NCBI GenBank assembly: GCA_943356485.1
Contig: CALRFD010000002.1
Location: forward strand, 37,032-101,031
DNA length: 64,000 nucleotides
DNA from: Patescibacteria group bacterium
Lineage (GTDB): Bacteria > Patescibacteriota > Microgenomatia > Daviesbacterales > UBA10151
Direction of reading: 5' to 3'
A program made the translations under genes and the position numbers. The first letter of the stretch is position 1, and every line of letters begins with the position of its first letter. Under the pieces are notes generated by a model. The model did no database searches. It was not told where the DNA came from and saw only the letters and a list, made by a program, of their open reading frames with translations. Below are positions 1 through 64,000 of this stretch, in pieces.

Positions 1-195
1 CAGGAAATTGTACAGGAAAAGTTTAAGGAATCACCATACTATAAAATAATAAACACAAAAGGACCTGATCATGACAAAGAATTTACAGTAGGGGTATATA
101 TAAATGGCAAAGAATATGGAACAGGATCAGGATCAAGCAAGCAAGAGGCAGAAGAACATTCAGCAAAAGAAGCGTTACAAAAAATAGTTTCCTAA
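1..195 (+). CDS. rnc: Ribonuclease III, C-terminal fragment with the dsRNA-binding domain (5' end lies outside the window)
   Basis: Frame 1 reads QEIVQEKFKESPYYKIINTKGPDHDKEFTVGVYINGKEYGTGSGSSKQEAEEHSAKEALQKIVS and stops at TAA 193-195. The GPDH..F.V.V.I.G...G.G.G.SK.EAE..AA..AL pattern is typical of the RNase III dsRBD. Confidence 0.75.
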   Translation, partial: QEIVQEKFKESPYYKIINTKGPDHDKEFTVGVYINGKEYGTGSGSSKQEAEEHSAKEALQKIVS

Positions 196-249
196 GCAAT
201 TCTGATTTAATTTGACTTTACCTTCTATCTCTGATAAACTATAGGGCGA

Positions 250-814
250 TTATTTTTATGAACGAATCTCAACCATTAAATATAGACCCATTAGCTCAAA
301 GAGAACAGGGGCTTAAAGAGCGTATCGGAAAAAAAGAAGCTCTGATTGAAAAAATCCAATCTCAAGGTGGACTTACACCTGCAACTGTTGCTGAAAGAAT
401 TAGACATCAAAGAGAGCTTCTCGTTGCCAGCTATATCAAAGGGACACTGGAGTTAGAACTGCAACCAAGACTTACAGAAATAACTACTCAGTTGGATTCA
501 GCTGCAAAAAAACTGGCTGAAAGCTATGAAGAAGAAAAAGCTCAGGCTGCCTTAGAGTTTGCAAAACTGGAAAGAACTGCCAAAAATACCAGCAGACGTA
601 CTCAAATTCCATATGAAGACTTAGTTGCTGAAGCCAGACAAGAGATTACACAACTGGAAGAAAGACCGCTCACAGACTCTTTACTGCAAAGAGGTATTAA
701 TTTGTTGAAAAAAGAACCAGAAGTATCCCAATCTGCTCCTGAAGAAGCTTCAAGGGAAGAAGTAAAAAAAGCAGAAGAGCCTGAAGAGGAAGAGAAACAG
801 AGGAGAGATGAAGA
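250..814 (+). repeat. Copy 1 of a 565-bp near-identical direct repeat (5' UTR, start codon and first ~185 codons)
   Basis: 250-814 matches 2180-2744 with a handful of mismatches (e.g. gaagtatccc vs gaaacatccc; aaaaaaagcag vs aaagaaagtag). Identity ends abruptly after ...gaaacagagg. Confidence 0.9.
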
Positions 815-2165
815 CAAAGCTGAGGATACAAGAAAAGTAACTTACGATAGAAAAACATATACAGTTACTTTACCTGATGGAATAGAAGTAAAAATCAATG
901 GCTCAATTCGGACTGCGATGGTTAATGCATTAATACAGGCATTTAAGGAAGAGCGGCTGCTTTCAACTAACGAATTAGCAGCTTTTATATATGGGAGTGA
1001 TGATGAAAACAGTATAAAAAAGATGCAAGTATTATTTACAAACGTACGTGCTATATTTGAAGAAAATAACTGGAGAGTAAATCAATTAACTACCCTCTCT
1101 GAACTCAGACAAGGTATACCTGCTCTCTATCTTTTAGAAAAGATTCAGGCTTCTAAGGACAATGAAGAGGATATACTTGAACCTACTCCGGAAACATTCA
1201 CTCGGGATGAGGCAATAATATTAGCTCGTCTGATTCTTAACTTTGATGGAACTAATATTGTTTATAAAGATGAGACGATTCTTACTGCAAAAATTGACCC
1301 TTCAATTTTAGAGATTGCAAGAATAGTAAGAGGTTTGCCCGGTGATGAAAATTACGTAGGATTAAATGACAGGGAAAAATTGGGAATAAGATCACAGGCT
1401 CTGGACAAATTAGGCAGAATATTGTCTGATAACGGATTGTTAAATGAGACTTTTAACTCTCAGACTGAAAGAATCCAAATACTACTGCTCTGGTTATTTA
1501 CAGAAAATCAGGACAGATACGGAGGTCTGCTAACCCAAATCCTAAGATCACAGGGGGACATAGTCAGTAATATAAATACAAAGAATCTGCAAGTAAGAGG
1601 TGTCCAAAGGAATATTCAAATTTCCCAAGAAAATGCAGCTTTATTAAGAGGACTGCAACAAAAGGCAAAAATAACAACTGCAACTGATTCTGACATTGAA
1701 ACCAAAGTAAGAGAAGAGGAAACGACTGAGGATATCGAAGAAATTGATGATACGGCCGATCCAATTACACAATCAAACAAGCCTTCAGATCCGGCCATAC
1801 AACCAACAGAAACAACCTCACTAGATCAATCAGAAGATGAATCAGAACAAAAATTAGGAATAAAGGATTTTACAACTGAAAATTCTAGGGTTATAGTAGA
1901 AATAAATAGGTTAGAGGCTCTCCTTCAGCAAGCTAGAATGCCGGACTCAGCTACAGGATATGCGTTACGTAATCTTGGTATTAGCCCAACATTTCTGCAA
2001 AAAGCAAAAGAAGAAGGCTACATTTCTTCTGTATCCTCTCTTAACAGAGTGGATATGGTCTTACTACTTATGAAAAAGTATCACGATTTGCGTAACTTAA
2101 CACCCCAAAGCGTAACTTGGTTAAAAAGAACTATCAATGAAACCCTGGCCAAAAGGGGACAATAA
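258..2165 (+). CDS. Hypothetical protein, paralog A, 635 aa: charged coiled-coil N-terminal module (about 185 aa) followed by an OmpR/PhoB-like winged-helix-like segment
   Basis: Long ORF whose N-terminal ~185 aa are nearly identical to the next gene. The segment NALIQAFKEERLLSTNELAAFIYGSDDENSIKKMQVLFTNVRAIFEE resembles the trans_reg_C wHTH pattern (..LL.L......S.E.L...VWG.D.......V.V.I.RLRKKL). No other recognisable family. Confidence 0.6.
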   Translation: MNESQPLNIDPLAQREQGLKERIGKKEALIEKIQSQGGLTPATVAERIRHQRELLVASYIKGTLELELQPRLTEITTQLDSAAKKLAESYEEEKAQAALEFAKLERTAKNTSRRTQIPYEDLVAEARQEITQLEERPLTDSLLQRGINLLKKEPEVSQSAPEEASREEVKKAEEPEEEEKQRRDEDKAEDTRKVTYDRKTYTVTLPDGIEVKINGSIRTAMVNALIQAFKEERLLSTNELAAFIYGSDDENSIKKMQVLFTNVRAIFEENNWRVNQLTTLSELRQGIPALYLLEKIQASKDNEEDILEPTPETFTRDEAIILARLILNFDGTNIVYKDETILTAKIDPSILEIARIVRGLPGDENYVGLNDREKLGIRSQALDKLGRILSDNGLLNETFNSQTERIQILLLWLFTENQDRYGGLLTQILRSQGDIVSNINTKNLQVRGVQRNIQISQENAALLRGLQQKAKITTATDSDIETKVREEETTEDIEEIDDTADPITQSNKPSDPAIQPTETTSLDQSEDESEQKLGIKDFTTENSRVIVEINRLEALLQQARMPDSATGYALRNLGISPTFLQKAKEEGYISSVSSLNRVDMVLLLMKKYHDLRNLTPQSVTWLKRTINETLAKRGQ

Positions 2166-2179
2166 AACCAACTCAAAAA

Positions 2180-2744
2180 TTATTTTTATGAACGAATCTC
2201 AACCATTAAATATAGACCCATTAGCTCAAAGAGAACAGGGGCTTAAAGAGCGTATCGGAAAAAAAGAAGCTCTGATTGAAAAAATCCAATCTCAAGGTGG
2301 ACTTACACCTGCAACTGTTGCTGAAAGAATTAGACATCAAAGAGAGCTTCTCGTTGCCAGCTATATCAAAGGGACACTGGAGTTAGAACTGCAACCAAGA
2401 CTTACAGAAATAACTACTCAGTTGGATTCAGCTGCAAAAAAACTGGCTGAAAGCTATGAAGAAGAAAAAGCTCAGGCTGCCTTAGAGTTTGCAAAACTGG
2501 AAAGAACTGCCAAAAATACCAGCAGACGTACTCAAATTCCATATGAAGACTTAGTTGCTGAAGCCAGACAAGAGATTACACAACTGGAAGAAAGACCGCT
2601 CACAGACTCTTTACTGCAAAGAGGTATTAATTTGTTGAAAAAAGAACCAGAAACATCCCAATCTGCTCCTGAAGAAGCTTCAAGGGAAGAAGTAAAGAAA
2701 GTAGAAGAGCCTGAAGAGGAAGAGAAACAGAGGGCAGATGGTGA
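2180..2744 (+). repeat. Copy 2 of the 565-bp direct repeat
   Basis: See copy 1. The offset between copies is 1930 bp. Confidence 0.9.
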
Positions 2745-4032
2745 TAAATCTAAAACTCCGGTTCCAGGTAAAAAGGAACTATCAAATAAGAAAGTATATA
2801 TAATTATTTTACCTGATGGCAGAAGAATTGAGACTAATTTCAAAAACGCGGCAAACCTCATTGCGGCAAACCTGTTAAGACCTTTAACTTCAAACGAACA
2901 ACTAACCGCTGTTTATGGAACGCTTGAGGAAATTAAATTTCCAAACCAGTTAGTAGGCAAAATTAGAAAAGAAGCTCAGGACATTCTTGAACAAAATGGT
3001 ATGAAAATGATTCAGCCAAACCCTTCAGATTCCCATCATGGCATTCAAAGACCCTTTGTAATTGTAAGCCAGGATTTTCAAATACCAAATATCTCAGTCA
3101 ACCTTGATAATAACCAGATTAGGCTTGATGGTAAAATACTAAATTTTGAAGCAAATAATACCAGGAGCTCTGCCAAAGCTTTACTTATTCATCTGGCAAG
3201 AAATGCAGCTTTTGCCATTTCAACTGAAGATCTTCTTAAAGTTGCAAAAGAAAATGGTTTTAGCGGAGACAAGACAGCTAAATTAATAAGCTCATTAAGA
3301 AGGCTCTTGGGCGATAACTTAAACCAACCTCAGATCATTTCAATCTATGGCAACAGAAACAGCTACAGTTATGGCTTAAACGCCAGGGTAGCAGTAACTG
3401 AAAAAGTAAACCCTAAACAAGAAATCACACATAAAGATACTGAAGGCTTAGACGAGCCAAAAGTTGTACGGACTATAAAACAAGGTCTGTTTCTAAATCA
3501 GCCTACAAATCCTGACCGGGTTAGAGCCCTAATAGCAATGCTTATGGAACCAAACATAGCAAAAACCGAAATCATAAAACTTATCGGAACTAATAAAGAG
3601 GGGCGGCCAATAGCTAATCTTGCCCGAGTCAGAAGAAGCCTTCTATCAGTAGCTACTTTGCTTGCTTCCAAAAATTACTCTGATACTTATTCACCAATAG
3701 CAACACCAGAAGAAAAACAGATCTGGAATAGTATAAAAGAGATAGTAAATATTGCAAGCGATAGAGAAGCAAGAAGGGAACTGGCTAAGAGGATAGACGA
3801 ATGGTTTAAGGATCAAAAGGGAGAAGCCCACCCAGCTAATGCTGAAACATATGTTCTCTTAGAAGAACAGTTTAAAAAACTAACCCAAGCAAGACTTAGT
3901 GCTGCAGGACTTGTTAGAGACGGCTTCCTTCAAGAATCCGATCTATTCGAAATTGATAAAGAGTTACTTTCAGTGGAAAAAAAGTTAGCAGAACAAGATT
4001 TTAAACGTGGTCTGATAAATCCGACAAACTAA
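2188..4032 (+). CDS. Hypothetical protein, paralog B, 614 aa: same N-terminal module as paralog A with a different C-terminal body containing a wHTH-like segment
   Basis: The ORF track starts at 2137, but the duplicated start context ttatttttATGaacgaatct puts the homologous ATG at 2188. The segment SSAKALLIHLARNAAFAISTEDLLKVAKENGFSGDKTAKLISSLRRLLGD follows the trans_reg_C pattern. Confidence 0.6.
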   Translation: MNESQPLNIDPLAQREQGLKERIGKKEALIEKIQSQGGLTPATVAERIRHQRELLVASYIKGTLELELQPRLTEITTQLDSAAKKLAESYEEEKAQAALEFAKLERTAKNTSRRTQIPYEDLVAEARQEITQLEERPLTDSLLQRGINLLKKEPETSQSAPEEASREEVKKVEEPEEEEKQRADGDKSKTPVPGKKELSNKKVYIIILPDGRRIETNFKNAANLIAANLLRPLTSNEQLTAVYGTLEEIKFPNQLVGKIRKEAQDILEQNGMKMIQPNPSDSHHGIQRPFVIVSQDFQIPNISVNLDNNQIRLDGKILNFEANNTRSSAKALLIHLARNAAFAISTEDLLKVAKENGFSGDKTAKLISSLRRLLGDNLNQPQIISIYGNRNSYSYGLNARVAVTEKVNPKQEITHKDTEGLDEPKVVRTIKQGLFLNQPTNPDRVRALIAMLMEPNIAKTEIIKLIGTNKEGRPIANLARVRRSLLSVATLLASKNYSDTYSPIATPEEKQIWNSIKEIVNIASDREARRELAKRIDEWFKDQKGEAHPANAETYVLLEEQFKKLTQARLSAAGLVRDGFLQESDLFEIDKELLSVEKKLAEQDFKRGLINPTN

Positions 4033-4043
4033 ATAAACTTCAT

Positions 4044-5057
4044 ATGACAGTTGAAGCACCAATACAGCAGCTTGAAAGACAAAAAGCTTTAATACAGGGG
4101 AAAATTTCTTCATTGCAGGAAGTTAGTTCTAATATAACAAACCCTGAATGGATGCACCAAAAAATCCTTAAAGGATCTTCTAGTGCATATAAGTTAAGAA
4201 TTGACTTAGAACAAAGAAGAGAAAATCCTGTACAGTGGGCAGAAAACCTAGTACGCGCAGGAACCATCAAAAGAAACTTAAGTACTGTTAAACCCCGCTA
4301 CCAAATGAGATTAGATGAAATCAATTCCCAGTTGAATTTCGAACAATCTCCTGCAGGAATATTTATCCAAACATTCCCTATCGAAAGTCAACCCTTAATA
4401 AAAGACTTTTTAAAATCTGATGGTGGACAAAATATCATTGATATTATCAGGCAAACACCCAAAGTAAACCGCAATTTACCCGATTTTAGTCGTGCCGTTG
4501 CCGGATCTATTTTTGAACAATTAGCATATATCCATGTTAAACCAGAATATAATCGGGGAAATTTTATATTATTATCTCCTGCAGAAGTTTTCAATCTATA
4601 CAGACAGATGCTGCCAGAAAGAGCTGTTTTTGAAGGGTATGGACTGACATTAGGTCTCGTTAATACGACTATACCTGATGGTATACTAATTGAAGCTATA
4701 GGAAGCTTAATGGTTATAAGAAAATTATTTGAGTATAAATCCTGGGTTAAGAAACTAGGTATAAGACAAATGCTTCAATCCGTCGAACTTAGCTCAGTAG
4801 ATAGATTATCATATCACTTAACAGGAAGGGATCGCTTCACATATGAAATAAGACCTGAGATTGGTCCTATTCTACATTCAATTCGACCTGATATTCCTGC
4901 TGATGCAACCTTAACAATAGATCAAAATCTTGAGCTAATCTATGTAGCTCCCCAAAACTCTAATGTTCAAATTTCAAATATAGAAACAATCAAAATTCCT
5001 ATTGACTCCCATGACCTTTTTAAATTAATTAGGAATCTAACAAATGCTAGCCATTGA
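4044..5057 (+). CDS. Hypothetical protein, 337 aa, third gene of the cluster
   Basis: ORF begins 12 nt after paralog B. Contains TIPDGILIEAIGS, which echoes TLPDGIEVKINGS in paralog A and ILPDGRRIETNFK in paralog B. No other recognisable motif. Confidence 0.5.
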   Translation: MTVEAPIQQLERQKALIQGKISSLQEVSSNITNPEWMHQKILKGSSSAYKLRIDLEQRRENPVQWAENLVRAGTIKRNLSTVKPRYQMRLDEINSQLNFEQSPAGIFIQTFPIESQPLIKDFLKSDGGQNIIDIIRQTPKVNRNLPDFSRAVAGSIFEQLAYIHVKPEYNRGNFILLSPAEVFNLYRQMLPERAVFEGYGLTLGLVNTTIPDGILIEAIGSLMVIRKLFEYKSWVKKLGIRQMLQSVELSSVDRLSYHLTGRDRFTYEIRPEIGPILHSIRPDIPADATLTIDQNLELIYVAPQNSNVQISNIETIKIPIDSHDLFKLIRNLTNASH

Positions 5058-5081
5058 TATTACGCATACTAATTTGTTAGA

Positions 5082-5546
5082 ATGACCACTATGCTAAAAA
5101 TAAGACTAATGCGAATCGGTGGAAGACAAAGACCTTTTTATAGGGTGGTTGCTGTTGATGAGAGGGCAAAAAGAACTGGTGGATATATTGAGCTTTTAGG
5201 AACCTATAATCCCTTAAGCGAACCTAAGGAAATTAAGCTCAAACAGGATCGAATCGATCATTGGGTTAAACAAGGCGCACAACTATCAGATGGATTTTTA
5301 AGAATTATCGGTAAAGCCAAACAGAGACTGCCAAGAAAACCTAAGAAGGAGAAGAAAACAGAAGGAAAGCCAGCAGGAGAACCTGCTCCGGTTGCGGAAG
5401 AGCCATCAAAAGCACCTGCAATTGAGGCAGCTCCTGTAGAAGAAACAATACCACCTACCAAAGATGAAAATCAAGCCCAGATTACCACAGAATCCCCGAA
5501 AGAGGATGCTGGAGAAAGCGAGACAAAAGATGAAGGATCTGCTTAA
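5082..5546 (+). CDS. rpsP: 30S ribosomal protein S16 with a roughly 70-aa Lys/Glu/Pro/Ala-rich C-terminal extension
   Basis: MLKIRLMRIGGRQRPFYRVVAVDERAKRTGGYIELLGTYNP matches the S16 N-terminus (MVKIRLAR.G.KKRPFYRIVV.D.R..RDGR.IE). The start may be the ATG at 5091 rather than 5082. The tail is low-complexity (PRKPKKEKKTEGKPAGEPAPVAEEPSKAPAIEAAP...). Confidence 0.85.
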   Translation: MTTMLKIRLMRIGGRQRPFYRVVAVDERAKRTGGYIELLGTYNPLSEPKEIKLKQDRIDHWVKQGAQLSDGFLRIIGKAKQRLPRKPKKEKKTEGKPAGEPAPVAEEPSKAPAIEAAPVEETIPPTKDENQAQITTESPKEDAGESETKDEGSA

Positions 5547-5793
5547 CTATATTGTTACAAGTTTAGTTACAAAACCTGATTCAGTTGTGATTGATGAGAA
5601 GTCGCACGATGGAGACGTTGATTTAGTCCTAACTGTTGACCCTATAGATATGGGAATAATCATTGGTAAAGGTGGACAGACAATAAGATCAATTAGAAAG
5701 CTCTTAACTGTTAGGGCTATCGCTGAAAACGTCAGGGTTAATATGCAACTAAGTGAGCCTGAAGGTAGTGACAAGAGTCAAGAATCCCGCTAG
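5530..5793 (+). CDS. khpA: KH-domain RNA-binding protein (KhpA/YlqC family), 88 aa
   Basis: MKDLLNYIVTSLVTKPDSVVIDEKSHDGDVDLVLTVDPIDMGIIIGKGGQTIRSIRKLL contains the KH IIGKGG.TI motif. Lies in the classic rpsP-KH-(rimM)-trmD context. The ORF track begins at 5464 inside rpsP, but the internal ATG at 5530 overlaps the rpsP stop by only 17 nt. Confidence 0.65.
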   Translation: MKDLLNYIVTSLVTKPDSVVIDEKSHDGDVDLVLTVDPIDMGIIIGKGGQTIRSIRKLLTVRAIAENVRVNMQLSEPEGSDKSQESR

Positions 5794-5808
5794 AGGCGAC
5801 TAGCCGCT

Positions 5809-6519
5809 ATGAGAATATCAATCATCACCTTATTTCCAGAAGTTTTTGAACCAATTTTAAATTCTAGTATTTTAAAAGCCGCTCAGTTAAAGAATAAAGT
5901 TTCAATAGAGCTCATTAATTTAAGAGACTTTGGAGAAGGTGTTCATAAAGTTGTTGATGGACGCGTATATGGCGGGGGAGTAGGAATGCTGTTACGAGCA
6001 GACATTTTAGCAAAAGCATTAAAAAGTATCAAATTTTCTCGATCGAAAAAAAATGAAATAATTTTGACTTCAGCTTCCGGCAAACCGTATAAACAGGCAA
6101 AAGCTCAAGAACTATCAAAACAGGATCATTTAGTTATCATCTGCGGCCATTATGAAGGTATTGATCAAAGATTTATTGATGCTTTTGTAAAGGAAGAGAT
6201 ATCTATTGGAGATTATGTTTTAACAGGGGGAGAGATACCTGCTATGGCTATTGTTGACTCTATCATAAGACTAATTCCCGGAGTATTAAAAGAAGAAGCA
6301 ACAAAAGAGGAGTCTTTCTCACCATATACAATAGAAAATAAACCATACACCTTATTAGAACATCCCCATTATACAAGACCGGAAATCTGGAACAACATGA
6401 AAGTTCCGGAAGTATTGCTTTCCGGCAACCACAAGGAAATTGCTAAATGGAGAATGGGAAAATCCCTGGAAAAAACAAAGAAGATACGGCCTGATTTACT
6501 TAAAGTATCAAAGGGCTAG
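5809..6519 (+). CDS. trmD: tRNA (guanine37-N1)-methyltransferase
   Basis: MRISIITLFPEVFEP..., GGGVGMLLRAD, VIICGHYEGIDQRF, DYVLTGGEIPAMAIVDSIIRLIPGVL and EHPHYTRP together form the TrmD SPOUT signature. Confidence 0.9.
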   Translation: MRISIITLFPEVFEPILNSSILKAAQLKNKVSIELINLRDFGEGVHKVVDGRVYGGGVGMLLRADILAKALKSIKFSRSKKNEIILTSASGKPYKQAKAQELSKQDHLVIICGHYEGIDQRFIDAFVKEEISIGDYVLTGGEIPAMAIVDSIIRLIPGVLKEEATKEESFSPYTIENKPYTLLEHPHYTRPEIWNNMKVPEVLLSGNHKEIAKWRMGKSLEKTKKIRPDLLKVSKG

Positions 6520-6527
6520 AATAAGCT

Positions 6528-7241
6528 TTATTCAAAAGGATTCGACTTGCCCAAGGGAACAGCTGATGTGTTAACTGAAGAAGGCTGAGCAGAAACAAAG
6601 TCAGTAGCCGGAGCAACACTCACAAGCTTTGCGACTAAATCTTCCTCTTTCTGGGACAGAACCGGTAAAGGAGAATCCACACTGCCAACAGTACTCGGAA
6701 CAGAAGAATATAATGCCTCTATTCCCATACTGACATCCGCTGACTCCGTATCCTTATTAGAAACCTCAACACTACTTACTCTAAGTATCCTGTTTGCATT
6801 TTCTATATTATTCAATAACACAGGAACCAAAAATTTCGGACCTATTACTTCCATTTTCAAAGCGTAACTTTGTGCATTCTTAGCAGATACATTACCTAAA
6901 TTAAGTGTAACAATACTAAATCCGAGTTGATTTGAGATGTTTTGCAGCAAACTTATAGAAGAACCAAAATCCTTATCCTGAGGGTATATATTTAATACTG
7001 AATTTACTTTCTTTGATAAATCGTTTTGATCAAAGTTTTCTAGAACTTGAGCTTTAGCCTCTAATAATTTAGATTTGTTAAATAAATCTCCTTCAATCTT
7101 TTGGTTACCGATAAGCTTGAATGTTTGCGGCAAAATAACAAAAATTATCAGGATTAAACTCGACAAGGCTACGATACCAGGAAAAATATAGAGCCTGTGG
7201 CTTAAATAAAATTTAATCAGATTTTCTTTTTTTATCTCCAT
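6528..7241 (-). CDS. pilO: Type IV pilus assembly protein PilO-like
   Basis: Single N-terminal TM segment with a coiled-coil and periplasmic-type domain. Sits immediately after pilM-pilN in the same orientation. Confidence 0.55.
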   Translation of the reverse strand: MEIKKENLIKFYLSHRLYIFPGIVALSSLILIIFVILPQTFKLIGNQKIEGDLFNKSKLLEAKAQVLENFDQNDLSKKVNSVLNIYPQDKDFGSSISLLQNISNQLGFSIVTLNLGNVSAKNAQSYALKMEVIGPKFLVPVLLNNIENANRILRVSSVEVSNKDTESADVSMGIEALYSSVPSTVGSVDSPLPVLSQKEEDLVAKLVSVAPATDFVSAQPSSVNTSAVPLGKSNPFE

Positions 7242-7253
7242 ATTAATTGATTT

Positions 7254-7799
7254 CTAATTAACCTGAACCTTTAGGCTCAACCTATAGATTCCATCTCTAC
7301 CTCGATTCAGGCTATCCACAGAAACTCCGGCTATTTTCCCTTCATTAATGTCCTTACTGGTTAAACTATTGATTAAATTATCAAGAGAGGTAGAGTCTTG
7401 AGCAATACCTGTTAAAGCTACTCCTCCTGAGGGCTCAATCGAAAATGAGGTAACTGTAATAGCAGGAGGTATTAACTTGTCAATAAGTTTGTATATGGAA
7501 ACCTGTTTGGAAGAAACTCCAAGATATTTATCAATTATTGTTAATCTATTCTTCAGAACCGTTAATGAGACCTCTTTTCTTTTTAGATTTGAAACCTTTT
7601 GCTCTGACTCATCCAGCAAAACCTTTGCCCGATCTATGTTATGACTTTGCAGGATTCTAAGCGCAATCATAAGGGAGGCTAAAAAAACCATAGTGAGTAT
7701 AACTACTATACCTATCGCTTGCACCTTATAAAAATTAGCTTTTTTTGCCTCTGTTGTTATAAATTCAACAGGTAGTAAATTTATGGAAATTTTAGCCAT
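7254..7799 (-). CDS. pilN: Type IV pilus assembly protein PilN
   Basis: MAKISINLLPVE... N-terminus, then a TM segment, then a coiled coil. Position follows pilM. Confidence 0.65.
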   Translation of the reverse strand: MAKISINLLPVEFITTEAKKANFYKVQAIGIVVILTMVFLASLMIALRILQSHNIDRAKVLLDESEQKVSNLKRKEVSLTVLKNRLTIIDKYLGVSSKQVSIYKLIDKLIPPAITVTSFSIEPSGGVALTGIAQDSTSLDNLINSLTSKDINEGKIAGVSVDSLNRGRDGIYRLSLKVQVN

Positions 7800-7806
7800 A
7801 TGATAT

Positions 7807-8844
7807 TTAATCCTCTCTTAATGCCAAACCTACCGCAACAGAGTAGGAAGGTGCGTCTTGCGCCAGTTTTGATACTGAGGCTTTGTCTTTAGCAATTGCA
7901 TACCAGGGATCTGCTTCTTGAACCTCCAGACCTAAGGCGTTTGCAAGGTAGATAACAAAACCAGGCATTTTCGCACCACCTCCAGATAAAACTACTCTTT
8001 TTATTGGATCCTGAGGATACTTTGCTTCAAAGGATTGGATTACCCTTCTCCCTTCACCGGCGATTATATCTATAATAGGTTTTAAAGCCTCAAAGACCTT
8101 GCCTTCCAATTGATCCTCCAGTAAACCATAGACTTTCTTATATTCCTCTGCCTGAGTTAATTCGAAATTAAAATGTTGGGCAAGCGAGCGGGTTAGGGCA
8201 ATACCACCTGTTGAGATTGATCTGGTAAGCCAAATAAGACCTTTTGATACTGTAGCAAAATCGGTTGTTGTTGCTCCCAGTTGAACTATTAAGCTACTAG
8301 GCGAAAAGGGATTATTTCCAACTAGTGATCTAGTAACTGCTATTATTTCTGTCTCTAATATTTTTGGGTGCAGATTCGCCATATTTAATACTTTGATGTA
8401 TTTTTCTACAGCATTTTTTGGTGAAGCAACCACCAATACGATAGTCCTTGTATTTTTATTTTTTCCATCCGCCCGAAAAAGAACCTGCCAGTTAAGATTA
8501 ACTTCCGCAATAGGCATCGGGATAAATTCCTCAGCCGCATAGCGGATAGCCTGAGCCAGTTCATTATCTGTCAGATATGGTAAATCATCAATAACTCTTG
8601 TAAAAACTTTTGATTCAGGCAAAGCTATATTTATCTCTTTTTGCTCAATATGGGTTGCCTCAAATAATTTCTTAATAGAAGTTGAAACAGCCTGCAAACC
8701 TATTTCCGAATCAGAAAGCATACCAGGTTGAGGACAGGGAATTGATCCCAGTGATACAAGTCGTGTTTGATCACCTTCTTTTGCTAAAGAAACAACCTTT
8801 ATTGAGGAAAAACCAATATCTAAACCTACAGAAATCTTTGCCAT
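7807..8844 (-). CDS. pilM: Type IV pilus assembly ATPase-fold protein PilM
   Basis: MAKISVGLDIGFSSIKVV actin-like N-terminus, typical of PilM/FtsA-fold proteins. 345 aa. Confidence 0.8.
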   Translation of the reverse strand: MAKISVGLDIGFSSIKVVSLAKEGDQTRLVSLGSIPCPQPGMLSDSEIGLQAVSTSIKKLFEATHIEQKEINIALPESKVFTRVIDDLPYLTDNELAQAIRYAAEEFIPMPIAEVNLNWQVLFRADGKNKNTRTIVLVVASPKNAVEKYIKVLNMANLHPKILETEIIAVTRSLVGNNPFSPSSLIVQLGATTTDFATVSKGLIWLTRSISTGGIALTRSLAQHFNFELTQAEEYKKVYGLLEDQLEGKVFEALKPIIDIIAGEGRRVIQSFEAKYPQDPIKRVVLSGGGAKMPGFVIYLANALGLEVQEADPWYAIAKDKASVSKLAQDAPSYSVAVGLALRED

Positions 8845-8921
8845 ATGAGTAGTGGCTAGTCACTAGAGTCAAGAAACTAGGTAATAAAAGTGTACAATAA
8901 CCAGACTTCAAATTCTAGTCT

Positions 8922-10781
8922 TTATTTGATCTGGTAAGTTCCTTTAATTAGAGAAAACGAGCCTGAAGGACCTGCAGAAAAATTAGTAGAGGCAAGACCG
9001 CTGTCATAGTTTAAAACGCCGTTATTTCCCAGGCTAATTAACCAGGCAGTGATTTCTTTAAATGAAGCGCCATTTGATAAATTAACTATACCTTTAGGAG
9101 CATAAAGAATTCCGGAAACTGCAGAATTACCTGCATCAACAGCTACCTGGCCACTCTCTGAACCCTCATTACAACTACCGGCTTCTCCGCTTAATGTTGA
9201 ATCAAAGGTAGAAAAAAGCATTAAGTAACTCCCCGGCAAGCCGGATCCTTTTAGATCGCTCCCATTACCCAAAGTTGTTCTCCCATCAACAATAATCTGT
9301 CCGGAATGTGAACCAAACGAGGAGTCTAGAATAAATTTTGTTACATTCCCGCCGGAAATGTTTCCAGTTACCCAAAGAGGTGTTTTAACAGTTACACTGC
9401 ACCCGTTACCTAAAGAGATATTTCCAACAATTTTCCTTGGTCCAAGTGTTAAAATGCAACCATTCCCGCCGGAAATGTTTCCAGTTGTGACGCCTGCTAT
9501 TGCTGCCTGGTCTTTCCAGTCTGCTACATTTGCATCTGAAACCGGGAAAGTACCGGGAGCCGGATCTGCAGAGTTAGGATACTTAACCCCTTTGATGGTA
9601 ACTGAAGATCCAAGGATTTGGTAATAAGCATCCTTATTAATTGTCATACTTCCGGAAATAGTATTGGCATGAACACTACCGGTAACCTTAGATCCACTAG
9701 TTAAACTTAAGGAAGTTACAACCCCTCCCATATAAGTTTTAAAACCTAAATCTCCGGATATAGCAGTCCAGGCAGGATTTTGCGCCCGCCAGTTTGATGA
9801 CCATTTTGGCAAACCTTGAGTATAACCTCCTGCTAAATCATTTGACCAATACCAATAATTCAAACTGTCTAAAGCACCTGTATCAATCATAATCCAGTAA
9901 CTGGTATTTGCGCTAAGCGCGGGGGTTGATGAAAAAGTCACATCTACAAAACTAAACTGACTGGTAGATACCAAGCTGGCTGATAATACTCCTGATGCTA
10001 AGACATTATTTTTATCTGGTTTACCACTATTATCTGCCATAATTCTTACTGTCGGATTTGGAGGATTTCCTATCTTTTTAAGCTTTAAAGAGATTTTATT
10101 TAAATTTCCAGCAAGGGAGGGCTTAAAACTTTGCGCTACATCCAAACGGCTCTCAGCGGAGACGCTTTTTCCAAAAATATAATCCTGGCAATTAACACCG
10201 GCGCAATCTGATTGTTGATCTGCGCTGGGTTGTGCCCCACCTGCAATATAAATATCACCATTAATTGTAGTTAAATTTCCGCCAGTAACATTTCCATTTG
10301 AATAAATAGAACCATTTAGCACTGAACCATTTCCCATACAAAGTCCGCCTTCTCCAATTTGGAGACCATAGTTAAAGGCTACTCCCACCCCATTAGTTGT
10401 TTGAACAGTTATTGTTTTTTTGGATTTGGCATTTGCTTTATTTGGAACATAACCTGTTACTGAAACTATTTTACTCCCGGCATCCTTATTTGCTATCGTC
10501 ACAGAATATGACCCGCTACCTAGACTCGTCTCGATCTCACCATTATATAAACCTCCAGTCTTATTTAGAGAGGCTATTGCTTTATCAACTCCTGCTTCCG
10601 CTACAGCAGTAGCTGATTCAGCCTGATAAGAATACTGGGAGTTCTGAAAATAAACCTGCGCTCCACTAACAATAAATAATACGGTAAATAAAATAACTCC
10701 AAGCGCAACCATAACTAAAAGCAGAATCTGACCTGATGGATTAGCGCTTTGTTTTAAAAAATTCTGAGCCCTCTTAATCAT
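8922..10781 (-). CDS. Large (619 aa) Gly/Asn/Ser-rich pilus-operon protein with a PilX-like N-terminus. Candidate pilus-associated adhesin or tip protein
   Basis: The N-terminus (NPSGQILLLVMVALGVILFTVL...AESATAVAEAGVDKAI) resembles the PilX_N AAEAG motif. The body has repetitive GN.SGGN and NGS stretches that look beta-helix-like. The gene is embedded between the minor pilins and pilM, and overlaps its upstream neighbour by 8 nt. Confidence 0.55.
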   Translation of the reverse strand: MIKRAQNFLKQSANPSGQILLLVMVALGVILFTVLFIVSGAQVYFQNSQYSYQAESATAVAEAGVDKAIASLNKTGGLYNGEIETSLGSGSYSVTIANKDAGSKIVSVTGYVPNKANAKSKKTITVQTTNGVGVAFNYGLQIGEGGLCMGNGSVLNGSIYSNGNVTGGNLTTINGDIYIAGGAQPSADQQSDCAGVNCQDYIFGKSVSAESRLDVAQSFKPSLAGNLNKISLKLKKIGNPPNPTVRIMADNSGKPDKNNVLASGVLSASLVSTSQFSFVDVTFSSTPALSANTSYWIMIDTGALDSLNYWYWSNDLAGGYTQGLPKWSSNWRAQNPAWTAISGDLGFKTYMGGVVTSLSLTSGSKVTGSVHANTISGSMTINKDAYYQILGSSVTIKGVKYPNSADPAPGTFPVSDANVADWKDQAAIAGVTTGNISGGNGCILTLGPRKIVGNISLGNGCSVTVKTPLWVTGNISGGNVTKFILDSSFGSHSGQIIVDGRTTLGNGSDLKGSGLPGSYLMLFSTFDSTLSGEAGSCNEGSESGQVAVDAGNSAVSGILYAPKGIVNLSNGASFKEITAWLISLGNNGVLNYDSGLASTNFSAGPSGSFSLIKGTYQIK

Positions 10782-11340
10782 TTCTTAAATTTGCCTCCGA
10801 TGTAGCGGTATTTGTAACAAAATCTGCGCCGTTTTTTTGTTTTAAGGTCAAGGATATCCTTACCTTATTAGCTAAATTTGGAGCAACGGTCTTTGGAGGA
10901 GAGGAGAGGTCAAAATACTGGAAATTCAAGCTATCTACACTACTTGAGAATATCTGATCCTGAACTTTTCTAAAACTTGCAGCATCTGGGAAAACCTTAA
11001 ATCTTAACTCTTTTTGATTTAAGTAGAAAACAAAAAAGTCGTAGACATTTGAGATAAGGTTATTTGTAGAATCTATTGAGGCTACTTTTAAAACCAGCTG
11101 AGTTGACCCGGATGTATATGTTGTAGACCCAGAGGCATAACTTGCTGCAACAATATTAGATTGCTTAATAGTGCTTCTAATCTTACTTAGCGCGTCATTA
11201 ATATTTAGTCCTTCTGAAAGCTTTGAGGATTCATGATAAAAAAGACCTGCGCTATTAACTATAATCACCAAAAGTAACATACCAACTACTGAAGATAAAC
11301 TGATGGCAATTATTAGTTCAATTAAAGTCACTCCCTTCAT
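10774..11340 (-). CDS. Minor pilin/pseudopilin with a prepilin-type N-terminus
   Basis: MKG|VTLIELIIAISL is a class III signal with E at +5, followed by a hydrophobic helix. Confidence 0.7.
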   Translation of the reverse strand: MKGVTLIELIIAISLSSVVGMLLLVIIVNSAGLFYHESSKLSEGLNINDALSKIRSTIKQSNIVAASYASGSTTYTSGSTQLVLKVASIDSTNNLISNVYDFFVFYLNQKELRFKVFPDAASFRKVQDQIFSSSVDSLNFQYFDLSSPPKTVAPNLANKVRISLTLKQKNGADFVTNTATSEANLRND

Positions 11341-11738
11341 TGATTAATACCTCCTTCACCTATGAGAGTTTTGAGGGTTACTACCTGTGGTTTATTATTA
11401 TCCTTCCAATTTATTGTTACTGTTATTTTTTTAACATGTTCAGAATTTGTACAAATCTGTACGTCACAATCTTCAACGATAACAGTTCCGCTACCAGAGG
11501 GTAAAAGACTTAATCTTGAATCAGAGAGGTTTGAGGTATCATTAACTAGATTTGAATAATTTATGCTTCTTTTATCTTCAATCTGTTTTGCAGCGATCTC
11601 TTTTGCTAAACTTAAGTGACTACTTTTATTAACCAACCCCATCGCATTAGGTAAATTGGCCATTAAAATAACTATTGAACCAACCACTATAGTTACGAGT
11701 AACTGCTCAATTAAAGATGCACCCCGCTGAGTTTGCAT
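11337..11738 (-). CDS. Minor pilin, PilV-like
   Basis: MQTQRG|ASLIEQLLVTIVVGSIVIL prepilin motif. 4-nt ATGA overlap with the downstream gene. Confidence 0.65.
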   Translation of the reverse strand: MQTQRGASLIEQLLVTIVVGSIVILMANLPNAMGLVNKSSHLSLAKEIAAKQIEDKRSINYSNLVNDTSNLSDSRLSLLPSGSGTVIVEDCDVQICTNSEHVKKITVTINWKDNNKPQVVTLKTLIGEGGINQ

Positions 11739-11743
11739 TTTAA

Positions 11744-12634
11744 TTATTTCTTGATCTCTCCATTTGAGAATAAAGCATAGTCAAAAAAAGTAGGAATAGC
11801 TTTAAAGCTTTGGAAAACCTTAACCTTTCTTTGAACCTCACCTGCAGTACCTGTTGAAGTTAAAATCTTATACTGAGGCGGCAGAGAACAGTCTCTCCCA
11901 CATGTCCCGCTTGCCAGAACTGCAATTGGTTGGGAGGTTATATTATAGAGAAGTCTGACTCTAAGCATGATTAGGTTCGAAGGTAGATTTCCTAAGAGGA
12001 CATAGCATTGATAAGTTGTTGTAAAACCTTCAGGCTTATACCCAGCACAATTTTGAACCTGATCAAAATTATTTGCAGGCGTCCTAACAACCTGATCAAG
12101 ATACCATTTCCGGCTTACATAACTTGTGCCATTATAATAAATAAGAGTTAGTTCCAGGGCGGCTTTATCAGAACTTGAAGAACCCCAGTAAACAGAAAGG
12201 GTAGATTGCTTATAACAAACAGGGACGTGTTTAGTTGCATCAATTGCGCTACACCCGGGCAATACAACATTGGGATCAGGATCTGCTAACCATATTTGAC
12301 CTACTTCTTCTTTAGCCAACGGAGGATACTCTAAAGGTTTCTGTTGCGTTTGACTGGGAGGAAGTGCCGGGATACTTCCGCTATCTTCAAGGCTGGTTAT
12401 CTGCGAATTATTTTCAGTAAAAGTTTTTGTAGTCATATCCCCATTCAGGCCTTTTTCAATTCCTGCCTCAGCTGCAGAGAAAGCCCGCTGGGAATCTTCC
12501 ACCTTAGTAGCTGTTGAGACATCAGTCAAACTTTTCTGCACAACTGATAGTCCTATTGCTAGCGCTACTGTCATAACTAATATCAGCGTTAAAAGAACTT
12601 GTCCATCTTTATTTAAAATGTATTGTCTTAACAT
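11744..12634 (-). CDS. PilX-like pilus assembly protein
   Basis: N-terminal TM helix followed by QRAFSAAEAGIEKGL, the PilX_N signature (AF.AAEAG.E). Confidence 0.6.
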   Translation of the reverse strand: MLRQYILNKDGQVLLTLILVMTVALAIGLSVVQKSLTDVSTATKVEDSQRAFSAAEAGIEKGLNGDMTTKTFTENNSQITSLEDSGSIPALPPSQTQQKPLEYPPLAKEEVGQIWLADPDPNVVLPGCSAIDATKHVPVCYKQSTLSVYWGSSSSDKAALELTLIYYNGTSYVSRKWYLDQVVRTPANNFDQVQNCAGYKPEGFTTTYQCYVLLGNLPSNLIMLRVRLLYNITSQPIAVLASGTCGRDCSLPPQYKILTSTGTAGEVQRKVKVFQSFKAIPTFFDYALFSNGEIKK

Positions 12635-12674
12635 TATTTTATTGTCAGTTTTATATTGCTAAATGTCAATTGCT

Positions 12675-13265
12675 TCATCTTGGTTCTATTGTTGTTTTAA
12701 AAGTAACTGGTTCAATCTGACCTGCAACAGCAGCAGGAGCCTGCACACCCGACCGCAGAACAAATTCAATCGTAATAATATCCTTAAATCCAGCCTGGGC
12801 TGTTTTTGTAAAAGATCCAGATATCAAGTTTACTCCTGTTTGAGTATTTGTATCAGAGAGAGTTTGAGGCGCAACTAGAAGGTCAGCGGAATTACAAATG
12901 TTACTCATAAATATACTGCTTTCTACTCCGAGTTGCTGCGGGTTATCCGAGGAGACCTTCCCATTACTTAATCCTGAGCTATCTATTACAAATCTATACC
13001 TGGTATAAAGTCCATTTTTAACAACTACGATAGTGTGGTGATCCTGAGAGATACAAAAAATATTATCGGCGTTTCTGATACTGTTATTCATAGTCTCTAA
13101 AATTGACTGACCGTTTTGCTTAATAGAAGAAATTATTTGTGTTTTGTTAGTTCCCCGCAGGGTTCTGGTAAAAATAGTGACAACCAAAACCCCTAAAATA
13201 GCGAGTACCACTATAACTACCAGCATCTCAACCAATGTTGAACCCGCATTTGATAACTTCTTCAT
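12675..13265 (-). CDS. Pilin-like protein with a prepilin N-terminus
   Basis: MKKLSNAG|STLVEMLVVIVVLAILGVL. Confidence 0.7.
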   Translation of the reverse strand: MKKLSNAGSTLVEMLVVIVVLAILGVLVVTIFTRTLRGTNKTQIISSIKQNGQSILETMNNSIRNADNIFCISQDHHTIVVVKNGLYTRYRFVIDSSGLSNGKVSSDNPQQLGVESSIFMSNICNSADLLVAPQTLSDTNTQTGVNLISGSFTKTAQAGFKDIITIEFVLRSGVQAPAAVAGQIEPVTFKTTIEPR

Positions 13266-13864
13266 AGTTTTCCTAAAATAGTTGTTAATTTTGACTCATG
13301 AAATCCGGAAAAATCATTCCAGGCCACAATCACAGTTACGGTCTTTTGAGTTTTAAAAGAATCATTCTCAGAATAGTCAGAAAGAATAACCATTCTTTTA
13401 AAAGAGCTACCAACTTCTTCTACATTTGGCGGATACTTCATATCCTTCTTAGGAGAGTATGATGTCAGATACTCTAATATTCCATCATTTTTGATATTGA
13501 AATAGCAGTATGTCGGCGAACTACCCTGAATATCAGAATCTCCACAATGACCACCACCAATCCGGTAATCCCATATTGAACCTGATAAGTTATTGCAATC
13601 TATACTGCTGTTATTTCCATCCCAGGAGTTAACCTGGGTACCAAGAGAATCTAGATTCTTAATACATTGATTTCTATCCCGGCCTATTCTCACCTTTTCA
13701 ATTCCATCCTGAGCTAACTTTGTTGCTTGCGCCTGATTTGTGGCAAACTGGGCATTCCTTAAAGCAGAAATTGTAGCAAAGGTAAGTGCACCCACAATTA
13801 GGACTGTCACTGTAATTACCACAATCAACTCTATTAAGCTTTGACCCCTTTCAGTTAATATCAA
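13262..13864 (-). CDS. Pilin-like protein with a prepilin N-terminus
   Basis: MILTERG|QSLIELIVVITVTVLIVG. 4-nt overlap with the downstream gene. Confidence 0.7.
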   Translation of the reverse strand: MILTERGQSLIELIVVITVTVLIVGALTFATISALRNAQFATNQAQATKLAQDGIEKVRIGRDRNQCIKNLDSLGTQVNSWDGNNSSIDCNNLSGSIWDYRIGGGHCGDSDIQGSSPTYCYFNIKNDGILEYLTSYSPKKDMKYPPNVEEVGSSFKRMVILSDYSENDSFKTQKTVTVIVAWNDFSGFHESKLTTILGKL

Positions 13865-14432
13865 TCGAACCTCCTTTATTTATGGTTACTGACTTTGTGT
13901 CTTCGCTCTCAGATTTCTTTATTAAGTTAATAACCATATCGCTAGTTTGTAAAAAACATTGTTGAGTAGAATCCTCATCCTCAAATGACACCTTACCTTC
14001 AAGATAAGAAAAAGTTACTTTAATGAGCTTACTGATCACAGCATCACCTGCAGTAAAGGATGAAGGACAGCTAGCGCAACCACCTGAGCCGCAGATAGAA
14101 GAAATCAGAGCAGGGGAGTGAATAGTCCAGGTTCTTACATAAGCATCTTGTGTTTCACAAACTAAGTTGACAGTATTCCGACCGGAAATAACTATCGACC
14201 AGGAAGCCCCTCCATGGCCACCACATCGTACCCCTGAGGTTGCATTAGTTTGAGCTAGCCTAATATAACTTTGAACGTCAAATGCCACATTTTTAAGATT
14301 AGCATCCTCACCAAAAGAGCGAAGGTTAACAAAAACAACTACTGAGAGGATCGCCATAATCGAGATAACCACCATCAACTCTATTATGGTGAAGGCCTTT
14401 TGGGTCAGTAATTTGTTTTTGGCAGTTAACAT
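13851..14432 (-). CDS. Pilin-like protein with Ala at the predicted -1 cleavage position
   Basis: ...LTQKA|FTIIELMVVISIMAILS is a consensus prepilin helix with E at +5, but A replaces the usual G at -1. Confidence 0.6.
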   Translation of the reverse strand: MLTAKNKLLTQKAFTIIELMVVISIMAILSVVVFVNLRSFGEDANLKNVAFDVQSYIRLAQTNATSGVRCGGHGGASWSIVISGRNTVNLVCETQDAYVRTWTIHSPALISSICGSGGCASCPSSFTAGDAVISKLIKVTFSYLEGKVSFEDEDSTQQCFLQTSDMVINLIKKSESEDTKSVTINKGGSIDIN

Positions 14433-14483
14433 TTTAGGAGCTATTACATTGTCAATTGTGGATTGTTAATTGTCAAATGCTTT

Positions 14484-14987
14484 TTACGGTTTTGCTAGGC
14501 CAAAGTTATGTTTGGTGTCAGCAAAACTACTACAGCTTTGGTCGCCAGTTTGAGGAGTAGATAACTTGGCATAAAGGCAATAATCAATACAACTTCCCGG
14601 GTTGTCAGCTGTACAACCAGCGCCTTTTGGAGTATACAAATACCCGCTATCACCGCTAAACCTCGGGTCTTTTGGAATTTTACCGAGATAAGTTTTACCC
14701 TCATCCGGAGAATTTAAAGAACTACCTGATTTTACTAAATCAGAAGAAGGTGGATAATAATGCTGGTCTGCTCGGTACTGCTCAAGTGCGGATTGAATAA
14801 ACCTTAAATCAGAGACTCTTTGCGCATCCTCCGCCTTATCAATAAATATCCTGTAATTAATCAACCCGATAGCCATCAATATCCCGATAATAGACACAAC
14901 TATCAAAAGCTCAATAAGGGTAAATGCTTTAGAATTTCTAAATAATATTTGTTTAACAATACATTTACTCCAAACTAAAATGGGCAT
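14484..14987 (-). CDS. GspG/PulG-like pseudopilin with Ala at the predicted -1 position
   Basis: ...NSKA|FTLIELLIVVSIIGILMAIGLINYRIFIDKAEDAQRVSDLRFIQSALEQYRADQHYYP matches the T2SS-G family pattern (..AIP.Y...KAK...SDLR....AL..Y..D.G.YP). The 21-aa leader is unusually long, so the true start may be a non-ATG codon further in. Confidence 0.6.
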   Translation of the reverse strand: MPILVWSKCIVKQILFRNSKAFTLIELLIVVSIIGILMAIGLINYRIFIDKAEDAQRVSDLRFIQSALEQYRADQHYYPPSSDLVKSGSSLNSPDEGKTYLGKIPKDPRFSGDSGYLYTPKGAGCTADNPGSCIDYCLYAKLSTPQTGDQSCSSFADTKHNFGLAKP

Positions 14988-15043
14988 AATTTTATGGTAG
15001 AGGTTCTTATATTAACTGTCAACCAACTAAAATATCTTAATGA

Positions 15044-15475
15044 TTATTGTGAATTCTTCTTGCAATAGTAGGTAGCGGCAGCCCCAGTAGCTCCAGTAGT
15101 CCCAGCATCTGAATAATTTCCATTAGCATTTTCCAATTTAGCACAAACAACAAAACTTCCAGCAGCAGCACTAGGAAGAGTATAGGGATTAGCAACATCA
15201 GGATCTGTTGGTATGGCTCCCGCAGCAAACCAGGTTTTATCAAGAACGGGATATACTGCAGTTGCAGCCGCAGCTGGATTGTAATGCGCCTCTAAAGCAT
15301 TAGCTATTGAGTCTACATCTCCTTTACGTCTTGCGTCTCTTGCGTTCTTTTGTACACCTGTATAAACAGTAACACCAATAACAGATAAAACAGCGATGAT
15401 TGTTATAACAATCATCAACTCAATAAGGGTAAAACCAGAGGTATTATTTTTAGTTTTGGGCAGAAACTTTTTCAT
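15044..15475 (-). CDS. Type IV pilin, candidate major subunit
   Basis: MKKFLPKTKNNTSG|FTLIELMIVITIIAVLSVIG is the canonical GFTLIEL motif. Small at 143 aa. A perfect TTGACA lies upstream. Confidence 0.75.
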   Translation of the reverse strand: MKKFLPKTKNNTSGFTLIELMIVITIIAVLSVIGVTVYTGVQKNARDARRKGDVDSIANALEAHYNPAAAATAVYPVLDKTWFAAGAIPTDPDVANPYTLPSAAAGSFVVCAKLENANGNYSDAGTTGATGAAATYYCKKNSQ

Positions 15476-15539
15476 GTATTTTAAGTTATAAATTATTATT
15501 CACATATTACAAAAACCTTGTCAAGGGAGTAATATAGCT

Positions 15540-16430
15540 TCAAATTCGTAGGCTAAGATACCAGTTTAAGATTTTGTCTCCCCAAAATAAGACCATCAAA
15601 CTTCCCAGAACTAAAAAAGGCCCAAAGGGGATTGATTGACCAAAATGTTTTTTACCAAAGATAATTAAAAAGATTGAAAACACTGCCCCGGTTAGAAAAG
15701 ATAGAAAAATTGCAATTAAGGAGTTTGGAAATCCTAACATTAACCCAATAAATGCTCCTAACTTAACATCGCCTCCACCCATTCCTTTACCTTTTGTAAT
15801 AATAATCAAGCTCATGAAAAACCCTCCGATGAGGGCAGCCATTAAAATACCGGTTAAAAAAGGTTCTGCCGTATAAAAAGCATGCCTTAGAAAAAAATCA
15901 GAGTGGGGAGGGAGTAATAACTTTCCAACAACCGTTTGATTAAGATAATAGTAAAGATAGAGAACTTTTATAATAGTAATAGCAGTTATAAAAGTTATAC
16001 CAATCCGGATTGCAGGCAAAATTATCCTATCCGGGATAAACATCTTCTTAATATCTGTTAAAAACACAACCGACAGGATTGTGACAAAAAAAGTTTTAAA
16101 TATAAGATCAAACAGGAAGCTTAAGAACTTAAAATTATAAATTGATTGTAAATTAACAGAGGTTTGGTAAAACAAAAATCCTATTAATAATCCTGTTGCC
16201 ACCTCCATTAATAAATATTCAATAGAAAGCTTCTTATGACAGTTCTTGCACCTTGCCTTTAGTAAAATATAGGAAATAACTGGAAAAAGGTCGTACCATT
16301 TTATTGTTTTTTTGCAATATGTACAGTACGACCTTCCCCAAAACGACTGCTTTGACAAACTTCTATCAGCTAGAACCTTTATAAAACTCCCTAGCACCAA
16401 TCCCAGTAAAAATCCAGCTAATCCTATCAT
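15540..16430 (-). CDS. pilD: Prepilin peptidase (A24 family)
   Basis: Multi-TM protein with the cytoplasmic tetra-Cys motif CTYCKKTI...CKNCHKKL and the A24 peptidase body. Confidence 0.85.
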   Translation of the reverse strand: MIGLAGFLLGLVLGSFIKVLADRSLSKQSFWGRSYCTYCKKTIKWYDLFPVISYILLKARCKNCHKKLSIEYLLMEVATGLLIGFLFYQTSVNLQSIYNFKFLSFLFDLIFKTFFVTILSVVFLTDIKKMFIPDRIILPAIRIGITFITAITIIKVLYLYYYLNQTVVGKLLLPPHSDFFLRHAFYTAEPFLTGILMAALIGGFFMSLIIITKGKGMGGGDVKLGAFIGLMLGFPNSLIAIFLSFLTGAVFSIFLIIFGKKHFGQSIPFGPFLVLGSLMVLFWGDKILNWYLSLRI

Positions 16431-16993
16431 TAATAAGTACAGCTTCCTCCTGATGCAGCAATTAATTGCAAGTTAGACCCAACTTCATATCGACCAGTTG
16501 TATCGAGAGCGTTTTCGTTTCCGCCATCGTTAGCCATCTTGGCTTTTTGCTGATCTGATTCCAAAACAGTATCTATTTCCCATGTATCATTGTTTGCACA
16601 ATAAGTGTAATGGTAAGTAGTATCATTAATTGGATCAACCGGAAGAGTTGGAATTGATACGCTCTTTTGAGAAGAGAGATCGGTCTTTACCCAACCAGTA
16701 CCATCCGCAGTTCTAGTGCCTACGTTAGAAGATCCGTTACATGGGTATGCACCGGACTGCTTACAAAGTACAGCTACAGTTCCTGAGCCGGTAGATTCTT
16801 GCACGCCAACAGTAATAGCGTTTTGCAAATTTGCAAGATCAGAAAGCCTTGCAGCATCTCTTCCTCTTCTTGTTAACTCAAGAGGGTTAATAATCAAAAC
16901 TACAACTGCTGCCAAAATCGCAATAATTGCTATAACAACTAAAAGTTCAACTAAAGTAAAACCTTTTGTTTGAACTTGAGCAGGTTTTTTCAA
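16430..16993 (-). CDS. Type IV pilin, second candidate major subunit
   Basis: MKKPAQVQTKG|FTLVELLVVIAIIAILAAV. The start codon is TTG (16991-16993), preceded by a strong SD (aaaggaggtgaa) and a sigma70-like promoter. Confidence 0.75.
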   Translation of the reverse strand: MKKPAQVQTKGFTLVELLVVIAIIAILAAVVVLIINPLELTRRGRDAARLSDLANLQNAITVGVQESTGSGTVAVLCKQSGAYPCNGSSNVGTRTADGTGWVKTDLSSQKSVSIPTLPVDPINDTTYHYTYCANNDTWEIDTVLESDQQKAKMANDGGNENALDTTGRYEVGSNLQLIAASGGSCTY

Positions 16994-17098
16994 AGTAATT
17001 CACCTCCTTTCAAAATGAATAGTGTATTTTTTAGCACATATTCATTGTATCCATAACTCTATAAGTTTAGTCAATATCCTACTTTCAGACCCTGATCA

Positions 17099-18301
17099 CT
17101 AAAAAGAGGTGGTAAGTTTGTAAATAGGCAGGATTATGGAAATAACCAGAAAAGCAACCCCAATCCCAAGAATAATTAAAATAATAGGTTCTATGGCAAC
17201 AGTTAGATTCTTTACTAAATGATCAGACTCTGATTCAAAGTATTCTGCTAATTTGAAAAAAATCTCGTCTACTTTTCCTGTTTCTTCTCCCACCCGAACC
17301 ATTTGACTGACAATTTTAGGAAAAGCTTTACCTGACAAAAGTGAAGAGAAAGGCAACCCCTTCTCAACCCCGGCGTAGGCTTCTTTTAAAGAGTTTCTAT
17401 AAACCGGATTATCTGTCAGATCCGAAACAATCCCAATAGACTCGAGAAGCGGAATACCGGCAGAGGTCAAAAGACCAAAAGTACGATTAAAATTAGTCAG
17501 GGTTACATTTGAGATTATCTTACCCACCAAAGGAGCTTTAAGTAAAAGATTACCTAAAAAGTAGTTACCTTCAGGAGTTTTATTCCACTTATTTATACCT
17601 ACAATAATCCCAACAATTAAAATTATCATTAACCACCAAAAATGTATGAATATGTTTGAGGTTGCAATTAAGATCTTTGTAGGCAAAGGCAAATCAATCG
17701 TTGATTGTTGGTATAAAGTAACCAATTTTGGTATAACAAATACCATCATAATTATGACTACAACCACCATCATAGATATAACCACAACCGGATAAATAAG
17801 CGCCCCTTTAACTCTAGCCTGAAACTCTCTGTCCTTTTCCAATCCATCAGCCATCTGTATAAGAACCTTATCCAACTTTCCGGAAGCTTCTCCGCTTTTT
17901 ATTAAATTTACATAAAGGCGGGGAAATATATTTGGATATTTGCCCATAGATTGGGCTAGTGTTAAACCGCCTTTTATATCTTGTGATACCTCATCCAGTG
18001 CTTTTTTTAAAGTCGGATTAGTTTGCTGCTCAACCAAAATATCTATAGCTTCAGATAAAACTAAACCTGCCGAAACCATCGTTGCCAACTGGCGCGTAAC
18101 GATTACCAACTCTGTAAAACTTACCCTATTAAAAAATTTTCCTAAAAAAGAGTTATCCTGGGTTTTTTTTGCATCTATTGAGATAACAATCAAGCCTTTC
18201 TTACGTAAAATTGCAACAGCAGAATGGATATCCGGTGTTTGAACTGATCCGCTGTGATCAACCCCTTCACTATCCTTTGCTTTGTAATTAAATTCCGCCA
18301 T
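17099..18301 (-). CDS. pilC: Type IV pilus inner-membrane platform protein (GspF family)
   Basis: 400 aa containing two GspF-type domains and three TM helices, sitting between pilT and the pilin genes. Confidence 0.85.
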   Translation of the reverse strand: MAEFNYKAKDSEGVDHSGSVQTPDIHSAVAILRKKGLIVISIDAKKTQDNSFLGKFFNRVSFTELVIVTRQLATMVSAGLVLSEAIDILVEQQTNPTLKKALDEVSQDIKGGLTLAQSMGKYPNIFPRLYVNLIKSGEASGKLDKVLIQMADGLEKDREFQARVKGALIYPVVVISMMVVVVIIMMVFVIPKLVTLYQQSTIDLPLPTKILIATSNIFIHFWWLMIILIVGIIVGINKWNKTPEGNYFLGNLLLKAPLVGKIISNVTLTNFNRTFGLLTSAGIPLLESIGIVSDLTDNPVYRNSLKEAYAGVEKGLPFSSLLSGKAFPKIVSQMVRVGEETGKVDEIFFKLAEYFESESDHLVKNLTVAIEPIILIILGIGVAFLVISIILPIYKLTTSF

Positions 18302-18318
18302 ATTTTAACTTATTAATT

Positions 18319-19371
18319 TCATCTAAGCAGTTTTCCCAGAAGTTCCGGCCTCAAAGAGTATCTTCTTGCTACTTCCTCTGAAATTTTACCGCTTTTCACC
18401 AAACCTACTAAAGATTTTTCTAAATTTTGCATTCCTGATTCAGCCGAGGTTTCAATCAAATTATCAATGAGGTAAGTTTTTCCTTCTCTTATTATATTTC
18501 TTACTGCTGGATTGGCAATTAATAACTCTGATGCCAAGACTCTGCCTGGTTCAATTGTCGGCACCAGCCTTAAAGAAATTATCGCCTCAAGAGTTGATGC
18601 TAACTGTAATCGAATTTGTGGTTGCTGATCTTCAGGGAAAACATCTATAATACGGTCAACTGATTGTGCAGCTGAATTAGTATGCAGGGTAGCTAAAACC
18701 AGATGGCCTGTTTCTGCAATTGTCATGGCAGAAGACATCGTTATTAAGTCCCGCATCTCACCTATTAATACTACGTCCGGATCTTCCCTTAAAACTGAAC
18801 GCAACGCATTTTCCCAGGACTTTGTATCTCTAAACATCTCACGTTGATCAATTATAGATTTAGCTTTTGGGTAAACATATTCTATTGGATCCTCAATCGT
18901 AACTACATGCTGTGCAGATTCTAAATTGATCTTATTAATAAATGATGCCAGCATGGTTGATTTTCCATGTCCGGTAGGACCTGTAACCAATATGAATCCC
19001 TGTTTTAAATTAGGAAGCTTTTGTATAACAGTTGGTAAACCTAAACTTTCCAGCGGAGGAATTTTATAGGGGATCAGTCTTAAAGCCGCTGCCGGATACC
19101 CTTTTTGACGATACACATTAGCCCTAAAACGGGCTTTACCTTCAAACTCAAAGGAAAAATCAAGTTCCAGGTTTTCCCGGTAAATATTTCTTTGGAGCGG
19201 GCTTAAGATTCTGGCTATTAAGCTTTCTATTTGTTCGGGAGTAGACGGATGCTCCCCGGGTACAGGTATTAAATCACCGTGAATTCGCAAGGAAGGTTCA
19301 AAACCAACAGACAAATGTAAATCTGAAGCATTTCTTTGAATCGTTAAATCTAGCAGTTGTTGTATGTTCAT
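18319..19371 (-). CDS. pilT: Twitching-motility (retraction) ATPase
   Basis: MNIQQLLDLTIQRNASDLHL... N-terminus, Walker A GPTGHGKST, 350 aa. PilT/PilU family. Confidence 0.85.
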   Translation of the reverse strand: MNIQQLLDLTIQRNASDLHLSVGFEPSLRIHGDLIPVPGEHPSTPEQIESLIARILSPLQRNIYRENLELDFSFEFEGKARFRANVYRQKGYPAAALRLIPYKIPPLESLGLPTVIQKLPNLKQGFILVTGPTGHGKSTMLASFINKINLESAQHVVTIEDPIEYVYPKAKSIIDQREMFRDTKSWENALRSVLREDPDVVLIGEMRDLITMSSAMTIAETGHLVLATLHTNSAAQSVDRIIDVFPEDQQPQIRLQLASTLEAIISLRLVPTIEPGRVLASELLIANPAVRNIIREGKTYLIDNLIETSAESGMQNLEKSLVGLVKSGKISEEVARRYSLRPELLGKLLR

Positions 19372-19385
19372 ATATAATAGTGACT

Positions 19386-21104
19386 CTAATCCTGTGCTAC
19401 CCTTAAGACCTCCTCAAGGGTTGTTATCCCTTCCAGCACCTTTAGGTAGCCATCCTGCTTCATAGTAATCATTCCTGCTGAAACAGCCAGTTCTTCAATG
19501 GCATTTGAGGAAGCATGTTCTAAAATAAGCTTACCAATGGCATCAGAAATTATTAATACTTCATAAATACCAGTCCTGCCCAAATAACCGGTATTTCCAC
19601 ACTGGGGACAACCCTGACCTTTATATAGCTTCATCCCTGCCGCTTGGTTAGCAGGGATAAACTTTCCGAGGTTTTGTTTAACACTTTCTATAACTTCAGG
19701 TGCGGCATTATATTCAACTCTACAATGCTGACAAATTTTTCTAACAACCCTCTGGCCTACAACTGCATTTAAAGCTGAAGTTAGTAAAAAGGGCTCAACA
19801 CCCATGTCTAAAAGCCTGGGGGGAGCGCCTGCAGCAGAATTTGTATGAACGGTGGAAAAAACCTGATGACCGGTTAAAGCTGCCTGAATCGCTAAATCTG
19901 CAGTTTCACTATCCCTAATCTCTCCTACCATAATTATATTAGGATCCTGGCGTAAAAAAGATCTTAAGGCTGAGGCAAAAGTTAACCCTACTTGCGGACT
20001 AACTTGAACCTGGTTAACTCCAGGAATTTGATACTCAACCGGATCTTCAACTGTTAACACATTTACTTTAGTGGTAGAAATTTTTGCCAGTATCGAATAG
20101 AGAGTCGTAGTCTTCCCTGAACCTGTAGGACCACAAATTAAAATTATTCCATGGGTTCGCAGGAGCTGAACATCAAGCGACTTTAATGATACCCCCCTTA
20201 ATCCAAGTTCCAAAAGAGTAGGTGCAGCATTGGTTTTAGGAAGAAGTCTCATCACAACTTTTTCTCCGAATACAGTTGGAACTGTTGATACACGCAAATC
20301 TACTTCACTTTTTCCATACGTAAACGAGAAACGACCATCTTGAGGAAGCCTTTTTTCATCTATTTTCAAAACAGAAAGAATTTTTATCCTGGATACTAAG
20401 GCATCATGCACACCCTTTGGTAGAAGAATTTTTTCCTGCAGGATTCCATCAATTCTATATCTTACCCTAGTTCTGTCCTCCTGAGGCTCTATGTGCACAT
20501 CTGAAGCCCTGGTTTTAATTGCATATTCTAAAAGCTGGTTAACAATATTTGAAACAGGAGCTTCTCTAATAATCTCCGGTTCTGAAGATTGTTGTTGCTC
20601 CGGACTGACGGATTGGACTTCATTTAATGCAGAAGTTACCTCTGAAGTCAAATTTTGTGAATACTGATCACCAATTGCTTTTAGGATATCTCCTTCAAGC
20701 GCCAGAAAAGGCTTAACCCTCATCCCGCTTCTTTTTTCAATAAACTGAATAATCTGAATATCCAAAGGATCCTCCATGGCCACAAAAAGCTCTTCTCCGT
20801 TTTTTTCAAAAGGGATAATTTTATAACGACGAGCCGCAGGTTCAGGGATAAGATTTAAAATATCAGCAGCAATCGCCTTACCCTCCAGCTTAATAAACGG
20901 CACGTTTAAAAGCTGAGCTTTAATCTGAGTGATTTTCTCTATTGGAACAAGGTTATGCTGAATTAAAATTTTATCAGCGCTTTCACCAGTATTAATACTT
21001 TCCAACTTAACCGCAGAAAGTTGATCTGCGCTTAAAAGCCCTTCTTTGAAAAGGATATCTTCAATCGTTACATTAATATCTTGCGAAGCAGTTTGATTTA
21101 CCAT
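19386..21104 (-). CDS. pilB: Type IV pilus assembly (extension) ATPase, GspE family
   Basis: GSPII_E N-terminal domain, Walker A GPTGSGKTTT, and the C-terminal tetra-Cys CQHCR...CPQCGNTGY. Confidence 0.9.
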   Translation of the reverse strand: MVNQTASQDINVTIEDILFKEGLLSADQLSAVKLESINTGESADKILIQHNLVPIEKITQIKAQLLNVPFIKLEGKAIAADILNLIPEPAARRYKIIPFEKNGEELFVAMEDPLDIQIIQFIEKRSGMRVKPFLALEGDILKAIGDQYSQNLTSEVTSALNEVQSVSPEQQQSSEPEIIREAPVSNIVNQLLEYAIKTRASDVHIEPQEDRTRVRYRIDGILQEKILLPKGVHDALVSRIKILSVLKIDEKRLPQDGRFSFTYGKSEVDLRVSTVPTVFGEKVVMRLLPKTNAAPTLLELGLRGVSLKSLDVQLLRTHGIILICGPTGSGKTTTLYSILAKISTTKVNVLTVEDPVEYQIPGVNQVQVSPQVGLTFASALRSFLRQDPNIIMVGEIRDSETADLAIQAALTGHQVFSTVHTNSAAGAPPRLLDMGVEPFLLTSALNAVVGQRVVRKICQHCRVEYNAAPEVIESVKQNLGKFIPANQAAGMKLYKGQGCPQCGNTGYLGRTGIYEVLIISDAIGKLILEHASSNAIEELAVSAGMITMKQDGYLKVLEGITTLEEVLRVAQD

Positions 21105-21151
21105 GGACAGAATCTCCTTAAATTAGGAGTTATATACATTATGTCTAATGT

Positions 21152-23894
<2,743 letters not shown>

Positions 23895-23901
23895 TTACCC
23901 C

Positions 23902-25176
23902 ATGAGGATTCATTTTTTAGGAATAGGGGGATCCGGCGCATCTGCTGCTGGCGCTATCGCAGAGTCACAGGGTTTTGAAGTGACAGGTTGTGACAAAGAT
24001 ATTGATAATGAATTTACAACTTCTTTTAAACCAGGACAACTTTTTGAAGGTCACGATCCAAAACATTTAGAAAATACTGATATTTTAGCAATTACTCCAG
24101 CAATAACTTCTTTAGATCCAAGTAACCCAGAGTTAAAGGAAGCAAAGAAAAAGGGAATTCCGGTATTAACATGGCAAGAATTTGCGGGGGAGTATTTAGC
24201 CAAAGACAAATTTGTCATTGCTGTTTGCGGAACACATGGTAAAACTACTACCACAGCAATGATTGCTAAAATACTTGAGGATGCAGATTTAGATCCCACA
24301 GTATTGCTCGGAGCAATCAACCCAAAGTGGAAAACCAACTACCGCCTCGGGAAATCTAAATACTTTATTGTAGAAGCTGATGAATTTAATGATAATTATC
24401 TACACCATTTTCCAGAAATTAGCGTCGTTACTAATATAGAGATGGATCACCCTGAATATTTTAAAGATATAAATGCATATTTAGATTCATATGAGAAATT
24501 TTTATCGCAAACTAAACAAACAATCGTGGCTAATCTAGCGGATACAAATGTTGCAGAAGCTGTAAAGGATGTAATGAAGCAATCAAAAGTTTCTGCTTTT
24601 GATTTTAATAAGATTGAAACAAATTTAGATTTAAAAATACCTGGAAGTCATAATATTTTAAATGCTAAAGCTGCATTTCAGGTAGGTCTTTTGCTTGGAA
24701 TCAATCCTGAAGTTATCACAAAAAGTTTAAATAATTATACTGGGGTGGGAAGAAGATTTGAATATTTAGGGGATTTCAATAAAGCTAAGGTTTACTCAGA
24801 TTTCGGCCACCATCCTACAGAAATTAAAAAAACCATGATCGCAGCCAGAGAAAAGTTTCCTAAAAATAAAATTTATCTATTTTACCAACCGCATATGTTT
24901 TCCCGAACTAAAGCTTTATTTGATGATTTTGTAAATGTATTTAAGAATTTACCTGTTGATGGCACTGTCATCTTGGATATATATCCTTCGAGAGAAAAAG
25001 ACATTGGCTTAGTTAGCTCTGAGAAGCTAGTTAAAGCTATAAATAAAAAATATGTGTATTATGCAAAAATACTTAAAAGGCAGGAGTTTGAACAATATGC
25101 AAAGCCAGGAGATATTTTATTCTTTATGGGTGCAGGCGATATAGATAAGATAGCAAGAGAGTTAGTAAAAACTTAG
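23902..25176 (+). CDS. murC: UDP-N-acetylmuramate--L-alanine ligase
   Basis: MRIHFLGIGGSGASA (Rossmann) and VCGTHGKTTTTAMIA (Mur ligase P-loop). 424 aa. Confidence 0.85.
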   Translation: MRIHFLGIGGSGASAAGAIAESQGFEVTGCDKDIDNEFTTSFKPGQLFEGHDPKHLENTDILAITPAITSLDPSNPELKEAKKKGIPVLTWQEFAGEYLAKDKFVIAVCGTHGKTTTTAMIAKILEDADLDPTVLLGAINPKWKTNYRLGKSKYFIVEADEFNDNYLHHFPEISVVTNIEMDHPEYFKDINAYLDSYEKFLSQTKQTIVANLADTNVAEAVKDVMKQSKVSAFDFNKIETNLDLKIPGSHNILNAKAAFQVGLLLGINPEVITKSLNNYTGVGRRFEYLGDFNKAKVYSDFGHHPTEIKKTMIAAREKFPKNKIYLFYQPHMFSRTKALFDDFVNVFKNLPVDGTVILDIYPSREKDIGLVSSEKLVKAINKKYVYYAKILKRQEFEQYAKPGDILFFMGAGDIDKIARELVKT

Positions 25177-25973
25177 GTCAAAGAGATTTTCTTTATCTTA
25201 TCTTTAATTTCAGAACCAAAAAATCTTCCCGCAACCTGATAAACTCTCTCTGGTGCATCTGTCACAAAAAATTCTCTAGTGGGAACATTCTTCTCCGCAA
25301 ATAAATCATTTTCTGCCAATATCTTCTTCAACTCTTCTGTGGTTGGCTCTGCCGAATCAATTAAAGCTACGCCTGATCCTAAAATCTGGGCAATTGCATC
25401 TTTTAAAAGAGGATAGTGGGTACAGCCTAAGATTAAAGTATCTACCCCTGCTAAAATAATATTATGCAAATAATCTTCTGCAATAAGTTTTGTAGCCTTG
25501 TGAGAATACAATCCTTCTTCTGCTAATGGAACAAACAAGGGACAACCAACTGAAATAATCTCAATTTCAGGATCGATATTCTTGATTTCTTTTTCATAAG
25601 CGCCACTATTAATAGTTCCGTTTGTACCTATCACTCCGATTTTTTTATTCCTGGTCTGATTAACTGCTTTTTTTGCTAGCGGTTTTACTACACCAATTAC
25701 AGGAACGGGCGACATTTTTTCTATCTCCTCCAGCGCAACGGAAGAAATGGTATTACAGGCGACAACTAGAGCTTTAACATTTCGCTTTAGCAGAAAATTG
25801 GCCAGATCTTTTGCAAAAGAAGCCACAACCTCTTTAGAGCGTGTTCCATATGGAACCCTGGCTGTATCGCCAAGATATATTATACTTTCATAAGGCAGCT
25901 GCCTCACAATTTCTTTTGTGACGGTCAAGCCGCCAATACCAGAATCAAATATTCCAATCGGACTTCTATTCAT
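25173..25973 (-). CDS. murI: Glutamate racemase
   Basis: IGIFDSGIGGLTV N-terminus plus the two catalytic Cys regions (VVACNTIS and ILGCTHYP). Confidence 0.85.
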   Translation of the reverse strand: MNRSPIGIFDSGIGGLTVTKEIVRQLPYESIIYLGDTARVPYGTRSKEVVASFAKDLANFLLKRNVKALVVACNTISSVALEEIEKMSPVPVIGVVKPLAKKAVNQTRNKKIGVIGTNGTINSGAYEKEIKNIDPEIEIISVGCPLFVPLAEEGLYSHKATKLIAEDYLHNIILAGVDTLILGCTHYPLLKDAIAQILGSGVALIDSAEPTTEELKKILAENDLFAEKNVPTREFFVTDAPERVYQVAGRFFGSEIKDKIKKISLT

Positions 25974-26021
25974 AGATTTTAATTACTAACCCCAAAGAGA
26001 TATAATACCAAATATTAGGCT

Positions 26022-27380
26022 ATGAACCAAATTAATTCATTTGAAGGCAAAAAAGTATTGGTGTTTGGATTGGGGCAAAATCAGGGCGGAGTAGGGTCGG
26101 CTTTATTTTTTGCAAGCCAAAACGCCCATGTTAGAATTACTGATTTAAAAACCAAAGAAATCCTGAAATCTTCTATCAATCAGCTAACAACTTATCCAAA
26201 TATTTCATATACTTTAGGCGAGCATAAAACAGATGATATCGATTGGGCTGATTTAATTATCAAAAACCCGGCGGTTAAACCCGGTAATTCCTATATAGAA
26301 TACGCTCTGGAAAAAGGTAAAAGAGTCGAGCAGGATATGGGTATATTTCTGGAATTTGTCAAACCCTCACAAATTATCGGCATTACAGGCACCAAAGGAA
26401 AATCTACCACTGCTTCTTTAATTTATGAGATTCTGAAGGAAGGACGGGATACGAACCTGCGAGGTGGAGTTGTATTAGCCGGAAATATCGGCACTAGCGT
26501 TTTAGAATGCTTAAATAGAATTGATGGCGATACCCTGGTCATTTTGGAGCTATCCTCATTTCAACTGGAAGCTTTTGATACTCATAAAGTTTCGCCCCAT
26601 TGGGCAATAATTACCAATATTTATGAGGATCATCTAAATTATTATAAAAATATGGATGAATATATCAGCGCCAAAAAAATAATTGCCAAATATCAAAACA
26701 GCCATGATTTTTTATTTATAAAAAGGGAGGACCCAGTTTTAAATAACCCCAAATTTCTTACAGGCTTAAAAGGACAAACTATTTTTTATTCCTCTACAGA
26801 CTTACCGGTAGATTTTGAGCCAATTTTAAAAGGAGAACACAACTTATCAAATATATCGGCAGCCTTTGCATTGGGCAACAATTTTAACATTAACCCAAAA
26901 TTCTTACTCAAATCTCTTATTCACTTTAAAGGCGTCCCCTTCAGGATGGAGCTAATAAAAGAGTGGGCTGGGTTTAAAATTTATAACGACACCACTGCCA
27001 CTAACCCCAACGCTACAGTTGAAGCTTTAAAAACCCTGGGATCAGAAATTATCCTAATCTGCGGAGGAATGAATAAAAACATGAATTATAGAGAACTTAG
27101 TTGTGCAATCAACCGATATGCGAAAGCCGTTTATTTTTTAGAAGGGGACGTAGCTGATGAAATAATTTGTGACATGGCGGATCAATCTATTATTGAAGGA
27201 AGGTTTAATAATCTGGAGGAATTACTGAAAAAATTAAAAGAAGATATTAGAAAAAAGCCTTTTTATTTCAAAAAAGGAGACATCATTTTATTCTCTCCAG
27301 GAGCCACTTCTTTTAATATGTTCCAAAATGAATTTGATAGGGGTAGAAAATTCAATAAAGCGATAGATTCAATCTTCTAA
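26022..27380 (+). CDS. murD: UDP-N-acetylmuramoylalanine--D-glutamate ligase
   Basis: KKVLVFGLG...GITGTKGKSTTASLI P-loop, 452 aa. Sits in the mur cluster. Confidence 0.8.
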   Translation: MNQINSFEGKKVLVFGLGQNQGGVGSALFFASQNAHVRITDLKTKEILKSSINQLTTYPNISYTLGEHKTDDIDWADLIIKNPAVKPGNSYIEYALEKGKRVEQDMGIFLEFVKPSQIIGITGTKGKSTTASLIYEILKEGRDTNLRGGVVLAGNIGTSVLECLNRIDGDTLVILELSSFQLEAFDTHKVSPHWAIITNIYEDHLNYYKNMDEYISAKKIIAKYQNSHDFLFIKREDPVLNNPKFLTGLKGQTIFYSSTDLPVDFEPILKGEHNLSNISAAFALGNNFNINPKFLLKSLIHFKGVPFRMELIKEWAGFKIYNDTTATNPNATVEALKTLGSEIILICGGMNKNMNYRELSCAINRYAKAVYFLEGDVADEIICDMADQSIIEGRFNNLEELLKKLKEDIRKKPFYFKKGDIILFSPGATSFNMFQNEFDRGRKFNKAIDSIF

Positions 27381-27382
27381 TC

Positions 27383-28507
27383 ATGCTTAAAATATTAAAC
27401 ATCTTTAAAAAAGAATATAAAAGCTTAAATTTCATAGAGATTTCAAAAGCAAACCTTATTCATAACTATAACTATTTATCCTCCTTAAATCGCAAGATTA
27501 AAATTGCGCCCGTTATAAAAAGCAACGGTTATGGACACGGCATCGTTAATATTGCCAAAATATTAGCTCCCCAAAATCCTCCTTTTTTTTGCGTAGACTC
27601 ATTATTTGAAGCTTATGAACTACTTAAAGCTAATATAAAAACTCCTATACTAATAACCGGTTACACTAACCCTGAGAACCTAAAGGTCAAAAAACTACCT
27701 TTTTCGTTTGCTGTTTTTACACAGGATTTATTAAGAGCTATAAATGATTATCAGCTGCAGTCCAGGATACACATATTTGTAGATACGGGCATGAGAAGGG
27801 AGGGCGTGAGGGTAGAAGAGCTGCCAGAATTCCTAGATGCATTAAAACAATTTCCAAATCTAAAAATCGAAGGGGTTATGAGTCATCTGGCATCTACTAA
27901 CGGAAAGGGTGATCCTGTTTTTCAAAATCAAATAAGAAATTTTAAAAAGGCCTTAGAGATTTTTAGAAATTATAAAATTAAACCCAAATGGATTCACATA
28001 GCTGCCTCAGGAGGATTAGTAAATAAAGAAACAAACGAAATAGTTTCTCAAATATCAAATTTATCCAGAGCTGGGATAGCTCTTTTTGGACTTGTCGATA
28101 ACAAAAATTTAATTCCTACTTTAAGATTAATAACCCATTTGGCTCAAATCAAAACTTTAAAAAAAGGTGAAACTACCGGATATGATAGCACTTTTAAAGC
28201 TCCTCGCAATTTAAAGATTGGGATTTTATCAATTGGTTATAATGATGGAGTAGACAGAAGACTTTCTAATAAAGGATTCGTAAAAATAAATAATATTTCC
28301 TGCCCGATTATCGGTAGAGTCAGTATGAATATTACAACAATTGACATTAGCAAAATCAAAAACCCCAGGGTCGGGGAAGAAGTAATCATATATTCTAATA
28401 ATCCAAGTGATAAAAATTCTTTAGAGAATTGTGCAAAAATTTGCGATACTATTACTTATGATCTTTTAGTGAAATTGGACAGATCTATAAAAAGAATAAT
28501 CACTTAA
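27383..28507 (+). CDS. alr: Alanine racemase
   Basis: IAPVIKSNGYGHG is the PLP-lysine motif. 374 aa. Confidence 0.85.
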   Translation: MLKILNIFKKEYKSLNFIEISKANLIHNYNYLSSLNRKIKIAPVIKSNGYGHGIVNIAKILAPQNPPFFCVDSLFEAYELLKANIKTPILITGYTNPENLKVKKLPFSFAVFTQDLLRAINDYQLQSRIHIFVDTGMRREGVRVEELPEFLDALKQFPNLKIEGVMSHLASTNGKGDPVFQNQIRNFKKALEIFRNYKIKPKWIHIAASGGLVNKETNEIVSQISNLSRAGIALFGLVDNKNLIPTLRLITHLAQIKTLKKGETTGYDSTFKAPRNLKIGILSIGYNDGVDRRLSNKGFVKINNISCPIIGRVSMNITTIDISKIKNPRVGEEVIIYSNNPSDKNSLENCAKICDTITYDLLVKLDRSIKRIIT

Positions 28508-28510
28508 TTT

Positions 28511-29254
28511 ATGTATACAAAGATAGATAATTTACAGGTTTATTTTCAAAAAGTTGGTAGAGGAGGGGATTTAATCATGCTTCATGGTTGGGGACAAGAT
28601 GTCTCAACTTTTTGGCCATCCTTGGATCTTTTAAAAGATAATTTTACTCTTTGGCTGATAGATCTTCCGGGATTTGGAAGATCAGATTCTCCACAAAAAA
28701 CATATGACACAAAAGACTATGCAAAAGTTTTAGCAGAATTTATTAAGATTAATAAAATCAAAAACCCTAATATATTAGGTCATTCATTTGGTGGAAAGAT
28801 AACGATTAAATTTACAGCCCTTTACCCATATTTAGTAAATAAAATAATTTTAGTTGGCGCATCCGGCATTAAACCCGTTCCTTCATTAAGGCGCACTTTA
28901 ATTCTTCCTTTGGCGAAAATTATACATTTTCTTATTCCAGATATATTAAATCTTAAAACTATTATCAGGAAGAAATTTTATAGAAAGATAGAGTCTGACT
29001 ACGAAAACGCAGGACTAATGAAGGAAACACTTTTAAAAACTATCCGGGAGGATTTAACAGAAGATCTTAAAAAAATTAATAATTTAGCCCTAATTATTTG
29101 GGGAGAAGAAGACAGGGCGGTTCCTATAAGATACGGTATACAGATGTATCGGCTAATTAAAAACTCAAAGTTAGTTACTTTAGAAGGACGTGGGCATTTT
29201 TTACATGTCCATGATCCGGAAAGGTTTACATATTATGTCAAGGATTTTATCTAA
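28511..29254 (+). CDS. Alpha/beta-fold hydrolase
   Basis: LIMLHGWGQD, the nucleophile elbow GHSFGG, and a C-terminal GHFLHV histidine. Confidence 0.6.
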   Translation: MYTKIDNLQVYFQKVGRGGDLIMLHGWGQDVSTFWPSLDLLKDNFTLWLIDLPGFGRSDSPQKTYDTKDYAKVLAEFIKINKIKNPNILGHSFGGKITIKFTALYPYLVNKIILVGASGIKPVPSLRRTLILPLAKIIHFLIPDILNLKTIIRKKFYRKIESDYENAGLMKETLLKTIREDLTEDLKKINNLALIIWGEEDRAVPIRYGIQMYRLIKNSKLVTLEGRGHFLHVHDPERFTYYVKDFI

Positions 29255-30659
29255 AATTTTCCCGCTTTTAGATTATTTATATATTTACCAAATTATGGAA
29301 TATAACTCCTGGGAATTTCTAAAATGGTTTCTCAAAAATCCGTTAAAAAGAAATTTACAAAAAAAACACCACCTTTATTTTAGTAATAAAGCTCTGGCGA
29401 TACTGGTTGGAACTGTTATTCTGGAAACAATTGTTGCAATAATTTTAAATATTAAGCCAGATCATTCAGCTATTTTTTTTATACTATCACTTATTCTTCT
29501 GCAACCCTTAACTCCATTTTTTCTAATCCTTGCAGATTTATTTTATAAACCATTAGAGATTTATTTAAAAAATAATATTTTAGAAGATGCTAAACAAAAA
29601 TTAGAGAATTTACCTTATTTAAAAATAGCCGCTATTACAGGTTCATTTGGAAAAACATCGACAAAGGATATCTTGTATACACTGCTTTGGAAAAAATATT
29701 ATGTTGTTAAAACTCCAAAAAGTTTTAATACCCGACAAGGCATCGCTCAAACTGTTTTAGAACTGGTAAAAGAAAATACTGACATTTTTATTTGCGAAAT
29801 GGGAGCGTACAAAAAGGGGGAGATTAAAAAAATCTGTGATTTTATAAAACCAGATATTGGTATTGTTACTGCAATAGCGCCACAACACCTAGAAAGATTC
29901 GGATCAATAGAAAGTATAGTAAAAGCTAAATTTGAACTACCTCAATCTTTAAAAAAAGATGGAATAGCTATTTTAAATAGCACTTATGCGCAAATTAAAG
30001 ATAATTCATCTAGTGTTAACGCTAAAGTTATTTTCTATGGAAGTGAGGGGGATCCGTTTTACGCCACTAATATTAAAACAAATATTGAGGAAACTTCTTT
30101 CACAATTCATACCCCCGAAGGGAAAACTAAAATTAATATCCCCTTAGTAGGGGAGCATCATGTAGCAAATTTTCTGGCTGCATCCGCGGTTGCACTGCAA
30201 CTGGGTCTAACACTTTCTGAAATAAGAGAGAGAGCCAGGCTATTATTACCAACTCCACACAGAATGCAGATTAAAAAAGTAGGCAATATGACTTTCATTG
30301 ATAACTCATATAATACTAATCCTAAATCTGCAGAGAGCTCTCTAAATCTACTTGCAAGTTTTAAAAAAAATAGAAAGATAGTTATTACACCCGGGTTTGT
30401 GGAATTAGGAAATGAGGCGTCAAGAGCTAACCAAGACTTTGGAAATTCCATTAAATGTATCGCTGATGAAGTTATTATAGTAGGAGAGAATGCTAAAAAA
30501 GATTTACTCGAAGGAATGAAGGCGATTACCCCTCACCCGGAAGATGAGGTGCATTTCGCCAGTTCTACCAAAGAAGCTATCCAGCTTGCACAACGACTAA
30601 CAATGGGCGTAGAAACAGTAGTACTGCTTGAAAATGATCTGCCCGATCAGTATTCCTAA
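29235..30659 (+). CDS. murF: UDP-MurNAc-tripeptide--D-Ala-D-Ala ligase with an unusually hydrophobic N-terminal ~120 aa
   Basis: IAAITGSFGKTSTKDIL P-loop and a Mur ligase C-terminal domain. The ATG at 29235 overlaps the previous gene by 20 nt, whereas the ORF track begins at 29190. Two TM-like helices precede the ligase core. Confidence 0.75.
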   Translation: MSRILSKIFPLLDYLYIYQIMEYNSWEFLKWFLKNPLKRNLQKKHHLYFSNKALAILVGTVILETIVAIILNIKPDHSAIFFILSLILLQPLTPFFLILADLFYKPLEIYLKNNILEDAKQKLENLPYLKIAAITGSFGKTSTKDILYTLLWKKYYVVKTPKSFNTRQGIAQTVLELVKENTDIFICEMGAYKKGEIKKICDFIKPDIGIVTAIAPQHLERFGSIESIVKAKFELPQSLKKDGIAILNSTYAQIKDNSSSVNAKVIFYGSEGDPFYATNIKTNIEETSFTIHTPEGKTKINIPLVGEHHVANFLAASAVALQLGLTLSEIRERARLLLPTPHRMQIKKVGNMTFIDNSYNTNPKSAESSLNLLASFKKNRKIVITPGFVELGNEASRANQDFGNSIKCIADEVIIVGENAKKDLLEGMKAITPHPEDEVHFASSTKEAIQLAQRLTMGVETVVLLENDLPDQYS

Positions 30660-31822
30660 TTTTTTATTCCACCTTTTTGAGCCACTCTGGATAAAAGCCC
30701 TGACTCAAAAGTATATTGAGTTTTTTTCTGATTTTCTGCCCGTTTTAAAGCGTATTCAATTAATTTATCCAAGAGTTTGGGAAATTTAACTCCACTTTTT
30801 TCCCAAAGATAAAAAGCAAAAGACCCAGGAGGAGAATTGATTTCATTCACCCAAAATCTTCCGGTCTTTTGATCTACAAAATAATCAACTCTAGCCACCC
30901 CGTTACCATCTAAGGCCTTAAAAATTTTTATGGTTGCTGCTTGTATATCTTTAGTCAGCTTTGCCGAAATAGGCGCAGGAATAACTCTACTCAAAGAGGC
31001 CATACCAGAGCCCTTACTTCCTTTAGCCTTGCCTTTAGTATATTTATCATCAAAGGATAAAACTTCACCTGAGGTGACCGGCATCTCACAAACAGAAGCT
31101 TCTACTTCTTCATATCCCAAAGCAGAACAATTTACTTCTGAAACATTTTCAAAAGCTTCTTCTATTAATATTTTTTCTGAATACGTTGCAGCTACCTCAA
31201 TTGCAAAATTAAGAGAATCTTCATCTTTTGCTTTATTTACTCCGATTGATGACCCAATCAGTGCAGGTTTTATGAACATAGGAAATTTTAATTCATTCTG
31301 AGTATGTTGTAGAATCGCCTTAGGATCAGATATCCAATCCATTCTTTTTACACTGACATATTTACAAACAGGCAGCTCCAGTTCTTTAAATAAAGCTTTG
31401 GAAAAAACTTTATCCATGGCAATGGCACTGGCTGTAACATTAAATCCGGTATATGGAATCTGGTACATTTCTAAAAGCCCCTGGAGACAACCATCCTCTC
31501 CGAAAGAACCATGAAAAGATAGAAATGCCATCTCTATTGGAATAGTTTTAGAAAATAGATTTAGAGTCTTTAATCCTCCTTTAACGAAAGTAAGTTTTTT
31601 CGAAGAAAGAAGGAGTGAGTCAATATCAATATAATTTTTTAAATGTAAAAATTTGGAATTTGTATAAAAATCTCCCTGCTTACTTACATAAACAGCAACT
31701 ATTTCATACTTATCTGGATCTAAATTTTCAAAGGCCTGTAAGGCAGTCAAAACCGACACTTCGTGTTCGGAAGACCTACCACCGAAAAACAATCCTAACT
31801 TTAACTTTGCCATCTTAAACAT
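30656..31822 (-). CDS. ddl: D-alanine--D-alanine ligase
   Basis: LGLFFGGRSSEHEVSV N-terminus plus the ATP-grasp body. 388 aa. Confidence 0.9.
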   Translation of the reverse strand: MFKMAKLKLGLFFGGRSSEHEVSVLTALQAFENLDPDKYEIVAVYVSKQGDFYTNSKFLHLKNYIDIDSLLLSSKKLTFVKGGLKTLNLFSKTIPIEMAFLSFHGSFGEDGCLQGLLEMYQIPYTGFNVTASAIAMDKVFSKALFKELELPVCKYVSVKRMDWISDPKAILQHTQNELKFPMFIKPALIGSSIGVNKAKDEDSLNFAIEVAATYSEKILIEEAFENVSEVNCSALGYEEVEASVCEMPVTSGEVLSFDDKYTKGKAKGSKGSGMASLSRVIPAPISAKLTKDIQAATIKIFKALDGNGVARVDYFVDQKTGRFWVNEINSPPGSFAFYLWEKSGVKFPKLLDKLIEYALKRAENQKKTQYTFESGLLSRVAQKGGIKN

Positions 31823-31898
31823 TATACTTTCTATATTCTTCCAAAGTCAAAATGAATCTTTCAAACCAAATTTAAAAAGCATATAATATCAACCTTGT

Positions 31899-32528
31899 AT
31901 GGGTATTGAACTACATGAGGAATCTCAGGACAAATACAATACAAACCTTAGAGCTATTTCGGATAAAAAGGAAATTTTTAGCGCTGGAATCCAAACTTTT
32001 CAAGATGGTGAACCACCTCAATTTATATTTCAGTGGACTATTGGGGGAACGCTTGCAGTTTGTCTCAACTCAGCATCTGATCTATTCTCAAGGCTGGAAA
32101 GAGAATACTCAGCCCCAAGAAAATTGACTGCACCTCGCCAATATCCCTTTTTAAGCCTTACTGATGAGCCATTTCGAGGATACTTAGAAATCGGTATAGG
32201 GATTCATGTACCTATACCTTTTTTTCTTAAAGAGTTAACAGAACCGCATAACGATTCTACTTTTTCGACTATCATACGTACTAAGGCTACATCTGTTTCC
32301 TGGGTCAGATTAACAACTGCTTATTTTAGTGCCTGTTTTGATGGAGGAAACATCCATATAAACAAACAACGAAGAGCAGCAATAGTGGGTCTTGAAAATC
32401 TTGCTGATGAAATATTACCCATCCATACACAAATAGCACCAGTTGCTATCCCTGGCCCAGAACAACGTGGCGTCCAAGTCAAGCTAAACGAATTTTGGTC
32501 TAATTTACCAAAACTAAATCGTATTTAA
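31899..32528 (+). CDS. Hypothetical protein, 209 aa
   Basis: ORF lying between ddl and gyrA, followed by a strong intrinsic terminator. No recognisable motif. Confidence 0.45.
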   Translation: MGIELHEESQDKYNTNLRAISDKKEIFSAGIQTFQDGEPPQFIFQWTIGGTLAVCLNSASDLFSRLEREYSAPRKLTAPRQYPFLSLTDEPFRGYLEIGIGIHVPIPFFLKELTEPHNDSTFSTIIRTKATSVSWVRLTTAYFSACFDGGNIHINKQRRAAIVGLENLADEILPIHTQIAPVAIPGPEQRGVQVKLNEFWSNLPKLNRI

Positions 32529-32596
32529 AGTTCAAGAATCTTTAACCTCTTGCCTAAATAGGATTAATAAATGTATAATAATTTGGAGCCAAAAGT

Positions 32597-32624
32597 CCCT
32601 GCCTGCCGGCAGGCAGGTTTTTTT
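32597..32624 (+). terminator. Rho-independent terminator formed by a GC-rich perfect palindrome plus a T7 run
   Basis: CCCTGCCTGCCGGCAGGCAGG at 32597-32617 is followed by TTTTTTT at 32618-32624. Confidence 0.7.
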
Positions 32625-32637
32625 AAGCCCCTAAATA

Positions 32638-35241
32638 ATGAGTAACATCGGAAAAATACAAGCAGCCCCAATAGTTGAAGAGATGCAAAAATCCTATCTG
32701 GATTACGCAATGTCTGTTATAGTTTCAAGAGCGCTACCGGATGTCCGGGACGGACTTAAACCTGTTCAAAGGCGAATTATCTTTGCCATGAATGAGCAAG
32801 GATTACACCATACAAGCCGTTATCAAAAATCCGCTGCTGTGGTAGGTGAGGTTTTGAAAAATTTGCACCCACATGGAGATGCTCCGGTTTACGAAGCTAT
32901 GGTTAGAATGGCTCAAAACTTCTCCATGAGATATATGTTAGTTGACGGACAGGGAAACTTTGGCTCAATTGATGGCGATTCTCCTGCTGCTATGAGGTAT
33001 ACAGAAGCGAGACTTTCTGCTATTTCTGAAGAACTGCTTCGGGATATAAATAAACATACCGTAGACTTTGTTGATAATTACTCCGGAACAATTCAAGAAC
33101 CAGTAGTGCTTCCCTCAGTTATTCCTAACCTGTTATTAAATGGCGCCTCAGGCATTGCAGTTGGTATGGCAACCCAAATTCCGCCTCATAATCTGGGCGA
33201 GGTTTGTGATGGCCTGGTATACATGATTGAACATCCTGCAAAAGAGGTTACAGTCGACAAGGCACAGGTCACAGAAAAAACACCAGAAAGCTCAGAAGCA
33301 ATTATAGTTGATGGTATTGATCACAGTGACTCAATGACTAACTTTGACTCAACCGGAAAATTTACCTCAGATGTTACAGTTGAAGACCTAATGCAGTTTA
33401 TTAAAGGGCCGGATTTCCCAACAGGTGCTTCCATATATGATCAATCTGAAACATTAGCAGCCTATGCTACCGGAAAAGGTCGGATTGTTATGCGAGCTAA
33501 AGCTGATATTGAAGAAAATTCATCCGGTAAAATGCAGATTATTGTGTCTGAACTTCCTTACCAGGTAAATAAATCAACTCTAATTGCCAGAATTGCTGAT
33601 TTAGTAAAAGATAAGAAACTGGAAGGCATTGCCGATTTAAGAGATGAATCGGATAGAAAACAAATGGTGAGAATTGTCTTTGATTTAAAGAAAGATGCCA
33701 AACCACAATCCCTTTTAAATAACCTTTATAAATCTACTGCTATGCAATCTGTATTTAATGTTAATCTGGTAGCTTTAGTAGACGGAGTTCCTCATCTTTT
33801 GACTTTAAAACATGTCTTGGAAGAATTTATAACCCACAGGCAAACGATTATCAAAAGAAGATCAGAATTTGAATTAGCAGAGGCAAAGGCTCGAGAACAT
33901 ATCCTGGAGGGATTAAAAATCGCAGTTGATAATATTGACGAAGTAATTGCCACCATAAGAAAATCTAAAGATTCTGAAGAAGCCAAACAAAATTTGATGG
34001 ATAAGTTTAAACTTTCGCAGCTTCAGGCTGTAGCTATTTTGGATATGCAACTTAGAAAATTGGCTGCATTGGAAAGACAAAAGATTGAGGAAGAGCTAAA
34101 AATGATCCGTGAAACAATTGATTACCTGGAAGATTTGCTGGCTCATCCAGAAAAAATATTAAGAGTCATAAAAGATGAGCTCCAAAAAATCAAAGAAAGA
34201 TATGCAGATGATAGAAGAACCAGAGTTTATAAACAAAAGGTTGGAGAATTTTCTGAAGAAGATCTGGTTCCAAATGAGATAACAATAGTCACAATCACTG
34301 AAGGCGGTTATATTAAAAGACAAGCTCCAGCTTCTTTTAGAACGCAGCAGAGAGGAGGGAAAGGAGTTATGGGCATCGCAACTAAAGAGACTGATGCAGT
34401 TTCTCATATTTTCTATACTCAAACCCATGACAGTATCCTATTTTTTACAGACAAGGGGAGGGTTTTTCAAATAAAAGTTTGGGATATACCTGAAACTCAA
34501 AGGGTTGCCAAGGGACAGGCGATTGTAAATCTAATCAATGTTGAGCAGGGAGAAAAAGTAACAGCAGTTCTGACAACCAGAGGTAAAGGAGAAAGCGCTA
34601 AATACTTCTTTATGTGTACAGGCTGGGGTACTGTTAAAAAAACCTCTTTGGAAGAATATGCAAATATTAGAAAGAACGGACTGGTAGCAATAAAGCTTGA
34701 TGCCGGGGATGAGCTAGGGTGGGTTGTTCCTACAACCGGTGAAAGTGATGCAATTATCGTCTCACACGATGGTAAGTCCATTAGATTTTCAGAAAAACAA
34801 GTTAAGCCAACTCATAGGGACACCTCCGGAGTTAGGGGAATTAAGTTAGGAAAAGATGATAAAGTTGTATCCCTCACTATTATCGGCAAAGAGGAGGGGG
34901 AGCTTTTGGTGGTTATGGAAAATGGACTGGGCAAAAAAACTGCCACTACTGCCTGGAGCAAACAGGGCAGGGGAGGTCAAGGGGTAAAGGCCGCACAAAT
35001 CACACCAAAAACAGGCAGAATCGTTACTGCTTCTTTGGTTGATAAATCAACAGACACCTTAGTTCTAACCTCAACCAGGGGTCAGTTAATAAAAATGAAT
35101 TTAAAAGAAGTGCCAACACTTCAAAGACAAACCCAGGGAGTAATCCTTATGAGAGTTAGAGAAGGTGAAAGAGTAGTTGCCGCCACAACTGTTTCTTCAA
35201 ATGAAAAAGCAGAAGAAAAGATTAAAACGCAAGAAATTTAA
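32638..35241 (+). CDS. gyrA: DNA gyrase subunit A
   Basis: The QRRII...[16 protein letters not shown] motif, the active-site AAMRYTE, and C-terminal beta-pinwheel repeats. Confidence 0.95.
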
Positions 35242-35252
35242 GATAACTTAAT

Positions 35253-35465
35253 ATGAAGAAAGCATCTGCCATATTTTCAACACTCGCCATCGCTTATTTT
35301 ATGGCCGGATTTGTATTTGCGATTCTGTTTGCCCTTTACTATAAGTGGCCTTTTATCTCTTTTTTATCACCAGGATTTTACTCAGTAATTATTAGCTGGC
35401 CATATCAGGCAATTGGATTTATAAATGACCTTACGGCTTTCGGACTTGCAGGTAAACCTATATAA
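35253..35465 (+). CDS. Small membrane protein, 70 aa, two TM segments
   Basis: Hydrophobic ORF only. Confidence 0.35.
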   Translation: MKKASAIFSTLAIAYFMAGFVFAILFALYYKWPFISFLSPGFYSVIISWPYQAIGFINDLTAFGLAGKPI

Positions 35466-35473
35466 ATTAAAAT

Positions 35474-35767
35474 TCATTTGCTTCCTAGTGCTTTTTTTGC
35501 AAAGTCATTTACAAAATTTGAACCTCTGGAAATTAAAAACCCTGAAAGAATAAAATCTAACGGCGGAAATCCGCTTTGAACATTTAGTAAAATATGCATC
35601 ATATTTATTTGATAGGCAAACGACAAAAACACACCTGTTCCCAAGGAAATAAGGGGTAAATACGGCCTAAGTTTTATAATACTGCCAAACATATACTCAA
35701 TGATTGACTCATTAAGCGTTGCAAACATAATTGCAACAGAAAGTGGCGTTAAATCAATTCCCTGCAT
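35474..35767 (-). CDS. Small membrane protein, 97 aa, two or three TM segments, holin-like by size and topology only
   Basis: Overlaps the amidase stop by 1 nt (TAATG), so the two genes are likely translationally coupled. Confidence 0.4.
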   Translation of the reverse strand: MQGIDLTPLSVAIMFATLNESIIEYMFGSIIKLRPYLPLISLGTGVFLSFAYQINMMHILLNVQSGFPPLDFILSGFLISRGSNFVNDFAKKALGSK

Positions 35768-36636
35768 TATTTAACTCCTTTTTCAAATATAAATTTATAT
35801 AAATTATAAAATCCCTGTAATAGGGTTAGAGTTTGATCTTCTTTTTTTGACTCTAGCTCTACATTTACTGATGCTTCCCTCACTTGAGTAGGCACACTAT
35901 CCTTCTGCGAAAGAGCTTCTTTTAGTGTTATCAATTGCCTGTTTACTGCCGCAAGAGAAGCCTGCAGGTTATCTATTTGAGATTTCTGATGATTAATCGT
36001 TTCCTGAAATCTAGAGACTTGTCCTTGCAAAAAAATGGCTTCATTTGTTGTCTTCAAAGGATTAAAGGTAACAGTTCCCAAAGGACTTCTGTCTATGTTG
36101 GTTTGAACAGGTGAAACAATTCTTTTCTTCCAGGATAACCAATCCTCTCCCGGACATATGGATGTTTGGCCTGGCAACTCTCTATGACCTACAACAACAT
36201 CCCAAGACTTTAAGTTAGTTAAATCAGGATAATTGCTGATAAAAAAATCACACAGACTATGGGCAGAAAGATATTGCTCATCTGTAGGCACCTTACCCTG
36301 AGTAAAATTTCCAATTAAGCAGATACCTATAACTTGTTCATTCAGATTAGCCACATTAGCCCTGGCAGTTGAGATATCACCAACATAATAAACTGTCCCG
36401 TCTTTGCTAATCAAGAAATGATAGCCGATCCCACCCCAACCATTATTATTGATATGGTAGTTTGAAATTTCTTCTGGAGTTTGATTATCAGAACCTGCGG
36501 AATGGTGAATTGCTAAATAATTTACATCGGATAACGATCTGACCCAACTCCAGTTAAATGAATCACCTGGAATTAGCTCCCGTAGATCGAAAAACTTTCC
36601 CGATAATGCGGGTATATTAAGATCAATTTTTGACAT
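35767..36636 (-). CDS. N-acetylmuramoyl-L-alanine amidase (Amidase_2/PGRP fold) with a C-terminal coiled coil and no signal peptide
   Basis: YLAIHHSAGS...GWGGIGYHFLISKDGTVYYV...IGICLIGNF is the amidase_2 signature. Confidence 0.75.
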   Translation of the reverse strand: MSKIDLNIPALSGKFFDLRELIPGDSFNWSWVRSLSDVNYLAIHHSAGSDNQTPEEISNYHINNNGWGGIGYHFLISKDGTVYYVGDISTARANVANLNEQVIGICLIGNFTQGKVPTDEQYLSAHSLCDFFISNYPDLTNLKSWDVVVGHRELPGQTSICPGEDWLSWKKRIVSPVQTNIDRSPLGTVTFNPLKTTNEAIFLQGQVSRFQETINHQKSQIDNLQASLAAVNRQLITLKEALSQKDSVPTQVREASVNVELESKKEDQTLTLLQGFYNLYKFIFEKGVK

Positions 36637-36703
36637 ATTGGAATAGTTTGAAACAAAAGCAGTGTGGCTATACTACCTAAATAATGCTAAACTTGTCAAT
36701 AAT

Positions 36704-37543
36704 ATGCCAAAGATTGGTGCACATATTTCTGCTGCTCTGTCCCTCGAACTTAGTCTTGAAAGAGCCGCGGCTATCGGTGCAGAAACTACCCAAATCTTTA
36801 TCTCGCCCCCCAGACAATGGACTCAAACAAAACATGAAATAGAAGAAGTAAATAGATACCAATTGAAACAGGTAGAAACTGGAATCAAGCCAAATTTTAT
36901 TCATGGCACATATTTGATAAATCTTGCAGCTGATGATCCTGCTCACTTACAAAGATCTATTGAATGGTTAATTTATGCTTTAAACCTGGCCGGAGAACTA
37001 GAATCAACAGGAGTTATTTTTCATCTCGGGTCTCATAAAGGAGCGGGATTTGAAAAGGTATTCAACCAAATATCAAGCTCAGTTTCACAAATTCTAAACT
37101 CTAGCTTCAACTCTTCCTCACATTTGATTTTGGAAAACTCTGCCGGTGCCGGCGGATCTGTCGGATCAAAATTTTCAGAACTTGGACAAATAATTAAGGC
37201 TGTTAATAACCCCCGACTAAAAATCTGCTTAGATACCTGCCACCTTTTTGCTTGCGGTTATGATATAAAAAATAAACTTGAGGAAGTATTAGCAGAATTT
37301 GATAAAGAAATTGGCTTGAAAAATTTAGCAGCTATACATGCAAATGACTCTAAATTTGAATTGGGATCAAAGAGGGATAGACACGAGAATATCGGTGAGG
37401 GATTTATCGGTAAGGATGGATTTACAAAATTGGTCAACAGTTCCATATTAAAAGATACCCCTTTTATTTTAGAAGTTCCTGGCTTTTCCAAACAGGGACC
37501 GGATAAAGAAAACATTGACATCTTAAGATCTTTGATTAAATAA
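36704..37543 (+). CDS. nfo: Endonuclease IV (AP endonuclease family 2)
   Basis: MPKIGAHIS... N-terminus and HANDSKFELGSKRDRHENIGEGFIG, the Nfo metal-site signature. The ORF track starts at 36662, but the homologous start is the ATG at 36704. Confidence 0.85.
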   Translation: MPKIGAHISAALSLELSLERAAAIGAETTQIFISPPRQWTQTKHEIEEVNRYQLKQVETGIKPNFIHGTYLINLAADDPAHLQRSIEWLIYALNLAGELESTGVIFHLGSHKGAGFEKVFNQISSSVSQILNSSFNSSSHLILENSAGAGGSVGSKFSELGQIIKAVNNPRLKICLDTCHLFACGYDIKNKLEEVLAEFDKEIGLKNLAAIHANDSKFELGSKRDRHENIGEGFIGKDGFTKLVNSSILKDTPFILEVPGFSKQGPDKENIDILRSLIK

Positions 37544-37565
37544 TAGATTAAGGAGGTGATTTGTC

Positions 37566-37913
37566 TTGTACATAATAATATCTCTGCTATTAAACGCCTT
37601 AGCGTTAATGGTAACTGCATACATTGTTCCGGGATTTAAGGTTGCAGATTTTACATCAGCAATATTGGCTGCAATACTTTTAGGAGTGGTTAACACTTTT
37701 ATCCGACCCATTATATCTTTTATAGCTTTACCTTTAACTTTTGTGACATTAGGTCTTTTTACTTTTATAATCAATGCCTCTATGCTTTTTATAGTGTCCG
37801 CATTTGTCAAAGGCTTGATGATTGATGGTTGGATACCGGCAATTTTAGGGGCCATCGTACTGGCTGTAGTTTCAACAGCTTTAAATATGCTTCTGAAGGA
37901 TTTGGGTAAATAG
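37566..37913 (+). CDS. DUF360 / phage-holin-4-like membrane protein (YvlD family)
   Basis: 4-TM protein of 115 aa with ...IVPGFKV...FIRPII...LPLTFVTLGLFTF..N.....VS, typical of DUF360. Confidence 0.6.
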   Translation: MYIIISLLLNALALMVTAYIVPGFKVADFTSAILAAILLGVVNTFIRPIISFIALPLTFVTLGLFTFIINASMLFIVSAFVKGLMIDGWIPAILGAIVLAVVSTALNMLLKDLGK

Positions 37914-37915
37914 CT

Positions 37916-39061
37916 ATGTATTTAAAATTATTGTTAATAGGTATTTTTTTGGCTGTTTTATACAGTTTTTTAAGCTTACCTTTTGTACAAAAGAGTTTAA
38001 ACCTTACTTATAATCTCTCTAAAAAAGAAGTTCTAAAACTTAACTTCCCCTTACTACATACTTCTGATTTTCAAAGCTTTGCTATATCTAAGGAAACATC
38101 CAGAACCTCATACGGCCTCTACAAATTAACCCTTCTTCCAATTAACGGAGAATCTCCCATCATAACTGATAATGAAACAGCCGGGATGGGTGGAGCCCTG
38201 TATTTAGGTGATGTTTCTCCACAATCCTCACCTGATTTAAAAAAAGCGGCTTATATTTCAAAAGATAACCAGCTTAAAATAATAAGTGCAGACGGTAAAT
38301 CTGAAATTGAATTACCTGATAATTTATTAGTTTCTTATATTTCAGGTTGGTCACCTGATTCAAAAAAGCTGATTGTCTACTCCCAGGAAAGCAGTTACAT
38401 CGGTGGAGAAGGAGCAGCTACAACACCCACTCCTAGGCCTGCTACAAAATATTTACCTTCAGGGTTTTATTTATTGGATTTAGAAAAAGGCGAGGGAAAA
38501 TTATTAGCAGAGCTAAAAGGTGTGGATAAATGGATTAACAATGAGAAGGTTTTAACAGTAACATCTGGGGAAAAAGACCAATTTGCGATATTTAATATTA
38601 AAACAGGACATTTAGATACTTCTACCTTAAAAGGATTATTCGATCAATATTTTGGAGTTCAAACAAATTTCAACCATGATGGCAAACTTTGGGCTTTAAC
38701 TTTAGGCAATACAGGTAATGATCCTAGTAAACCCAGCTCATCTCTGATAGTCCTGGCGCAGTTTCCTAAAATTGAAGGAATTACAATTGATTCAGGTAGA
38801 TGGGCTGATGTTCAGATGCCAAAACTATCACCTAATGCAGACAACTTAATTTATATAAGAGCCGAACGTAACAGTGGGGAAGATGAGCAGGATGCAATTT
38901 ATTTAAATCAAAACTCTATTAACACTAGACTTACCAAAGGATACCCTCTAATGTGGACTGATAACAATAATTTTATTTACTCATACAATCCTAACTACCC
39001 GCAATTGCAGCAATACTATATTTTTGATATAAGTACAAAATCCTCAAGACGGTTAATTTAA
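37916..39061 (+). CDS. Secreted or anchored hypothetical protein, possibly with a beta-propeller fold
   Basis: N-terminal TM segment, then a Ser/Gly/Asp-rich body with repeated blade-like segments. The call is weak. Confidence 0.45.
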   Translation: MYLKLLLIGIFLAVLYSFLSLPFVQKSLNLTYNLSKKEVLKLNFPLLHTSDFQSFAISKETSRTSYGLYKLTLLPINGESPIITDNETAGMGGALYLGDVSPQSSPDLKKAAYISKDNQLKIISADGKSEIELPDNLLVSYISGWSPDSKKLIVYSQESSYIGGEGAATTPTPRPATKYLPSGFYLLDLEKGEGKLLAELKGVDKWINNEKVLTVTSGEKDQFAIFNIKTGHLDTSTLKGLFDQYFGVQTNFNHDGKLWALTLGNTGNDPSKPSSSLIVLAQFPKIEGITIDSGRWADVQMPKLSPNADNLIYIRAERNSGEDEQDAIYLNQNSINTRLTKGYPLMWTDNNNFIYSYNPNYPQLQQYYIFDISTKSSRRLI

Positions 39062-39984
39062 TTATCAAATTTGTTACCTGAATGAAAAGCCTTATGCACA
39101 TCTTTTAAATGCGCATTTGTAACATGGGTATATATTTGGGTAGTTGAGATATTGGTGTGTCCTAACATTTCCTGAACAGATCTGATATCAGCCCCATTTA
39201 TCAGTAAATCCGTGGCAAAATTATGCCTTAGCGTGTGTGGGGTAGCTTTAATTGCAAAACCCAACTGTTTAACATACTTTTCTACAATCCTTTCTATAGA
39301 ACGGGTAGTAAGCCTCATAGCCTCACCGTTATCTTCCATCTCAATTTTTCCCTGAAACCTGATAAATAAAGGTTTAAAGCTGTCTTTCCTAAAACTTAAA
39401 TATTTCAGGATCCAACTTGCAGCAGAATCAGAGATAAAAACCACCCGCTCTTTCCCTCCTTTACCCACAACCCCAAATTCTTTCCTATTTAAATTTATTG
39501 TATCCCGGTTAAGGGATGCTAGCTCCGAAACACGAAGCCCGGTTGAAAAAAGAGTTTCTAAAATTGATCTGTCTCTTATTCCATCTTTAGTTGTAATATC
39601 AGGCGCCTCCAAAAGCTGTTTTAAACGGGTATCGTCTAAGACTTTAAGCGGTCTTGGATCTGACTCTCCCAATTCAACCTTTTCGCTAGAGAGAGAAATT
39701 ACGTCTATCTTTGCCAGATACTTTAAAAATGATCGAAGGGCTATCATGAAATAATTTTGAGTAATTCTTTTTAAACTTTTCTGACTATTTGGATCTACCC
39801 AACGGGAAAGGTGCAGTCTATATTTTCTAATCAGGTTTAAATCAATCTTATCAGGACTGATGTCTCCGGAAAAAGATAAAAAGCGCTTTAGATAATGATC
39901 ATAGTTTTTGATAGTAAGCTTTGAAACATTCCGTTCAATCTCTAAATATTCTAAAAAGTCGGTAATCAGAGCAGAAAGAATCAT
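39058..39984 (-). CDS. Tyrosine site-specific recombinase, XerC/XerD family
   Basis: C-terminal catalytic box HTLRHNFATDLLINGADIRSVQEMLGHTNISTTQIYTHV containing the catalytic RHRH and Y residues. 308 aa. Confidence 0.85.
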   Translation of the reverse strand: MILSALITDFLEYLEIERNVSKLTIKNYDHYLKRFLSFSGDISPDKIDLNLIRKYRLHLSRWVDPNSQKSLKRITQNYFMIALRSFLKYLAKIDVISLSSEKVELGESDPRPLKVLDDTRLKQLLEAPDITTKDGIRDRSILETLFSTGLRVSELASLNRDTINLNRKEFGVVGKGGKERVVFISDSAASWILKYLSFRKDSFKPLFIRFQGKIEMEDNGEAMRLTTRSIERIVEKYVKQLGFAIKATPHTLRHNFATDLLINGADIRSVQEMLGHTNISTTQIYTHVTNAHLKDVHKAFHSGNKFDN

Positions 39985-39987
39985 AAA

Positions 39988-40734
39988 TTAGAGCAAGGTC
40001 AGACCCAATATTCCAAGAATAGTTAAAACTAAACCTATAATTGCAAACATGTAGGTAACTTTTTCGAAACCAGCCGGAGGAAGAGTTTTTAAAGGGATAA
40101 AAGTCGCTGAAGGGGTTGCAGCTCCAACAGCCCCTGCTGGTGGATTTATTGCTCCTACTGGCGTAACCTGAGTTGGAGCAGGAGTAGCGCCACAAGAACC
40201 AGCTCCAATGGTATAGCTGCCGTTCAAAACAGAATCCAGGGTTTCAGTAGCTGTTCCTTTTTGCACTACGTTTGAATCGGAAGTTTTGCCTTTGTCGTTC
40301 GGGTCAAAATCAAATGTCATTTGGGTTACACCAGTTGAGGCAGTATCTTTAACGCTAAAGTTTATTGTGGCGAGTTTTCCGGAACCGGAATAGGGTGAAG
40401 TTGGTGTAGCAAGCCCGGAAACTTTTATTATACCTAAATCATTTCTTATCTCGCTTCCTGGATAATCTGGATAGACCTTTCCCTGGGTATCAATACTTAC
40501 AGCATTAAACCTCGATGAATCAAAATTCAAATAGGCATCTGTTCCGTCCGTTGCAACTCCTTTAGTGTCTAAAAGAATATCTATTACAAAAGGACAGTTC
40601 CTATTAAAAGTACCTGTTGCAGGCGACAATGACAGAGTAGAAGCTAAAGCGGAAGAGGCTCCTAAAAATACAAAGAGTGATATGGAAAATATAGATAATA
40701 TTTGAGATTTGAGATTTGAGATTTGAGATTTCAT
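39988..40734 (-). CDS. Secreted cohesin-like domain protein with a C-terminal hydrophobic anchor. A heptanucleotide SSR begins at its start codon
   Basis: Signal peptide, then a domain homologous to the neighbouring 205-aa protein (IKVSGL...GKLATINFSVKDTASTGVTQMTFDF resembles LRVSGIVG...GNFGTINFKAKLSGITDVSLDF). The C-terminus YMFAIIGLVLTILGILGLTLL is hydrophobic. Confidence 0.55.
   Translation of the reverse strand: MKSQISNLKSQILSIFSISLFVFLGASSALASTLSLSPATGTFNRNCPFVIDILLDTKGVATDGTDAYLNFDSSRFNAVSIDTQGKVYPDYPGSEIRNDLGIIKVSGLATPTSPYSGSGKLATINFSVKDTASTGVTQMTFDFDPNDKGKTSDSNVVQKGTATETLDSVLNGSYTIGAGSCGATPAPTQVTPVGAINPPAGAVGAATPSATFIPLKTLPPAGFEKVTYMFAIIGLVLTILGILGLTLL
40701..40728 (-). repeat. Heptanucleotide simple-sequence repeat (AAATCTC/TCTCAAA)x4 immediately 3' of the ATG of the 39988-40734 gene
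   Basis: The plus strand reads tttgaga x4 followed by tttCAT. The coding strand reads ATG AAA TCT CAA ATC TCA AAT CTC AAA TCT CAA ATA. Confidence 0.9.
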
Positions 40735-41348
40735 TGTATATTTATCTTCACTCCTGAAACTTTCTCCAGTATATCTTTGCTGTTTCCAACCTCAACCATA
40801 TTTGTGTCATTTGTTAAGCCCGGGCTAAAATCTAACGACACATCAGTAATACCGCTTAGTTTCGCTTTAAAATTAATAGTACCAAAATTACCATTGCCAA
40901 TAAACCCCGGTTTACTAATCCCAACAATACCCGATACTCGTAAAACTCCTTTATCAGAATTAATATTTAGGGCAGGATAATCATCATAGACATCACCCTT
41001 TATAAAACCTGACGCAGAGGCTTCAAGTTTAGTTGGATCATACTTAATTACCAAATCCACTCCCTGGGTAGGATGCCCTCCGGTTGAAATCCTAACAGTT
41101 ACAGGCACTAAATCTCCAACATGGTAAATTTTATTTGCGCTCCCAAGCATGATCTCTCCTGCTGAAGAAGTAGTCTGTTGAGCTTGTTTTGAAGTGCTAA
41201 CCGGGGTCAAGAGAGTTTTTAAGCCAATTATTAATTCGACTAAAATAACTAGAGCTAATATAACAAAAATTATCCGCAAAATTGGCAACCCTTTTTTAGG
41301 ATTATTTTGAAAATCTTGCGCATGGTATGTGAGTGTTTGATTATCCAT
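40731..41348 (-). CDS. Membrane-anchored cohesin-like domain protein, 205 aa
   Basis: N-terminal TM segment plus a domain paralogous to the downstream gene. 4-nt overlap with its neighbour. Confidence 0.55.
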   Translation of the reverse strand: MDNQTLTYHAQDFQNNPKKGLPILRIIFVILALVILVELIIGLKTLLTPVSTSKQAQQTTSSAGEIMLGSANKIYHVGDLVPVTVRISTGGHPTQGVDLVIKYDPTKLEASASGFIKGDVYDDYPALNINSDKGVLRVSGIVGISKPGFIGNGNFGTINFKAKLSGITDVSLDFSPGLTNDTNMVEVGNSKDILEKVSGVKINIQ

Positions 41349-41350
41349 AT

Positions 41351-43579
41351 TTAAGGCTCCACTTGATTACTATTATTAAACTCAGGCAACATACAAGACC
41401 ACTCAAAGGAGTTACAAACTCCATCCCGGTTAACGTCACAATTCTTTCCTGCGTTTACCGGTCCCCATTGTGAACGCAGTAAACTACCATCTACATTATT
41501 TATAGTACCATCTCCATTATAGTCTCCGATAGGGAGATTTATACTTAAGTTATTGGTACCTGAAGAAGCTATAAACGGGGCTGAACACTTCCTTAAGCTA
41601 AGCGGCGCTTTAATACAGGCAATATAGTTCTCACCACTTTTTAGTTTAGTTTTAATATTAGTTATATTCCCGTCTCTGTCGATCGTGACCTTTTCTCTGG
41701 ATTTTTGAGTATGATCCTTGTCTAAAACTAAAGTCAGATCCACATTATCCTGATCAAAATTTCTTTGCGCCCTGCAAAATAATTTTGCCCCAAAAGATAG
41801 CTGTGTTATGCCAACTAAGCATTGCTGCTCCAGAGATTTTTGACCATCCTTAGTAGTTAAAGTAGCAAAATATTGTGTACCTATTGTGGTTGCAGATACC
41901 GGAGGAGAACTTAAACGAGCAGTCACTGCATTATTAGACCAATTTTCCGGAACAGGATTACCGCCACCATTTCTAAGTGTAACTGTTCCGGCAGTTGAAC
42001 CAAAATTATTCCCAATAAATTTAAATAATAAATCAGATGAGTTAGTCAAATCTATCTCACAGGCAAAACCGGAAACCACCGGTATCGGCCCAACTAAATC
42101 TATCTGGAATGGATAAGGATTTCCGTTTATTGTTTGTCCTTTATCATCAACAAATTGCACATAAATAAATTTTGTACCTATAGTCTGATTTACAAAGGTA
42201 ATATCCTGCCTAACCCCACCTTTCTGATAAGCAATTTCATGCCTGGCGTTTGGATTAGTTAAATCAGAAGCATTTTCTGCGTACCAAACTTTTATTATAT
42301 TTTGAGTTGTAGACTGAGTTGGAGTAGGGGTAGGAGTTACAACGCCTTGAGTAAAATTTACATCATAGGTTGATAAAATCCTGGTATTATTTTTATCAAA
42401 AACTGCAAAAGTGTGCAAGCCAGCCGGAACATTTACTGACTGGGTTGAAGACCAGCTAACTGAACCATTACCAGTCCCATTTCCAATAAGAGTCCATCCT
42501 TCACTTAGATTACATGAACTGGGCGTACAGGTTCCAGAACTATAGTAAAAAACATTCCAGTCAGTACCGGAATCTGCCCTGACAGTTAAAGTCAAATTTG
42601 GCCATAGGTTATTAACCTTAATTGCCGGATTTGGTGAAACAGACAAGGATACAGCCGGAGCTGCAACAGGAGGAGTAGGAGTAGGGGTTACCACACCTCC
42701 TCCAACACTGCAGGTTGCACAGGTACCATTACTGCACCAGCCCTTATTACATTCATCACAGGATCCAGCTCCACCGCTACCACAGGCAGATCCACAGACC
42801 TTGCCTATAGAACAGGTTGCACTGCCTCCATTATTTGGAGTTGGTGCAGGAGTAGAGCTGGCGGCAGGACGTGAGCCTATATACTCAAGCTGCATACATC
42901 TGGGAAGGAGCGTCTGACCTTCTGACACAAACCCACCATAACACCAGTTACTGGTTACAGGATTAACAAAGGGATCAGTACTAACAGGACAATCGCTGTT
43001 AGTTTTACAAAAATGGCTACAATCAGCATGCCAGAGATAATTAGCAGGTGGAGTCTCCGGATTATCCCGACAAGTATCTGGAGGTGAGACATGAGAACCG
43101 GTATATTGAAGCTGCATACATCTGTTTCCAGAATCAAACTCATAACACCAATTACTGGAGATTGGATTAACATTATTTGGATCCGTACTATTGGCCGGAC
43201 AATCGCCGTGAGTATTGCAGGTTTTGCTACAATCCGCTTTCCAAATATAACTCGCATTTGGCAAAGGAGCATCAGGAGGATTATCAGAACAATCCGTTGC
43301 ATAGGCTGTTTTAACCAAACCCTGAACTAAAATACCGGTTTCTGTAGGGGAAACAAAGTTTAGGGTCACTGTTGGACAAGTCAAAACTTTTTTACCATTT
43401 TGATCTATTGTACAGTTATTATTTATCAGTTGAACGCTGTCTGTCGCTGCTTTAGAAAATAAAATCTGCTGTCTTCTGGCTAAATTTATGGTTAAAGGAA
43501 TAGCCAAGACTAAAATAGCCAGGATTAGAAGATTTATTGTGTTTTTTTTACTAAAAAGCTCTTTAAGATAATCCTGCAT
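41351..43579 (-). CDS. Large Cys-rich secreted protein, paralog A (742 aa), with a dockerin-like C-terminus
   Basis: Signal anchor, then KAATDSVQLINNNCTIDQNGKKVLTC...VKTAYA, duplicated WCYEF...RCMQLQY / WCYGG...RCMQLEY modules, and a C-terminal DYNGDGTINNVDGSLL ... DVNRDGVCNSFEW that looks like a Ca-binding dockerin repeat. Confidence 0.6.
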   Translation of the reverse strand: MQDYLKELFSKKNTINLLILAILVLAIPLTINLARRQQILFSKAATDSVQLINNNCTIDQNGKKVLTCPTVTLNFVSPTETGILVQGLVKTAYATDCSDNPPDAPLPNASYIWKADCSKTCNTHGDCPANSTDPNNVNPISSNWCYEFDSGNRCMQLQYTGSHVSPPDTCRDNPETPPANYLWHADCSHFCKTNSDCPVSTDPFVNPVTSNWCYGGFVSEGQTLLPRCMQLEYIGSRPAASSTPAPTPNNGGSATCSIGKVCGSACGSGGAGSCDECNKGWCSNGTCATCSVGGGVVTPTPTPPVAAPAVSLSVSPNPAIKVNNLWPNLTLTVRADSGTDWNVFYYSSGTCTPSSCNLSEGWTLIGNGTGNGSVSWSSTQSVNVPAGLHTFAVFDKNNTRILSTYDVNFTQGVVTPTPTPTQSTTQNIIKVWYAENASDLTNPNARHEIAYQKGGVRQDITFVNQTIGTKFIYVQFVDDKGQTINGNPYPFQIDLVGPIPVVSGFACEIDLTNSSDLLFKFIGNNFGSTAGTVTLRNGGGNPVPENWSNNAVTARLSSPPVSATTIGTQYFATLTTKDGQKSLEQQCLVGITQLSFGAKLFCRAQRNFDQDNVDLTLVLDKDHTQKSREKVTIDRDGNITNIKTKLKSGENYIACIKAPLSLRKCSAPFIASSGTNNLSINLPIGDYNGDGTINNVDGSLLRSQWGPVNAGKNCDVNRDGVCNSFEWSCMLPEFNNSNQVEP

Positions 43580-43688
43580 ACAAGATGTATCGCCTAATAT
43601 TTTGAGGTGATATATTTACATTGACACTTTTTAAGGCTATTTGTCAATCACGTTTATATAAACCGAACACGATCAACTACATTAAGTC

Positions 43689-45524
43689 TCAAAAACTACA
43701 TGCATCTTTAAATAAATCCTTTATGTCTGAAGCAAAGCTAGCCAGCCTGTCACAACTAAAGTTAGATAAAAAAGCTGTTCGATTTCCGGTTGCATCTGCC
43801 ATATCCAAAAGATCCTGGTTACTAAAAGATCCTAGTCTAGAAGAGGGAAGTGTGGCCAATCTGCTTTTAGGAAACAGGTTCAAAAGATCACCGTTGCTAA
43901 ACGAGATGATCGCTTCATTAGGCAACATATCGCGGAGATTAGAGGGCAAACCCAACAATACCTGATTACTGCAATTTGGCCAGGTCGAGATATCAACTGA
44001 GACATTACAACTGGGAGGAACTGGAGTAGGAGCGGGGGGCGCTGCAGTTGGCCCAGGGGTAACAACAGGAGGGGTCGAACCTGCATTTTGTTGAACAGTT
44101 ATATTTGTAGCACATTTATTGTCTACCGCCCCTCCTACATTCCCGTCCAACAAATCCCCATTAGCTGCATGTAAGGTTATGAATAATGCATGAGAACCAC
44201 CAACCATATCTGAGGGGATAACAAATGGAATACTGGCAGAAGGCGAAGTATTCTCCTTAACTTGAGTCCAGGATGAAACAGATGGAGCAGATTTACCTAT
44301 TTCGCTATTTGATGCCATCCAAACTTTTATCGACCCCGGAGTACCGGTGTAACTGATAGAAATTGAAGCACTATCACCAGGTCTTCCGTTATTTCCTGAA
44401 TACAAACTGACACTGCCGCATTTAACAGCCTGAGCAGTTGTATTTGTTGAACCAGCTCCGGCAGAAGACAATGGGGCAGCAGAAGCAACCGGTGCTGAAG
44501 CAACCAGATCTATTTGAGCAGGATATGGAATAGCTTGGATTTCATTACCTAAGTTATCTTTAAATAGCACAAATAAATATCTTGGACTGGGAGCAGCAGG
44601 CGCATCACTAAAATTAAAATCGCTAACAGTTACACCGCCCTGGGTATAATCCAGCCAGTCTGCTCTTTGCAAAGCTGTCGGGTTTTCTCCATATTTATAT
44701 TTAACAGTCACTCTTAGTGCTGCTGTTGGTGTTGGAGTAGGGGTAGGTGTTGGAGTAGGCGTAGAAGTTGGTGCTGCTGTTGGTGTTGGAGTAGGGGTAG
44801 GTGTTGGAGTAGGCGTAGGGGAAGCAGTCAGGGTTGATACTCTTAAAGGAGTTCCTGCAGGAGCAGAGGTTGGATTTGCACCAGCGCCATTTGATCCTCT
44901 TGGAAGTGTTGGTTGCGGGTCTAAATTTCTTATTGGAGTATTTGTAGACCCTCCTTGCCCTTCTAAAATAGGTGGCGGTTGAAAACTACCTGTAGCTTGT
45001 GGCGATACTTCATTTGAAACTACACATTTGGCTCCGCTATCAAACACTCCTTGACTGATAGCCTCACACTTTTGTCCGCTATCACATTTCTCGCTGGCTT
45101 CTACTAAATGATTGTTCCACCAGGGGAATATACAAAGATTTAAAGGCAAGTCACATATTTTACGATAAATCTTCTCCGGATCATCAGCAGGATTACAATA
45201 GTAATTTGCACCAGAACCAGCAGCATAGGCTGTTTTTACTATACTGAAATCTACTCCTTTATCTGAAACAGCAGTTGTATCCAAGGGTGAGACAAGCCGG
45301 AACGAAATCCCCTTAGTACAGCTTAAAACCTGCTTATTATCTTGTACCTTTACGCAGCTGCCATTTAAAAACTGTATATTAGTCGATGTTGCCTTTGGCT
45401 TAAAAATTTGGGTTTTACCAACCAGGAAAACTCCGGCGATAATACCTACCAGAAGAATTATAATCAAGGCCAGATGTGCAACACCTCTCTGGCTTTTAGA
45501 TTTAAAGAAGAACCTTGTTAACAT
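43689..45524 (-). CDS. Large secreted protein, paralog B (611 aa), with a Pro-Thr linker and degenerate dockerin-like C-terminal repeats
   Basis: N-terminus KPKATSTNIQFLNGSCVKVQDNKQVLSC...VKTAYA, the conserved block RYLFVLFKDNLGNEIQAIPYPAQIDLV, a (PT)n linker, and C-terminal SNGDLLNLF / SNQDLLDMADATGNRTAF. Confidence 0.6.
   Translation of the reverse strand: MLTRFFFKSKSQRGVAHLALIIILLVGIIAGVFLVGKTQIFKPKATSTNIQFLNGSCVKVQDNKQVLSCTKGISFRLVSPLDTTAVSDKGVDFSIVKTAYAAGSGANYYCNPADDPEKIYRKICDLPLNLCIFPWWNNHLVEASEKCDSGQKCEAISQGVFDSGAKCVVSNEVSPQATGSFQPPPILEGQGGSTNTPIRNLDPQPTLPRGSNGAGANPTSAPAGTPLRVSTLTASPTPTPTPTPTPTPTAAPTSTPTPTPTPTPTPTAALRVTVKYKYGENPTALQRADWLDYTQGGVTVSDFNFSDAPAAPSPRYLFVLFKDNLGNEIQAIPYPAQIDLVASAPVASAAPLSSAGAGSTNTTAQAVKCGSVSLYSGNNGRPGDSASISISYTGTPGSIKVWMASNSEIGKSAPSVSSWTQVKENTSPSASIPFVIPSDMVGGSHALFITLHAANGDLLDGNVGGAVDNKCATNITVQQNAGSTPPVVTPGPTAAPPAPTPVPPSCNVSVDISTWPNCSNQVLLGLPSNLRDMLPNEAIISFSNGDLLNLFPKSRLATLPSSRLGSFSNQDLLDMADATGNRTAFLSNFSCDRLASFASDIKDLFKDACSF
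44721..44818 (-). repeat. Tandem 44-bp exact direct repeat with 54-bp period, encoding the (PT)n linker
   Basis: tgctgttggtgttggagtaggggtaggtgttggagtaggcgtag occurs at 44721-44764 and again at 44775-44818. Confidence 0.9.
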
Positions 45525-45526
45525 TA

Positions 45527-48046
45527 TTACTGACTAGCCCCATCAGCATCTGCCGGATTACAGGCTGTACATGAATAATTATAATCACTGGCATTAGCTC
45601 CACTTATACATAAACTGTTTCTGGAATATGAACATTTAAATTTAGTAGCTGTTCCTTTACAGAGTTGATCCCCGGTTTGCGCTGCATCATCAATACAGTT
45701 ATCGTAAGTAGTAATTCCACAGGTATTTTTGGTACCAGCCTCACCCGGCTTGGCACAAGGAACCCTATTTTGTGCAGCAGCTATGTTGTTTGGACAGGAT
45801 GAACAAAAATAGTTGTATGTCGTATCGTTTGCGCTGCTTCTGCAGGAATCGTTTTTAGAAAAGTAACATCTGAATTTTGCAGTAGCATCGCTACAAAAAC
45901 TCGCCATATCATTTGTGGCTCCATTTTGATCAATACATTTATCATATGTTTTTACACCACATATTGTTCTAAGCTCCTCCGGCGTAACTGTATCTGTTGG
46001 ACAAGCCGGGCGGGAAGCACCTGATTGAGGGGCGGCAGTCGGAATCGCAGAAGAAAGCACCAGTTCTATTTGAATAGGGTAGGGGTTGGCATTAGTTATA
46101 TTTCCCTGATTATCCTGAAATTGGGCATAAATAAATTTCGTTCCAGGCCTTGCATCATTAAATACATAAGGAGCTACTATGTCACGGTAGTATCGTTGAA
46201 ATGGAACCGCAACAACCGTTACGTTATCCAGCGGTCTTTCTGAGAATCTAAACCCTGTTGTAACTCTAGCACCTGCAGGGGGAGTAGGGGTAGGACTAGC
46301 TGCATTACCCGCAGGAGAAGCTGAAGCTGCTGGCGCAGCGGAGGAAGCAGGGAGTTGTCCTCCAGGTGTACCTGGTGTTGGTGTAGGAGTAGACGTTGTA
46401 CTATTTCTCATTAACATCAAACATCTTGGTCTGGAAAAATTAGAACCAAAACCATAACACCAGTTGGTTTTATTGATAGCTCCATCCGGATTTTGCGGAG
46501 TTCGCTCATACATACCAGGGTCACCGGCAATGCTTGGATCTGTACTTACCGGACAGTCAGAATTCGTGCTACAGACTAAAGTACAATTTGGCTGCCATCT
46601 GCCTCCCTCCGGCGTGTTTCCTCTTCCTGGAGCCGGGGCTCTAAAGCTTAAACAATCAGCCGGAGCGCTACCATCATCAGCAACTACTGCCGGTGCTCTG
46701 CCACCCTGAGTACCGCCAGGAGGAGTCGTTCCTCCGGAAGGGGCAGAGGGAGCAGGAGTTGCAATAGCTGCTCCAGGATTAGCCCCGCCAGTCTGCTGTC
46801 CTGTAGGATTACCACCACCTGTCGTAAGAGGTTGACCTGTTTGACAGTTATATTCATGCACACCTTTGGAACCATCATATGTGCAGACCTTGTTTCTCCA
46901 GCTGCCTAAATAACATCTGGACCCAGGCTCACTATACAAACAGTCACCACCCTCAGGTTTATTTGCATCTTCTGCAGGAGCAGCTGGGGCTGCTTTATTA
47001 ACAGTAAAGCTAAAAGTTTCGCTTGTGCCTCCTTGAAGAATAAACCTATCTTTATCTAATGCTGTAACCCACCATCGATACGTTTTCCCTTCATCAAAAT
47101 CAGATAAATTTAAAGCATAGTAATTTGAATCTCCAGTATTATGCAAAATATTATTTCCTCCAACTCCATTATTAATAACTAAGTTGTAACTACTGGCACT
47201 CCCTACCTTTGACCAGTAAAAATGGATTTTCCTATCAGCATCATTCTGGGCTACACCATTTGGGAAAAGTAAAATCGGAGTATTACTTCCCTGTGGTGAA
47301 GCCGGAACTGGAGTTGATACTGGTGCGGGAGTTGATGCCGGTATTGATGGACTCATCTGTCCCGGAACACCACAGAAGAATCTACTTCCATCACTTCTGC
47401 ATTCTTTTCCAGCAGGACATTGTATTGATGGATCTTGAAGCCAGGGTACACTTTTATATATATTGTCTTTCGTTCCTCGACCAATAAGGCTACCACCTAG
47501 CCAGGAACCAGGCGCTGCCGCCCCGCAATACCAGTCACTTCCATCTATCACTGGTCCTCCGTCTGAATCTGCACAAAAAGCTCCATTATGACGATTAGCT
47601 GCAAAAAGAGCTATCCTACAAGTATAGCCACTGTCACAGGTAACTGTTGGCGAACCTGTATCGGGATCATAAATCTTTGAAGGGTCAGCACCGCAATAAC
47701 CACCAGTTTGAAATCCTGTAGCATAAGCAGTTTTAACTATTTGAAACCCGGCGTCAGTAGTTTGACCTGCATCCAGCGGAGAAATAAATTTCAGATTAAC
47801 AACTCCACAGGTTAAGACTTTTCTGCCATCCCGACTAGACAAACACTGTCCTGACTCAAAAGAAACATTTTCAGCAGTAGCTTTTGGTTTAAAAATTTGA
47901 AAACCATTTTTTGAAACCAGGTAAACACTCGCAATAATTCCTACCAGTAATATAAATAGGGGAACAAGGTGCAATACACCCGCTTCGCCCAAGCGATAGC
48001 GAGGCAAGCCTTTTTGATTCAAGCTAACTTTTTTAATTAAGGGCAT
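45527..48046 (-). CDS. Large Cys-rich secreted protein, paralog C (about 840 aa), with two C-terminal ~57-aa Cys-rich tandem modules
   Basis: The start is most likely the internal Met (MPLIKKVSLNQ...) at 48046. The ORF track extends to 48133, but that extension carries no paralogous sequence. N-terminus KPKATAENVSFESGQCLSSRDGRKVLTC...VKTAYA, the block KFIYAQFQDNQGNITNANPYPIQIELV, and CG[VI].TYD.CID...ATKF.C.[FY]S.N..C repeated twice at the C-terminus. Confidence 0.6.
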   Translation of the reverse strand: MPLIKKVSLNQKGLPRYRLGEAGVLHLVPLFILLVGIIASVYLVSKNGFQIFKPKATAENVSFESGQCLSSRDGRKVLTCGVVNLKFISPLDAGQTTDAGFQIVKTAYATGFQTGGYCGADPSKIYDPDTGSPTVTCDSGYTCRIALFAANRHNGAFCADSDGGPVIDGSDWYCGAAAPGSWLGGSLIGRGTKDNIYKSVPWLQDPSIQCPAGKECRSDGSRFFCGVPGQMSPSIPASTPAPVSTPVPASPQGSNTPILLFPNGVAQNDADRKIHFYWSKVGSASSYNLVINNGVGGNNILHNTGDSNYYALNLSDFDEGKTYRWWVTALDKDRFILQGGTSETFSFTVNKAAPAAPAEDANKPEGGDCLYSEPGSRCYLGSWRNKVCTYDGSKGVHEYNCQTGQPLTTGGGNPTGQQTGGANPGAAIATPAPSAPSGGTTPPGGTQGGRAPAVVADDGSAPADCLSFRAPAPGRGNTPEGGRWQPNCTLVCSTNSDCPVSTDPSIAGDPGMYERTPQNPDGAINKTNWCYGFGSNFSRPRCLMLMRNSTTSTPTPTPGTPGGQLPASSAAPAASASPAGNAASPTPTPPAGARVTTGFRFSERPLDNVTVVAVPFQRYYRDIVAPYVFNDARPGTKFIYAQFQDNQGNITNANPYPIQIELVLSSAIPTAAPQSGASRPACPTDTVTPEELRTICGVKTYDKCIDQNGATNDMASFCSDATAKFRCYFSKNDSCRSSANDTTYNYFCSSCPNNIAAAQNRVPCAKPGEAGTKNTCGITTYDNCIDDAAQTGDQLCKGTATKFKCSYSRNSLCISGANASDYNYSCTACNPADADGASQ

Positions 48047-49074
48047 GTGATTTAACTGAAACATAAAAGTAATCCGGTTGTCAAGTAAGAACGTGATTAT
48101 ATTGTGCGACAAGAGATTAGCAAGCCAGTACAAAAATACTCCTTAGAATCGCTGAATCAAAAGATTTAATGCAGGATCTAAAATAATATATTCAAACAAA
48201 AAAAACATAAATTATTTGTAACCGAAGAAAATAAAGACTTTTAATATATAAACGAACTGACTGTCTGAGTTTTATCTAGATAAATTATCTCTCCAGAATA
48301 ACGCTATCTACCATCTAAGCCTACTCAGGCACGAAGCCCTTAAACGCCCTAAAAACGGCTGATCAAGGGGATAGATGCCCAATTAGCTATCTTTAGTTTA
48401 GGGCTTTAGGATAACCCAAAGTCAAAGTTGATATATTTACGGAAATAGGAAATTTTAATCAAAAAATATTGATAGGAAAGGTAAAGAAATACGCATTATT
48501 AAATAAACTATAAATATTTATAGTTACACCAATAATTTATGTATATTCAAGATATGCGGTCTCCTCCGGCAAAACCCATTTCTGACGTCGCATAAGATAC
48601 ATTGTACGACATGATAATATAGGGAGGTTCTCTAGTAAAGAGTAATTGAGGCTATTTTAGACAAGAAATCAAGTAAATACAAGAAATAGATAAGTCGCTA
48701 CGCTCATAATATAGAGCCTAATTATGCGCACTTCTCCTTATATAGCTATGTTTCGGGTTTTTATACTAGCAATTACAGTCAGCAGGCGCCAGATTTAGCT
48801 TGATGAAGGAATCTAATCTGAGGGTATTAAGAGTAGCGGTGCTTGATGCTTTCAGCACAGAGTGGTATAGCTATTTCATAGCGGATAAAGAAGACAAGAG
48901 AACGAATAAGTCCCATAGTTTTCCACATTCATGCCTAACGACTATATCAAACTATATCATTTATTCTTTTCACGATTTTCTTTTTATTCTTTTCACAGCT
49001 ACCTATAGTATTCTAGTTGCCCCCTCTTCCCCACCTAACCCTTAAAAAATAATTTACCTTTAGATGTATCTAAT

Positions 49075-49857
49075 TTACCCTGTCCAGGAAGTTGTTAAAA
49101 ACCCGATTATCAAAACTAAGGTTCCAATAGTTAGATATTCCCATACTACTCTCCCGTTTACCCTGCTTTTTAGAACCTGCGTTGTTAAACCCAGTAAAAC
49201 ATACATTGAGGATGAAATAATTAGAGGCCAGATTGTATTTGGTATCGGCCAAAAGGAAAAGGCCAAAGCTAACTCCCCCAAAACAATGCTTATTATAAAA
49301 CTTTGTACAAAAATAGCTGCAGATACCTTATCCTCCATTTGTATTGACCAAAGAACCTGCAGGATAAGCGGATAGCTTATTAGAAAGACAGCTACCCCAT
49401 TCCAAAAAAATAGTAAATTAAAAGCATATATGACATTAAAGAGAAAAAAAGCTGACAGCAGGGTAAAAAGGAAACTTGCAGTTGAGGCTGCTCTGTACAA
49501 AGGAATGGTTCTTAGGCTGGCAACGTTAAAAACATTTTGCGCAAGCAGGAGTAAGTAAAACATCAGGCCAAAAACTGAAGCTATAGGTAAACGGGTCAGC
49601 CATCTGACTGGAAGTAGGAAATAAAAACTCGCCAGGGCAACAGTAAAAAAGGTTGGCAGAATCATCAAAACAACTGCTTTCGTCAAATTCAACCCCTCCC
49701 AAAGCGCCCATATAGATAAAATATATGTTGCAACAAATAAACCAGCTATAAATTTAAACCTTAAGTTAAAATCTACTAATTGAGTTGAGAGTAATCCTAT
49801 AGTTAATAATACTGCTGAGATAATAATCTTTTGTCTTTTATTTAAATTTAAATTCAT
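49075..49857 (-). CDS. Polytopic membrane protein, hypothetical
   Basis: About seven or eight TM helices. 4-nt overlap with yebC upstream. Confidence 0.5.
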   Translation of the reverse strand: MNLNLNKRQKIIISAVLLTIGLLSTQLVDFNLRFKFIAGLFVATYILSIWALWEGLNLTKAVVLMILPTFFTVALASFYFLLPVRWLTRLPIASVFGLMFYLLLLAQNVFNVASLRTIPLYRAASTASFLFTLLSAFFLFNVIYAFNLLFFWNGVAVFLISYPLILQVLWSIQMEDKVSAAIFVQSFIISIVLGELALAFSFWPIPNTIWPLIISSSMYVLLGLTTQVLKSRVNGRVVWEYLTIGTLVLIIGFLTTSWTG

Positions 49858-50633
49858 ACGGTTAGTAATTCGTCAGGTATATTAAAATTTGCGTAGACCT
49901 TTTGTACATCTTCCGATTCCTCTAACCTGGAGACGAAACCTAAAACTTTATCTGCATTTTCCTGAGTATCTACGTCAACCAAAATATTTGGTTTGTAGAT
50001 TAATTCCTGCTTCTCTATTTCAAATCCTGCCTGAGTAATTTTATTAGTGATAGTATTTAACTCCGCTACTTCTGTATATATTAAATATCTTTGCGTATCT
50101 TGAGCTTCAGTAAAATCCTGAGCAAGGTCAAAGGATTCAACATCCTTTGCCCCTAGATCTATAAACTCTAACATTTCTTGATCCAAACTCCCCCCTTTTC
50201 CTTTTACCTTAATTTGCCCACACCTCTCAAACATATAAGAAACAGCTCCAACTCCTGCCATTGATCCCCCACCTTTATCAAATATATTCTTGATCGCTGA
50301 AGTCGTCCTCATCTTATTATCTGTGACACCTTCAACTATTATGGCTATTTTCCCCGGTCCGAATCCTTCATAGAGCACTTCTTCCAAGGATTGCCCTTCG
50401 CCTTTCCCTAAACCCCGCTCAATTGCCCTCTGGATATTCTCTTTTGGCATGTTCACACTCCTTGCTTCATCTACCGCCATTCTCAACCTTGGATTTGAAT
50501 CCGGATCTCCTGAGAGTCCTAATTTAACTGCAATGGTTATAACATTAGCCAACTTAGTAAACGTCTGGCCTCTTTTAATATCTGTTACACCCTTAGCCCG
50601 CTTGATTGTTGACCATTTACTATGTCCTGACAT
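49854..50633 (-). CDS. yebC: YebC/PmpR-family transcriptional regulatory protein
   Basis: MSGHSKWSTIKRAKGVTDIKRGQTFTKL...NPRLRMAVDEARSVNMPKENIQRAI is the highly conserved YebC N-terminus. Confidence 0.85.
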   Translation of the reverse strand: MSGHSKWSTIKRAKGVTDIKRGQTFTKLANVITIAVKLGLSGDPDSNPRLRMAVDEARSVNMPKENIQRAIERGLGKGEGQSLEEVLYEGFGPGKIAIIVEGVTDNKMRTTSAIKNIFDKGGGSMAGVGAVSYMFERCGQIKVKGKGGSLDQEMLEFIDLGAKDVESFDLAQDFTEAQDTQRYLIYTEVAELNTITNKITQAGFEIEKQELIYKPNILVDVDTQENADKVLGFVSRLEESEDVQKVYANFNIPDELLTV

Positions 50634-50757
50634 AATTACGGTACAGTGTACAGGTTAGAGATAACAGTTTCAAGATCGTTAATTTATAAATTTTCTTTAC
50701 CAAATAAAATACTAAGCGTTGACAAAAAACAAAGCGTTCCTTATACTTTGACCCTTA

Positions 50758-51498
50758 ATGGATGATTTATCCCCAAACCTTCTTATTTTACACCAACAGG
50801 CAATTGATGCGGCTCTAAGTTCAAATTGGGAAGATGCTTTAAAAATAAATAAACAAATAATAAAAGTTGATCCTCAAAATGTAGATGCTCTAAACCGTCA
50901 GGCCAGAGCTTATATGGAGATAGGAAAAGGAAACTTGGCAAAAAAGTTCTACAGTGAGGTTTTAAAATACGATCCATATAACCCTATTGCTATTAAGAAT
51001 CTGAAGATAATAAAATCCTTTAAACCTAATGGTATACCTAATACCCACATACCTTCTCAAAATAGCTATTCAAGATTGTCTGCATCCTTATTTTTACAGG
51101 AACCTGGCAAAACTAAGATAGTAGCACTTCTTAAAGTTGCCGAGCCTCAAAAGCTATCCCAGGCTTTTTGCGGTATGCAGGTTATGATGGCAGTTAAAAA
51201 CAGAAAAATCACTATTGTTGATCTATCCGGCAATTATTTGGGCGTTTTACCTGATGATACCAGTCACCTTATATTAAGGCTGACAAACGGTGGAAATAAA
51301 TACGAGTTTTTTATAAAATCCATTAAGGTAAACGGCTTATCTATTTTGATTAAAGAGGTATACCGCAGTAAAAAGTTTAAAAACCAACCGTCGTTTTTGG
51401 ATAATTCTGATTCTATTATCACTTCTGAAATATTGCCTTCGCTTGATCAATCTGATGACAATGATGAAGATGGCTTAGAGGAAGAACCCGAGGTTTAA
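50758..51498 (+). CDS. TPR-repeat protein
   Basis: The N-terminal ~90 aa contain TPR-like helices (WEDALKINKQIIKVDPQNVDALNRQARAYMEIGKGNLAKKFYSEVLKYDPYN). The remainder is unknown. Confidence 0.5.
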   Translation: MDDLSPNLLILHQQAIDAALSSNWEDALKINKQIIKVDPQNVDALNRQARAYMEIGKGNLAKKFYSEVLKYDPYNPIAIKNLKIIKSFKPNGIPNTHIPSQNSYSRLSASLFLQEPGKTKIVALLKVAEPQKLSQAFCGMQVMMAVKNRKITIVDLSGNYLGVLPDDTSHLILRLTNGGNKYEFFIKSIKVNGLSILIKEVYRSKKFKNQPSFLDNSDSIITSEILPSLDQSDDNDEDGLEEEPEV

Positions 51499-52161
51499 AA
51501 CTTCTTCGACTTTTAACTTCACTTCCCTACCATTTTCTTTTATCAGGCTTCTTGTTTTATAAAACTCAAATAACTGACTTTTAGAAAAAGGTTTCGGTAG
51601 TTTTGGCAATAAGTTTTCAAAGTTTTTTTGCGTGTTTTCTGTCAATTCCTTTAATCTATCTGCATCCTGTGAGAGAAGAATGAATCTTAACTGAGCTGGT
51701 ATCAAATGCAGATCCTTACCCTTCAACTTAAGAATTATTTGAAACCAAAATTGCTCGTTTTCCAGTAATTTAGGTAGCTTCTCTTTAAAATCCTGAACGT
51801 TTTTAATCGCAACCTCCCAAATGGCAATATTATTTATATCAACATCCGTATAATCCTCAAGCTCCAATAACCCCAAATCTTCTTTGTACGGAAGAAGTAT
51901 CTTTTTAGGGCCATATATTACCCAGGCTTTTTTATCACCTTTAAAAAGTCTTTCCAGGCTTATCAAAAGATCTCTCTCTGCTGCTTTTGCAAAAATAGCT
52001 GATAAAGCATTAACCTTTAAACCATTATCACTTCTGACTAAAAATAAAGCATATTCAAAATCAGGATTTGGCTTGGTATGGAAATCCTTCATCGAATAAA
52101 AGGCTAGGAGAAAAGAAGCTAGAACAACCAGAACAAACAGGATTATTAGTATAAAAATCAT
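51475..52161 (-). CDS. Membrane-anchored hypothetical protein, co-oriented immediately downstream of the LCP gene
   Basis: N-terminal TM segment. Its start lies 2 nt from the LCP stop. Confidence 0.45.
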   Translation of the reverse strand: MIFILIILFVLVVLASFLLAFYSMKDFHTKPNPDFEYALFLVRSDNGLKVNALSAIFAKAAERDLLISLERLFKGDKKAWVIYGPKKILLPYKEDLGLLELEDYTDVDINNIAIWEVAIKNVQDFKEKLPKLLENEQFWFQIILKLKGKDLHLIPAQLRFILLSQDADRLKELTENTQKNFENLLPKLPKPFSKSQLFEFYKTRSLIKENGREVKLKVEEVLNLGFFL

Positions 52162-52162
52162 A

Positions 52163-53194
52163 TTAATTTACTAAATCAGGAGCTAATTTTATATTTATTT
52201 GACCCCTGGATGATGAAAAGTCTTCATCACTTTTTTGAATTTTATCACAGTCACTCTCTTTACAGCTTGAGTTAAAGACTTCTGACAACCTAGCCCGAGT
52301 AAGACTGGCTTCACCAACAACTAATGTTTTATCAATTTGCTTTTGGGCATTTGTTGTAAAAATAACACTTCCACCGATATTTGCAACTAATCTTGCCCAG
52401 TCTTGCGCAAACAAGGCCTTATCTGTTCCATTAAAAATTACCACCGTTTTATGCTCATTTTTGATTTTCGGATCTATAAAATCAACTAGAGCCAAATCCA
52501 ATTTATTCGGATCAGCCACAAGCACCTCAGTCCCATCTAAAAGACGATCATTTGTCAGGCTATCTTCAAGGTTAACCTCTGAAACTTTATCAAACCTGAC
52601 AGAAGATAGTCCTAATTTTAATCTTAATAATTCTATTATGGTTAGATTTGTTTTTAAATTAGATAAAAGGCTTATCGGTATCAGATTACCTCTAATTGAA
52701 GTTACTATTCCCAATGCTGTCTTTTTTTTCATCTCACCTGAAAAATCTAACACTCCATCTATGGGTTGAGCAAAAAATCTAACCAGAGTATCTCTTAATA
52801 ATTTATCTCCACCTAAATTTTTTTGATTCTCTCCCAAATCATAAAGCGAACTTAGTAACCAGCTACCAAAACCGCCTGCAGACTCTAAATATATCCTGTC
52901 TGGAATATTAATAATTGTGATTTTTTTATCTGTCGGGTTATATGAGACTAATGCCAGATTTTTCGAACGTATGAGAAAATTTATATTAAGCTTACCATCC
53001 CAGGTGTAGTTTCTCTGGATATTTGAGATCTTCCAGGAAGAAAACAAAGTCCTGGTAAACCTAAAGGCCTGCGAAAAAACTAGCACCAAAACTATGAGTC
53101 CTAAAATTAAAAAAGCCAGTTTTGTTTTTTCTTGAACTCTTTTTTTTGACTGGACAACTTTCCAGCCACTCTTTTTGGACAGTTTCGAGGGCAT
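52163..53194 (-). CDS. LytR-CpsA-Psr (LCP) family cell-wall glycopolymer transferase
   Basis: TM anchor followed by LALVSYNPTDKKITIINIPDRIYLESAGGFGSWLLSSLYDLGENQ...QPIDGVLDF, the LCP core pattern. Start chosen at the internal Met (MPSKLSKK...) because the longer ORF running to 53401 would cross the promoter and SD of the divergent gene at 53296. Confidence 0.7.
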   Translation of the reverse strand: MPSKLSKKSGWKVVQSKKRVQEKTKLAFLILGLIVLVLVFSQAFRFTRTLFSSWKISNIQRNYTWDGKLNINFLIRSKNLALVSYNPTDKKITIINIPDRIYLESAGGFGSWLLSSLYDLGENQKNLGGDKLLRDTLVRFFAQPIDGVLDFSGEMKKKTALGIVTSIRGNLIPISLLSNLKTNLTIIELLRLKLGLSSVRFDKVSEVNLEDSLTNDRLLDGTEVLVADPNKLDLALVDFIDPKIKNEHKTVVIFNGTDKALFAQDWARLVANIGGSVIFTTNAQKQIDKTLVVGEASLTRARLSEVFNSSCKESDCDKIQKSDEDFSSSRGQINIKLAPDLVN

Positions 53195-53295
53195 ATACTT
53201 ATAGTACAAAAAAGCCCTTGACCGCGCAACTAGAATAACTATACACTGTAGGCAAGATCCTCCTATGCTTAAAGCTTCGGAGGACAAAGAAGGAG

Positions 53296-53595
53296 GTGAT
53301 ATTAATAATGGACAATAATCAAAATCCAACAGATCCAGCAAATAGTGGTATGGGCGGCGGAATGCCGACAGGAGATCAGCCGATGACTCCTCCATCCTCA
53401 AACCCTATGGATCAACCTATGCCTTCTGCACCAGCAGACCAGGGACAACCAGCTCCAATGGGCAGCGGAATGCCGACTGATCCTATGGGAACACCAGCTC
53501 CAACCGCTCCTAGCGAGCCTGTAGTTGAAACACCAATGGGTGGTAGCGAGGAACCAGGTAGTGAAAACCCAACTGGGGGCGCACCTGCAATGTAG
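53296..53595 (+). CDS. Small (99 aa) low-complexity protein rich in Met, Pro and Gly
   Basis: Strong SD aaggaggtgat lies 6-8 nt upstream, with a TTGACC-N16-TATACA promoter-like element at about 53216-53243. The protein has 11 Met and many GMP/PMxxP repeats. Confidence 0.5.
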   Translation: MILIMDNNQNPTDPANSGMGGGMPTGDQPMTPPSSNPMDQPMPSAPADQGQPAPMGSGMPTDPMGTPAPTAPSEPVVETPMGGSEEPGSENPTGGAPAM

Positions 53596-53630
53596 TATAA
53601 ATTCTTTGCAAAGAATTTGAAAAATTTTAA

Positions 53631-53652
53631 GGGAGTTCAGAAATGGACTCCC
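53631..53652. terminator. Candidate bidirectional terminator hairpin between the convergent small ORF and tgt
   Basis: GGGAGTtcagaaatggACTCCC (6-bp stem) with T/A-rich flanks on both sides. A second hairpin, aattctttgcaaagaatt, lies just upstream of it. Confidence 0.4.
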
Positions 53653-53663
53653 TTAATTTAGAA

Positions 53664-54860
53664 CTAAAGCCAGGAAGATTTTAATTTGTTAAATTGATTG
53701 ACCTTTATCGCTTCCCTTATTTGCCTCATTAAATTTTCAATAAAATAAAGATTATGAATAGTAGCTAAATTGTGATACAAGATTTCTTTGGATAAATAGA
53801 GGTGACGTAAATAGGCTTTAGAAAAATTAAGACAGGTATAACAACTACACCGGCGATCAACAGGGGTTTTATCTCCTCTAAATTTAGACAAGGTTATACT
53901 TAAGGTAAAACCGTTTTTACTCCTTCCTCCGCTTTTTGGACAGATGTATAAAGAGCCGTTTCTGGCACGTCTGGTTGGCGCCACACAATCAAATAAATCT
54001 ATTCCCCTTTCTACTCCATTAAATAAATCTTCTATCTCCCCAATACCAAGCAGATGCCGGGGCTTTTCATCGGAAACTTGCGCTAACACGTAATCAATCA
54101 TTTCATACATCTCAGTCTTTGTTCCATATATTCCACCCAGAGCGATTGCTTCAAAGTGTTTATCAGTAAATTGAGCAGATCTAACCCTTAATTCTTTATT
54201 TGTACCTCCATGAACTACTCCATACATCAGTTGCTGACCCTGTCTGCCGGCAGACAGGCTCTTCAACTTCTTCAGGCTATCTACACTTCTCAGTGCCCAT
54301 CTTTGCGTTTGCTCTATCGATAATTTAAGATGTTCATAGTCGTTTTTATACTCATGATCATCAAACGCTACAATCAGATCAGCTCCTAAATCATACTGCA
54401 GCTTCATAGCTATTTCCGGACTTAAGGTGTATTTGCTACCATCTAAATGCGACTGGAAAATAACTCCCTCATCTGTAATTTGATTAAGTCTTGGCCTTGG
54501 AAAGTCCTGGGTAATCTTTTTACCGCTTACCACTTTGGAGGAACCTGCCTCTAATGCACCTCCTAAAGAAAAAACCTGAAACCCACCTGAGTCTGTCATA
54601 ATCGGCCGATCCCAGTTCATGAATTTATGTAATCCGCCCAGTTTTTTAATAACTTCTACTCCTGGTCTAAGCATTAGATGATAAGTATTGGAAAGAATCA
54701 TCTCTACCCCAATCTCTTTTAGATCTTTTGGTAAAATAGCTTTGACACTAGCCTGAGTTCCTACGGGATTAAACCTGGGAGTCTCCACTATCCCATGAGA
54801 AGTTTCTAATCTCCCTACTCTGGCCTTGCCCTCTTTATGTAGGACTTTGAATTTCTTCAT
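53664..54860 (-). CDS. tgt: Queuine tRNA-ribosyltransferase
   Basis: MKKFKVLHKEGKARVGRLETSHGIVETPRF N-terminus, the catalytic TDSGGFQV region, and the Zn site CSCYTCLNFSKAYLRHL. Confidence 0.9.
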   Translation of the reverse strand: MKKFKVLHKEGKARVGRLETSHGIVETPRFNPVGTQASVKAILPKDLKEIGVEMILSNTYHLMLRPGVEVIKKLGGLHKFMNWDRPIMTDSGGFQVFSLGGALEAGSSKVVSGKKITQDFPRPRLNQITDEGVIFQSHLDGSKYTLSPEIAMKLQYDLGADLIVAFDDHEYKNDYEHLKLSIEQTQRWALRSVDSLKKLKSLSAGRQGQQLMYGVVHGGTNKELRVRSAQFTDKHFEAIALGGIYGTKTEMYEMIDYVLAQVSDEKPRHLLGIGEIEDLFNGVERGIDLFDCVAPTRRARNGSLYICPKSGGRSKNGFTLSITLSKFRGDKTPVDRRCSCYTCLNFSKAYLRHLYLSKEILYHNLATIHNLYFIENLMRQIREAIKVNQFNKLKSSWL

Positions 54861-54948
54861 AAGTGCTTAGTATATAAAAATCCTATCCTAGAAGCAAAAT
54901 ACCTATGAATAGAAAGATCATACTTAGCAATTTATCCCCAGGTGTCAA

Positions 54949-54968
54949 CCTGCCTGCCGGCAGGCAGG
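54949..54968. repeat. Second copy of the 20-bp GC-rich perfect palindrome CCTGCCTGCCGGCAGGCAGG, flanked by CCCCAGGTG direct repeats
   Basis: The same 20-mer occurs at 32598-32617. In this copy CCCCAGGTG appears at 54936-54944 and again at 54981-54989. Confidence 0.85.
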
Positions 54969-55004
54969 GCGCAGTACACCCCCCAGGTGGGATTTGGTGG
55001 GATT

Positions 55005-55877
55005 TTAGTTTATCAGCGGAGTAAATGATTTACCTTGATTATCAGAAACTTCTATACTGAGCGGCAAATAATGAGAAAAGAAAGGAGCTACCCTTAGTGA
55101 ACCTCCCCCACTAACTCTATAGAGTAACGGGTGCTCGATCGGCCATCTGATAATTTGTCCTGTGTATCCCTGATCAGTTTTTTGGGCATAAAACTTCACC
55201 TGTGAAGTATCACTTTCATACATTTTTTCATTTTCGAAATTAGCAGAGGGGTCAAGATGAGAGTAACAAATTGTTCCTTCTGATTGTAGATTAGACCAGT
55301 CTCCTCTGGTAATAGCCCGGTAAAGATACTGATCTTGACCAAGCCCTGTAGCAGTATTTCCTCTAGCTAACTCTTCAACAACTTTTTCATCTTTTAGAAT
55401 ATGTACAAAGAAGCCATTTAATAGTTCTTTTCTTCTGTGCGTAAGATCAAACCCTGTATAATGCCCACCAAATACATCCACCCCTTCTATCTCTGTTTTT
55501 ATATCAAAATCAACTGGACTTATCCCATTATAACCTGTCCTAGAACGAGTATACTTCCCATTATTTATAATTGATATTACCATTCCACTATTATCAGCTT
55601 CTAATGAAGGACTCTCCGGAATATCTACGGTTAAATTGGGTATGGTGAAAGCAACACCTGCAAAAACCTCAGGAAGATTAATATAGATTCGGACAGGAAT
55701 TAATTGGGAGGTTAGTTTAACCCGCTCCTTTGCTATCATTTCCATTAATTCATCAACCTGACTTGGGCTTCCTGCAAAATCCGGGCTTGCCCCAATTTGT
55801 CTGGTTAATCTTTCTGCTTCACTTAGCGAATCAAGTCGGGAGAAAATATCTGGTATTTCTGCAGAATTGGGCATCAT
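55005..55877 (-). CDS. Hypothetical protein, 290 aa
   Basis: ORF only. No recognisable motif. Confidence 0.45.
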   Translation of the reverse strand: MMPNSAEIPDIFSRLDSLSEAERLTRQIGASPDFAGSPSQVDELMEMIAKERVKLTSQLIPVRIYINLPEVFAGVAFTIPNLTVDIPESPSLEADNSGMVISIINNGKYTRSRTGYNGISPVDFDIKTEIEGVDVFGGHYTGFDLTHRRKELLNGFFVHILKDEKVVEELARGNTATGLGQDQYLYRAITRGDWSNLQSEGTICYSHLDPSANFENEKMYESDTSQVKFYAQKTDQGYTGQIIRWPIEHPLLYRVSGGGSLRVAPFFSHYLPLSIEVSDNQGKSFTPLIN

Positions 55878-55942
55878 ATTTGATCATAATATCAAAATTT
55901 AGCTCTTTTGTCAAACTATAGGATTATATTGCTCACGAAATA

Positions 55943-56269
55943 TTATTTTGACTTTTTTATTCTTAATTGATGAGCTACCGCAGGAATTGATTCAATATTC
56001 TTCAATCTAACATCATGTTCGTAATTCTTATCAGCTAGCTGATCTATCTTTCTTTCCAGCCTATCAATATCTGATTTGTCTGCCTTTTCGTCTATTGCAG
56101 GAAGTATTTCATCAGTTACAAACGTACCTATTTCAACTAAGATTCTTTTTTCACTAGCAGAAATTTCACCTTTAACCAACTCCTTAACCACTTTTATAAC
56201 TCTCTGTTCTGAGGCTATATTACTCTCATCAATTAATTTACCAACTCTTTTTAAATCTTCATCGTTCAT
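55943..56269 (-). CDS. Small coiled-coil hypothetical protein, 108 aa
   Basis: Charged, helical ORF. Confidence 0.4.
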   Translation of the reverse strand: MNDEDLKRVGKLIDESNIASEQRVIKVVKELVKGEISASEKRILVEIGTFVTDEILPAIDEKADKSDIDRLERKIDQLADKNYEHDVRLKNIESIPAVAHQLRIKKSK

Positions 56270-56364
56270 AATTAAATTATGAGTATTTATTAAACAAATT
56301 ACAAGATATCTCTTTCTTCACTATGGGTTTACTTTTATTGTAAATTAGTATATACTTCACAATC

Positions 56365-56943
56365 ATGGGAAAAGAACAACTGTCTGCTAGTGAAATTACA
56401 AAATTAGAGCTTGATTCCAAGCAACGCAGAATAATGGGTAAAAAGATAGATACTTTTGCTATGGGAATAAACACAAATTTATACAATGGATTGTTTGGCT
56501 ATATGATATTATCCTCCCCCAGTATTTTTGAGGGGGTCTTTTATGGTATTGCCTATTTAGGCTTAGTCTACCCACAAATCATGCAGGTAGTTAAGCCTTC
56601 TGATTACCGAGCAAAAGCGCTGGCAAAAATAGCAGACACAACGTCTAAGCATCCTGAGGAAGATCTAGGAATTTCAGCTCAGGAATATAAAAGATTAGAC
56701 ATCAGAGGATCTCAAAGGTTTTTTTCTGAAACAAACAAAACAAGAATTGTTAGTGTTTTATCCGGATTAGCTGCATATGACTTTATAGAAGCCGCTACAC
56801 AAGGTAACCACATTAGTCTTGCGCTAAGTTTAGCCCTTTTTAGTTTATTAGCCTGGCAGAATTTATCTATAGGGATTAAATCAGATAGAAGAAGAGAGGC
56901 ATTAAGGACTGCTTTTAAACTAAGCGATCAAGCGCATAACTAA
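56365..56943 (+). CDS. Hypothetical membrane protein, 192 aa
   Basis: Two to four hydrophobic helices. Confidence 0.45.
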   Translation: MGKEQLSASEITKLELDSKQRRIMGKKIDTFAMGINTNLYNGLFGYMILSSPSIFEGVFYGIAYLGLVYPQIMQVVKPSDYRAKALAKIADTTSKHPEEDLGISAQEYKRLDIRGSQRFFSETNKTRIVSVLSGLAAYDFIEAATQGNHISLALSLALFSLLAWQNLSIGIKSDRRREALRTAFKLSDQAHN

Positions 56944-56951
56944 ACTAACTA

Positions 56952-57863
56952 CTAATTTAACCCTCTGGAGAGAAGATCTTCTATCATCTTGTTATGATCA
57001 AAGGCTAACCTTGGTAATTTACCGGGGTTCATAAGATGAACTTGTTTTGCATCATCGCCGGCCTTTAAATCGCCGTGATCTATTTTGGCGTAATAACATG
57101 CCGAAATAGTCGAACCTCTGGGATCTCTTTGAGGAGCGGAATAGACACCTAAAAGATGTAGTTTTTGCGGATTAATCTCTAAGCCAGTTTCTTCCTTTGC
57201 CTCTCTGGCTGCTGCTTGCTCTAAAGTCTCAAACCCTACATTTAAATATCCACCGGGCAAGGCCAGGAAGTTAGCAAACGGTTCATTTCCCCTTGTAATC
57301 AAAACAATACCCATATCTTGATATTGAATTATTAAATCAGCGGTGTTATTTGCCCGGGGATGTTTTAAATATTCGAATCTTAAGCGTTCACTGCCGCGGA
57401 CTTGCTCTAAAATTTGCAAAGTTGTGGGCGGAACAAACTCCTGCCAATTCTCACCTCTAATCATACGTTGACGGATTAATGTGGCAGATATTGGCTGGGT
57501 CGTTTCTGGAGCAATCACATTATATCCGCTTTGTTCAAACATCTTTTTAACAATCGGGTTACCTGAATATACTAAATTAAATTTTGGGCATAAGACTTCA
57601 ACGTATTGTACCCAGCTTGGATCATGAATGTCAGGAATAGGAATAATATGTGTTGGTTTCATTCCAACTGTAGCCTGCATAAGCATCAATTTTCTGGTCT
57701 CGTAATCAAAAGGATTATCCAAAAATTTAAAATTACCATATTGCGATGAACCCACCCCAATCACGATCTCATCTACATCAGGATTTCGATTAATTTGCTC
57801 AATTACCGACTGGTGTCCGTTATGATGTGGTTGAAATCTGCCGACGTAAAGTGCTCGTTCCAT
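56952..57863 (-). CDS. nadM: Bifunctional NMN adenylyltransferase (archaeal-type) / Nudix ADP-ribose pyrophosphatase, NadM-Nudix
   Basis: N-terminal ALYVGRFQPHHNGH is the archaeal NMNAT GRFQPFHKGH motif. The C-terminus carries the Nudix box REAKEETGLE. Start taken at the internal Met (MERALY...) so that the gene abuts the nadE stop. Confidence 0.8.
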   Translation of the reverse strand: MERALYVGRFQPHHNGHQSVIEQINRNPDVDEIVIGVGSSQYGNFKFLDNPFDYETRKLMLMQATVGMKPTHIIPIPDIHDPSWVQYVEVLCPKFNLVYSGNPIVKKMFEQSGYNVIAPETTQPISATLIRQRMIRGENWQEFVPPTTLQILEQVRGSERLRFEYLKHPRANNTADLIIQYQDMGIVLITRGNEPFANFLALPGGYLNVGFETLEQAAAREAKEETGLEINPQKLHLLGVYSAPQRDPRGSTISACYYAKIDHGDLKAGDDAKQVHLMNPGKLPRLAFDHNKMIEDLLSRGLN

Positions 57864-57864
57864 T

Positions 57865-59511
57865 TTACCAACCTCCCCATTTATGCGCAATTGGATGTCT
57901 CCAAGCATGTCCAAGTGTATGCGCGGTCACTTTAATAGCAGGAGCTGCTTGCCTGCGTTTATATTCACTAGACTTGATACGCACAAGGGCTTGCGAAGCT
58001 AGATTTTGCGGATATCTAGAAGACAGGATACTTAGATCATCACCTGTAATAATATCTTCTGTTAAGGGCGAGAGCGTATCATAATCTGTTCCAAATGCAG
58101 CCTCATCTGTTTGGTCAGGCCTAAGCTCTGCTGAAGGTGGTTTAGTAATTGAATTAGCCGGAATTACAGGATAATTTCCTCTGGTGTTCCTAAAACGAGC
58201 TAATTCATATACTAATTGTTTAGGTAGGTCTCCTATTACAGCCAGCCCTCCAGCCATATCTCCATATAAAGTCATATAACCATTTGCGATCTCAGTTTTA
58301 TTTCCGGTGGTTAAAACCAGTCCTCCAAATTTATTTGACATCGCCATTAAAATATTTCCCCTAATCCTGGCTTGAATATTTTCCTCAGCAACATTAGATT
58401 CTCTACCTGAAAATTTTTCGGCTAATGTTTCGCTATAGCTCTCGGCAATTTTTTCGATAGTAATTTCATCGAAGTGGCATCTTAAATTGTTAGCTAAAGC
58501 CTTTGCGTCATCTTTACTCCCCTGACTGGAATACTTTGACGGCATGCTAATCCCAAAAACATTTTCACTGCCAAGTGCGTCAACAGCTATAGCCGCCACA
58601 AGAGCCGAATCTATGCCTCCCGATAATCCAATATGTGCAATTTTATTACCAGTCCTTCTAAAATATTCTTTTACTCCAAAAACCAAACAATCGTAAATTT
58701 CCTGGTTTGGATTAAACAGAGGTGGCTCAATACCTTGCAAGTCTGCATCCAGATCTACAGTCAAAAATTGCTCTTCAAACGGTTTTGCAAGTGCTATTAG
58801 TCTGCCAGATCTATCAAAAGCCATACTTTGACCATCAAACACTATCTCTCCGTCATAACCATCCTGACCACCAACTAAATTTGCGTAAATAAATGGTATA
58901 CGAGTATCATGGGAAGTTTTTCTAAGTAAAGCTGCTCTAACCTGCCTTTTGCCGTAATAGAAGGGGGATGCAGAAAGATTGATAATTGCTTCAGCTCCTA
59001 AATTGGCTAATTCTTGTGAAACATTTATTTGATAGCCATCAGACCAAACATCCTCACAAATTTCAACACCAAGCTTCCTGCCTCTAAAATCAACTAAATG
59101 TCTCTTCGCACTTTCTGCAAAAAATCTTTTTTCATCAAAGACATCATAATTTGGAAGTAATGTTTTATGCACTAAATCTTTAATTTCCCCATCATCAATT
59201 AAGGCAACGCTATTATATTTTAAGGGTGAACCATCCGGCATTTGTATAGACTCATCAAAATCTACAAATCCAACCAGTGCGCCGATACCTCGAACTTGAC
59301 TTGCTAGCTTTTGTAGTTGATTGAGCTGGTCTTTCAAGAAAGCAGGTCTTAAGAATAAATCCATACAGCCATACCCTGGAAGTGCTAATTCTGGAAATAC
59401 AACCAAATCAGAACCTTTTGATTTTGCAATATCTAATCCATTTAAAATCTTGCAGGCGTTATCTTCTAAACAGGCTGGGTCAGTAGTGATTTGTGCAATT
59501 TCGACTTTCAT
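57865..59511 (-). CDS. nadE: Glutamine-dependent NAD+ synthetase (nitrilase domain plus NAD synthase domain)
   Basis: CN-hydrolase segments (VVFPELALPGY, EICED) and the PP-loop GLSGGIDSALVAAIA. Confidence 0.9.
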   Translation of the reverse strand: MKVEIAQITTDPACLEDNACKILNGLDIAKSKGSDLVVFPELALPGYGCMDLFLRPAFLKDQLNQLQKLASQVRGIGALVGFVDFDESIQMPDGSPLKYNSVALIDDGEIKDLVHKTLLPNYDVFDEKRFFAESAKRHLVDFRGRKLGVEICEDVWSDGYQINVSQELANLGAEAIINLSASPFYYGKRQVRAALLRKTSHDTRIPFIYANLVGGQDGYDGEIVFDGQSMAFDRSGRLIALAKPFEEQFLTVDLDADLQGIEPPLFNPNQEIYDCLVFGVKEYFRRTGNKIAHIGLSGGIDSALVAAIAVDALGSENVFGISMPSKYSSQGSKDDAKALANNLRCHFDEITIEKIAESYSETLAEKFSGRESNVAEENIQARIRGNILMAMSNKFGGLVLTTGNKTEIANGYMTLYGDMAGGLAVIGDLPKQLVYELARFRNTRGNYPVIPANSITKPPSAELRPDQTDEAAFGTDYDTLSPLTEDIITGDDLSILSSRYPQNLASQALVRIKSSEYKRRQAAPAIKVTAHTLGHAWRHPIAHKWGGW

Positions 59512-60740
59512 ATATATTCTGTTGCCCTGCTGTCTGCATACCTCCTTGCTGCTATGACTGCAGTTGGATCTCCTGAAGCTTTTCCTGGTTCGTCTGAAAG
59601 TTTTGCCACACCGACTTCCCTACCATTTATGAATATCGAATGCAGCTTAACTACGATGTTTAAAGGGATTACTCCGACATCATTCGTCAAATGAGTTCCA
59701 ATACCAAACGACGGATCTATTTTAGGTCCAAAATTTTCTTGAAGCTGCAGCGCCCGGTCAGTATTTAAATTATCACTAAAAACAATCTCCTTAGTTTTAG
59801 GCTCAAATCCCCACCTATTTATACCAGCCACCAACCTTTCCCCTTCTATAAATGGATTTCCTGAATCCTGCCTATACCTTCTATATTTATCGGCAAGTTG
59901 CGGGGTAATATCTGTAAGAAAAGCAGCCGTTGTGTAAGTATCAGTTAAGGCTGTCATGAGCTTGGGGAAGTGTTCATAATGCTTAGCCCATACTTCTAGG
60001 GCTTGCCTGTTCGCATTTTCTATTCCAAACATTCCGGCATGTGCCATTACCCACTCGTGGGCAAAAGTTCCACTTGGATTAAGACCAAATTCCATGGCTA
60101 AGGCCACATTACTGGTACCAAGAAGCACCCCACCCTCATCTCTACCAAATACTCCGGCTGACTGTATTAATGCCTCCAGAACATTTCTATGAACTTTTGT
60201 TGAATAGGCTCTTCTGGTACCAAATTCAAGAAGTTTTGCGCCAGATTCTTTGAATCTTCTTCCTTTTTCTTTTGCCCTAAGTATATAATCTGCATCTGGT
60301 TGCTGACCCGTTTCTTCGTAGTACAGTTCACAAATCAGTTCCATTAAATGCGTTTCCCAAAAAATACTGCTTTTCCAAGGCCCTTCTACATTTATACTTA
60401 AATCCCCTTCTTCTTGGTTAATTTCTACTTCTTTTGGGTTTAATCTGAAATCTTTTAGCCAATCAATATACTCAGGTGATAAATAAGGACAGGTTTTTCT
60501 TAGATAGGGTTCTTCTCGATCGGTTAATCTTAGATTTCCCATTAGATCCACTTGATTCCGAAGTTTTTCACCAAAACCCTTCGGAAATAAGGTTTTACCG
60601 CGATTAATAAATTCATATTTTGCGCCCACCTCAGGGTATTCTTGAAACACCAAGTTTCCCATAGTCAGTTTATAAAGATCCAACCACAAAAGTGATGGAA
60701 TCTTTGGCTGTTCATTTATTCCGATGCTTTCTACTCTCAT
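59508..60740 (-). CDS. pncB: Nicotinate phosphoribosyltransferase
   Basis: LWLDLYKLTMGN matches the NAPRTase D.YK.TM motif. 410 aa. 4-nt overlap with nadE. Confidence 0.8.
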   Translation of the reverse strand: MRVESIGINEQPKIPSLLWLDLYKLTMGNLVFQEYPEVGAKYEFINRGKTLFPKGFGEKLRNQVDLMGNLRLTDREEPYLRKTCPYLSPEYIDWLKDFRLNPKEVEINQEEGDLSINVEGPWKSSIFWETHLMELICELYYEETGQQPDADYILRAKEKGRRFKESGAKLLEFGTRRAYSTKVHRNVLEALIQSAGVFGRDEGGVLLGTSNVALAMEFGLNPSGTFAHEWVMAHAGMFGIENANRQALEVWAKHYEHFPKLMTALTDTYTTAAFLTDITPQLADKYRRYRQDSGNPFIEGERLVAGINRWGFEPKTKEIVFSDNLNTDRALQLQENFGPKIDPSFGIGTHLTNDVGVIPLNIVVKLHSIFINGREVGVAKLSDEPGKASGDPTAVIAARRYADSRATEYI

Positions 60741-60801
60741 TTATTCTTCCTTTCTTTTTTAGTTTTTGGGGAGTTATTCAAGGCTACTCCCCTAAGCCTT
60801 T

Positions 60802-61428
60802 TTAAGATTGAGCCATTAACTCTAATGCTCTTTCTAAACTAATCACCTTAACACCACTATCTTTCATCTCTTCTAAAGCTCTATTTCCATCTCCAGGATT
60901 AATATCCACTGCTCTTACAGCTTCTTCTATTAAAAAAACCTGATAGCCAAGCTTAACTCCATCCATCGCCGTTTGTTTAACACAATAATCGGTTGCCAAA
61001 CCTCCAACAAATAATCTTTGTATACCTCTTGCTAAAAATACGTCATTTAGCGGAGTACCTAAATCTGCCTTGTCAGGACTAGAAGTGATGCTGCCATCAA
61101 ATCCCGAATAAGCATCTTTACCATCTACCCCTTTTGATACAATAAAAGTTGCTGGATCTATTTTAAGATCAGGATGGAACTTTGCACCTTCTGACTCCAT
61201 AATGCAATGTTCCGGCCAAACTCCTCCAAATCCAGCAAAGTGCACCGCTTGTATAGGATGCCAATCTCTTGTTGCAACTTTCAACACTCCGGTCAAATCT
61301 GCTGCTTTAAATAATTGATTTATTGGGTCAGCAACTAAGTTACCTTCCTTAACTGGCAACTTTCCACCGGGACAAAAATCATTTTGTACATCGACCGCTA
61401 TTACTGCTGATGGTTTTCTTTCAATCAT
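60802..61428 (-). CDS. pncA: Nicotinamidase (isochorismatase-fold cysteine hydrolase)
   Basis: AVIAVDVQNDFCPGG (Asp), Lys, and ATDYCVKQTA (Cys) form the catalytic triad pattern. Strong SD aaaggaggtgagg upstream. Confidence 0.85.
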   Translation of the reverse strand: MIERKPSAVIAVDVQNDFCPGGKLPVKEGNLVADPINQLFKAADLTGVLKVATRDWHPIQAVHFAGFGGVWPEHCIMESEGAKFHPDLKIDPATFIVSKGVDGKDAYSGFDGSITSSPDKADLGTPLNDVFLARGIQRLFVGGLATDYCVKQTAMDGVKLGYQVFLIEEAVRAVDINPGDGNRALEEMKDSGVKVISLERALELMAQS

Positions 61429-61459
61429 TTTTCCTCACCTCCTTTATGTATGAAATACA

Positions 61460-61520
61460 TAGTTTAGTGTATTTAATACACAAACTATAATATTAAACAT
61501 TAGTGTTGTCAATACACTAA
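61460..61520 (-). promoter_or_regulatory. Sigma70-like promoter of the pncA-pncB-nadE-nadM operon with two overlapping operator-like palindromes, candidate NrtR boxes
   Basis: Minus strand reads TTGACA (plus 61507-61512), N17, TATAGT (plus 61484-61489). TAGTGT-N5-ATACAC occurs twice, at 61465-61481 and at 61501-61517. The first is part of a 21-bp near-palindrome at 61464-61484 covering the -10/+1 region. The second overlaps the -35. Confidence 0.55.
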
Positions 61521-61562
61521 ATTAACTATTTCAAACAGGCAGGAATTTGGTAGCGGAAATCT

Positions 61563-62246
61563 TTAATCAAACAAAATAGTTTTCTTTGAAATAAACCTGT
61601 ATAGCATAGCTGGTCGGTGCGCACCTTGCAAATCTTTTTCGCCCACCGGTTGCAATAACTTTAAGCCCAACATTTTTTTTCTAAAATTCCGCTTATCCAA
61701 TTTTGCATTTAATATTATTTCATATGTTTTTTGCATATCACTTAATCTGAATTTTTCCGGCAGTAGACCTAAAACAATGTTGCTATATTCGATCTTACTT
61801 CTCAATCGATCCACTGCTTTTTTAATAATCATTTTATGATTAAAAGCTAACTCCGGTAACCTATTTACTGAAAAAAGGTTTAATTCCCGTACACTGGGAG
61901 ATTTAATGGGAGTTAATTTATAGTTATTTGAAAGTACGAAATAAGCAACGGTTACCACCCGGGACTTAGAATTTTTACTTAATTCACCAAAAGTGTAAAG
62001 CTGTTCCAAATATACTTTTTCTATTTCTACTCCGGTTTTTTCCTTTAAAGCCCTGCTGGCTGCATCCAGTAGAGATTCATTCATATTAACGAATACGCCC
62101 GGAAGCGCCCAGTAACCTTTAAAAGGATCCTTTCCTCTTTTAGTTAAAATAATCTTTAATTTATTATCCGAAATTGTAAAGATTAATACATCTACAGTAA
62201 CCTCGGGATGCTCAACGTTAGCTGAGTTAGTGTTATTTTTACGCAT
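61563..62246 (-). CDS. nrtR: Nudix-related transcriptional regulator of NAD metabolism (NrtR family)
   Basis: N-terminal Nudix-like domain with a degenerate Nudix box (ALKEKTGVE), plus a C-terminal wHTH. Sits immediately upstream of pncA-pncB-nadE-nadM. Confidence 0.7.
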   Translation of the reverse strand: MRKNNTNSANVEHPEVTVDVLIFTISDNKLKIILTKRGKDPFKGYWALPGVFVNMNESLLDAASRALKEKTGVEIEKVYLEQLYTFGELSKNSKSRVVTVAYFVLSNNYKLTPIKSPSVRELNLFSVNRLPELAFNHKMIIKKAVDRLRSKIEYSNIVLGLLPEKFRLSDMQKTYEIILNAKLDKRNFRKKMLGLKLLQPVGEKDLQGAHRPAMLYRFISKKTILFD

Positions 62247-62261
62247 ACAGATATTATACTA

Positions 62262-63962
62262 CTATTCCCAGGCAAGTGTTTTTCGGGAGAGTTTTTCAAT
62301 CTCTATTTTTGGCCTCTGTTTAAAATATTCCTTATCATTTAAATGATCCTTAAATACCTCTACTAAAAACTCACCTGTTAAGATATCCGGCAGGTAGACA
62401 AAGTCCGCCCCAAATTTATATAAGCTTTTTGCCTCCTTGATTGTATCTGCCCTAACTATTATCGGAGCGCTAATCTTTAAATTCTTTAAATCTTCTATTA
62501 ATAACTTATTATCATGCAGATCAGGAACTGTTGAGATAACCGATCTGACTTTTTGAAAATTCAATAGTTGCAGTACTTCCGGGTCTGACATATCGCCAAA
62601 AATTACCGGTATTTTTTCCTGCGTTAACCTTTCAACCTGATATGGATTAAAATCTAAAACAACAAAAGGAATTTTCTCTTTTTGCAAAAAACGTATTATA
62701 TGCTCCCCTACCTGATGCGCCCCAATTAATACAACGTGATCTGACAATTCAGTTTTATCATCTAAGACAACTATCTTTTTTTGCCTTTCAAAAAATGCAA
62801 TTACGAAGGATAGTTTTTTGTAAATTTTATTAGACCTTGAGATGACCAAGGATGAGCCGACTATTGAAAGCAGTGATGATAGCGCGATAACTGTTAGCGC
62901 ACTTTGTGAAATAATTCCAATCTTAAGTCCGACCAATAAAATAATTAAGGAAAATTCTGATACCTGGGACAAATTAATAGCCGTATGAAACATCGTATGT
63001 TTCTTAAAGCCAAAAATGCCAAAAATTAGTAAAAAGATTAAAGGCTTAATCAAAACAGCATATAAAACAAAAACTATTATTACCGGGTATACTACCACCA
63101 GGTCAGAAAAGTTAACCCGGGTTCCCAGGTAGACAAAAAACAGGGTGGTAAAAAAATCTCTCAGCGGCTTAACTTTTCCCTGAATCTGAAAATGATATGG
63201 TGAAGAAGCCAGCGCAACTCCGGCTAAAAATGCACCGATTAAAATTGAAAACCCCATCACCTGGGCTAGAGTTATAAAAGCAAAACACCAGGCTAAAGCA
63301 GTTAGAAACAGTAGTTCACCAGAATCAGACACAGACTTAAAAATCTTAGGCAATATGAAATTTGAAAAAAATAAAGTCAGACTAAATAAGATAAAGACTT
63401 TAAATATAAAAACCGACAGTGGTAGTGCTTGGGCTAAGCTAAACCCGCTAAAAACAGTAACTGAGGTCATCGCTAGAAGAATTAAAACAGCTAAAAGATC
63501 TTCCAGCAAAAGAATTCCCAAAGACAACTTACCATATAAAGAAGTAAGATCTTTTTTATCTAAGAGAAGCTTCACCACAACTATCGTGGAAGAAAAAGAA
63601 AGTCCAATACCTAGATAAATTGCCTCAGTTAATTTAAAGCCAAAACTTTGGGCAATAAACGTGCCAAAAACAGAAGTAATAATTACCTGCAGGATCCCGG
63701 CAATTAGTATCTGTCTACCGAAATTTTTAATCTCCCGAAGATCCAACTCCATTCCAACCAGAAATAAAACAAAGGCAATTCCAATATCAGGTAAAAAAGA
63801 AAGCACCAGGGATTTTGATAGATCGAAACTTAATATAGCTGAAAGAATTAAACCTGTTAACAAATAAGCTATCAGAAGAGGCAGCTTTAGCTTATAAGTA
63901 ACAAAGCCTAAAGCGCAGGATAGGCTTAATATTACTGCAAGTTGTATGAAGATATTATTCAT
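62262..63962 (-). CDS. CPA2-family monovalent cation:proton antiporter with a C-terminal RCK/TrkA-N domain (KefB/KefC-like)
   Basis: Twelve to thirteen TM helices followed by the NAD-fold VVLIGAHQVGEHIIRFLQKEKIPFVVLDFNP. Confidence 0.75.
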   Translation of the reverse strand: MNNIFIQLAVILSLSCALGFVTYKLKLPLLIAYLLTGLILSAILSFDLSKSLVLSFLPDIGIAFVLFLVGMELDLREIKNFGRQILIAGILQVIITSVFGTFIAQSFGFKLTEAIYLGIGLSFSSTIVVVKLLLDKKDLTSLYGKLSLGILLLEDLLAVLILLAMTSVTVFSGFSLAQALPLSVFIFKVFILFSLTLFFSNFILPKIFKSVSDSGELLFLTALAWCFAFITLAQVMGFSILIGAFLAGVALASSPYHFQIQGKVKPLRDFFTTLFFVYLGTRVNFSDLVVVYPVIIVFVLYAVLIKPLIFLLIFGIFGFKKHTMFHTAINLSQVSEFSLIILLVGLKIGIISQSALTVIALSSLLSIVGSSLVISRSNKIYKKLSFVIAFFERQKKIVVLDDKTELSDHVVLIGAHQVGEHIIRFLQKEKIPFVVLDFNPYQVERLTQEKIPVIFGDMSDPEVLQLLNFQKVRSVISTVPDLHDNKLLIEDLKNLKISAPIIVRADTIKEAKSLYKFGADFVYLPDILTGEFLVEVFKDHLNDKEYFKQRPKIEIEKLSRKTLAWE

Positions 63963-64000
63963 AATTTAAGCGTAAAGCGTTAAGGGGCAGGAGGGGTAAA

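Follow-up and report, generated by a model that had tools for sequence, protein, structure and literature searches.

The genomes of Candidate Phyla Radiation (CPR) bacteria are tiny, and a large share of the genes in them lacks annotation. The locus considered here raises two questions: how two adjacent genes came to share a nearly identical 5′ end, and what these genes and their neighbor encode. It lies near the start of a 64-kb window (the whole stretch of DNA analyzed) from a Candidatus Daviesbacteria genome and comprises gene A (258 to 2165, 635 amino acids), gene B (2188 to 4032, 614 amino acids), and gene C (4044 to 5057, 337 amino acids), all on the + strand. An earlier note on this DNA had reported the near-identical 5′ repeat, and position-by-position comparison at an offset of 1930 confirmed it: positions 249 to 803 equal positions 2179 to 2733 at 551 of 555 positions (99.3% identity), both copies being on the + strand. 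The note had the repeat cover a 5′ untranslated region and about 185 codons; the leader in fact amounts to 9 nt only (ATTATTTTT), ahead of the ATGs at 258 and 2188, and is followed by 182 codons. Copy 1 thus comprises a 9-nt leader and codons 1 to 182 of gene A, which contain the N-module, and copy 2 comprises 9 nt of the A-B spacer and codons 1 to 182 of gene B. Mismatches occur at 723, 724, 767, and 772, and the core from 249 to 722 (474 nt) is 100% identical. Identity falls stepwise, from 100% over 474 nt to 95% over 81 nt and then roughly 60% over 27 nt, reaching background level within about 25 nt past 803, while on the left the similarity stops sharply at −9 nt, and nothing farther upstream matches. 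A repeat search found this pair to be the sole direct or inverted repeat of at least 60 nt in the whole window. The start of B is most likely the ATG at 2188 (614 amino acids) rather than the position 2137 used for NCBI protein P0002 (631 amino acids), as this methionine is where the repeat and the alignment of orthologues both start.

A second repeat copy could have been created by a collapsed, expanded, or chimeric join, given that the source is a metagenome-assembled genome, that 555 nt exceeds the length of short reads so that a short-read assembly could not bridge the repeat, and that protein A is on record from the NCBI contig only. Each copy, however, has its own unique left and right junctions, and the 4 differences near the 3′ end are linked to different bodies, so the copies are distinct sequences, not one sequence pasted twice. 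Each edge being present once, the graph also admits no linear path other than the assembled order. An independent MEGAHIT k141 assembly (ENA, L001) is 100% identical to the window across 12.5 kb and stops at window position 2534, inside repeat copy 2 and about 120 nt ahead of the first copy-distinguishing position; a real repeat present in two copies should make an assembler break at this point. Another genome (L085) moreover has an orthologous pair of A-like and B-like genes. Overall, we regard an assembly artifact as highly improbable.

The cluster occupies a variable slot between rnc and rpsP. Its upstream border is the 3′ end of rnc (RNase III, with its double-stranded RNA-binding domain; 1 to 195, + strand), whose translation matches the RNase III C termini of 12 Daviesbacteria relatives and whose orthologues in L086, L087, and L091 carry Pfam Ribonuclease_3/dsrm annotations. 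The downstream border is rpsP (ribosomal protein S16; 5082 to 5546, + strand), annotated through Pfam Ribosomal_S16 on the identical L001 gene; rpsP follows rnc after 20 to 45 nt in 10 of 12 Daviesbacteria relatives. A promoter scan identified a promoter-like element at 212 to 245 (+ strand), consisting of TTGACT, 17 nt, TAAACT, and then ATAGG, which ends 12 nt before the ATG of A. The motif TAAACTATA[AG]G stands upstream of family genes in L083, L084, L085 (twice), L086, and L087 and is otherwise absent from the roughly 1.4 Mb of loci scanned; the exact promoter 11-mer occurs once in the window, and within the cluster the motif is found at gene A only. Genes A and B are separated by 22 nt and genes B and C by 11 nt, and the scan returned no + strand terminator. 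Together, these features place A, B, and C, tightly packed, behind one family-specific, putative promoter. No Rfam families or tRNAs were detected in the window, and the leader of A displayed no unusual RNA structure (z = 0). No sign of a phage or plasmid origin emerged from tblastn searches, in which phages were queried with both B and C and plasmids with C.

Comparison of the encoded proteins resolved A and B into modules. Protein A consists of the N-module (residues 14 to 158), an OmpR-type winged helix-turn-helix (wHTH) termed U1 (residues 199 to 279, nt 852 to 1094), module X (residues 314 to 433, nt 1197 to 1556), an acidic linker (about residues 470 to 535), and a module termed CTD (residues 543 to 635, nt 1884 to 2162). 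Protein B carries the N-module (residues 14 to 158), U1 (residues 202 to 279, nt 2791 to 3024), a further OmpR-type wHTH termed U2 (residues 300 to 401, nt 3085 to 3390), module M (residues 442 to 544, nt 3511 to 3819), and a helical tail (residues 553 to 614). Profiles built without the window sequences recovered N (3e-18), U1 (1e-17), X (5e-23), and CTD (7e-5) in A, where they detected no second winged helix, and N (1e-17), U1 (5e-10), U2 (7e-21), and M (1e-20) in B; homologues of B include P0004 (4e-53) and P0006 (4.5e-38). The charged helical N-terminal domain proposed in the earlier note is supported by the predicted secondary structure of an AlphaFold2 (AF2) model of B (pLDDT 46). This helical domain of A and B has no Pfam matches, and homology of the window N-module to the N-terminal part of C or to the N terminus of the L007 protein was unsupported (z ≤ 0.7).

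The proposal that A and B contain OmpR/PhoB-like winged helices was likewise borne out at the level of family profiles. The U1 family consensus matched Trans_reg_C (PF00486) at 40.6 bits (E = 2.8e-10; gathering cutoff, 26.2), and the U2 consensus reached 25.9 bits, near the 26.2 threshold; B alone scored 13.9 to 15.3 bits, below 26.2, and A alone gave no match. Trans_reg_C was matched by 7 of 19 family members, with a best E of 1.2e-8, and the syntenic L007 protein scored 26.6 bits. The 17 best PDB matches of a U2 profile (B plus L007) were OmpR, ToxR, YycF/WalR, VicR, RstA, and MtrA, with E values from 6e-5 to 7e-3, whereas the U1 profile had no PDB match, and profiles of U1, M, and CTD returned nothing convincing against PDB. 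The likeness is to the Trans_reg_C profile, whose family has receiver-less members such as ToxR and CadC, and to the structures of OmpR, ToxR, WalR, RstA, and CadC. The single-sequence AF2 model of B (pLDDT 45.6) has strands followed by three helices at residues 204 to 269 and 302 to 374, an order that would fit the Trans_reg_C fold; confidence in these stretches is low (pLDDT below 50), and the model shows no wing. Unlike the OmpR/PhoB family, A and B have neither a receiver domain (no Response_reg match in A, B, or any of 19 family members) nor a transmembrane segment, and their winged helices follow an N-domain of ~150 helical amino acids and precede the M, X, and CTD modules. We conclude that A is predicted to combine a helical N-domain with one OmpR/PhoB-type winged helix and that B is predicted to combine it with two. 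As a separate observation, the CTD profile touched GlnR (MerR-type) at E = 0.002 among equally strong noise, and wHTH matches of its consensus were weak (E about 0.004 to 0.005).

The module comparison also bears on the age of the two genes. The earlier note had the reading frames diverge completely after the repeat, but the two bodies are not unrelated: residues 187 to 300 of A and B are still homologous (~25% identity; z = 8.7, a score reached by 0 of 500 shuffles), the two proteins having a diverged U1 in common as old paralogues; unrelated modules begin past about residue 300. A second genome, L085, has the order rnc, an A-like gene (g1), and a B-like gene (P0006) without the DNA repeat. 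Here, g1 is the orthologue of A (E = 1.6e-44) and P0006 that of B: U1 scores are 155 for A and g1 and 144 for B and P0006, compared with 45 to 48 for the cross pairs. The two N termini of L085 match each other with a score of 85 (about 35% identity). By these comparisons, A and B qualify as ancient tandem paralogues whose split is older than the separation of the window genome from L085.

The near-identical 5′ ends of A and B would then have arisen because one old paralogue recently overwrote the 5′ end of the other. We put the probability at roughly 0.6 that the first 555 nt of one paralogue were recently copied over those of the other by intrachromosomal gene conversion. Two features expected under gene conversion are found: the paralogues, as represented by g1 and P0006 in L085, are older than the identical tract, and identity that extends to synonymous sites (474 nt without differences) ends abruptly within homologous sequence (~25% amino acid identity beyond). 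The earlier note had left the choice between very recent duplication and gene conversion; conversion is the better supported of the two, as L085 has a diverged A-like/B-like pair with N termini ~35% identical, and the bodies of A and B are ~25% identical yet homologous. Purifying selection on the protein was rejected as the sole cause of the identity, because not one synonymous site differs across 158 codons. The direction of conversion is most likely from B to A, judged against the single outgroup L085: the window N-module scores 184 against the N terminus of P0006 (172 amino acids aligned) and 83, with a 13-amino-acid gap, against that of g1, and this resemblance to the B orthologue suggests that a B-type 5′ end replaced that of A. 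Copy 1 would accordingly be the recipient and copy 2 the donor; a fast-evolving g1 N terminus would mimic this B-to-A signal. Conversion would have erased roughly 65% protein divergence, leaving the perfectly identical 474-nt core.

Homologous conversion requires prior similarity, and if the N-domains had been as diverged as those in L085, the first replacement would have been illegitimate, or homogenization would have been continuous in the lineage. The orthologous N-domains of L085 (35% amino acid identity) are too diverged for RecA-type recombination, the left edge of the repeat is sharp (−9 nt), with no similarity upstream, and a near-identical repeat like that of A and B is absent from four relatives checked and from the other clusters examined; each of these points favors a single event, by recent partial duplication or non-homologous replacement, in which the 5′ 555 nt of B were pasted before the body of A without any conversion or concerted evolution. 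Yet the junction to the body of A is in frame and at the homologous position, the stepwise decay of identity resembles nested conversion tracts rather than one cut-and-paste, and the N-domains of the L091 paralogues are mutually closest (50% identity, with one 63-nt stretch at 81% nucleotide identity), which suggests recurring homogenization. Such a single pasting is, in our judgment, rather unlikely. Gene conversion, the preferred reading, would make the A/B locus a clean natural case of conversion at the scale of a domain between old paralogues in a streamlined genome, with the unconverted orthologous state at hand in a relative.

The tufA and tufB genes of Escherichia coli and Salmonella are a further example of gene conversion. 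A closer likeness is offered by babA, babB, and babC of Helicobacter pylori, where non-reciprocal intragenomic copying of the 5′ region yields chimeras that have the same 5′ end but differ in their bodies. Conversion in the bab genes involves the 5′ region about 60 to 240 bp from the start codon (PMC4552749). The bab genes, however, encode outer-membrane adhesins at separate loci, and their conversions carry phase-variable CT repeats, whereas A and B are adjacent and encode predicted cytoplasmic, DNA-binding proteins, and their tract covers a whole domain of 182 codons with no phase-variable element.

The repeats might also serve programmed variation, as the earlier note had implied in likening the cluster to specificity-swapping systems: recombination between them would switch the body expressed behind the promoter and N-module or alter copy number. 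The 474 nt of perfect identity are an ample RecA-dependent substrate for deletion or amplification of the 1930-bp unit, a deletion would put B directly behind the promoter motif (present at A only), and the family is modular with variable bodies. Direct repeats, however, allow one-way deletion rather than a reversible switch, both genes are complete and already co-transcribable, no alternative junction appears in two assemblies, and L085 and L091, with A-like and B-like genes, lack such repeats (as do all four relatives checked), so the repeat does not belong to a conserved design. Neither in nor beside the cluster is there a recombinase or invertase gene, since A, B, and C match no Pfam, NCBIfam, PADLOC, or PHROGs family and the flanks are rnc and rpsP; the combination of inverted repeats, a site-specific recombinase, and silent cassettes that marks recombinase-driven switches such as shufflons and hsdS is not found here. 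A switch of this kind is decidedly unlikely.

To what the three proteins belong was answered by the depth of the search. A word-indexed search of 5.8 billion proteins returned the window's own proteins only, suggesting that A, B, and C are orphans, but an exhaustive HMMER search overturned this status, with 110 relatives besides the three window proteins at 50% clustering; all relatives with source names are Patescibacteria, and each window protein is a single member at 90% clustering. The claim that none of the genes shows clear family membership thus holds for curated libraries, as A, B, and C gave nothing significant against Pfam, NCBIfam, PADLOC, and PHROGs, and fails against a sizeable undescribed family. 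We consider it fairly probable that the three proteins are members of a modular family, undescribed and confined to Patescibacteria, that combines winged-helix DNA-binding units with nuclease-like ones. Across the family, tandem arrays hold 1 to 3 winged helices per protein, and the family as a whole bears out the suggestion that a constant N-domain is joined to varying bodies, N being found with wHTH arrays and with the domain of C. Several relatives combine N/U-M-X-CTD architectures in a single protein (P0023, P0047, P0071, and P0110). B aligns to residues 22 to 435 of P0023 and A to residues 387 to 502, so that the bodies of A and B appear as consecutive parts of single long relatives. In other genomes, the N, wHTH, M, X, and CTD modules are found fused to the domain of C (Cdom): P0017 and P0020 have M+X+Cdom, P0018 has U2+X+Cdom, P0009 has Cdom+U2+X, P0061 has N+U2+Cdom, and about 18 proteins have N+Cdom, with a partial N match in a few.

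Gene C encodes a helical N-terminal part (Cn, residues 9 to 97, nt 4068 to 4334) and a C-domain of ~210 amino acids (residues 114 to 325, nt 4383 to 5018). About 90 homologues were found by the exhaustive HMMER search, and a profile built without C recovers it at 6e-58. Across 96 sequences, conservation is 91% for E158 (nt 4515 to 4517), 93% for P211 and 97% for D212 (nt 4674 to 4679), and 77% for K232, with position 230 being E in 89% and D in 11% (E230-Y-K232, nt 4731 to 4739); C itself carries E158, P211, D212, the acidic residue at 230, and K232. The order of an acidic residue, then (P)D, and then (D/E)xK, which is the catalytic pattern of PD-(D/E)xK nucleases, is therefore present across the 96 homologues. 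Further likenesses to this superfamily are the location of E158 in a helix-like segment ahead of PD (211 to 212) and (D/E)-x-K (230 to 232), spacings of 54 and 18 residues, which are typical of it, and a downstream Q...Y in most C homologues; as a difference, the Q position of the family is occupied by M in C. Neither the 96 members nor their consensus matched any family in Pfam, NCBIfam, or PHROGs, no sequence or profile link to a known nuclease family emerged, the C-domain profile found nothing in PDB, and the single-sequence AF2 model of C (pLDDT 35.1) is too low in confidence for reading a fold. We conclude that the C-domain, with its conserved E...PD...(D/E)xK pattern, is an undescribed, putatively nuclease-like domain. 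A [TI][LI]PDG-x-x-IE motif had been ascribed to all three genes; it is present in B (ILPDGRRIE) and C (TIPDGILIE) but not in A, where TLPDGIEV lacks the two-residue spacer. No winged helix is detectable in C, and its PDG sits in a different domain from that of A and B, within the PD-(D/E)xK-like part, so the three-gene motif is a coincidence. PADLOC PDC-M05A was rejected as the identity of the C-domain, because its matches in P0019 and P0082 fall in an extra, nucleotidyltransferase-like N-terminal domain; M05A is a nucleotidyltransferase (PMC12988326). Single weak PADLOC matches within the 96-member C family were to CARF3 (E = 0.0004) and QatB (E = 0.007 to 0.01).

With regard to function, A, B, and C would probably form a DNA-targeting complex, possibly for defense. 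The N-domain may form coiled coils that assemble A, B, and N-bearing partners into a single complex, and its identity in A and B would allow the two to pair in the manner of a single ancestral protein. The A/B locus bears on the question of how interaction modules stay matched in split multidomain proteins. Such a complex would bind DNA via its winged helices and act on it via the nuclease-like domain of C, plausibly as a conflict or defense system. Against the PADLOC-DB v2 defense-system models, A, B, and C had no match at E ≤ 1. OmpR-type winged helices are classic transcription-factor domains, and the promoter motif, whose conservation exceeds that of the proteins, could serve as the operator to which they bind; A and B might hence be ordinary transcription factors (e.g., autoregulators acting on that motif), with C a functionally unrelated neighbor and no multi-protein DNA-targeting system. 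In keeping with this, L086 has no C-like gene to accompany its long family gene, and P0072 stands alone beside rho, which implies that family members need not work in clusters. Yet A/B-type modules are repeatedly fused to the C-domain in single polypeptides, C-like genes adjoin B-like genes in the same slot in independent genomes (L083 and L091), and both the 33 to 39% identity of family orthologues, against 70 to 75% for TrmD and PilM there, and the patchy presence and variable copy number are unusual for housekeeping regulators. We regard the regulator explanation as doubtful. Only tentatively can the DNA-targeting proposal be carried to its full extent, in which the cluster would be an undescribed, Patescibacteria-restricted, multi-component, defense-like system that couples interchangeable winged-helix-array readers to a new PD-(D/E)xK-like nuclease domain through a shared N-terminal coiled-coil assembly domain, with a dedicated near-leaderless promoter, conversion keeping the split readers compatible, and hypervariable slots at rnc|rpsP (Daviesbacteria) and aaRS|mraZ (Saccharimonadales).

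PD-(D/E)xK nucleases coupled to winged-helix readers are known from Mrr-like type IV restriction enzymes, and a QxxxY motif characterizes the RecB/Cas4 branch of these nucleases. The fusion of the C-domain to winged helices in relatives is Mrr-like, although the reader and nuclease-like parts are here mostly separate proteins with a common N-terminal helical module. Polymorphic toxin loci (Rhs/CdiA) have a constant N-terminal part, variable C-terminal modules, and orphan cassettes; the A/B/C family resembles them in its constant N-terminal region with variable bodies, in short common regions that permit recombination between neighboring cassettes, and in variable arrays. Rhs/CdiA loci, however, encode secreted toxins, accompanied by immunity genes and by orphan cassettes that lack promoters, whereas A and B are complete, predicted to be cytoplasmic and DNA binding, and without immunity genes, and their common part is the whole start-proximal domain. 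If the proteins do form a DNA-targeting complex, it would be a CPR-specific immune or DNA-processing system, relevant to how episymbionts handle foreign DNA. In any case, three "hypothetical" genes become a defined, testable modular family, with predicted DNA-binding units, a nuclease-like domain new to the curated libraries searched, a family-specific putative promoter, and preferred slots. In L007, L083, and L093, the cluster has toxin-antitoxin genes as neighbors.

Aligning the window against itself with a shift of 1,930 nt showed that the 5' ends of gene A (258 to 2165, plus strand, 635 aa) and gene B (2188 to 4032, plus strand, 614 aa) carry two copies of one repeat, at 249 to 803 and 2179 to 2733, with 551 of 555 positions the same; the near-identical 5' ends reported in the earlier note were thus confirmed. 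The copies differ solely at 723, 724, 767, and 772, AC being the B-type variant at 723 to 724, with a perfect match over 474 nt (249 to 722), and nucleotide similarity between A and B drops to background within ~25 nt past 803. The repeat begins 9 nt (ATTATTTTT) 5' of each ATG (258 and 2188), and covers 182 codons; no other repeat, direct or inverted, reaches 60 nt in the 64-kb window. An independent MEGAHIT k141 contig from ENA (L001) was 100% identical to the window across 12.5 kb and ended at window position 2534, inside copy 2 and ~120 nt short of the first difference between the copies; a de Bruijn assembler is expected to break inside a true two-copy repeat. Because L001 breaks there, and because the two copies differ in their flanks and at four variant positions, which are tied to different downstream sequence, we regard the repeat as most probably genomic and not an assembly artefact. 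The position of the repeat boundary and the way B aligns with its orthologue P0006 both point to the ATG at 2188 as the real start of B (614 aa). In the NCBI record of B (P0002, 631 aa), the start is placed at the ATG at 2137, and the extra stretch (window 2137 to 2187) runs over the 3' end of A.

A, B, and gene C (4044 to 5057, plus strand, 337 aa) gave no significant match in curated libraries (Pfam, NCBIfam, PADLOC, and PHROGs), and searching 5.8 billion clusters by word index recovered the window's own proteins alone. The reading of the three as orphans was overturned by an exhaustive HMMER search, conducted with B and C concatenated as the query against 1.84 billion representatives, which yielded 113 proteins, including three from the window itself. 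Relatives of B included P0004 (4e-53), P0006 (4.5e-38), and P0023 (1.8e-17), while the C-terminal 210 to 220 residues of C were common to ~90 proteins. All seven looked-up members with a source name were hypothetical proteins of Daviesbacteria, Curtissbacteria, or Saccharimonadales, and the closest family loci were likewise Daviesbacteria-like by synteny. Judged by these matches, A, B, and C are members of an undescribed family.

Modules within the family were defined by iterative local HMMs, and every module was still recovered when profiles were rebuilt without window sequences. With these leave-window-out profiles, A comprises a helical N-domain (N; residues 14 to 158, E = 3e-18), U1 (199 to 279, 1e-17), X (314 to 433, 5e-23), and CTD (543 to 635, 7e-5); B comprises N (14 to 158, 1e-17), U1 (202 to 279, 5e-10), U2 (300 to 401, 7e-21), and M (442 to 544, 1e-20); and C comprises Cn (9 to 97, 1e-27) and the C-domain (114 to 325, 6e-58). 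U1 and U2 are assigned as OmpR/PhoB-type winged helices, a fold that had been proposed for both A and B and that was supported by a match of the U1 consensus to Pfam Trans_reg_C at 40.6 bits (E = 2.8e-10; cutoff, 26.2 bits). The U2 consensus scored 25.9 bits against the same cutoff, and its profile matched structures of OmpR, ToxR, WalR, VicR, RstA, and MtrA. Trans_reg_C matched 7 of 19 family members, and the relative in locus L007 scored above the cutoff. A low-confidence AF2 model of B displayed strands followed by three helices at U1 and U2 and long helices throughout N. No receiver domain was found in the A/B family proteins. N, M, X, and CTD had no significant match in any database searched, with M and CTD giving faint HTH-like hints only in profile and consensus searches.

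Across 96 homologues, the C-domain conserves G154 (94%), E158 (91%), P211 (93%), D212 (97%), and K232 (77%), as well as L177-S-P179 (83 to 89%), an acidic residue at position 230 (100%), and a downstream Q (81%) that is M in C itself. The E...PD...(D/E)xK pattern, whose elements lie 54 and 18 residues apart, is the signature of PD-(D/E)xK nucleases. No member or consensus of the domain matched a Pfam, NCBIfam, or PHROG family, its profile found nothing among solved structures, and the AF2 model of C was unusable; the nuclease-like assignment is therefore at motif level only. The "LPDG" motif of A and B sits within the first strands of U1, and the PDG of C lies in an unrelated domain, so the motif previously ascribed to all three genes is a coincidence.

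Just past the repeat, A and B remain homologous at only ~25% identity (z = 8.7), contrary to the complete divergence of their bodies described from the sequence. In the related locus L085, the gene order is rnc, g1 (A-like), and P0006 (B-like). U1 of g1 paired with that of A (score 155, z = 26) and U1 of P0006 with that of B (144, z = 26), with cross pairs at 45 to 48; the A/B duplication therefore predates the split of the window organism and L085. That age favors gene conversion over recent duplication, the two origins that the earlier note had left side by side. No DNA repeat was found between g1 and P0006, whose N-termini are 35% identical. The window N-module aligned end to end with the P0006 N-terminus (score 184), whereas its match to that of g1 was weak and contained a 13-residue gap (score 83). 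In the most economical account, a B-type 5' end took the place of the original 5' end of A, the B-to-A direction being read provisionally from one outgroup genome, L085. Conversion does carry the difficulty that the first replacement had to act between strongly diverged sequences. Protein-level selection as the cause of the identity was ruled out by the zero differences across 158 codons, synonymous sites included. Past the 5' core, identity falls in steps from 100% to 95% and then ~60%, which suggests nested conversion tracts. Adjacent paralogues in locus L091 have N-domains that are mutual best matches at 50% identity, with a 63-nt stretch at 81%. Across genomes, N identity inside a cluster is 34%, 50%, or 99%, a spread that fits episodic homogenisation of the N-domains, most recently in the genome studied here. 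Conversion among paralogous genes is a known phenomenon; in the bab genes of Helicobacter pylori, as proposed here for A and B, documented conversion of the 5' end gives chimeric paralogues (PMC4552749).

In P0023, P0047, P0071, and P0110, N or U precedes M, X, and CTD within one long polypeptide. B aligned to residues 22 to 435 of P0023, and the body of A to P0023 387 to 502 and P0047 409 to 625; A and B are thus complementary partial forms of this architecture, each retaining N and U1. N is joined to differing modules among relatives, in keeping with the suggestion that a constant N-domain is combined with bodies that vary. Fusion of the C-domain with N is seen in ~18 proteins (a few with a partial N match only), and the C-domain also occurs as M+X+C-domain(+CTD) in P0017 and P0020, U2+X+C-domain in P0018, C-domain+U2+X in P0009, N+U2+C-domain in P0061, and U2+C-domain in P0027. 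CTD is the C-terminal module of wHTH-type and C-domain-type proteins alike. These C-domain fusions, and the fact that C-like genes neighbour B-like genes in L083 and L091, speak for joint action of the A/B-type and C-type proteins. In L084, the N-domain is on a separate 126-aa ORF (62 to 442) that runs into the 5' end of family gene P0023 (402 to 2399, 665 aa); this frameshift may reflect a pseudogene, an error in sequencing, or a programmed event. A 95-aa ORF directly 3' of the C-like gene in L091 (7722 to 8009) copies the N-part of that gene (for example, LKWLDNLERVGRIKLALK versus LTWLDNLERVGRLRLGLK) and is a further case of an N-terminal module partly duplicated inside a family cluster.

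The cluster is flanked by rnc, which ends at 195, and by rpsP, from 5082, followed by a KH-domain gene and trmD, with pilO, pilN, and pilM past trmD on the opposite strand. TrmD-anchored loci identify the organism as Candidatus Daviesbacteria (Patescibacteria/CPR), with ~70% TrmD identity to the nearest species representatives. As rnc and rpsP lie just 20 to 45 nt apart in 10 of the 12 Daviesbacteria relatives having both genes, A-B-C (about 196 to 5081) occupy a variable slot. Between or beside the two genes, L007 has a winged-helix relative of 487 aa, an unknown gene of 472 aa, and a toxin-antitoxin pair of the RHH/PIN type, and L083 has an AbiE toxin-antitoxin, a B-like gene (705 aa), and a C-like gene (362 aa), then rpsP. 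The slot holds a lone 708-aa family gene in L086 and five genes (569, 795, 464, 336, and 95 aa) in L091, both between rnc and rpsP; rnc is followed by the A-like and B-like genes in L085 and by at least five genes in the expanded cluster of L087, another Daviesbacteria. One of the latter (11487 to 13097, 536 aa), which has no window counterpart, gave a weak match to HATPase_c_3 (GHKL ATPase); GHKL-type ATPases are frequent in conflict systems. The GC content of A-B-C (0.35 to 0.38) equals the genome background. In Saccharimonadales, arrays of these modules fill another slot, flanked by a tRNA synthetase gene and mraZ (L089 and L093). The RHH/PIN (VapBC-like) cassette of L007 is flanked by a 61-nt direct repeat (8315 to 8375 and 9227 to 9287, 89% identical) consisting of the rpsP promoter region and first codons, which suggests insertion at the rpsP start with target duplication. 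In the window, rpsP (5082 to 5546) encodes a 154-aa S16 with an acidic low-complexity C-terminal extension of ~70 residues, which relatives also have in variable form. No tRNA genes or Rfam families at gathering threshold were found in the 64 kb, and a local GC rise (0.46 to 0.50 at 44 to 47 kb) falls on a pair of long ORFs of the minus strand (611 and 868 aa) and not on rRNA.

By eye, A, B, and C lack signal peptides, and we infer DNA binding through the winged helices, linked to a nuclease-like domain. Family orthologues are 33 to 39% identical versus 70 to 75% for TrmD and PilM; this fast evolution, together with variable copy number, patchy presence, and often adjacent toxin-antitoxin genes, suggests a conflict or defence role. 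In the mechanism we prefer, the helical N-domain would be an assembly module that gathers reader subunits (A and B) with nuclease-type subunits, and identical N-domains would allow A and B to pair as the ancestral single protein did; the repeat as a specificity switch, raised earlier, found no support. A serious alternative is that A and B are plain transcription factors. A, B, and C matched no known defence models, and no relatives turned up in tblastn searches with C (phages and plasmids) or B (phages). Two C-family proteins, P0019 (127 to 209) and P0082 (135 to 200), have an extra N-terminal domain matching PADLOC PDC-M05A; M05A has been described as the nucleotidyltransferase in a candidate defence system resembling a HEPN/nucleotidyltransferase toxin-antitoxin pair (PMC12988326).

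Upstream of A, at 212 to 245, lies TTGACT, a 17-nt spacer, and TAAACTATAGG, ending 12 nt before the ATG. The shared form, in which a TTGAC[AT] box lies 17 nt ahead of TAAACTATA[AG]G, is found 5 to 12 nt before family start codons, with sites also in L083 (~870 to 905), L084 (~20 to 52), L085 (~70 to 107 and ~2540 to 2576), L086 (~835 to 871), and L087 (~6970 to 6996 and ~8905 to 8939); across these sites it reads TTGAC[AT], 17 nt, and (GC)TAAACTATAGG(G). The motif was found nowhere else in ~1.4 Mb of fetched loci, and its exact 11-mer occurs once in the window. Conserved better than the proteins downstream, the element could be a dedicated promoter or autoregulatory operator; this candidate promoter, the family, its nuclease-like domain, and its slot behavior are undescribed. 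The gaps between genes are 22 nt (A-B) and 11 nt (B-C), no such motif precedes B or C, and no plus-strand terminator was found in the cluster, so A-B-C are probably a single operon with a very short leader. By eye, the element is similar to the initiation region (ACTATAGGG) of T7/SP6 promoters, probably by coincidence.

Follow-up and report, generated by a model that had tools for sequence, protein, structure and literature searches.

The gene cluster described here probably encodes a minimal, non-cellulosomal cohesin-dockerin system for surface display. The window that we analyzed, a 64-kb (64,000-nucleotide) stretch of DNA, comes from a reduced Patescibacteria/CPR groundwater bacterium, and in it we found the six co-oriented minus-strand ORFs that an earlier sequence-only reading had described as a surface-protein locus with an adjacent recombinase (Table 1); that reading had also taken the organism to be a reduced one, and rightly so. 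It had called for a comparison of paralog number and order in related genomes, which found dockerin protein, cohA, cohB and xer lined up in this order in more than 15 contigs of Patescibacteria, with cohA identities of 36 to 66%, and the two extra paralogs, large1 and large2, in closer relatives only. The dockerin gene lies directly upstream of the cohesin pair in every relative compared, and the whole neighborhood is syntenic in these relatives, flanks included, while paralog number and module content differ among genomes. The cluster is a conserved, operon-like CPR unit. Across loci, identities are 28 to 72% for the surface and cluster proteins, 67 to 83% for xer, and 70 to 95% for GyrA, and by this comparison the surface proteins diverge fast.

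Table 1. Features of the cluster and of the DNA upstream of it (positions counted from the first nucleotide of the window)
Feature	Position	Strand	Description
xer	39058..39984	-	308-aa XerC/XerD-family tyrosine recombinase; Phage_integrase 142 bits plus SAM-like N-domain
cohB	39988..40734	-	248-aa secreted cohesin
SSR	40700..40731	-	(AATCTCA)×4.6 read on the minus strand, 100% perfect
cohA	40731..41348	-	205-aa type II membrane protein
large3	41351..43579	-	742-aa dockerin-bearing protein
Type I dockerin module of large3	41390..41527	-	residues ~685-730
large2	43689..45524	-	611-aa paralog
(PT)n linker repeat of large2	44724..44819		in-frame 18-nt/6-nt tandem repeat
large1	45527..48064	-	Cys-rich paralog, 845 aa from ATG 48064; alternative ATG 48046
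Site 2	48096..48113	-	left-arm-only copy CTTGTCGCACAATATAAT, same orientation as site 1
Conserved ORF-free element	48318..48997	-	between DUF5656 and the cluster
Site 1	48585..48612	-	dif-like 11-6-11 palindrome, ATGTCGTACAA-TGTATC-TTATGCGACGT

The two small proteins had been thought cohesin-like and to share a domain, and on both counts the profile searches agree. Against Cohesin (PF00963), with a Pfam gathering score of 24.1 bits, cohA scored 39.0 bits and cohB 30.3 bits, and the two are paralogs (31% identity, E = 9e-19). The same HMM scored 21 to 44 bits in orthologs, 9 of 10 of them above the cut-off, with 21 to 37 bits for the orthologs of cohB. In cohA, whose stop codon overlaps the cohB start (ATGA), a TM helix (residues 21 to 47) and a linker of ~15 aa precede the cohesin β-sandwich (residues 62 to 205). 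The AF2 model, in which the TM helix is also present, has a pLDDT of ~95 over the cohesin domain, and its best 50 matches in a Foldseek search of the PDB were all cohesins (best E = 5e-9), many of them solved in complex with dockerins; superposition on solved cohesins gave TM values of 0.79 to 0.80 and an rmsd of ~2.4 Å. CohA is structurally similar to cohesins as well, and is a cohesin held near the membrane by its N-terminal TM helix.

CohB starts with a signal peptide (…ALA/STLSLSP) followed by the cohesin domain, a P/T/G/A linker of ~45 aa, an LP-x-[AG]-G motif and a terminal hydrophobic helix; the basic tail in which classical sortase signals end is absent. Both termini, signal peptide and LPx[AG]G-TM end alike, are kept in 10 loci. 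The LPXTG HMM gave no match in cohB, and no sortase gene was found within the window. Read from its sequence, cohB is a predicted Sec-secreted cohesin on a P/T/G-rich stalk of ~45 residues, with a putative LPxxG-plus-hydrophobic anchor at the C terminus.

The counterpart of these domains is found at the C terminus of large3, which scored 28.3 bits against Dockerin_1 (PF00404), above the Pfam cut-off of 22.9 bits. Type I dockerins consist of a duplicated segment of ~22 residues in which an EF-hand-like Ca loop, D-x-[DN]-x-[DN]-G-x-x-x-x-x-[DE], is followed by a helix, and both the sequence and the profile alignment of large3 display this duplicated loop-helix pattern, with two canonical Ca loops, DYNGDGTINNVD followed by GSLLRSQW and DVNRDGVCNSFE followed by WSCML. 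The profile of this module matched solved dockerins with an E value of 6e-7 over both repeats. The loops are invariant in 12 orthologs, and no other segment of large3 is as well conserved as the dockerin, the N-terminal modules being shuffled among orthologs; three conserved and unusual Cys residues lie in its second half. Dockerin_1 scores were also above the cut-off in the orthologs from L009 (33.5 bits), L014 (29.2 bits) and L013 (24.6 bits) and below it in those from L010 (17.7 bits) and L011 (14.7 bits), and PF00404 is annotated on the protein directly upstream of cohA in the gene tables of relatives. The AF2 model of large3 is of low confidence over the dockerin, with a pLDDT below 50 for residues 683 to 742. 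A regular-expression scan for dockerin-type loops in all ORFs of the window found them in large3 only, which leaves one dockerin in 64 kb.

The sequence-only reading had given dockerins to two of the three large proteins, and this stood for large3 and fell for large2. The SNGDLLNLF and SFSNGDLL repeats of large2, the candidate for a second dockerin, gave no Pfam match and an hhalign probability of 2% against the dockerin profile, and a PDB profile search with this C terminus returned non-significant LRR matches only. Neither Pfam nor the loop scan revealed a dockerin in large1. The earlier reading had named a lack of significant HMM matches or of structural similarity as what would refute it, and for cohA, cohB and large3 it withstood this check.

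The claim that the three large proteins are Cys-rich paralogs with shared blocks was confirmed by BLASTP, which was significant for the N-terminal block (E = 7e-18 between large1 and large2 and 2e-9 between large1 and large3) and for the internal block FIY.QF.D..G....NPYP.QI.LV (E = 5e-9 to 2e-5 among the large proteins). Their Cys contents are 4.3%, 2.3%, and 4.3%, and Ig-like β-sandwiches are their building units. All three have an N-terminal TM. It is followed in large1 by the shared N-terminal block (…KPKAT…VKTAYA), Cys-rich modules, the shared internal β-sandwich block and two Cys-rich repeats at the C terminus, and in large2 by the shared blocks, the PT linker and a C-terminal Cys-bracketed Leu-rich repeat-like domain (SFSN.DLL). 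The (PT)n repeat of large2 is 54 bp longer here than in the otherwise near-identical assembly L001. In large3, the TM helix leads to a small β-domain, after which come a Cys-rich module in two copies, a Cys knot-like segment, three to four Ig-like β-sandwiches and the C-terminal dockerin. Type IV prepilin-like processing of the N termini was considered and dropped, there being no N_methyl match and no Glu at +5. For large1, the TTG at 48133, which would give 868 aa, is probably wrong as a start; ATG 48064 or 48046 is likelier because conserved non-coding motifs fall inside the extension.

A Pfam search yielded no catalytic or CBM domain in the large proteins or in the orthologs of large3, and no glycoside hydrolase, lyase, esterase or CBM domain in any protein of the cluster or its orthologs. 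When the large3 model was compared with the PDB it matched only tandem Ig-like adhesin or fiber proteins (GhpA, SiiE, Bap, S-layer), Ig arrays of a generic kind. Large3 is thus exported and has no catalytic domain, and its Cys-rich modules and Ig-like β-sandwiches end in a canonical two-loop type I dockerin.

These results bear on whether the cluster could be a genuine (mini-)cellulosome that degrades polysaccharides. Cohesins and type I dockerins are the hallmark families of cellulosomes. A cellulosome is also how such proteins of a CPR Microgenomates bacterium were read in the Olkiluoto study (bioRxiv 10.1101/2021.08.21.457207). However, apart from the missing enzyme and carbohydrate-binding domains, each cohesin protein carries a single cohesin and no CBM, so there is no multi-cohesin scaffoldin or CBM-bearing scaffoldin, the only dockerin in the 64 kb is on a protein that resembles adhesin-like Ig arrays, and the window holds no dockerin-bearing CAZyme. 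We consider a cellulosome highly improbable, and calling cohesin plus dockerin in CPR a "cellulosome" is likely a habit of mis-annotation that is corrected here.

In the surface-display system that we favor, large3 would be exported and its dockerin would bind one or both cohesins in a Ca2+-dependent manner, which would fix or orient the adhesin-like protein on the cell surface, with CohA as the inner and CohB as the outer docking level. Large1 and large2 lack a dockerin but have the N-terminal anchor module and the internal β-sandwich in common with large3. Shuffling of modules would diversify these two paralogs, which are probably additional proteins of the surface or of attachment, with the N-terminal TM as their only anchor. 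The cluster would likely bring the cell into contact with a surface or with a host or partner cell, as part of an episymbiotic lifestyle.

The proposed pairing of cohesin and dockerin rests on their gene adjacency, which is strictly kept in more than 15 divergent genomes, even as the large protein is otherwise remodeled. This adjacency, together with the conservation of the dockerin relative to the rest of large3 and the canonical positions of both Ca loops and helices, also argues against both folds being present without pairing with each other. In that case, the two small proteins would simply be envelope proteins with a generic β-sandwich, or their partners would be dockerins encoded elsewhere, and the dockerin of large3 would be a Ca-binding or stabilizing module or would bind another partner, for instance a component of the host cell. 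The three unusual conserved cysteines would fit such a role, as would the presence of two cohesins against one dockerin in the window; the true cohesin partners could be encoded elsewhere in the genome. Large3 may also need no cohesin for retention, given its own N-terminal TM anchor, unless cleavage occurs at the conserved VKTAYA. On balance, we regard the absence of pairing as unlikely.

Cohesin-dockerin pairing at the cell surface has precedents outside CPR bacteria. OlpA and OlpC of C. thermocellum (PDB 3ul4 and 4dh2) and ScaE of Ruminococcus flavefaciens are likewise small single-cohesin surface proteins that tether a dockerin protein, and 3ul4_A and 4dh2 were among the best structural matches of cohA. 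ScaE is anchored by sortase, and the LPxxG-type C-terminal anchor of cohB recalls it. Unlike in those systems, cohA has an N-terminal TM helix as its anchor and cohB an LPx[AG]G-TM end that lacks a basic tail, neither protein having SLH domains, the cargo is neither an enzyme nor a scaffoldin, and the CPR bacterium shows no sign of a cellulosome. Non-cellulosomal extracellular assembly is also known from Archaeoglobus fulgidus (2xdh) and from the toxins and glycosidases of Clostridium perfringens (2vo8, 2jh2, 2ozn), all of which were also among our structural or profile matches. However, those modules sit on enzymes or soluble multi-domain proteins, whereas here we find a syntenic three-gene core with two differently anchored cohesins and a Cys-rich, adhesin-like cargo.

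Within the CPR, cohesin- and dockerin-domain proteins are expressed in a Microgenomates bacterium in groundwater, as seen in a metaproteome of Ca. Shapirobacterales (bioRxiv 10.1101/2021.08.21.457207), and the dockerin-domain envelope protein SEML1_0315 is essential in the Saccharibacterium Southlakia epibionticum (PMC10633639). Both reports propose an action at the cell envelope (bioRxiv 10.1101/2021.08.21.457207; PMC10633639), and both concern the same domain families and the same super-phylum as our cluster, the comparison being one of domain family and not of orthology. They stop at domain annotations, which they interpret as "cellulosome" or "glycan targeting", and describe neither a gene cluster nor an anchoring topology, a paralog family or synteny.

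The slippage-prone repeat noticed earlier in this locus is a perfect 7-nt repeat of 4.6 copies. It begins 1 nt past the ATG of cohB and codes for the signal peptide's n-region; there is no other such tract in the 64 kb. Its length sets the reading frame: with four or seven units cohB is full length, while a change by one unit, to three or five, truncates it to products of 21 to 45 aa. The tract could possibly give ON/OFF phase variation of the outer cohesin, judging from the sequence. Phase-variable surface genes with non-triplet repeats are known in Haemophilus, Neisseria, Campylobacter, and Mycoplasma, and like these contingency loci, cohB is a surface-protein gene with a perfect non-triplet repeat in the 5' part of its coding sequence. 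In contrast to them, it has only 4.6 units and no copy-number polymorphism was observed, the number being identical in the window and in L001, and three of five close relatives have no repeat; another relative (L007) has (GTCAAAT)×3. The k=31 assembly L002 ends inside the tract, and a scan of JGI metagenomes with the repeat junction sequence gave no match.

A recombinase of the XerC/D type had been placed next to the cluster in the same direction, and xer indeed follows cohB on the same strand after a gap of 3 nt, with both domains of the family present; its 3' end overlaps the convergent gene at 37916-39061 by 4 nt. The assignment is clear at the level of the family and not of the subtype, the scores of 237 bits for XerC and 232 bits for XerD lying far below the equivalog cut-offs of 335 and 330 bits. 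In every genome compared, xer is packed against cohB, overlapping it or lying 3 to 80 nt away. Such tight packing is also compatible with a functional link.

The proposal that this recombinase is part of a variable system, inverting, excising or shuffling parts of the paralog cluster, was not supported. Xer is the last gene of the cluster in all relatives compared, several of which have a second Xer-like gene at the other end, paralog number and module content vary between genomes, and a 28-bp Xer-type site and a half-site lie upstream, all of which would suit a recombinase-driven attachment locus. However, a search for inverted or direct repeats around or within the cluster found no credible pair in the window, and in the two-recombinase relatives L003 and L009 we likewise found only short AT-rich chance pairs; since no repeat pair brackets the locus or any of its genes, a recombinase-driven switch is unsupported. 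The dif-like site was found on one side only, its full copy is single, and both copies lie upstream in direct orientation. Nor did we find the flanking site pairs of an inversion or shufflon system, and two assemblies of the same strain, the window and L001, align collinearly over 20.6 kb and differ by 1 mismatch and by the length of one linker. We therefore consider a locus remodeled by its recombinase very unlikely. With its GyrA-like identity, syntenic flanks and lack of bracketing repeats, xer most likely is the housekeeping Xer recombinase of the lineage, co-transcribed through genome compaction, and probably not a dedicated switch of this locus.

The conserved non-coding element upstream of the cluster, with its dif-like palindrome, is new here. 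It consists of block A (GATATAGT×2 and GTGAAAA×3), site 1 and block C (invariant AGCCGTTTT…CTCGTGCCT). A dif site is a unique 28-bp site in the terminus region, with two 11-bp inverted arms and a 6-bp spacer, and site 1 has this 11-6-11 architecture. It is conserved in 11 loci, and in a PWM scan its full copy was unique in the window, with a score of 45.6 bits against a shuffle maximum of 16.9. The canonical dif core ATAA-N6-TTATG had no match in the window, and GC skew tracks gene orientation there and is uninformative for the terminus. Site 2, whose motif starts 46 nt upstream of ATG 48064 (window 48110), lies in the probable promoter region of the cluster.

In relatives with a second Xer gene, the right arm of site 1 is gone. 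It turned up nowhere else in the loci that carry int2, so that integration by a simple attL/attR scheme fails as a model. A tblastn search of the gap in the window found no remnant of a second integrase. Other readings of the element fared poorly: tblastx similarity of the gap extended over all six frames, with stops, so the gap is non-coding; Rfam gave nothing at the gathering score or at E ≤ 1; and RNAalifold on 18 copies of block C gave ~-0.4 kcal/mol and one covarying hairpin, weak support for a structured RNA. The "hairpin" of block B is better read as the 11-6-11 DNA palindrome.

We compared site 1 with the single-recombinase archaeal XerA/dif system (PMC2958812) and also with XerS/difSL and XerH/difH. 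Like the sites of these systems, it is a near-perfect 11-6-11 palindrome that is unique, intergenic and has conserved flanks, and it lies near the xer gene, as dif does in Sulfolobales; xer itself scored 215 bits against the XerA_Arch model, below its cut-off of 220 bits. Unlike in those systems, the left arm of the candidate site has a further copy, a half-site, in the probable promoter region of the cluster, and the palindrome is degraded in relatives that have a second Xer-like gene. The dif-like palindrome tracks the number of Xer genes and, if confirmed, would be the site of chromosome dimer resolution in this lineage.

A more far-reaching picture, which we hold to be doubtful, is that the cluster is a lineage-wide, fast-evolving attachment organelle in which the display of the dockerin adhesin on CohB, the outer cohesin, is phase variable through the heptanucleotide tract, and that the locus lies between the chromosome's Xer gene and its dif-type site, the site being a near-perfect palindrome where one Xer acts alone and having lost its right arm at each insertion of a second Xer gene beside it. 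If true, this would be the first description of the Xer/dif system in Patescibacteria, and it would tie a hypervariable surface locus to the dimer-resolution (terminus) region, with an arm motif reused in the cluster promoter.

A life attached to host cells is assumed for CPR/Patescibacteria and, to our knowledge, almost nothing is known about this attachment apart from type IV pili. The locus is a concrete candidate for it, with a dockerin-bearing adhesin, two differently anchored cohesins and a core that is conserved in the clade and evolves fast in its exposed parts, and the same domain families are expressed or essential in other CPR bacteria.

Six ORFs, all on the minus strand, fill 39058-48133 in our ORF reading of the window, in agreement with the co-oriented cluster described from the sequence alone: three large Cys-rich proteins (large1, large2, and large3), two small proteins (cohA and cohB), and a tyrosine recombinase (xer). 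The genes overlap or are spaced by 2 to 110 nt, with the cohA stop codon overlapping the cohB start (ATGA) and xer starting 3 nt after cohB, and GC content within the large genes is 43-46% against about 36%. A TTG start at 48133 would extend large1 to 868 aa through DNA that holds a conserved motif (site 2, discussed below) and a TTGACA box; judging from this sequence, the true start is more likely one of two ATG codons, at 48064 (gene caller, 845 aa) or at 48046 (the start chosen in the sequence-only reading). The window comes from a Patescibacteria/CPR genome, and its DNA recurs in three places: an ENA assembly of groundwater type, one from Logan, and an NCBI MAG. Its remaining genes include those for a type IV pilus, Mur ligases, GyrA/B, and NAD salvage, and the range of other functions is narrow.

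Both small proteins, previously noted as cohesin-like, are Cohesin according to Pfam, with scores of 39.0 bits for cohA and 30.3 bits for cohB, above the gathering score of 24.1, and they are paralogous (E = 9e-19). The AlphaFold2 model of cohA, built from 19 homologs, has a pLDDT of about 95 at residues 62-205, preceded by a transmembrane helix at residues 21-47. Its 50 top-ranking PDB matches are without exception cohesins of type I or type II, the best with E = 5e-9, TM 0.79-0.80, and an rmsd of about 2.4 Å, and they include single-cohesin anchoring proteins (3ul4, 4dh2) and noncellulosomal cohesins (2xdh, 2vo8). CohA has type II membrane topology, and its linker is so short, about 15 residues, that the cohesin should be at the membrane surface. 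CohB starts with a cleavable signal peptide (…A-x-A, cleaved before STLSLSP). Its cohesin is followed by a stalk about 45 residues long and rich in P/T/G/A, then by the conserved motif LP-x-[AG]-G and a hydrophobic helix reaching the final residue. Motif and helix are like those of a sortase sorting signal, although cohB does not have the basic tail. An LPXTG HMM search with cohB gave no match, no sortase gene is encoded within the 64-kb window, and the C terminus may serve for sorting to the wall or simply as a membrane anchor.

Two dockerins had been proposed for the large proteins, and only that of large3 was recovered, with a Dockerin_1 score of 28.3 bits against a gathering score of 22.9, whereas the Pfam search gave no match for large1 or large2. 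The large3 C terminus carries two canonical calcium loops, DYNGDGTINNVD and DVNRDGVCNSFE, and a profile from seven orthologous C termini matches solved dockerins over both repeats (E = 6e-7); the AlphaFold2 model of large3 has a pLDDT below 50 over this segment and is hence uninformative there. Among all ORFs of the 64 kb, dockerin-type loops were found in large3 only. Three cysteines of the second repeat are invariant in orthologs (KNCDVNRDG.CN.FEWSCML); such cysteines are unusual for type I dockerins, and a disulfide may stabilize the module. We rejected the large2 C terminus as a second dockerin given the missing Pfam match and a profile-profile probability versus dockerin of 2%. Searched against the PDB, it gave leucine-rich-repeat matches only, none significant, and it is a Cys-bracketed Leu-rich repeat-like domain kept in four of five orthologs.

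The three large proteins are indeed paralogs, since the shared blocks noticed earlier are significant by BLASTP. The N-terminal block (a transmembrane helix, …KPKAT…C…VL.C…, and VKTAYA) aligns between large1 and large2 with E = 7e-18 and between large1 and large3 with E = 2e-9, the internal block FIY.QF.D..G....NPYP.QI.LV gives E = 5e-9 to 2e-5 among the paralogs, and a Cys-rich module is common to large1 and large3 (E = 1e-7). Confidence in the large3 model is high for three β-sandwiches and for a small β-domain near the N terminus. The PDB structures that it matches, none with a catalytic fold, are tandem arrays of Ig-like domains from adhesins and surface fibers such as GhpA, SiiE, Bap, S-layer, and SGBP-B. 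The 12 orthologs compared share a conserved C-terminal half that includes the dockerin but differ in their N-terminal Cys-rich modules, through swaps, duplications, or replacements. A distant ortholog (locus L013) carries a thrombospondin type 1 repeat (TSP_1, 35.8 bits) and fn3 ahead of the dockerin, both adhesion modules of eukaryote-like type, here within a CPR surface protein. The large3 family has the architecture of modular adhesins rather than of enzymes. In large2, a PT-linker tandem repeat shows a 54-bp (18-aa) in-frame length difference compared to the otherwise near-identical assembly L001, which is either a real VNTR polymorphism or an assembly repeat collapse.

Positions, sizes, and conservation of features in the window and at homologous loci (L numbers)
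Feature	Locus	Position (strand)	Size	Identity to window across relatives
large1	window	(-)	845 aa counted from ATG 48064	recognizable only in blocks
large2	window	(-)	611 aa	recognizable only in blocks
large3	window	(-)	742 aa	28-72%
cohA	window	(-)	205 aa	36-66%
cohB	window	(-)	248 aa	40-68%
xer	window	(-)	308 aa	67-83%
GyrA	window			70-95%
DUF5656	window			43-87%
large1 TTG-start extension	window	48065-48133		
large2 PT-linker repeat	window	44724-44819		
large3 second dockerin repeat	window	~41393-41446	residues 712-729	
Dockerin protein, distant ortholog	L013	4586-9772	1728 aa	
ORF-free gap	window	48134-49074	940 bp	
Conserved element	window	48318-48997 (-)	~700 nt	
Conserved element	L003	3855-4457		
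Conserved element	L005	4173-4748		
Conserved element	about 20 metagenome loci (L018-L092)			
Site 1	window	48585-48612 (-)		
Site 2	window	48096-48113 (-)		
Promoter-like match	window	48123-48096		
int2	L003	4638-5669		
int2	L009	2962-4029		
int2	L008	2-856		
int2	L084, L037/L041, L056, L049, L018, L025			
Gene convergent on xer	window	37916-39061 (+)	381 aa	
Two transposases	L003	14780-17964		
Type IV pilus cluster	window	7807-21104		
NAD-salvage genes	window	56952-62246 (-)		
Long ORFs without Pfam family	window	258-5057, 8922-10781, 51475-53401, 55005-55877	up to 635 aa	

The family is small: of 5.8 billion proteins, 22 match large3 and 19 match cohA. On all contigs long enough to judge, the gene order is TPR, YebC, (RuvC), DUF5656, an ORF-free gap of 0.7-2 kb, (a second Xer-like gene), large protein(s), cohA, cohB, xer, holin-like, (AP endonuclease), amidase, and GyrA. 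What never varies is a core in which a single dockerin-bearing protein precedes cohA, cohB, and xer; large1 and large2 are confined to the closer clade. The spread of identities across these proteins indicates a fast-evolving surface-protein island amid slow housekeeping genes, with xer in the slow class.

The 381-aa gene convergent on xer, overlapping it by 4 nt, has no Pfam match and no counterpart at the relatives' loci, where a holin-like gene or the amidase directly follows xer; from this comparison, it looks like a strain-specific insertion. At L003, a Y1 transposase (IS200-like) and an rve-type transposase break the conserved flank downstream of xer, showing that the neighborhood accepts mobile DNA. 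About 20 kb from the cohesin cluster lies a complete-looking type IV pilus cluster (PilM, N_methyl pilins, a prepilin peptidase, PilC, two PilB/PilT-type ATPases, and several ORFs without Pfam match), the type IV pilus being the other machinery that CPR are known to have for attachment or uptake. The clustered NAD-salvage genes (an NMN adenylyltransferase-NUDIX fusion, NAD synthase, NAPRTase, an isochorismatase/nicotinamidase-like protein, and an NrtR-type regulator) are consistent with a scavenging lifestyle. Several long ORFs have no Pfam family at E ≤ 1e-3.

The adjacent XerC/D-type recombinase had been taken as a sign that the locus is variable. SAM-like and catalytic domains were found in xer, which scores equally against XerC (237 bits) and XerD (232 bits), under both equivalog cutoffs, and reaches 215 bits with the archaeal single-recombinase XerA model (cutoff 220). 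A search for inverted or direct repeats bracketing the cluster gave no pair in the window and none in L003 and L009, both of which have a second Xer-like gene (int2) at the upstream end. This gene encodes 343-355 aa about 31% identical to xer, lies between a conserved upstream element and the first large gene in many relatives, and is absent throughout the 64-kb window. Two independent assemblies of the strain are collinear over 20.6 kb, with one mismatch besides the large2 linker difference. Recombinase-driven variability is therefore not supported, and because of the missing bracketing repeats and the collinear assemblies, we read xer as the housekeeping Xer of the lineage, packed behind cohB, and not as a switch for the locus. 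Such tight packing is usual in these compact genomes.

The ORF-free gap upstream of the cluster shows 71-86% DNA conservation in relatives with surface proteins only 30-70% identical. It is noncoding, since tblastx shows stops in all six frames, and no Rfam family matched it. The conserved element lies between DUF5656 and the cluster, and a motif scan of JGI metagenomes with an nhmmer filter yielded about 20 further copies, invariably in the same context. Its block A contains GATATAGT twice and GTGAAAA/TGTGGAAAA motifs, and block C contains the invariant AGCCGTTTT…CTCGTGCCT, with only weak evidence of RNA structure or covariation.

Within the element, site 1 consists of two inverted 11-nt arms around a 6-nt spacer (ATGTCGTACAA-TGTATC-TTATGCGACGT), and its center, AA-TGTAT.-TTATG, is the same as that of E. 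coli dif. A matrix from 11 loci gives site 1 a score of 45.6 bits, shuffled windows reach no more than 16.9, and the 64 kb contains a single copy. The site fits the documented dif-site architecture, including the near-perfect palindromes of single-recombinase systems, and lies near xer, as do the sites near xerA in Sulfolobales (PMC2958812, PMC3025954). All 11 loci without int2 have the full palindrome; only the left arm remains in those with int2 (six or more), and the missing right arm was not found elsewhere in these loci. On the DUF5656 tree, loci with the full palindrome and loci with the left arm only are intermixed, and the palindrome is basal; int2 and arm loss thus became associated repeatedly. 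At every locus with a callable long ATG ORF downstream, site 2 (GTCG.ACAATAT), a left-arm-only copy in the same orientation, precedes the first large gene by 46-180 nt. TTGACA follows site 2 by 15-25 nt in most loci. In the window, site 2 overlaps TTGCTA-16-TATAAT, the best match to a promoter. Sites 1 and 2 may be of Xer/dif type, may act as operator or promoter motifs, or may do both; as both copies are upstream and direct, inversion or excision of the cluster by them is impossible.

The slippage-prone repeat reported for the locus is present in cohB as (AATCTCA)×4.6, 100% perfect and the sole perfect multicopy nontriplet tract in the window. It begins one nucleotide past the ATG and codes for the signal-peptide n-region; three or five units lead to a stop after 21-45 codons, and four or seven leave the ORF intact. 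In the sister lineage L007, the corresponding position carries (GTCAAAT)×3; three further relatives have no repeat there. Copy number is identical in two assemblies, and a contig of a k=31 assembly ends within the tract, a hint but a weak one. Through this repeat, the outer cohesin, cohB, might possibly undergo phase variation.

Of the proposed surface system, the cohesins cohA and cohB and the large3 dockerin stand, with one dockerin and not two. A cellulosome reading fails, as the cluster has no multicohesin scaffoldin, CBM, or dockerin-borne enzyme. There are precedents for cohesin-dockerin pairs in noncellulosomal settings, such as those of Archaeoglobus and C. perfringens, and both are represented by structures among the PDB matches. 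In CPR, cohesin- and dockerin-domain proteins named a cellulosome were detected in a Shapirobacterales metaproteome (bioRxiv 10.1101/2021.08.21.457207), and a dockerin-domain envelope protein is essential in Southlakia (PMC10633639). Our literature searches found no description of the cluster, its anchoring topology, or its synteny. We file the cluster as a predicted noncellulosomal cohesin-dockerin surface display.

Follow-up and report, generated by a model that had tools for sequence, protein, structure and literature searches.

Gene order and predicted products at the locus

The window, by which is meant the whole 64-kb stretch of DNA analyzed here, comes from an uncultured groundwater bacterium placed in or near Ca. 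Daviesbacteria, within the Microgenomates of the Candidate Phyla Radiation (CPR). Four genes on its minus strand form an operon in the order dockerin, cohesin, cohesin, and xerC-like, with intergenic gaps of 2, −4, and 3 nt. The first gene (41351–43579) encodes a secreted protein of 742 aa with a C-terminal dockerin (Pfam Dockerin_1, 28.3 bits against a cut-off of 22.9), and the second (40731–41348) encodes a protein of 205 aa that has a cohesin domain (Pfam Cohesin, 39 bits) and is anchored in the membrane at its N-terminus. The third (39988–40734) encodes the 248-aa surface protein whose 5′ end is the subject of this study, and the fourth (39058–39984), recognized by Pfam and NCBIfam matches, encodes a XerC/XerD-like tyrosine recombinase, which NCBIfam scores as a generic XerC/XerD. 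The 742-aa dockerin protein is likely the ligand of the cohesin anchors.

The 248-aa protein begins with a signal peptide (residues 1–31, encoded at 40642–40734 on the minus strand) having the predicted cleavage site ALA↓S, followed by a cohesin β-sandwich (residues 32–177), a disordered Pro/Thr linker (residues 188–216), and a C-terminal membrane helix (residues 222–247) that is preceded by an LPPAG motif conserved in the ortholog alignment. The Pfam Cohesin (PF00963) score of 30.3 bits exceeds the gathering threshold of 24.1, and the AlphaFold2 model (pLDDT 80.6), in which residues 3–24 form an N-terminal helix, has the type-I cohesin 6kgf_C as its best Foldseek match (E = 1.2e-10, TM 0.83); score and β-sandwich fold are both those of the cohesin family. 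Because of the signal peptide, the Pfam match, the modeled fold, and the C-terminal helix, the product is predicted to be a secreted, membrane-anchored single-cohesin protein, encoded beside the gene for a dockerin-bearing partner and exposed at the surface, as products of contingency loci are. The original prediction of a secreted surface protein of 248 aa is thus supported by the Pfam, AlphaFold2, and Foldseek results.

The ATG of the 248-aa gene (40734–40732) overlaps the TGA of the upstream cohesin gene (40733–40731) in an ATGA at 40731–40734 of the minus strand, as seen in the sequence and in the table of open reading frames, and no Shine-Dalgarno sequence is found 5–10 nt before this ATG. 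The overlap suggests translational coupling of the 248-aa gene to the cohesin gene upstream. The xerC-like gene starts 3 nt past the cohesin stop (TAA TTT ATG), also without a Shine-Dalgarno sequence, and is probably coupled to the 248-aa gene in turn; coupling along the operon is proposed because the genes are tightly packed and the xer start lacks a ribosome-binding site.

A heptanucleotide tract fused to the start codon

On the minus strand, positions 40734 to 40700 read ATG, four AAATCTC units, and AAAT, every unit being perfect (100%); the context is ...ATACA before the ATG and ATT ATC after the tract. Tandem Repeats Finder (TRF) places the tract at 40700–40731 with period 7, 4.6 copies, 100% matches, and a score of 64. 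It codes for residues 2–11 (KSQISNLKSQ) and the first two bases of codon 12 and occupies, from codon 2 onward, the charged n-region of the signal peptide. One hundred dinucleotide-preserving shuffles of the window give an expectation of 0.00 for the 21-nt pattern of three units, and a scan for perfect repeats across the 64 kb shows the tract to be the sole perfect tandem repeat with a unit of at least 5 nt and at least 3 copies, the remaining simple repeats being homopolymers of 8, (AG)5, and (CAAG)3. The sequence and TRF thus agree with the original prediction of four AAATCTC units running from codon 2 and fused to the start codon, its coordinates (40701–40734) being right to within one base, and the scan bears out, within the window, its description of the surroundings as repeat-poor. 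As in contingency loci, the repeat is perfect, lies in 5′ coding sequence, and has a unit not divisible by three.

Effect of unit number on the reading frame

Alleles holding 0 to 8 units were built in silico and translated. With 1, 4, or 7 units the product is full-length (241, 248, or 255 aa), and with 0, 2, 3, 5, 6, or 8 units it is a peptide of 14–52 aa. In these alleles a change of one unit destroys the product and a change of three brings it back, as is characteristic of contingency loci, and the arithmetic first put forward for this tract, in which a unit of 7 is not a multiple of 3 and a single unit would frameshift the whole protein, is borne out. The first canonical in-frame start past the tract is a TTG located downstream of the predicted cleavage site; therefore, a restart there could not give a secreted protein. 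Read in this way, the tract has the architecture of a putative leader-peptide frameshift switch. Programmed −1 ribosomal frameshifting was considered separately and rejected, AAATCTC being incompatible with X XXY YYZ in every frame and no excess structure being present downstream.

Period-7 arrays in orthologs

A protein search returned 466 homologs, the nearest having 68% identity. Loci were fetched from genomes (60) and metagenomes (80), and 99 non-redundant orthologs were used to count arrays, defined as perfect repeats of at least 2.3 copies within the segment that codes for the signal peptide, taken as the 180 nt before the conserved GTFN motif. In this segment 24 perfect period-7 arrays occur in 21 of the 99 orthologs (∼21%), compared with 0.1 when the sequence is shuffled at constant local composition. 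Outside it, the ortholog loci comprise 434 kb, in which four period-7 arrays occur, all just 3′ of the cohesin gene in the spacer before xer, and against this flanking background the excess has a Poisson p of 2e-43. When mismatches are allowed, the TRF count of period-7 rows is likewise highest for the 5′ segment (30), against 10 for the 3′ spacer and 10 for the ∼420 kb elsewhere. The gene for the 205-aa cohesin protein upstream has no period-7 array detected by TRF at its 5′ end, either in the window or in orthologs (94 loci). The longest perfect arrays among the 99 orthologs have ∼5 copies.

The same periodicity is visible in the proteins. Many homolog N-termini contain peptides with a period of seven residues, for example KYQISNIKYKI, STVYSLQSTV, and FTFYILHFTFYI, such as result when a 7-nt repeat is read in three frames; identity at lag 7 in these N-termini is 0.17, the highest among lags 1–14 (0.06–0.15 for the others).

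Two simpler accounts of the arrays were rejected. A low-complexity artefact is ruled out by the block shuffles of local composition, which give 0.1 arrays where 24 are observed. A model of tolerance only, in which the signal peptide merely accepts insertions, predicts in-frame periods and is insufficient because these are not seen: in the 180-nt segment of the 99 orthologs arrays of period 3, 6, and 12 number zero, those of period 9 are rare (three), those of period 14 also number three, and period 7 dominates. What emerges from the comparison is a striking, gene-specific period-7 pattern across a CPR lineage, of which the window tract is one case. The comparison of orthologs that had been proposed as a check on the tract gave the same answer, the amino acids of the tract not being conserved and other units and copy numbers standing at the same place.

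Turnover of repeat units

The units differ widely among orthologs. Those in the n-region include AAATCTC, AAAACTC, and AAATATC, and those in the hydrophobic region include TTTTTAC, TTTCTAC, TTCTATC, CATTCTA, TTTATCA, ACTACCA, CTATACC, GCTTACA, and AGTCGTC. Differences of this kind separate close relatives: locus L008 carries (TTCTATC)x4.9 whereas L083 carries (CTTTTTA)x4.3, both perfect, and their mature regions are 92.4% identical. At the same position as these two, L005 has (TTTCTAC)x5.1, which matches (TTTTTAC)x5.1 of L064 in position and length. In the n-region, the ATG of L066 is followed from codon 2 by (AAAACTC)x4.9, as opposed to (AAATCTC)x4.6 in the window; the closest homolog, L152, has AAAACTC and (AAATGTC)x3, and L153 has (AAATCTC)x2, AAATATC, and AAATGTC, both again from codon 2.

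Arrays that are uniform inside and different between close relatives are the product of concerted evolution by slippage. A substitution found in every copy of one lineage's array and in none of its sister's requires many slippage events, and each event of a single unit causes a frameshift, so that repeated slippage through frameshifted intermediates most simply explains the pattern of turnover. The array-bearing pairs L083/L085, L126/L127, and L056/L102, which come from different datasets and have identical mature regions, also have identical arrays; L103 and L140 share both array and signal peptide, L140 being too short for comparison of the mature region. As expected of a contingency locus, the tract changes faster than its surroundings, on the evolutionary scale that these comparisons cover. 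The tract is a real feature and one that is demonstrably hypermutable over evolutionary time.

Structural, regulatory, and recombinational readings of the tract

The arrays might serve as RNA or DNA elements, be it as a hairpin masking the start codon, as an array to which a protein binds, or as an antisense promoter composed of TTGAGA boxes, the period of 7 serving this role instead of frameshifting. L152 and L153 fold into long hairpins across the start codon, the reverse complement of the window tract holds four −35-like TTGAGA hexamers, and both in xer spacers and between two pilin genes there are −35 boxes that coincide in part with heptamer arrays. The window region, however, folds like its shuffles (z −0.3 and −0.06) and has no match in Rfam, and no promoter or terminator signal is found at the tract: the promoter scan is empty there and gives, in total, as many hits as shuffled sequence would. 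The nearest −10-like TATATT is 8, 15, and 22 nt away from the TTGAGA boxes, a spacing of 16–18 nt being nowhere present, and the unit count has no effect on these distances. A hairpin at the window tract is thereby ruled out (z about 0), as is a sense or antisense promoter, by the promoter scan together with the spacing. Furthermore, the units are wholly different among lineages (AGTCGTC, TTTTTAC, AAATCTC, and others), and no sequence-specific binder fits such a series. We consider a structural or regulatory role of this kind improbable.

A second reading gives the neighboring tyrosine recombinase the leading part: it would drive site-specific recombination with the heptamers as crossover sites, in the manner of the Xer-dependent Vpma system of Mycoplasma. 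The overlap of tyrosine recombinases is typically seven base pairs long, at least 54 of the 84 orthologous loci have a xerC/D-like gene directly downstream of the cohesin gene, and heptamer arrays are found on both flanks of the gene, in different genomes. An inversion switch of the Vpma/Xer1 type is nevertheless not what the locus presents, since the best inverted repeats within 10 kb are 71–90% complementary over 17–34 nt, which is the level of chance, and the genes of the cluster are all co-oriented. The units, moreover, are not conserved between species, and the recombinase, with its generic XerC/D score, looks like a housekeeping neighbor. This reading is very improbable.

Copy number within the species

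A second assembly of the genome, ENA ERZ27280317 (locus L001), also has four units and is 100% identical across the locus; its sole difference from the window is of 54 nt, corresponding to three units of an 18-nt coding repeat at 44728–44819. That the tract is a chance occurrence or an assembly artefact is a negligible possibility, given that shuffles lead one to expect none, that the two assemblies agree on it, and that homologous arrays exist in many independent genomes.

Exact-protein look-ups of the two neighboring genes yielded no more than two further, short assemblies, and from these look-ups comes a third, independent assembly, that of run ERR5863124 in Logan (k = 31); metagenome and genome scans found no relative closer than 60% identity. 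In contrast to the two full assemblies, the ERR5863124 assembly breaks within the tract: one contig ends in ...ACAATG(AAATCTC)4, and the next begins with ATCTC(AAATCTC)3AAATATT. In de Bruijn simulations at k = 31, a pure four-unit population gives a single unbroken unitig, whereas any population holding alleles of at least 5 units gives a 3′ unitig that starts exactly as in ERR5863124. With contigs of 2–4 kb, a break inside a given 35 nt has a chance of ∼1%. The break therefore points to alleles of at least 5 units in that sample, and because the 5′ contig end is 2 nt shorter than the simulated unitig end, we take it as suggestive rather than as proof.

Search for off alleles

No out-of-frame allele was found in ∼100 ortholog consensus sequences from GTDB genomes and metagenomes, including ∼21–30 loci with arrays, and the coexistence of on and off alleles in natural genomes that marks contingency loci was thus not seen in this set. 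In every ortholog inspected, an ATG or GTG upstream opens the frame, and a normal n-region is encoded. Five homologs that appeared to be N-terminal truncations (P0006, P0025, P0043, P0045, and P0085) proved to be calls at an internal Met, with an ATG or GTG in frame upstream. Short metagenome contigs that begin close to the 5′ end of the gene were also weighed as signs of heterogeneity and were set aside as uninformative.

Sequenced genomes commonly contain off alleles of classical contingency loci, whose switching rates are typically 1e-5 to 1e-2 per generation, and four units is short beside the proven tracts, those of the Neisseria opa genes being considerably longer. The original prediction of a slipped-strand phase-variation switch consequently stands in part: the tract, the logic of the frame, the surface product, and the arrays in orthologs speak for it, and the absence of an off allele among ∼100 orthologs, the ceiling of ∼5 copies, the identical arrays in pairs with identical mature regions, and the four units of both full assemblies speak against it. 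The host association that it invokes is, for CPR bacteria, an assumption.

According to the main alternative, the tract is hypermutable but non-adaptive, the remnant of an ancestral AT-rich, heptamer-periodic hairpin element resembling a terminator or promoter. This element would have been taken into the signal-peptide coding sequence and be homogenized by slippage ever since; frameshifted variants, being deleterious, would be purged, and nothing would be switched. That every ortholog is in frame and that arrays are limited to ∼5 copies are what this alternative would predict, and an off state would likely cut the coupled Xer as well. It also gains from the non-coding 3′ spacer, where A-rich and T-rich heptamer arrays occur and form hairpins overlapping the TTGACA...TACAAT promoter of xer, and from L152 and L153, in which the A-rich tract of the n-region pairs with a T-rich tract of the h-region (MFE −43 and −32 kcal/mol, z about −2 and −1) and the signal peptides are more conserved than the mature parts. 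A long hairpin pairing the same two kinds of tract is found in L070 as well. A hairpin module with heptamer periodicity may thus be the ancestor of the arrays, with a single arm of it left in the window.

Several observations are nevertheless difficult to reconcile with purging alone. Purging should favor point mutations that interrupt the array, yet perfect arrays of 30–36 nt recur across lineages and are re-homogenized faster than their flanks diverge. The other coding DNA surveyed (∼434 kb) contains no repeat whose unit is indivisible by three, and the window tract itself has neither a complementary arm nor excess folding energy (z about 0). A purged, non-adaptive remnant remains a serious possibility that we lean against, and the readings other than this one and the switch are, even taken jointly, unlikely.

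Proposed slippage switch and its significance

The explanation that we favor is a slippage switch. The tract would be a heptanucleotide microsatellite prone to slippage, located where the gene of a surface-anchored cohesin protein encodes its leader peptide, and replication slippage would add or remove 7-nt units. With 1, 4, or 7 units the ATG would be in frame, giving a normal signal peptide and a cohesin anchor; with any other count translation would stop after 14–52 codons and the anchor would not be made. Translation of the xerC-like gene would probably drop in an off allele too, because its start lies 3 nt past the cohesin stop and has no ribosome-binding site of its own. The window array would be one case of a family-wide feature, the Ca. 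Daviesbacteria gene keeping its period-7 arrays as the sequence of the unit turns over faster than the flanking gene diverges.

As an adaptive on/off phase switch of the opa kind, the tract is a plausible but unproven candidate, on which our judgment is evenly divided. Because the tract lies at the extreme 5′ end, an off allele would cost little, and a surface product combined with a 5′ tract is typical of contingency genes. If the off state also lowers Xer, it should be costly; such a cost may explain the missing off consensus sequences and fits a purely deleterious view of frameshifts equally well. We infer, beyond what the comparisons demonstrate, that living populations would switch often enough for it to be of use and that cells in the off state would at times be at an advantage. 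As a generalization, we tentatively propose, with somewhat more doubt than belief, that a leader-peptide heptamer contingency tract persists in Ca. Daviesbacteria, its period of 7 being inherited, and that it stochastically switches a cellulosome-like cohesin-dockerin complex at the surface and, in packed operons, the coupled Xer too.

Phase variation through simple repeats is considered a hallmark of pathogens and commensals adapted to a host, and no literature on repeat-mediated phase variation in CPR/Patescibacteria was found. If the proposed switch is real, it would be the first phase-variation system based on simple sequence repeats (SSRs) to be described in the Candidate Phyla Radiation, and it would imply that uncultured, ultra-small bacteria vary a surface attachment complex by means of contingency loci, a form of bet-hedging on attachment at the cell surface among organisms believed to live upon other cells. 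The locus would then offer a concrete place at which to measure population heterogeneity in public metagenomes, as well as a case, found in nature, of a microsatellite that writes and rewrites signal peptides.

Comparison with known systems

The protein itself is most readily compared with a cellulosomal anchoring scaffoldin, CaCohA2 (PDB 6kgf), with which it shares the type-I cohesin fold (TM 0.83), a Pfam Cohesin score above threshold, and a dockerin-bearing partner, encoded here in the same operon. It differs in being a single cohesin with a membrane-helix anchor, in belonging to an ultra-small CPR genome, and in showing no evidence of cellulolytic cargo. To our knowledge, cellulosome genes are not phase-variable.

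As for the repeat, a 7-nt unit like AAATCTC is found in the heptanucleotide SSRs of H. influenzae, where TGAAAGA occurs in the promoters of hmw1A and hmw2A and AACAACC in or near genes for TonB-dependent receptors (PMC2651432). The AACAACC tracts have 1–7 units, differ between strains, and in some cases truncate the open reading frame (PMC2651432), and it follows that short heptamer tracts can vary. The hmw tracts, by contrast, lie in promoters, have 13–38 copies, and grade expression rather than shifting a frame, and their bearer is a host-restricted pathogen, as opposed to the groundwater CPR bacterium considered here. In oipA and similar genes of Helicobacter pylori, a CT dinucleotide repeat lies in the 5′ signal-sequence region (PMC10564699). 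The likeness lies in a 5′ coding repeat within the signal sequence of an outer-surface protein, giving on/off control by frameshift, and the difference lies in the dinucleotide unit and in the on and off alleles, both of which are common among isolates (PMC10564699).

In Neisseria, the opa genes switch by way of CTCTT pentamers repeated within the sequence that encodes the leader peptide (PMC3745409). The unit in opa is 5 nt and here 7 nt; the window tract lies in the charged n-region, whereas ortholog arrays are often in the hydrophobic core, as in opa; and the protein is an unrelated one, a cohesin β-sandwich with a C-terminal membrane helix. The opa genes form a family of about 11, as against a single gene here, whose tract has four units and whose orthologs show no off allele among ∼100 consensus sequences. 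Opa is nonetheless the closest analogue: in both, the signal-peptide portion of a surface-protein gene contains a tandem repeat with a unit indivisible by three, all three frames of it are read, as residues that a signal peptide can accommodate, and gaining or losing one unit breaks or restores the frame.

Repeat-length variation in the gene cluster

Two related alleles of the cohesin protein from one sample (ENA assembly ERZ27296333), P0003 and P0007, are 75% identical, and comparison of their peptides reveals that the n-region tract differs in length (MSNVKCQIF versus MKSKISNVKCQIF). Both contigs start 56–59 nt upstream of the gene start. Elsewhere in the gene cluster, an 18-nt coding repeat present in 5.1 copies in the window (44728–44819) encodes the Pro/Thr linker of a 611-aa secreted protein (minus-strand gene 43689–45524). 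ENA assembly ERZ27280317, which represents the same genome, lacks three of these units (54 nt) relative to the window and is otherwise identical, indicating that an in-frame repeat of the same gene cluster varies between assemblies.

Structure and insertions at the N-terminus

In L152 and L153, the two closest homologs, a long hairpin spans the start codon (2460–2650 in each), formed by the A-rich heptamer tract following the ATG and, as its second arm, a T-rich heptamer tract in the codons of the hydrophobic core. The signal peptides of these homologs are conserved above their mature regions, with 58% identity for the whole protein. The repeat unit of L152, AAATGTC (2501–2545), itself includes ATG. 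With three units, each reading frame therefore gains a start codon, and the tract in this lineage could as a result be insensitive to frameshifts.

Small GC-rich stem-loops occur ∼140–170 nt upstream of the conserved GTFN motif in orthologous loci L070, L022, and L055 (CTCCCCTTCGGGGGC, CTGCCTTCGGCAG, and CTGCCTTCAGCAG, respectively), with the loop TTCG in the first two and TTCA in the third. All three lie in frame within long N-terminal extensions and are flanked by A-rich heptamers; they resemble a terminator, once intergenic, that the open reading frame has absorbed. The signal-peptide regions of L072 and L128 carry in-frame insertions encoding IPAFAGMT-like peptides, the sequence typically obtained when a GC-rich palindromic repeat element is translated. 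Judging from these two loci, the signal-peptide segment evidently accepts foreign insertions provided that the frame is preserved.

Period-7 arrays in intergenic spacers

Beyond the signal-peptide segment, the only four perfect period-7 arrays found (L072:1367–1396, L104:1904–1923, L044:4080–4100, and L041:3751–3769) are all located in the non-coding spacer between the cohesin gene and the downstream xerC/D-like gene. These arrays form AT-rich hairpins. For L072, L104, and L044, z lies between −1.3 and −3.0; the L041 array folds no better than shuffled sequences. Heptamer arrays overlap a TTGACA...TACAAT promoter for the xerC/D-like gene in several such spacers. An imperfect array within the window (TTGACAA TTAACAA TCCACAA TTGACAA; 14448–14476, minus strand, 4.1 copies, 77% matches) occupies the spacer of two type IV pilin-like genes (13851–14432 and 14484–14987), and −35-like TTGACA boxes recur within it; the array may be a promoter of variable length.

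Downstream junction and C-terminal anchor

Of 84 related loci, at least 54 have the xerC/D-like gene immediately 3′ of the cohesin gene, and the spacer ranges from −4 to about 130 nt. In the window the junction reads TAA TTT ATG (39982–39990), leaving 3 nt between stop and start, and the start of the xerC/D-like gene has no Shine-Dalgarno sequence. The cohesin protein ends in a conserved KTLPPAG motif followed by a membrane helix without a basic tail (39994–40095, residues about 214–247). This C-terminus matches none of the NCBIfam sorting-signal models, and its motif and helix may together constitute an undescribed sortase-like or anchoring signal of CPR bacteria.
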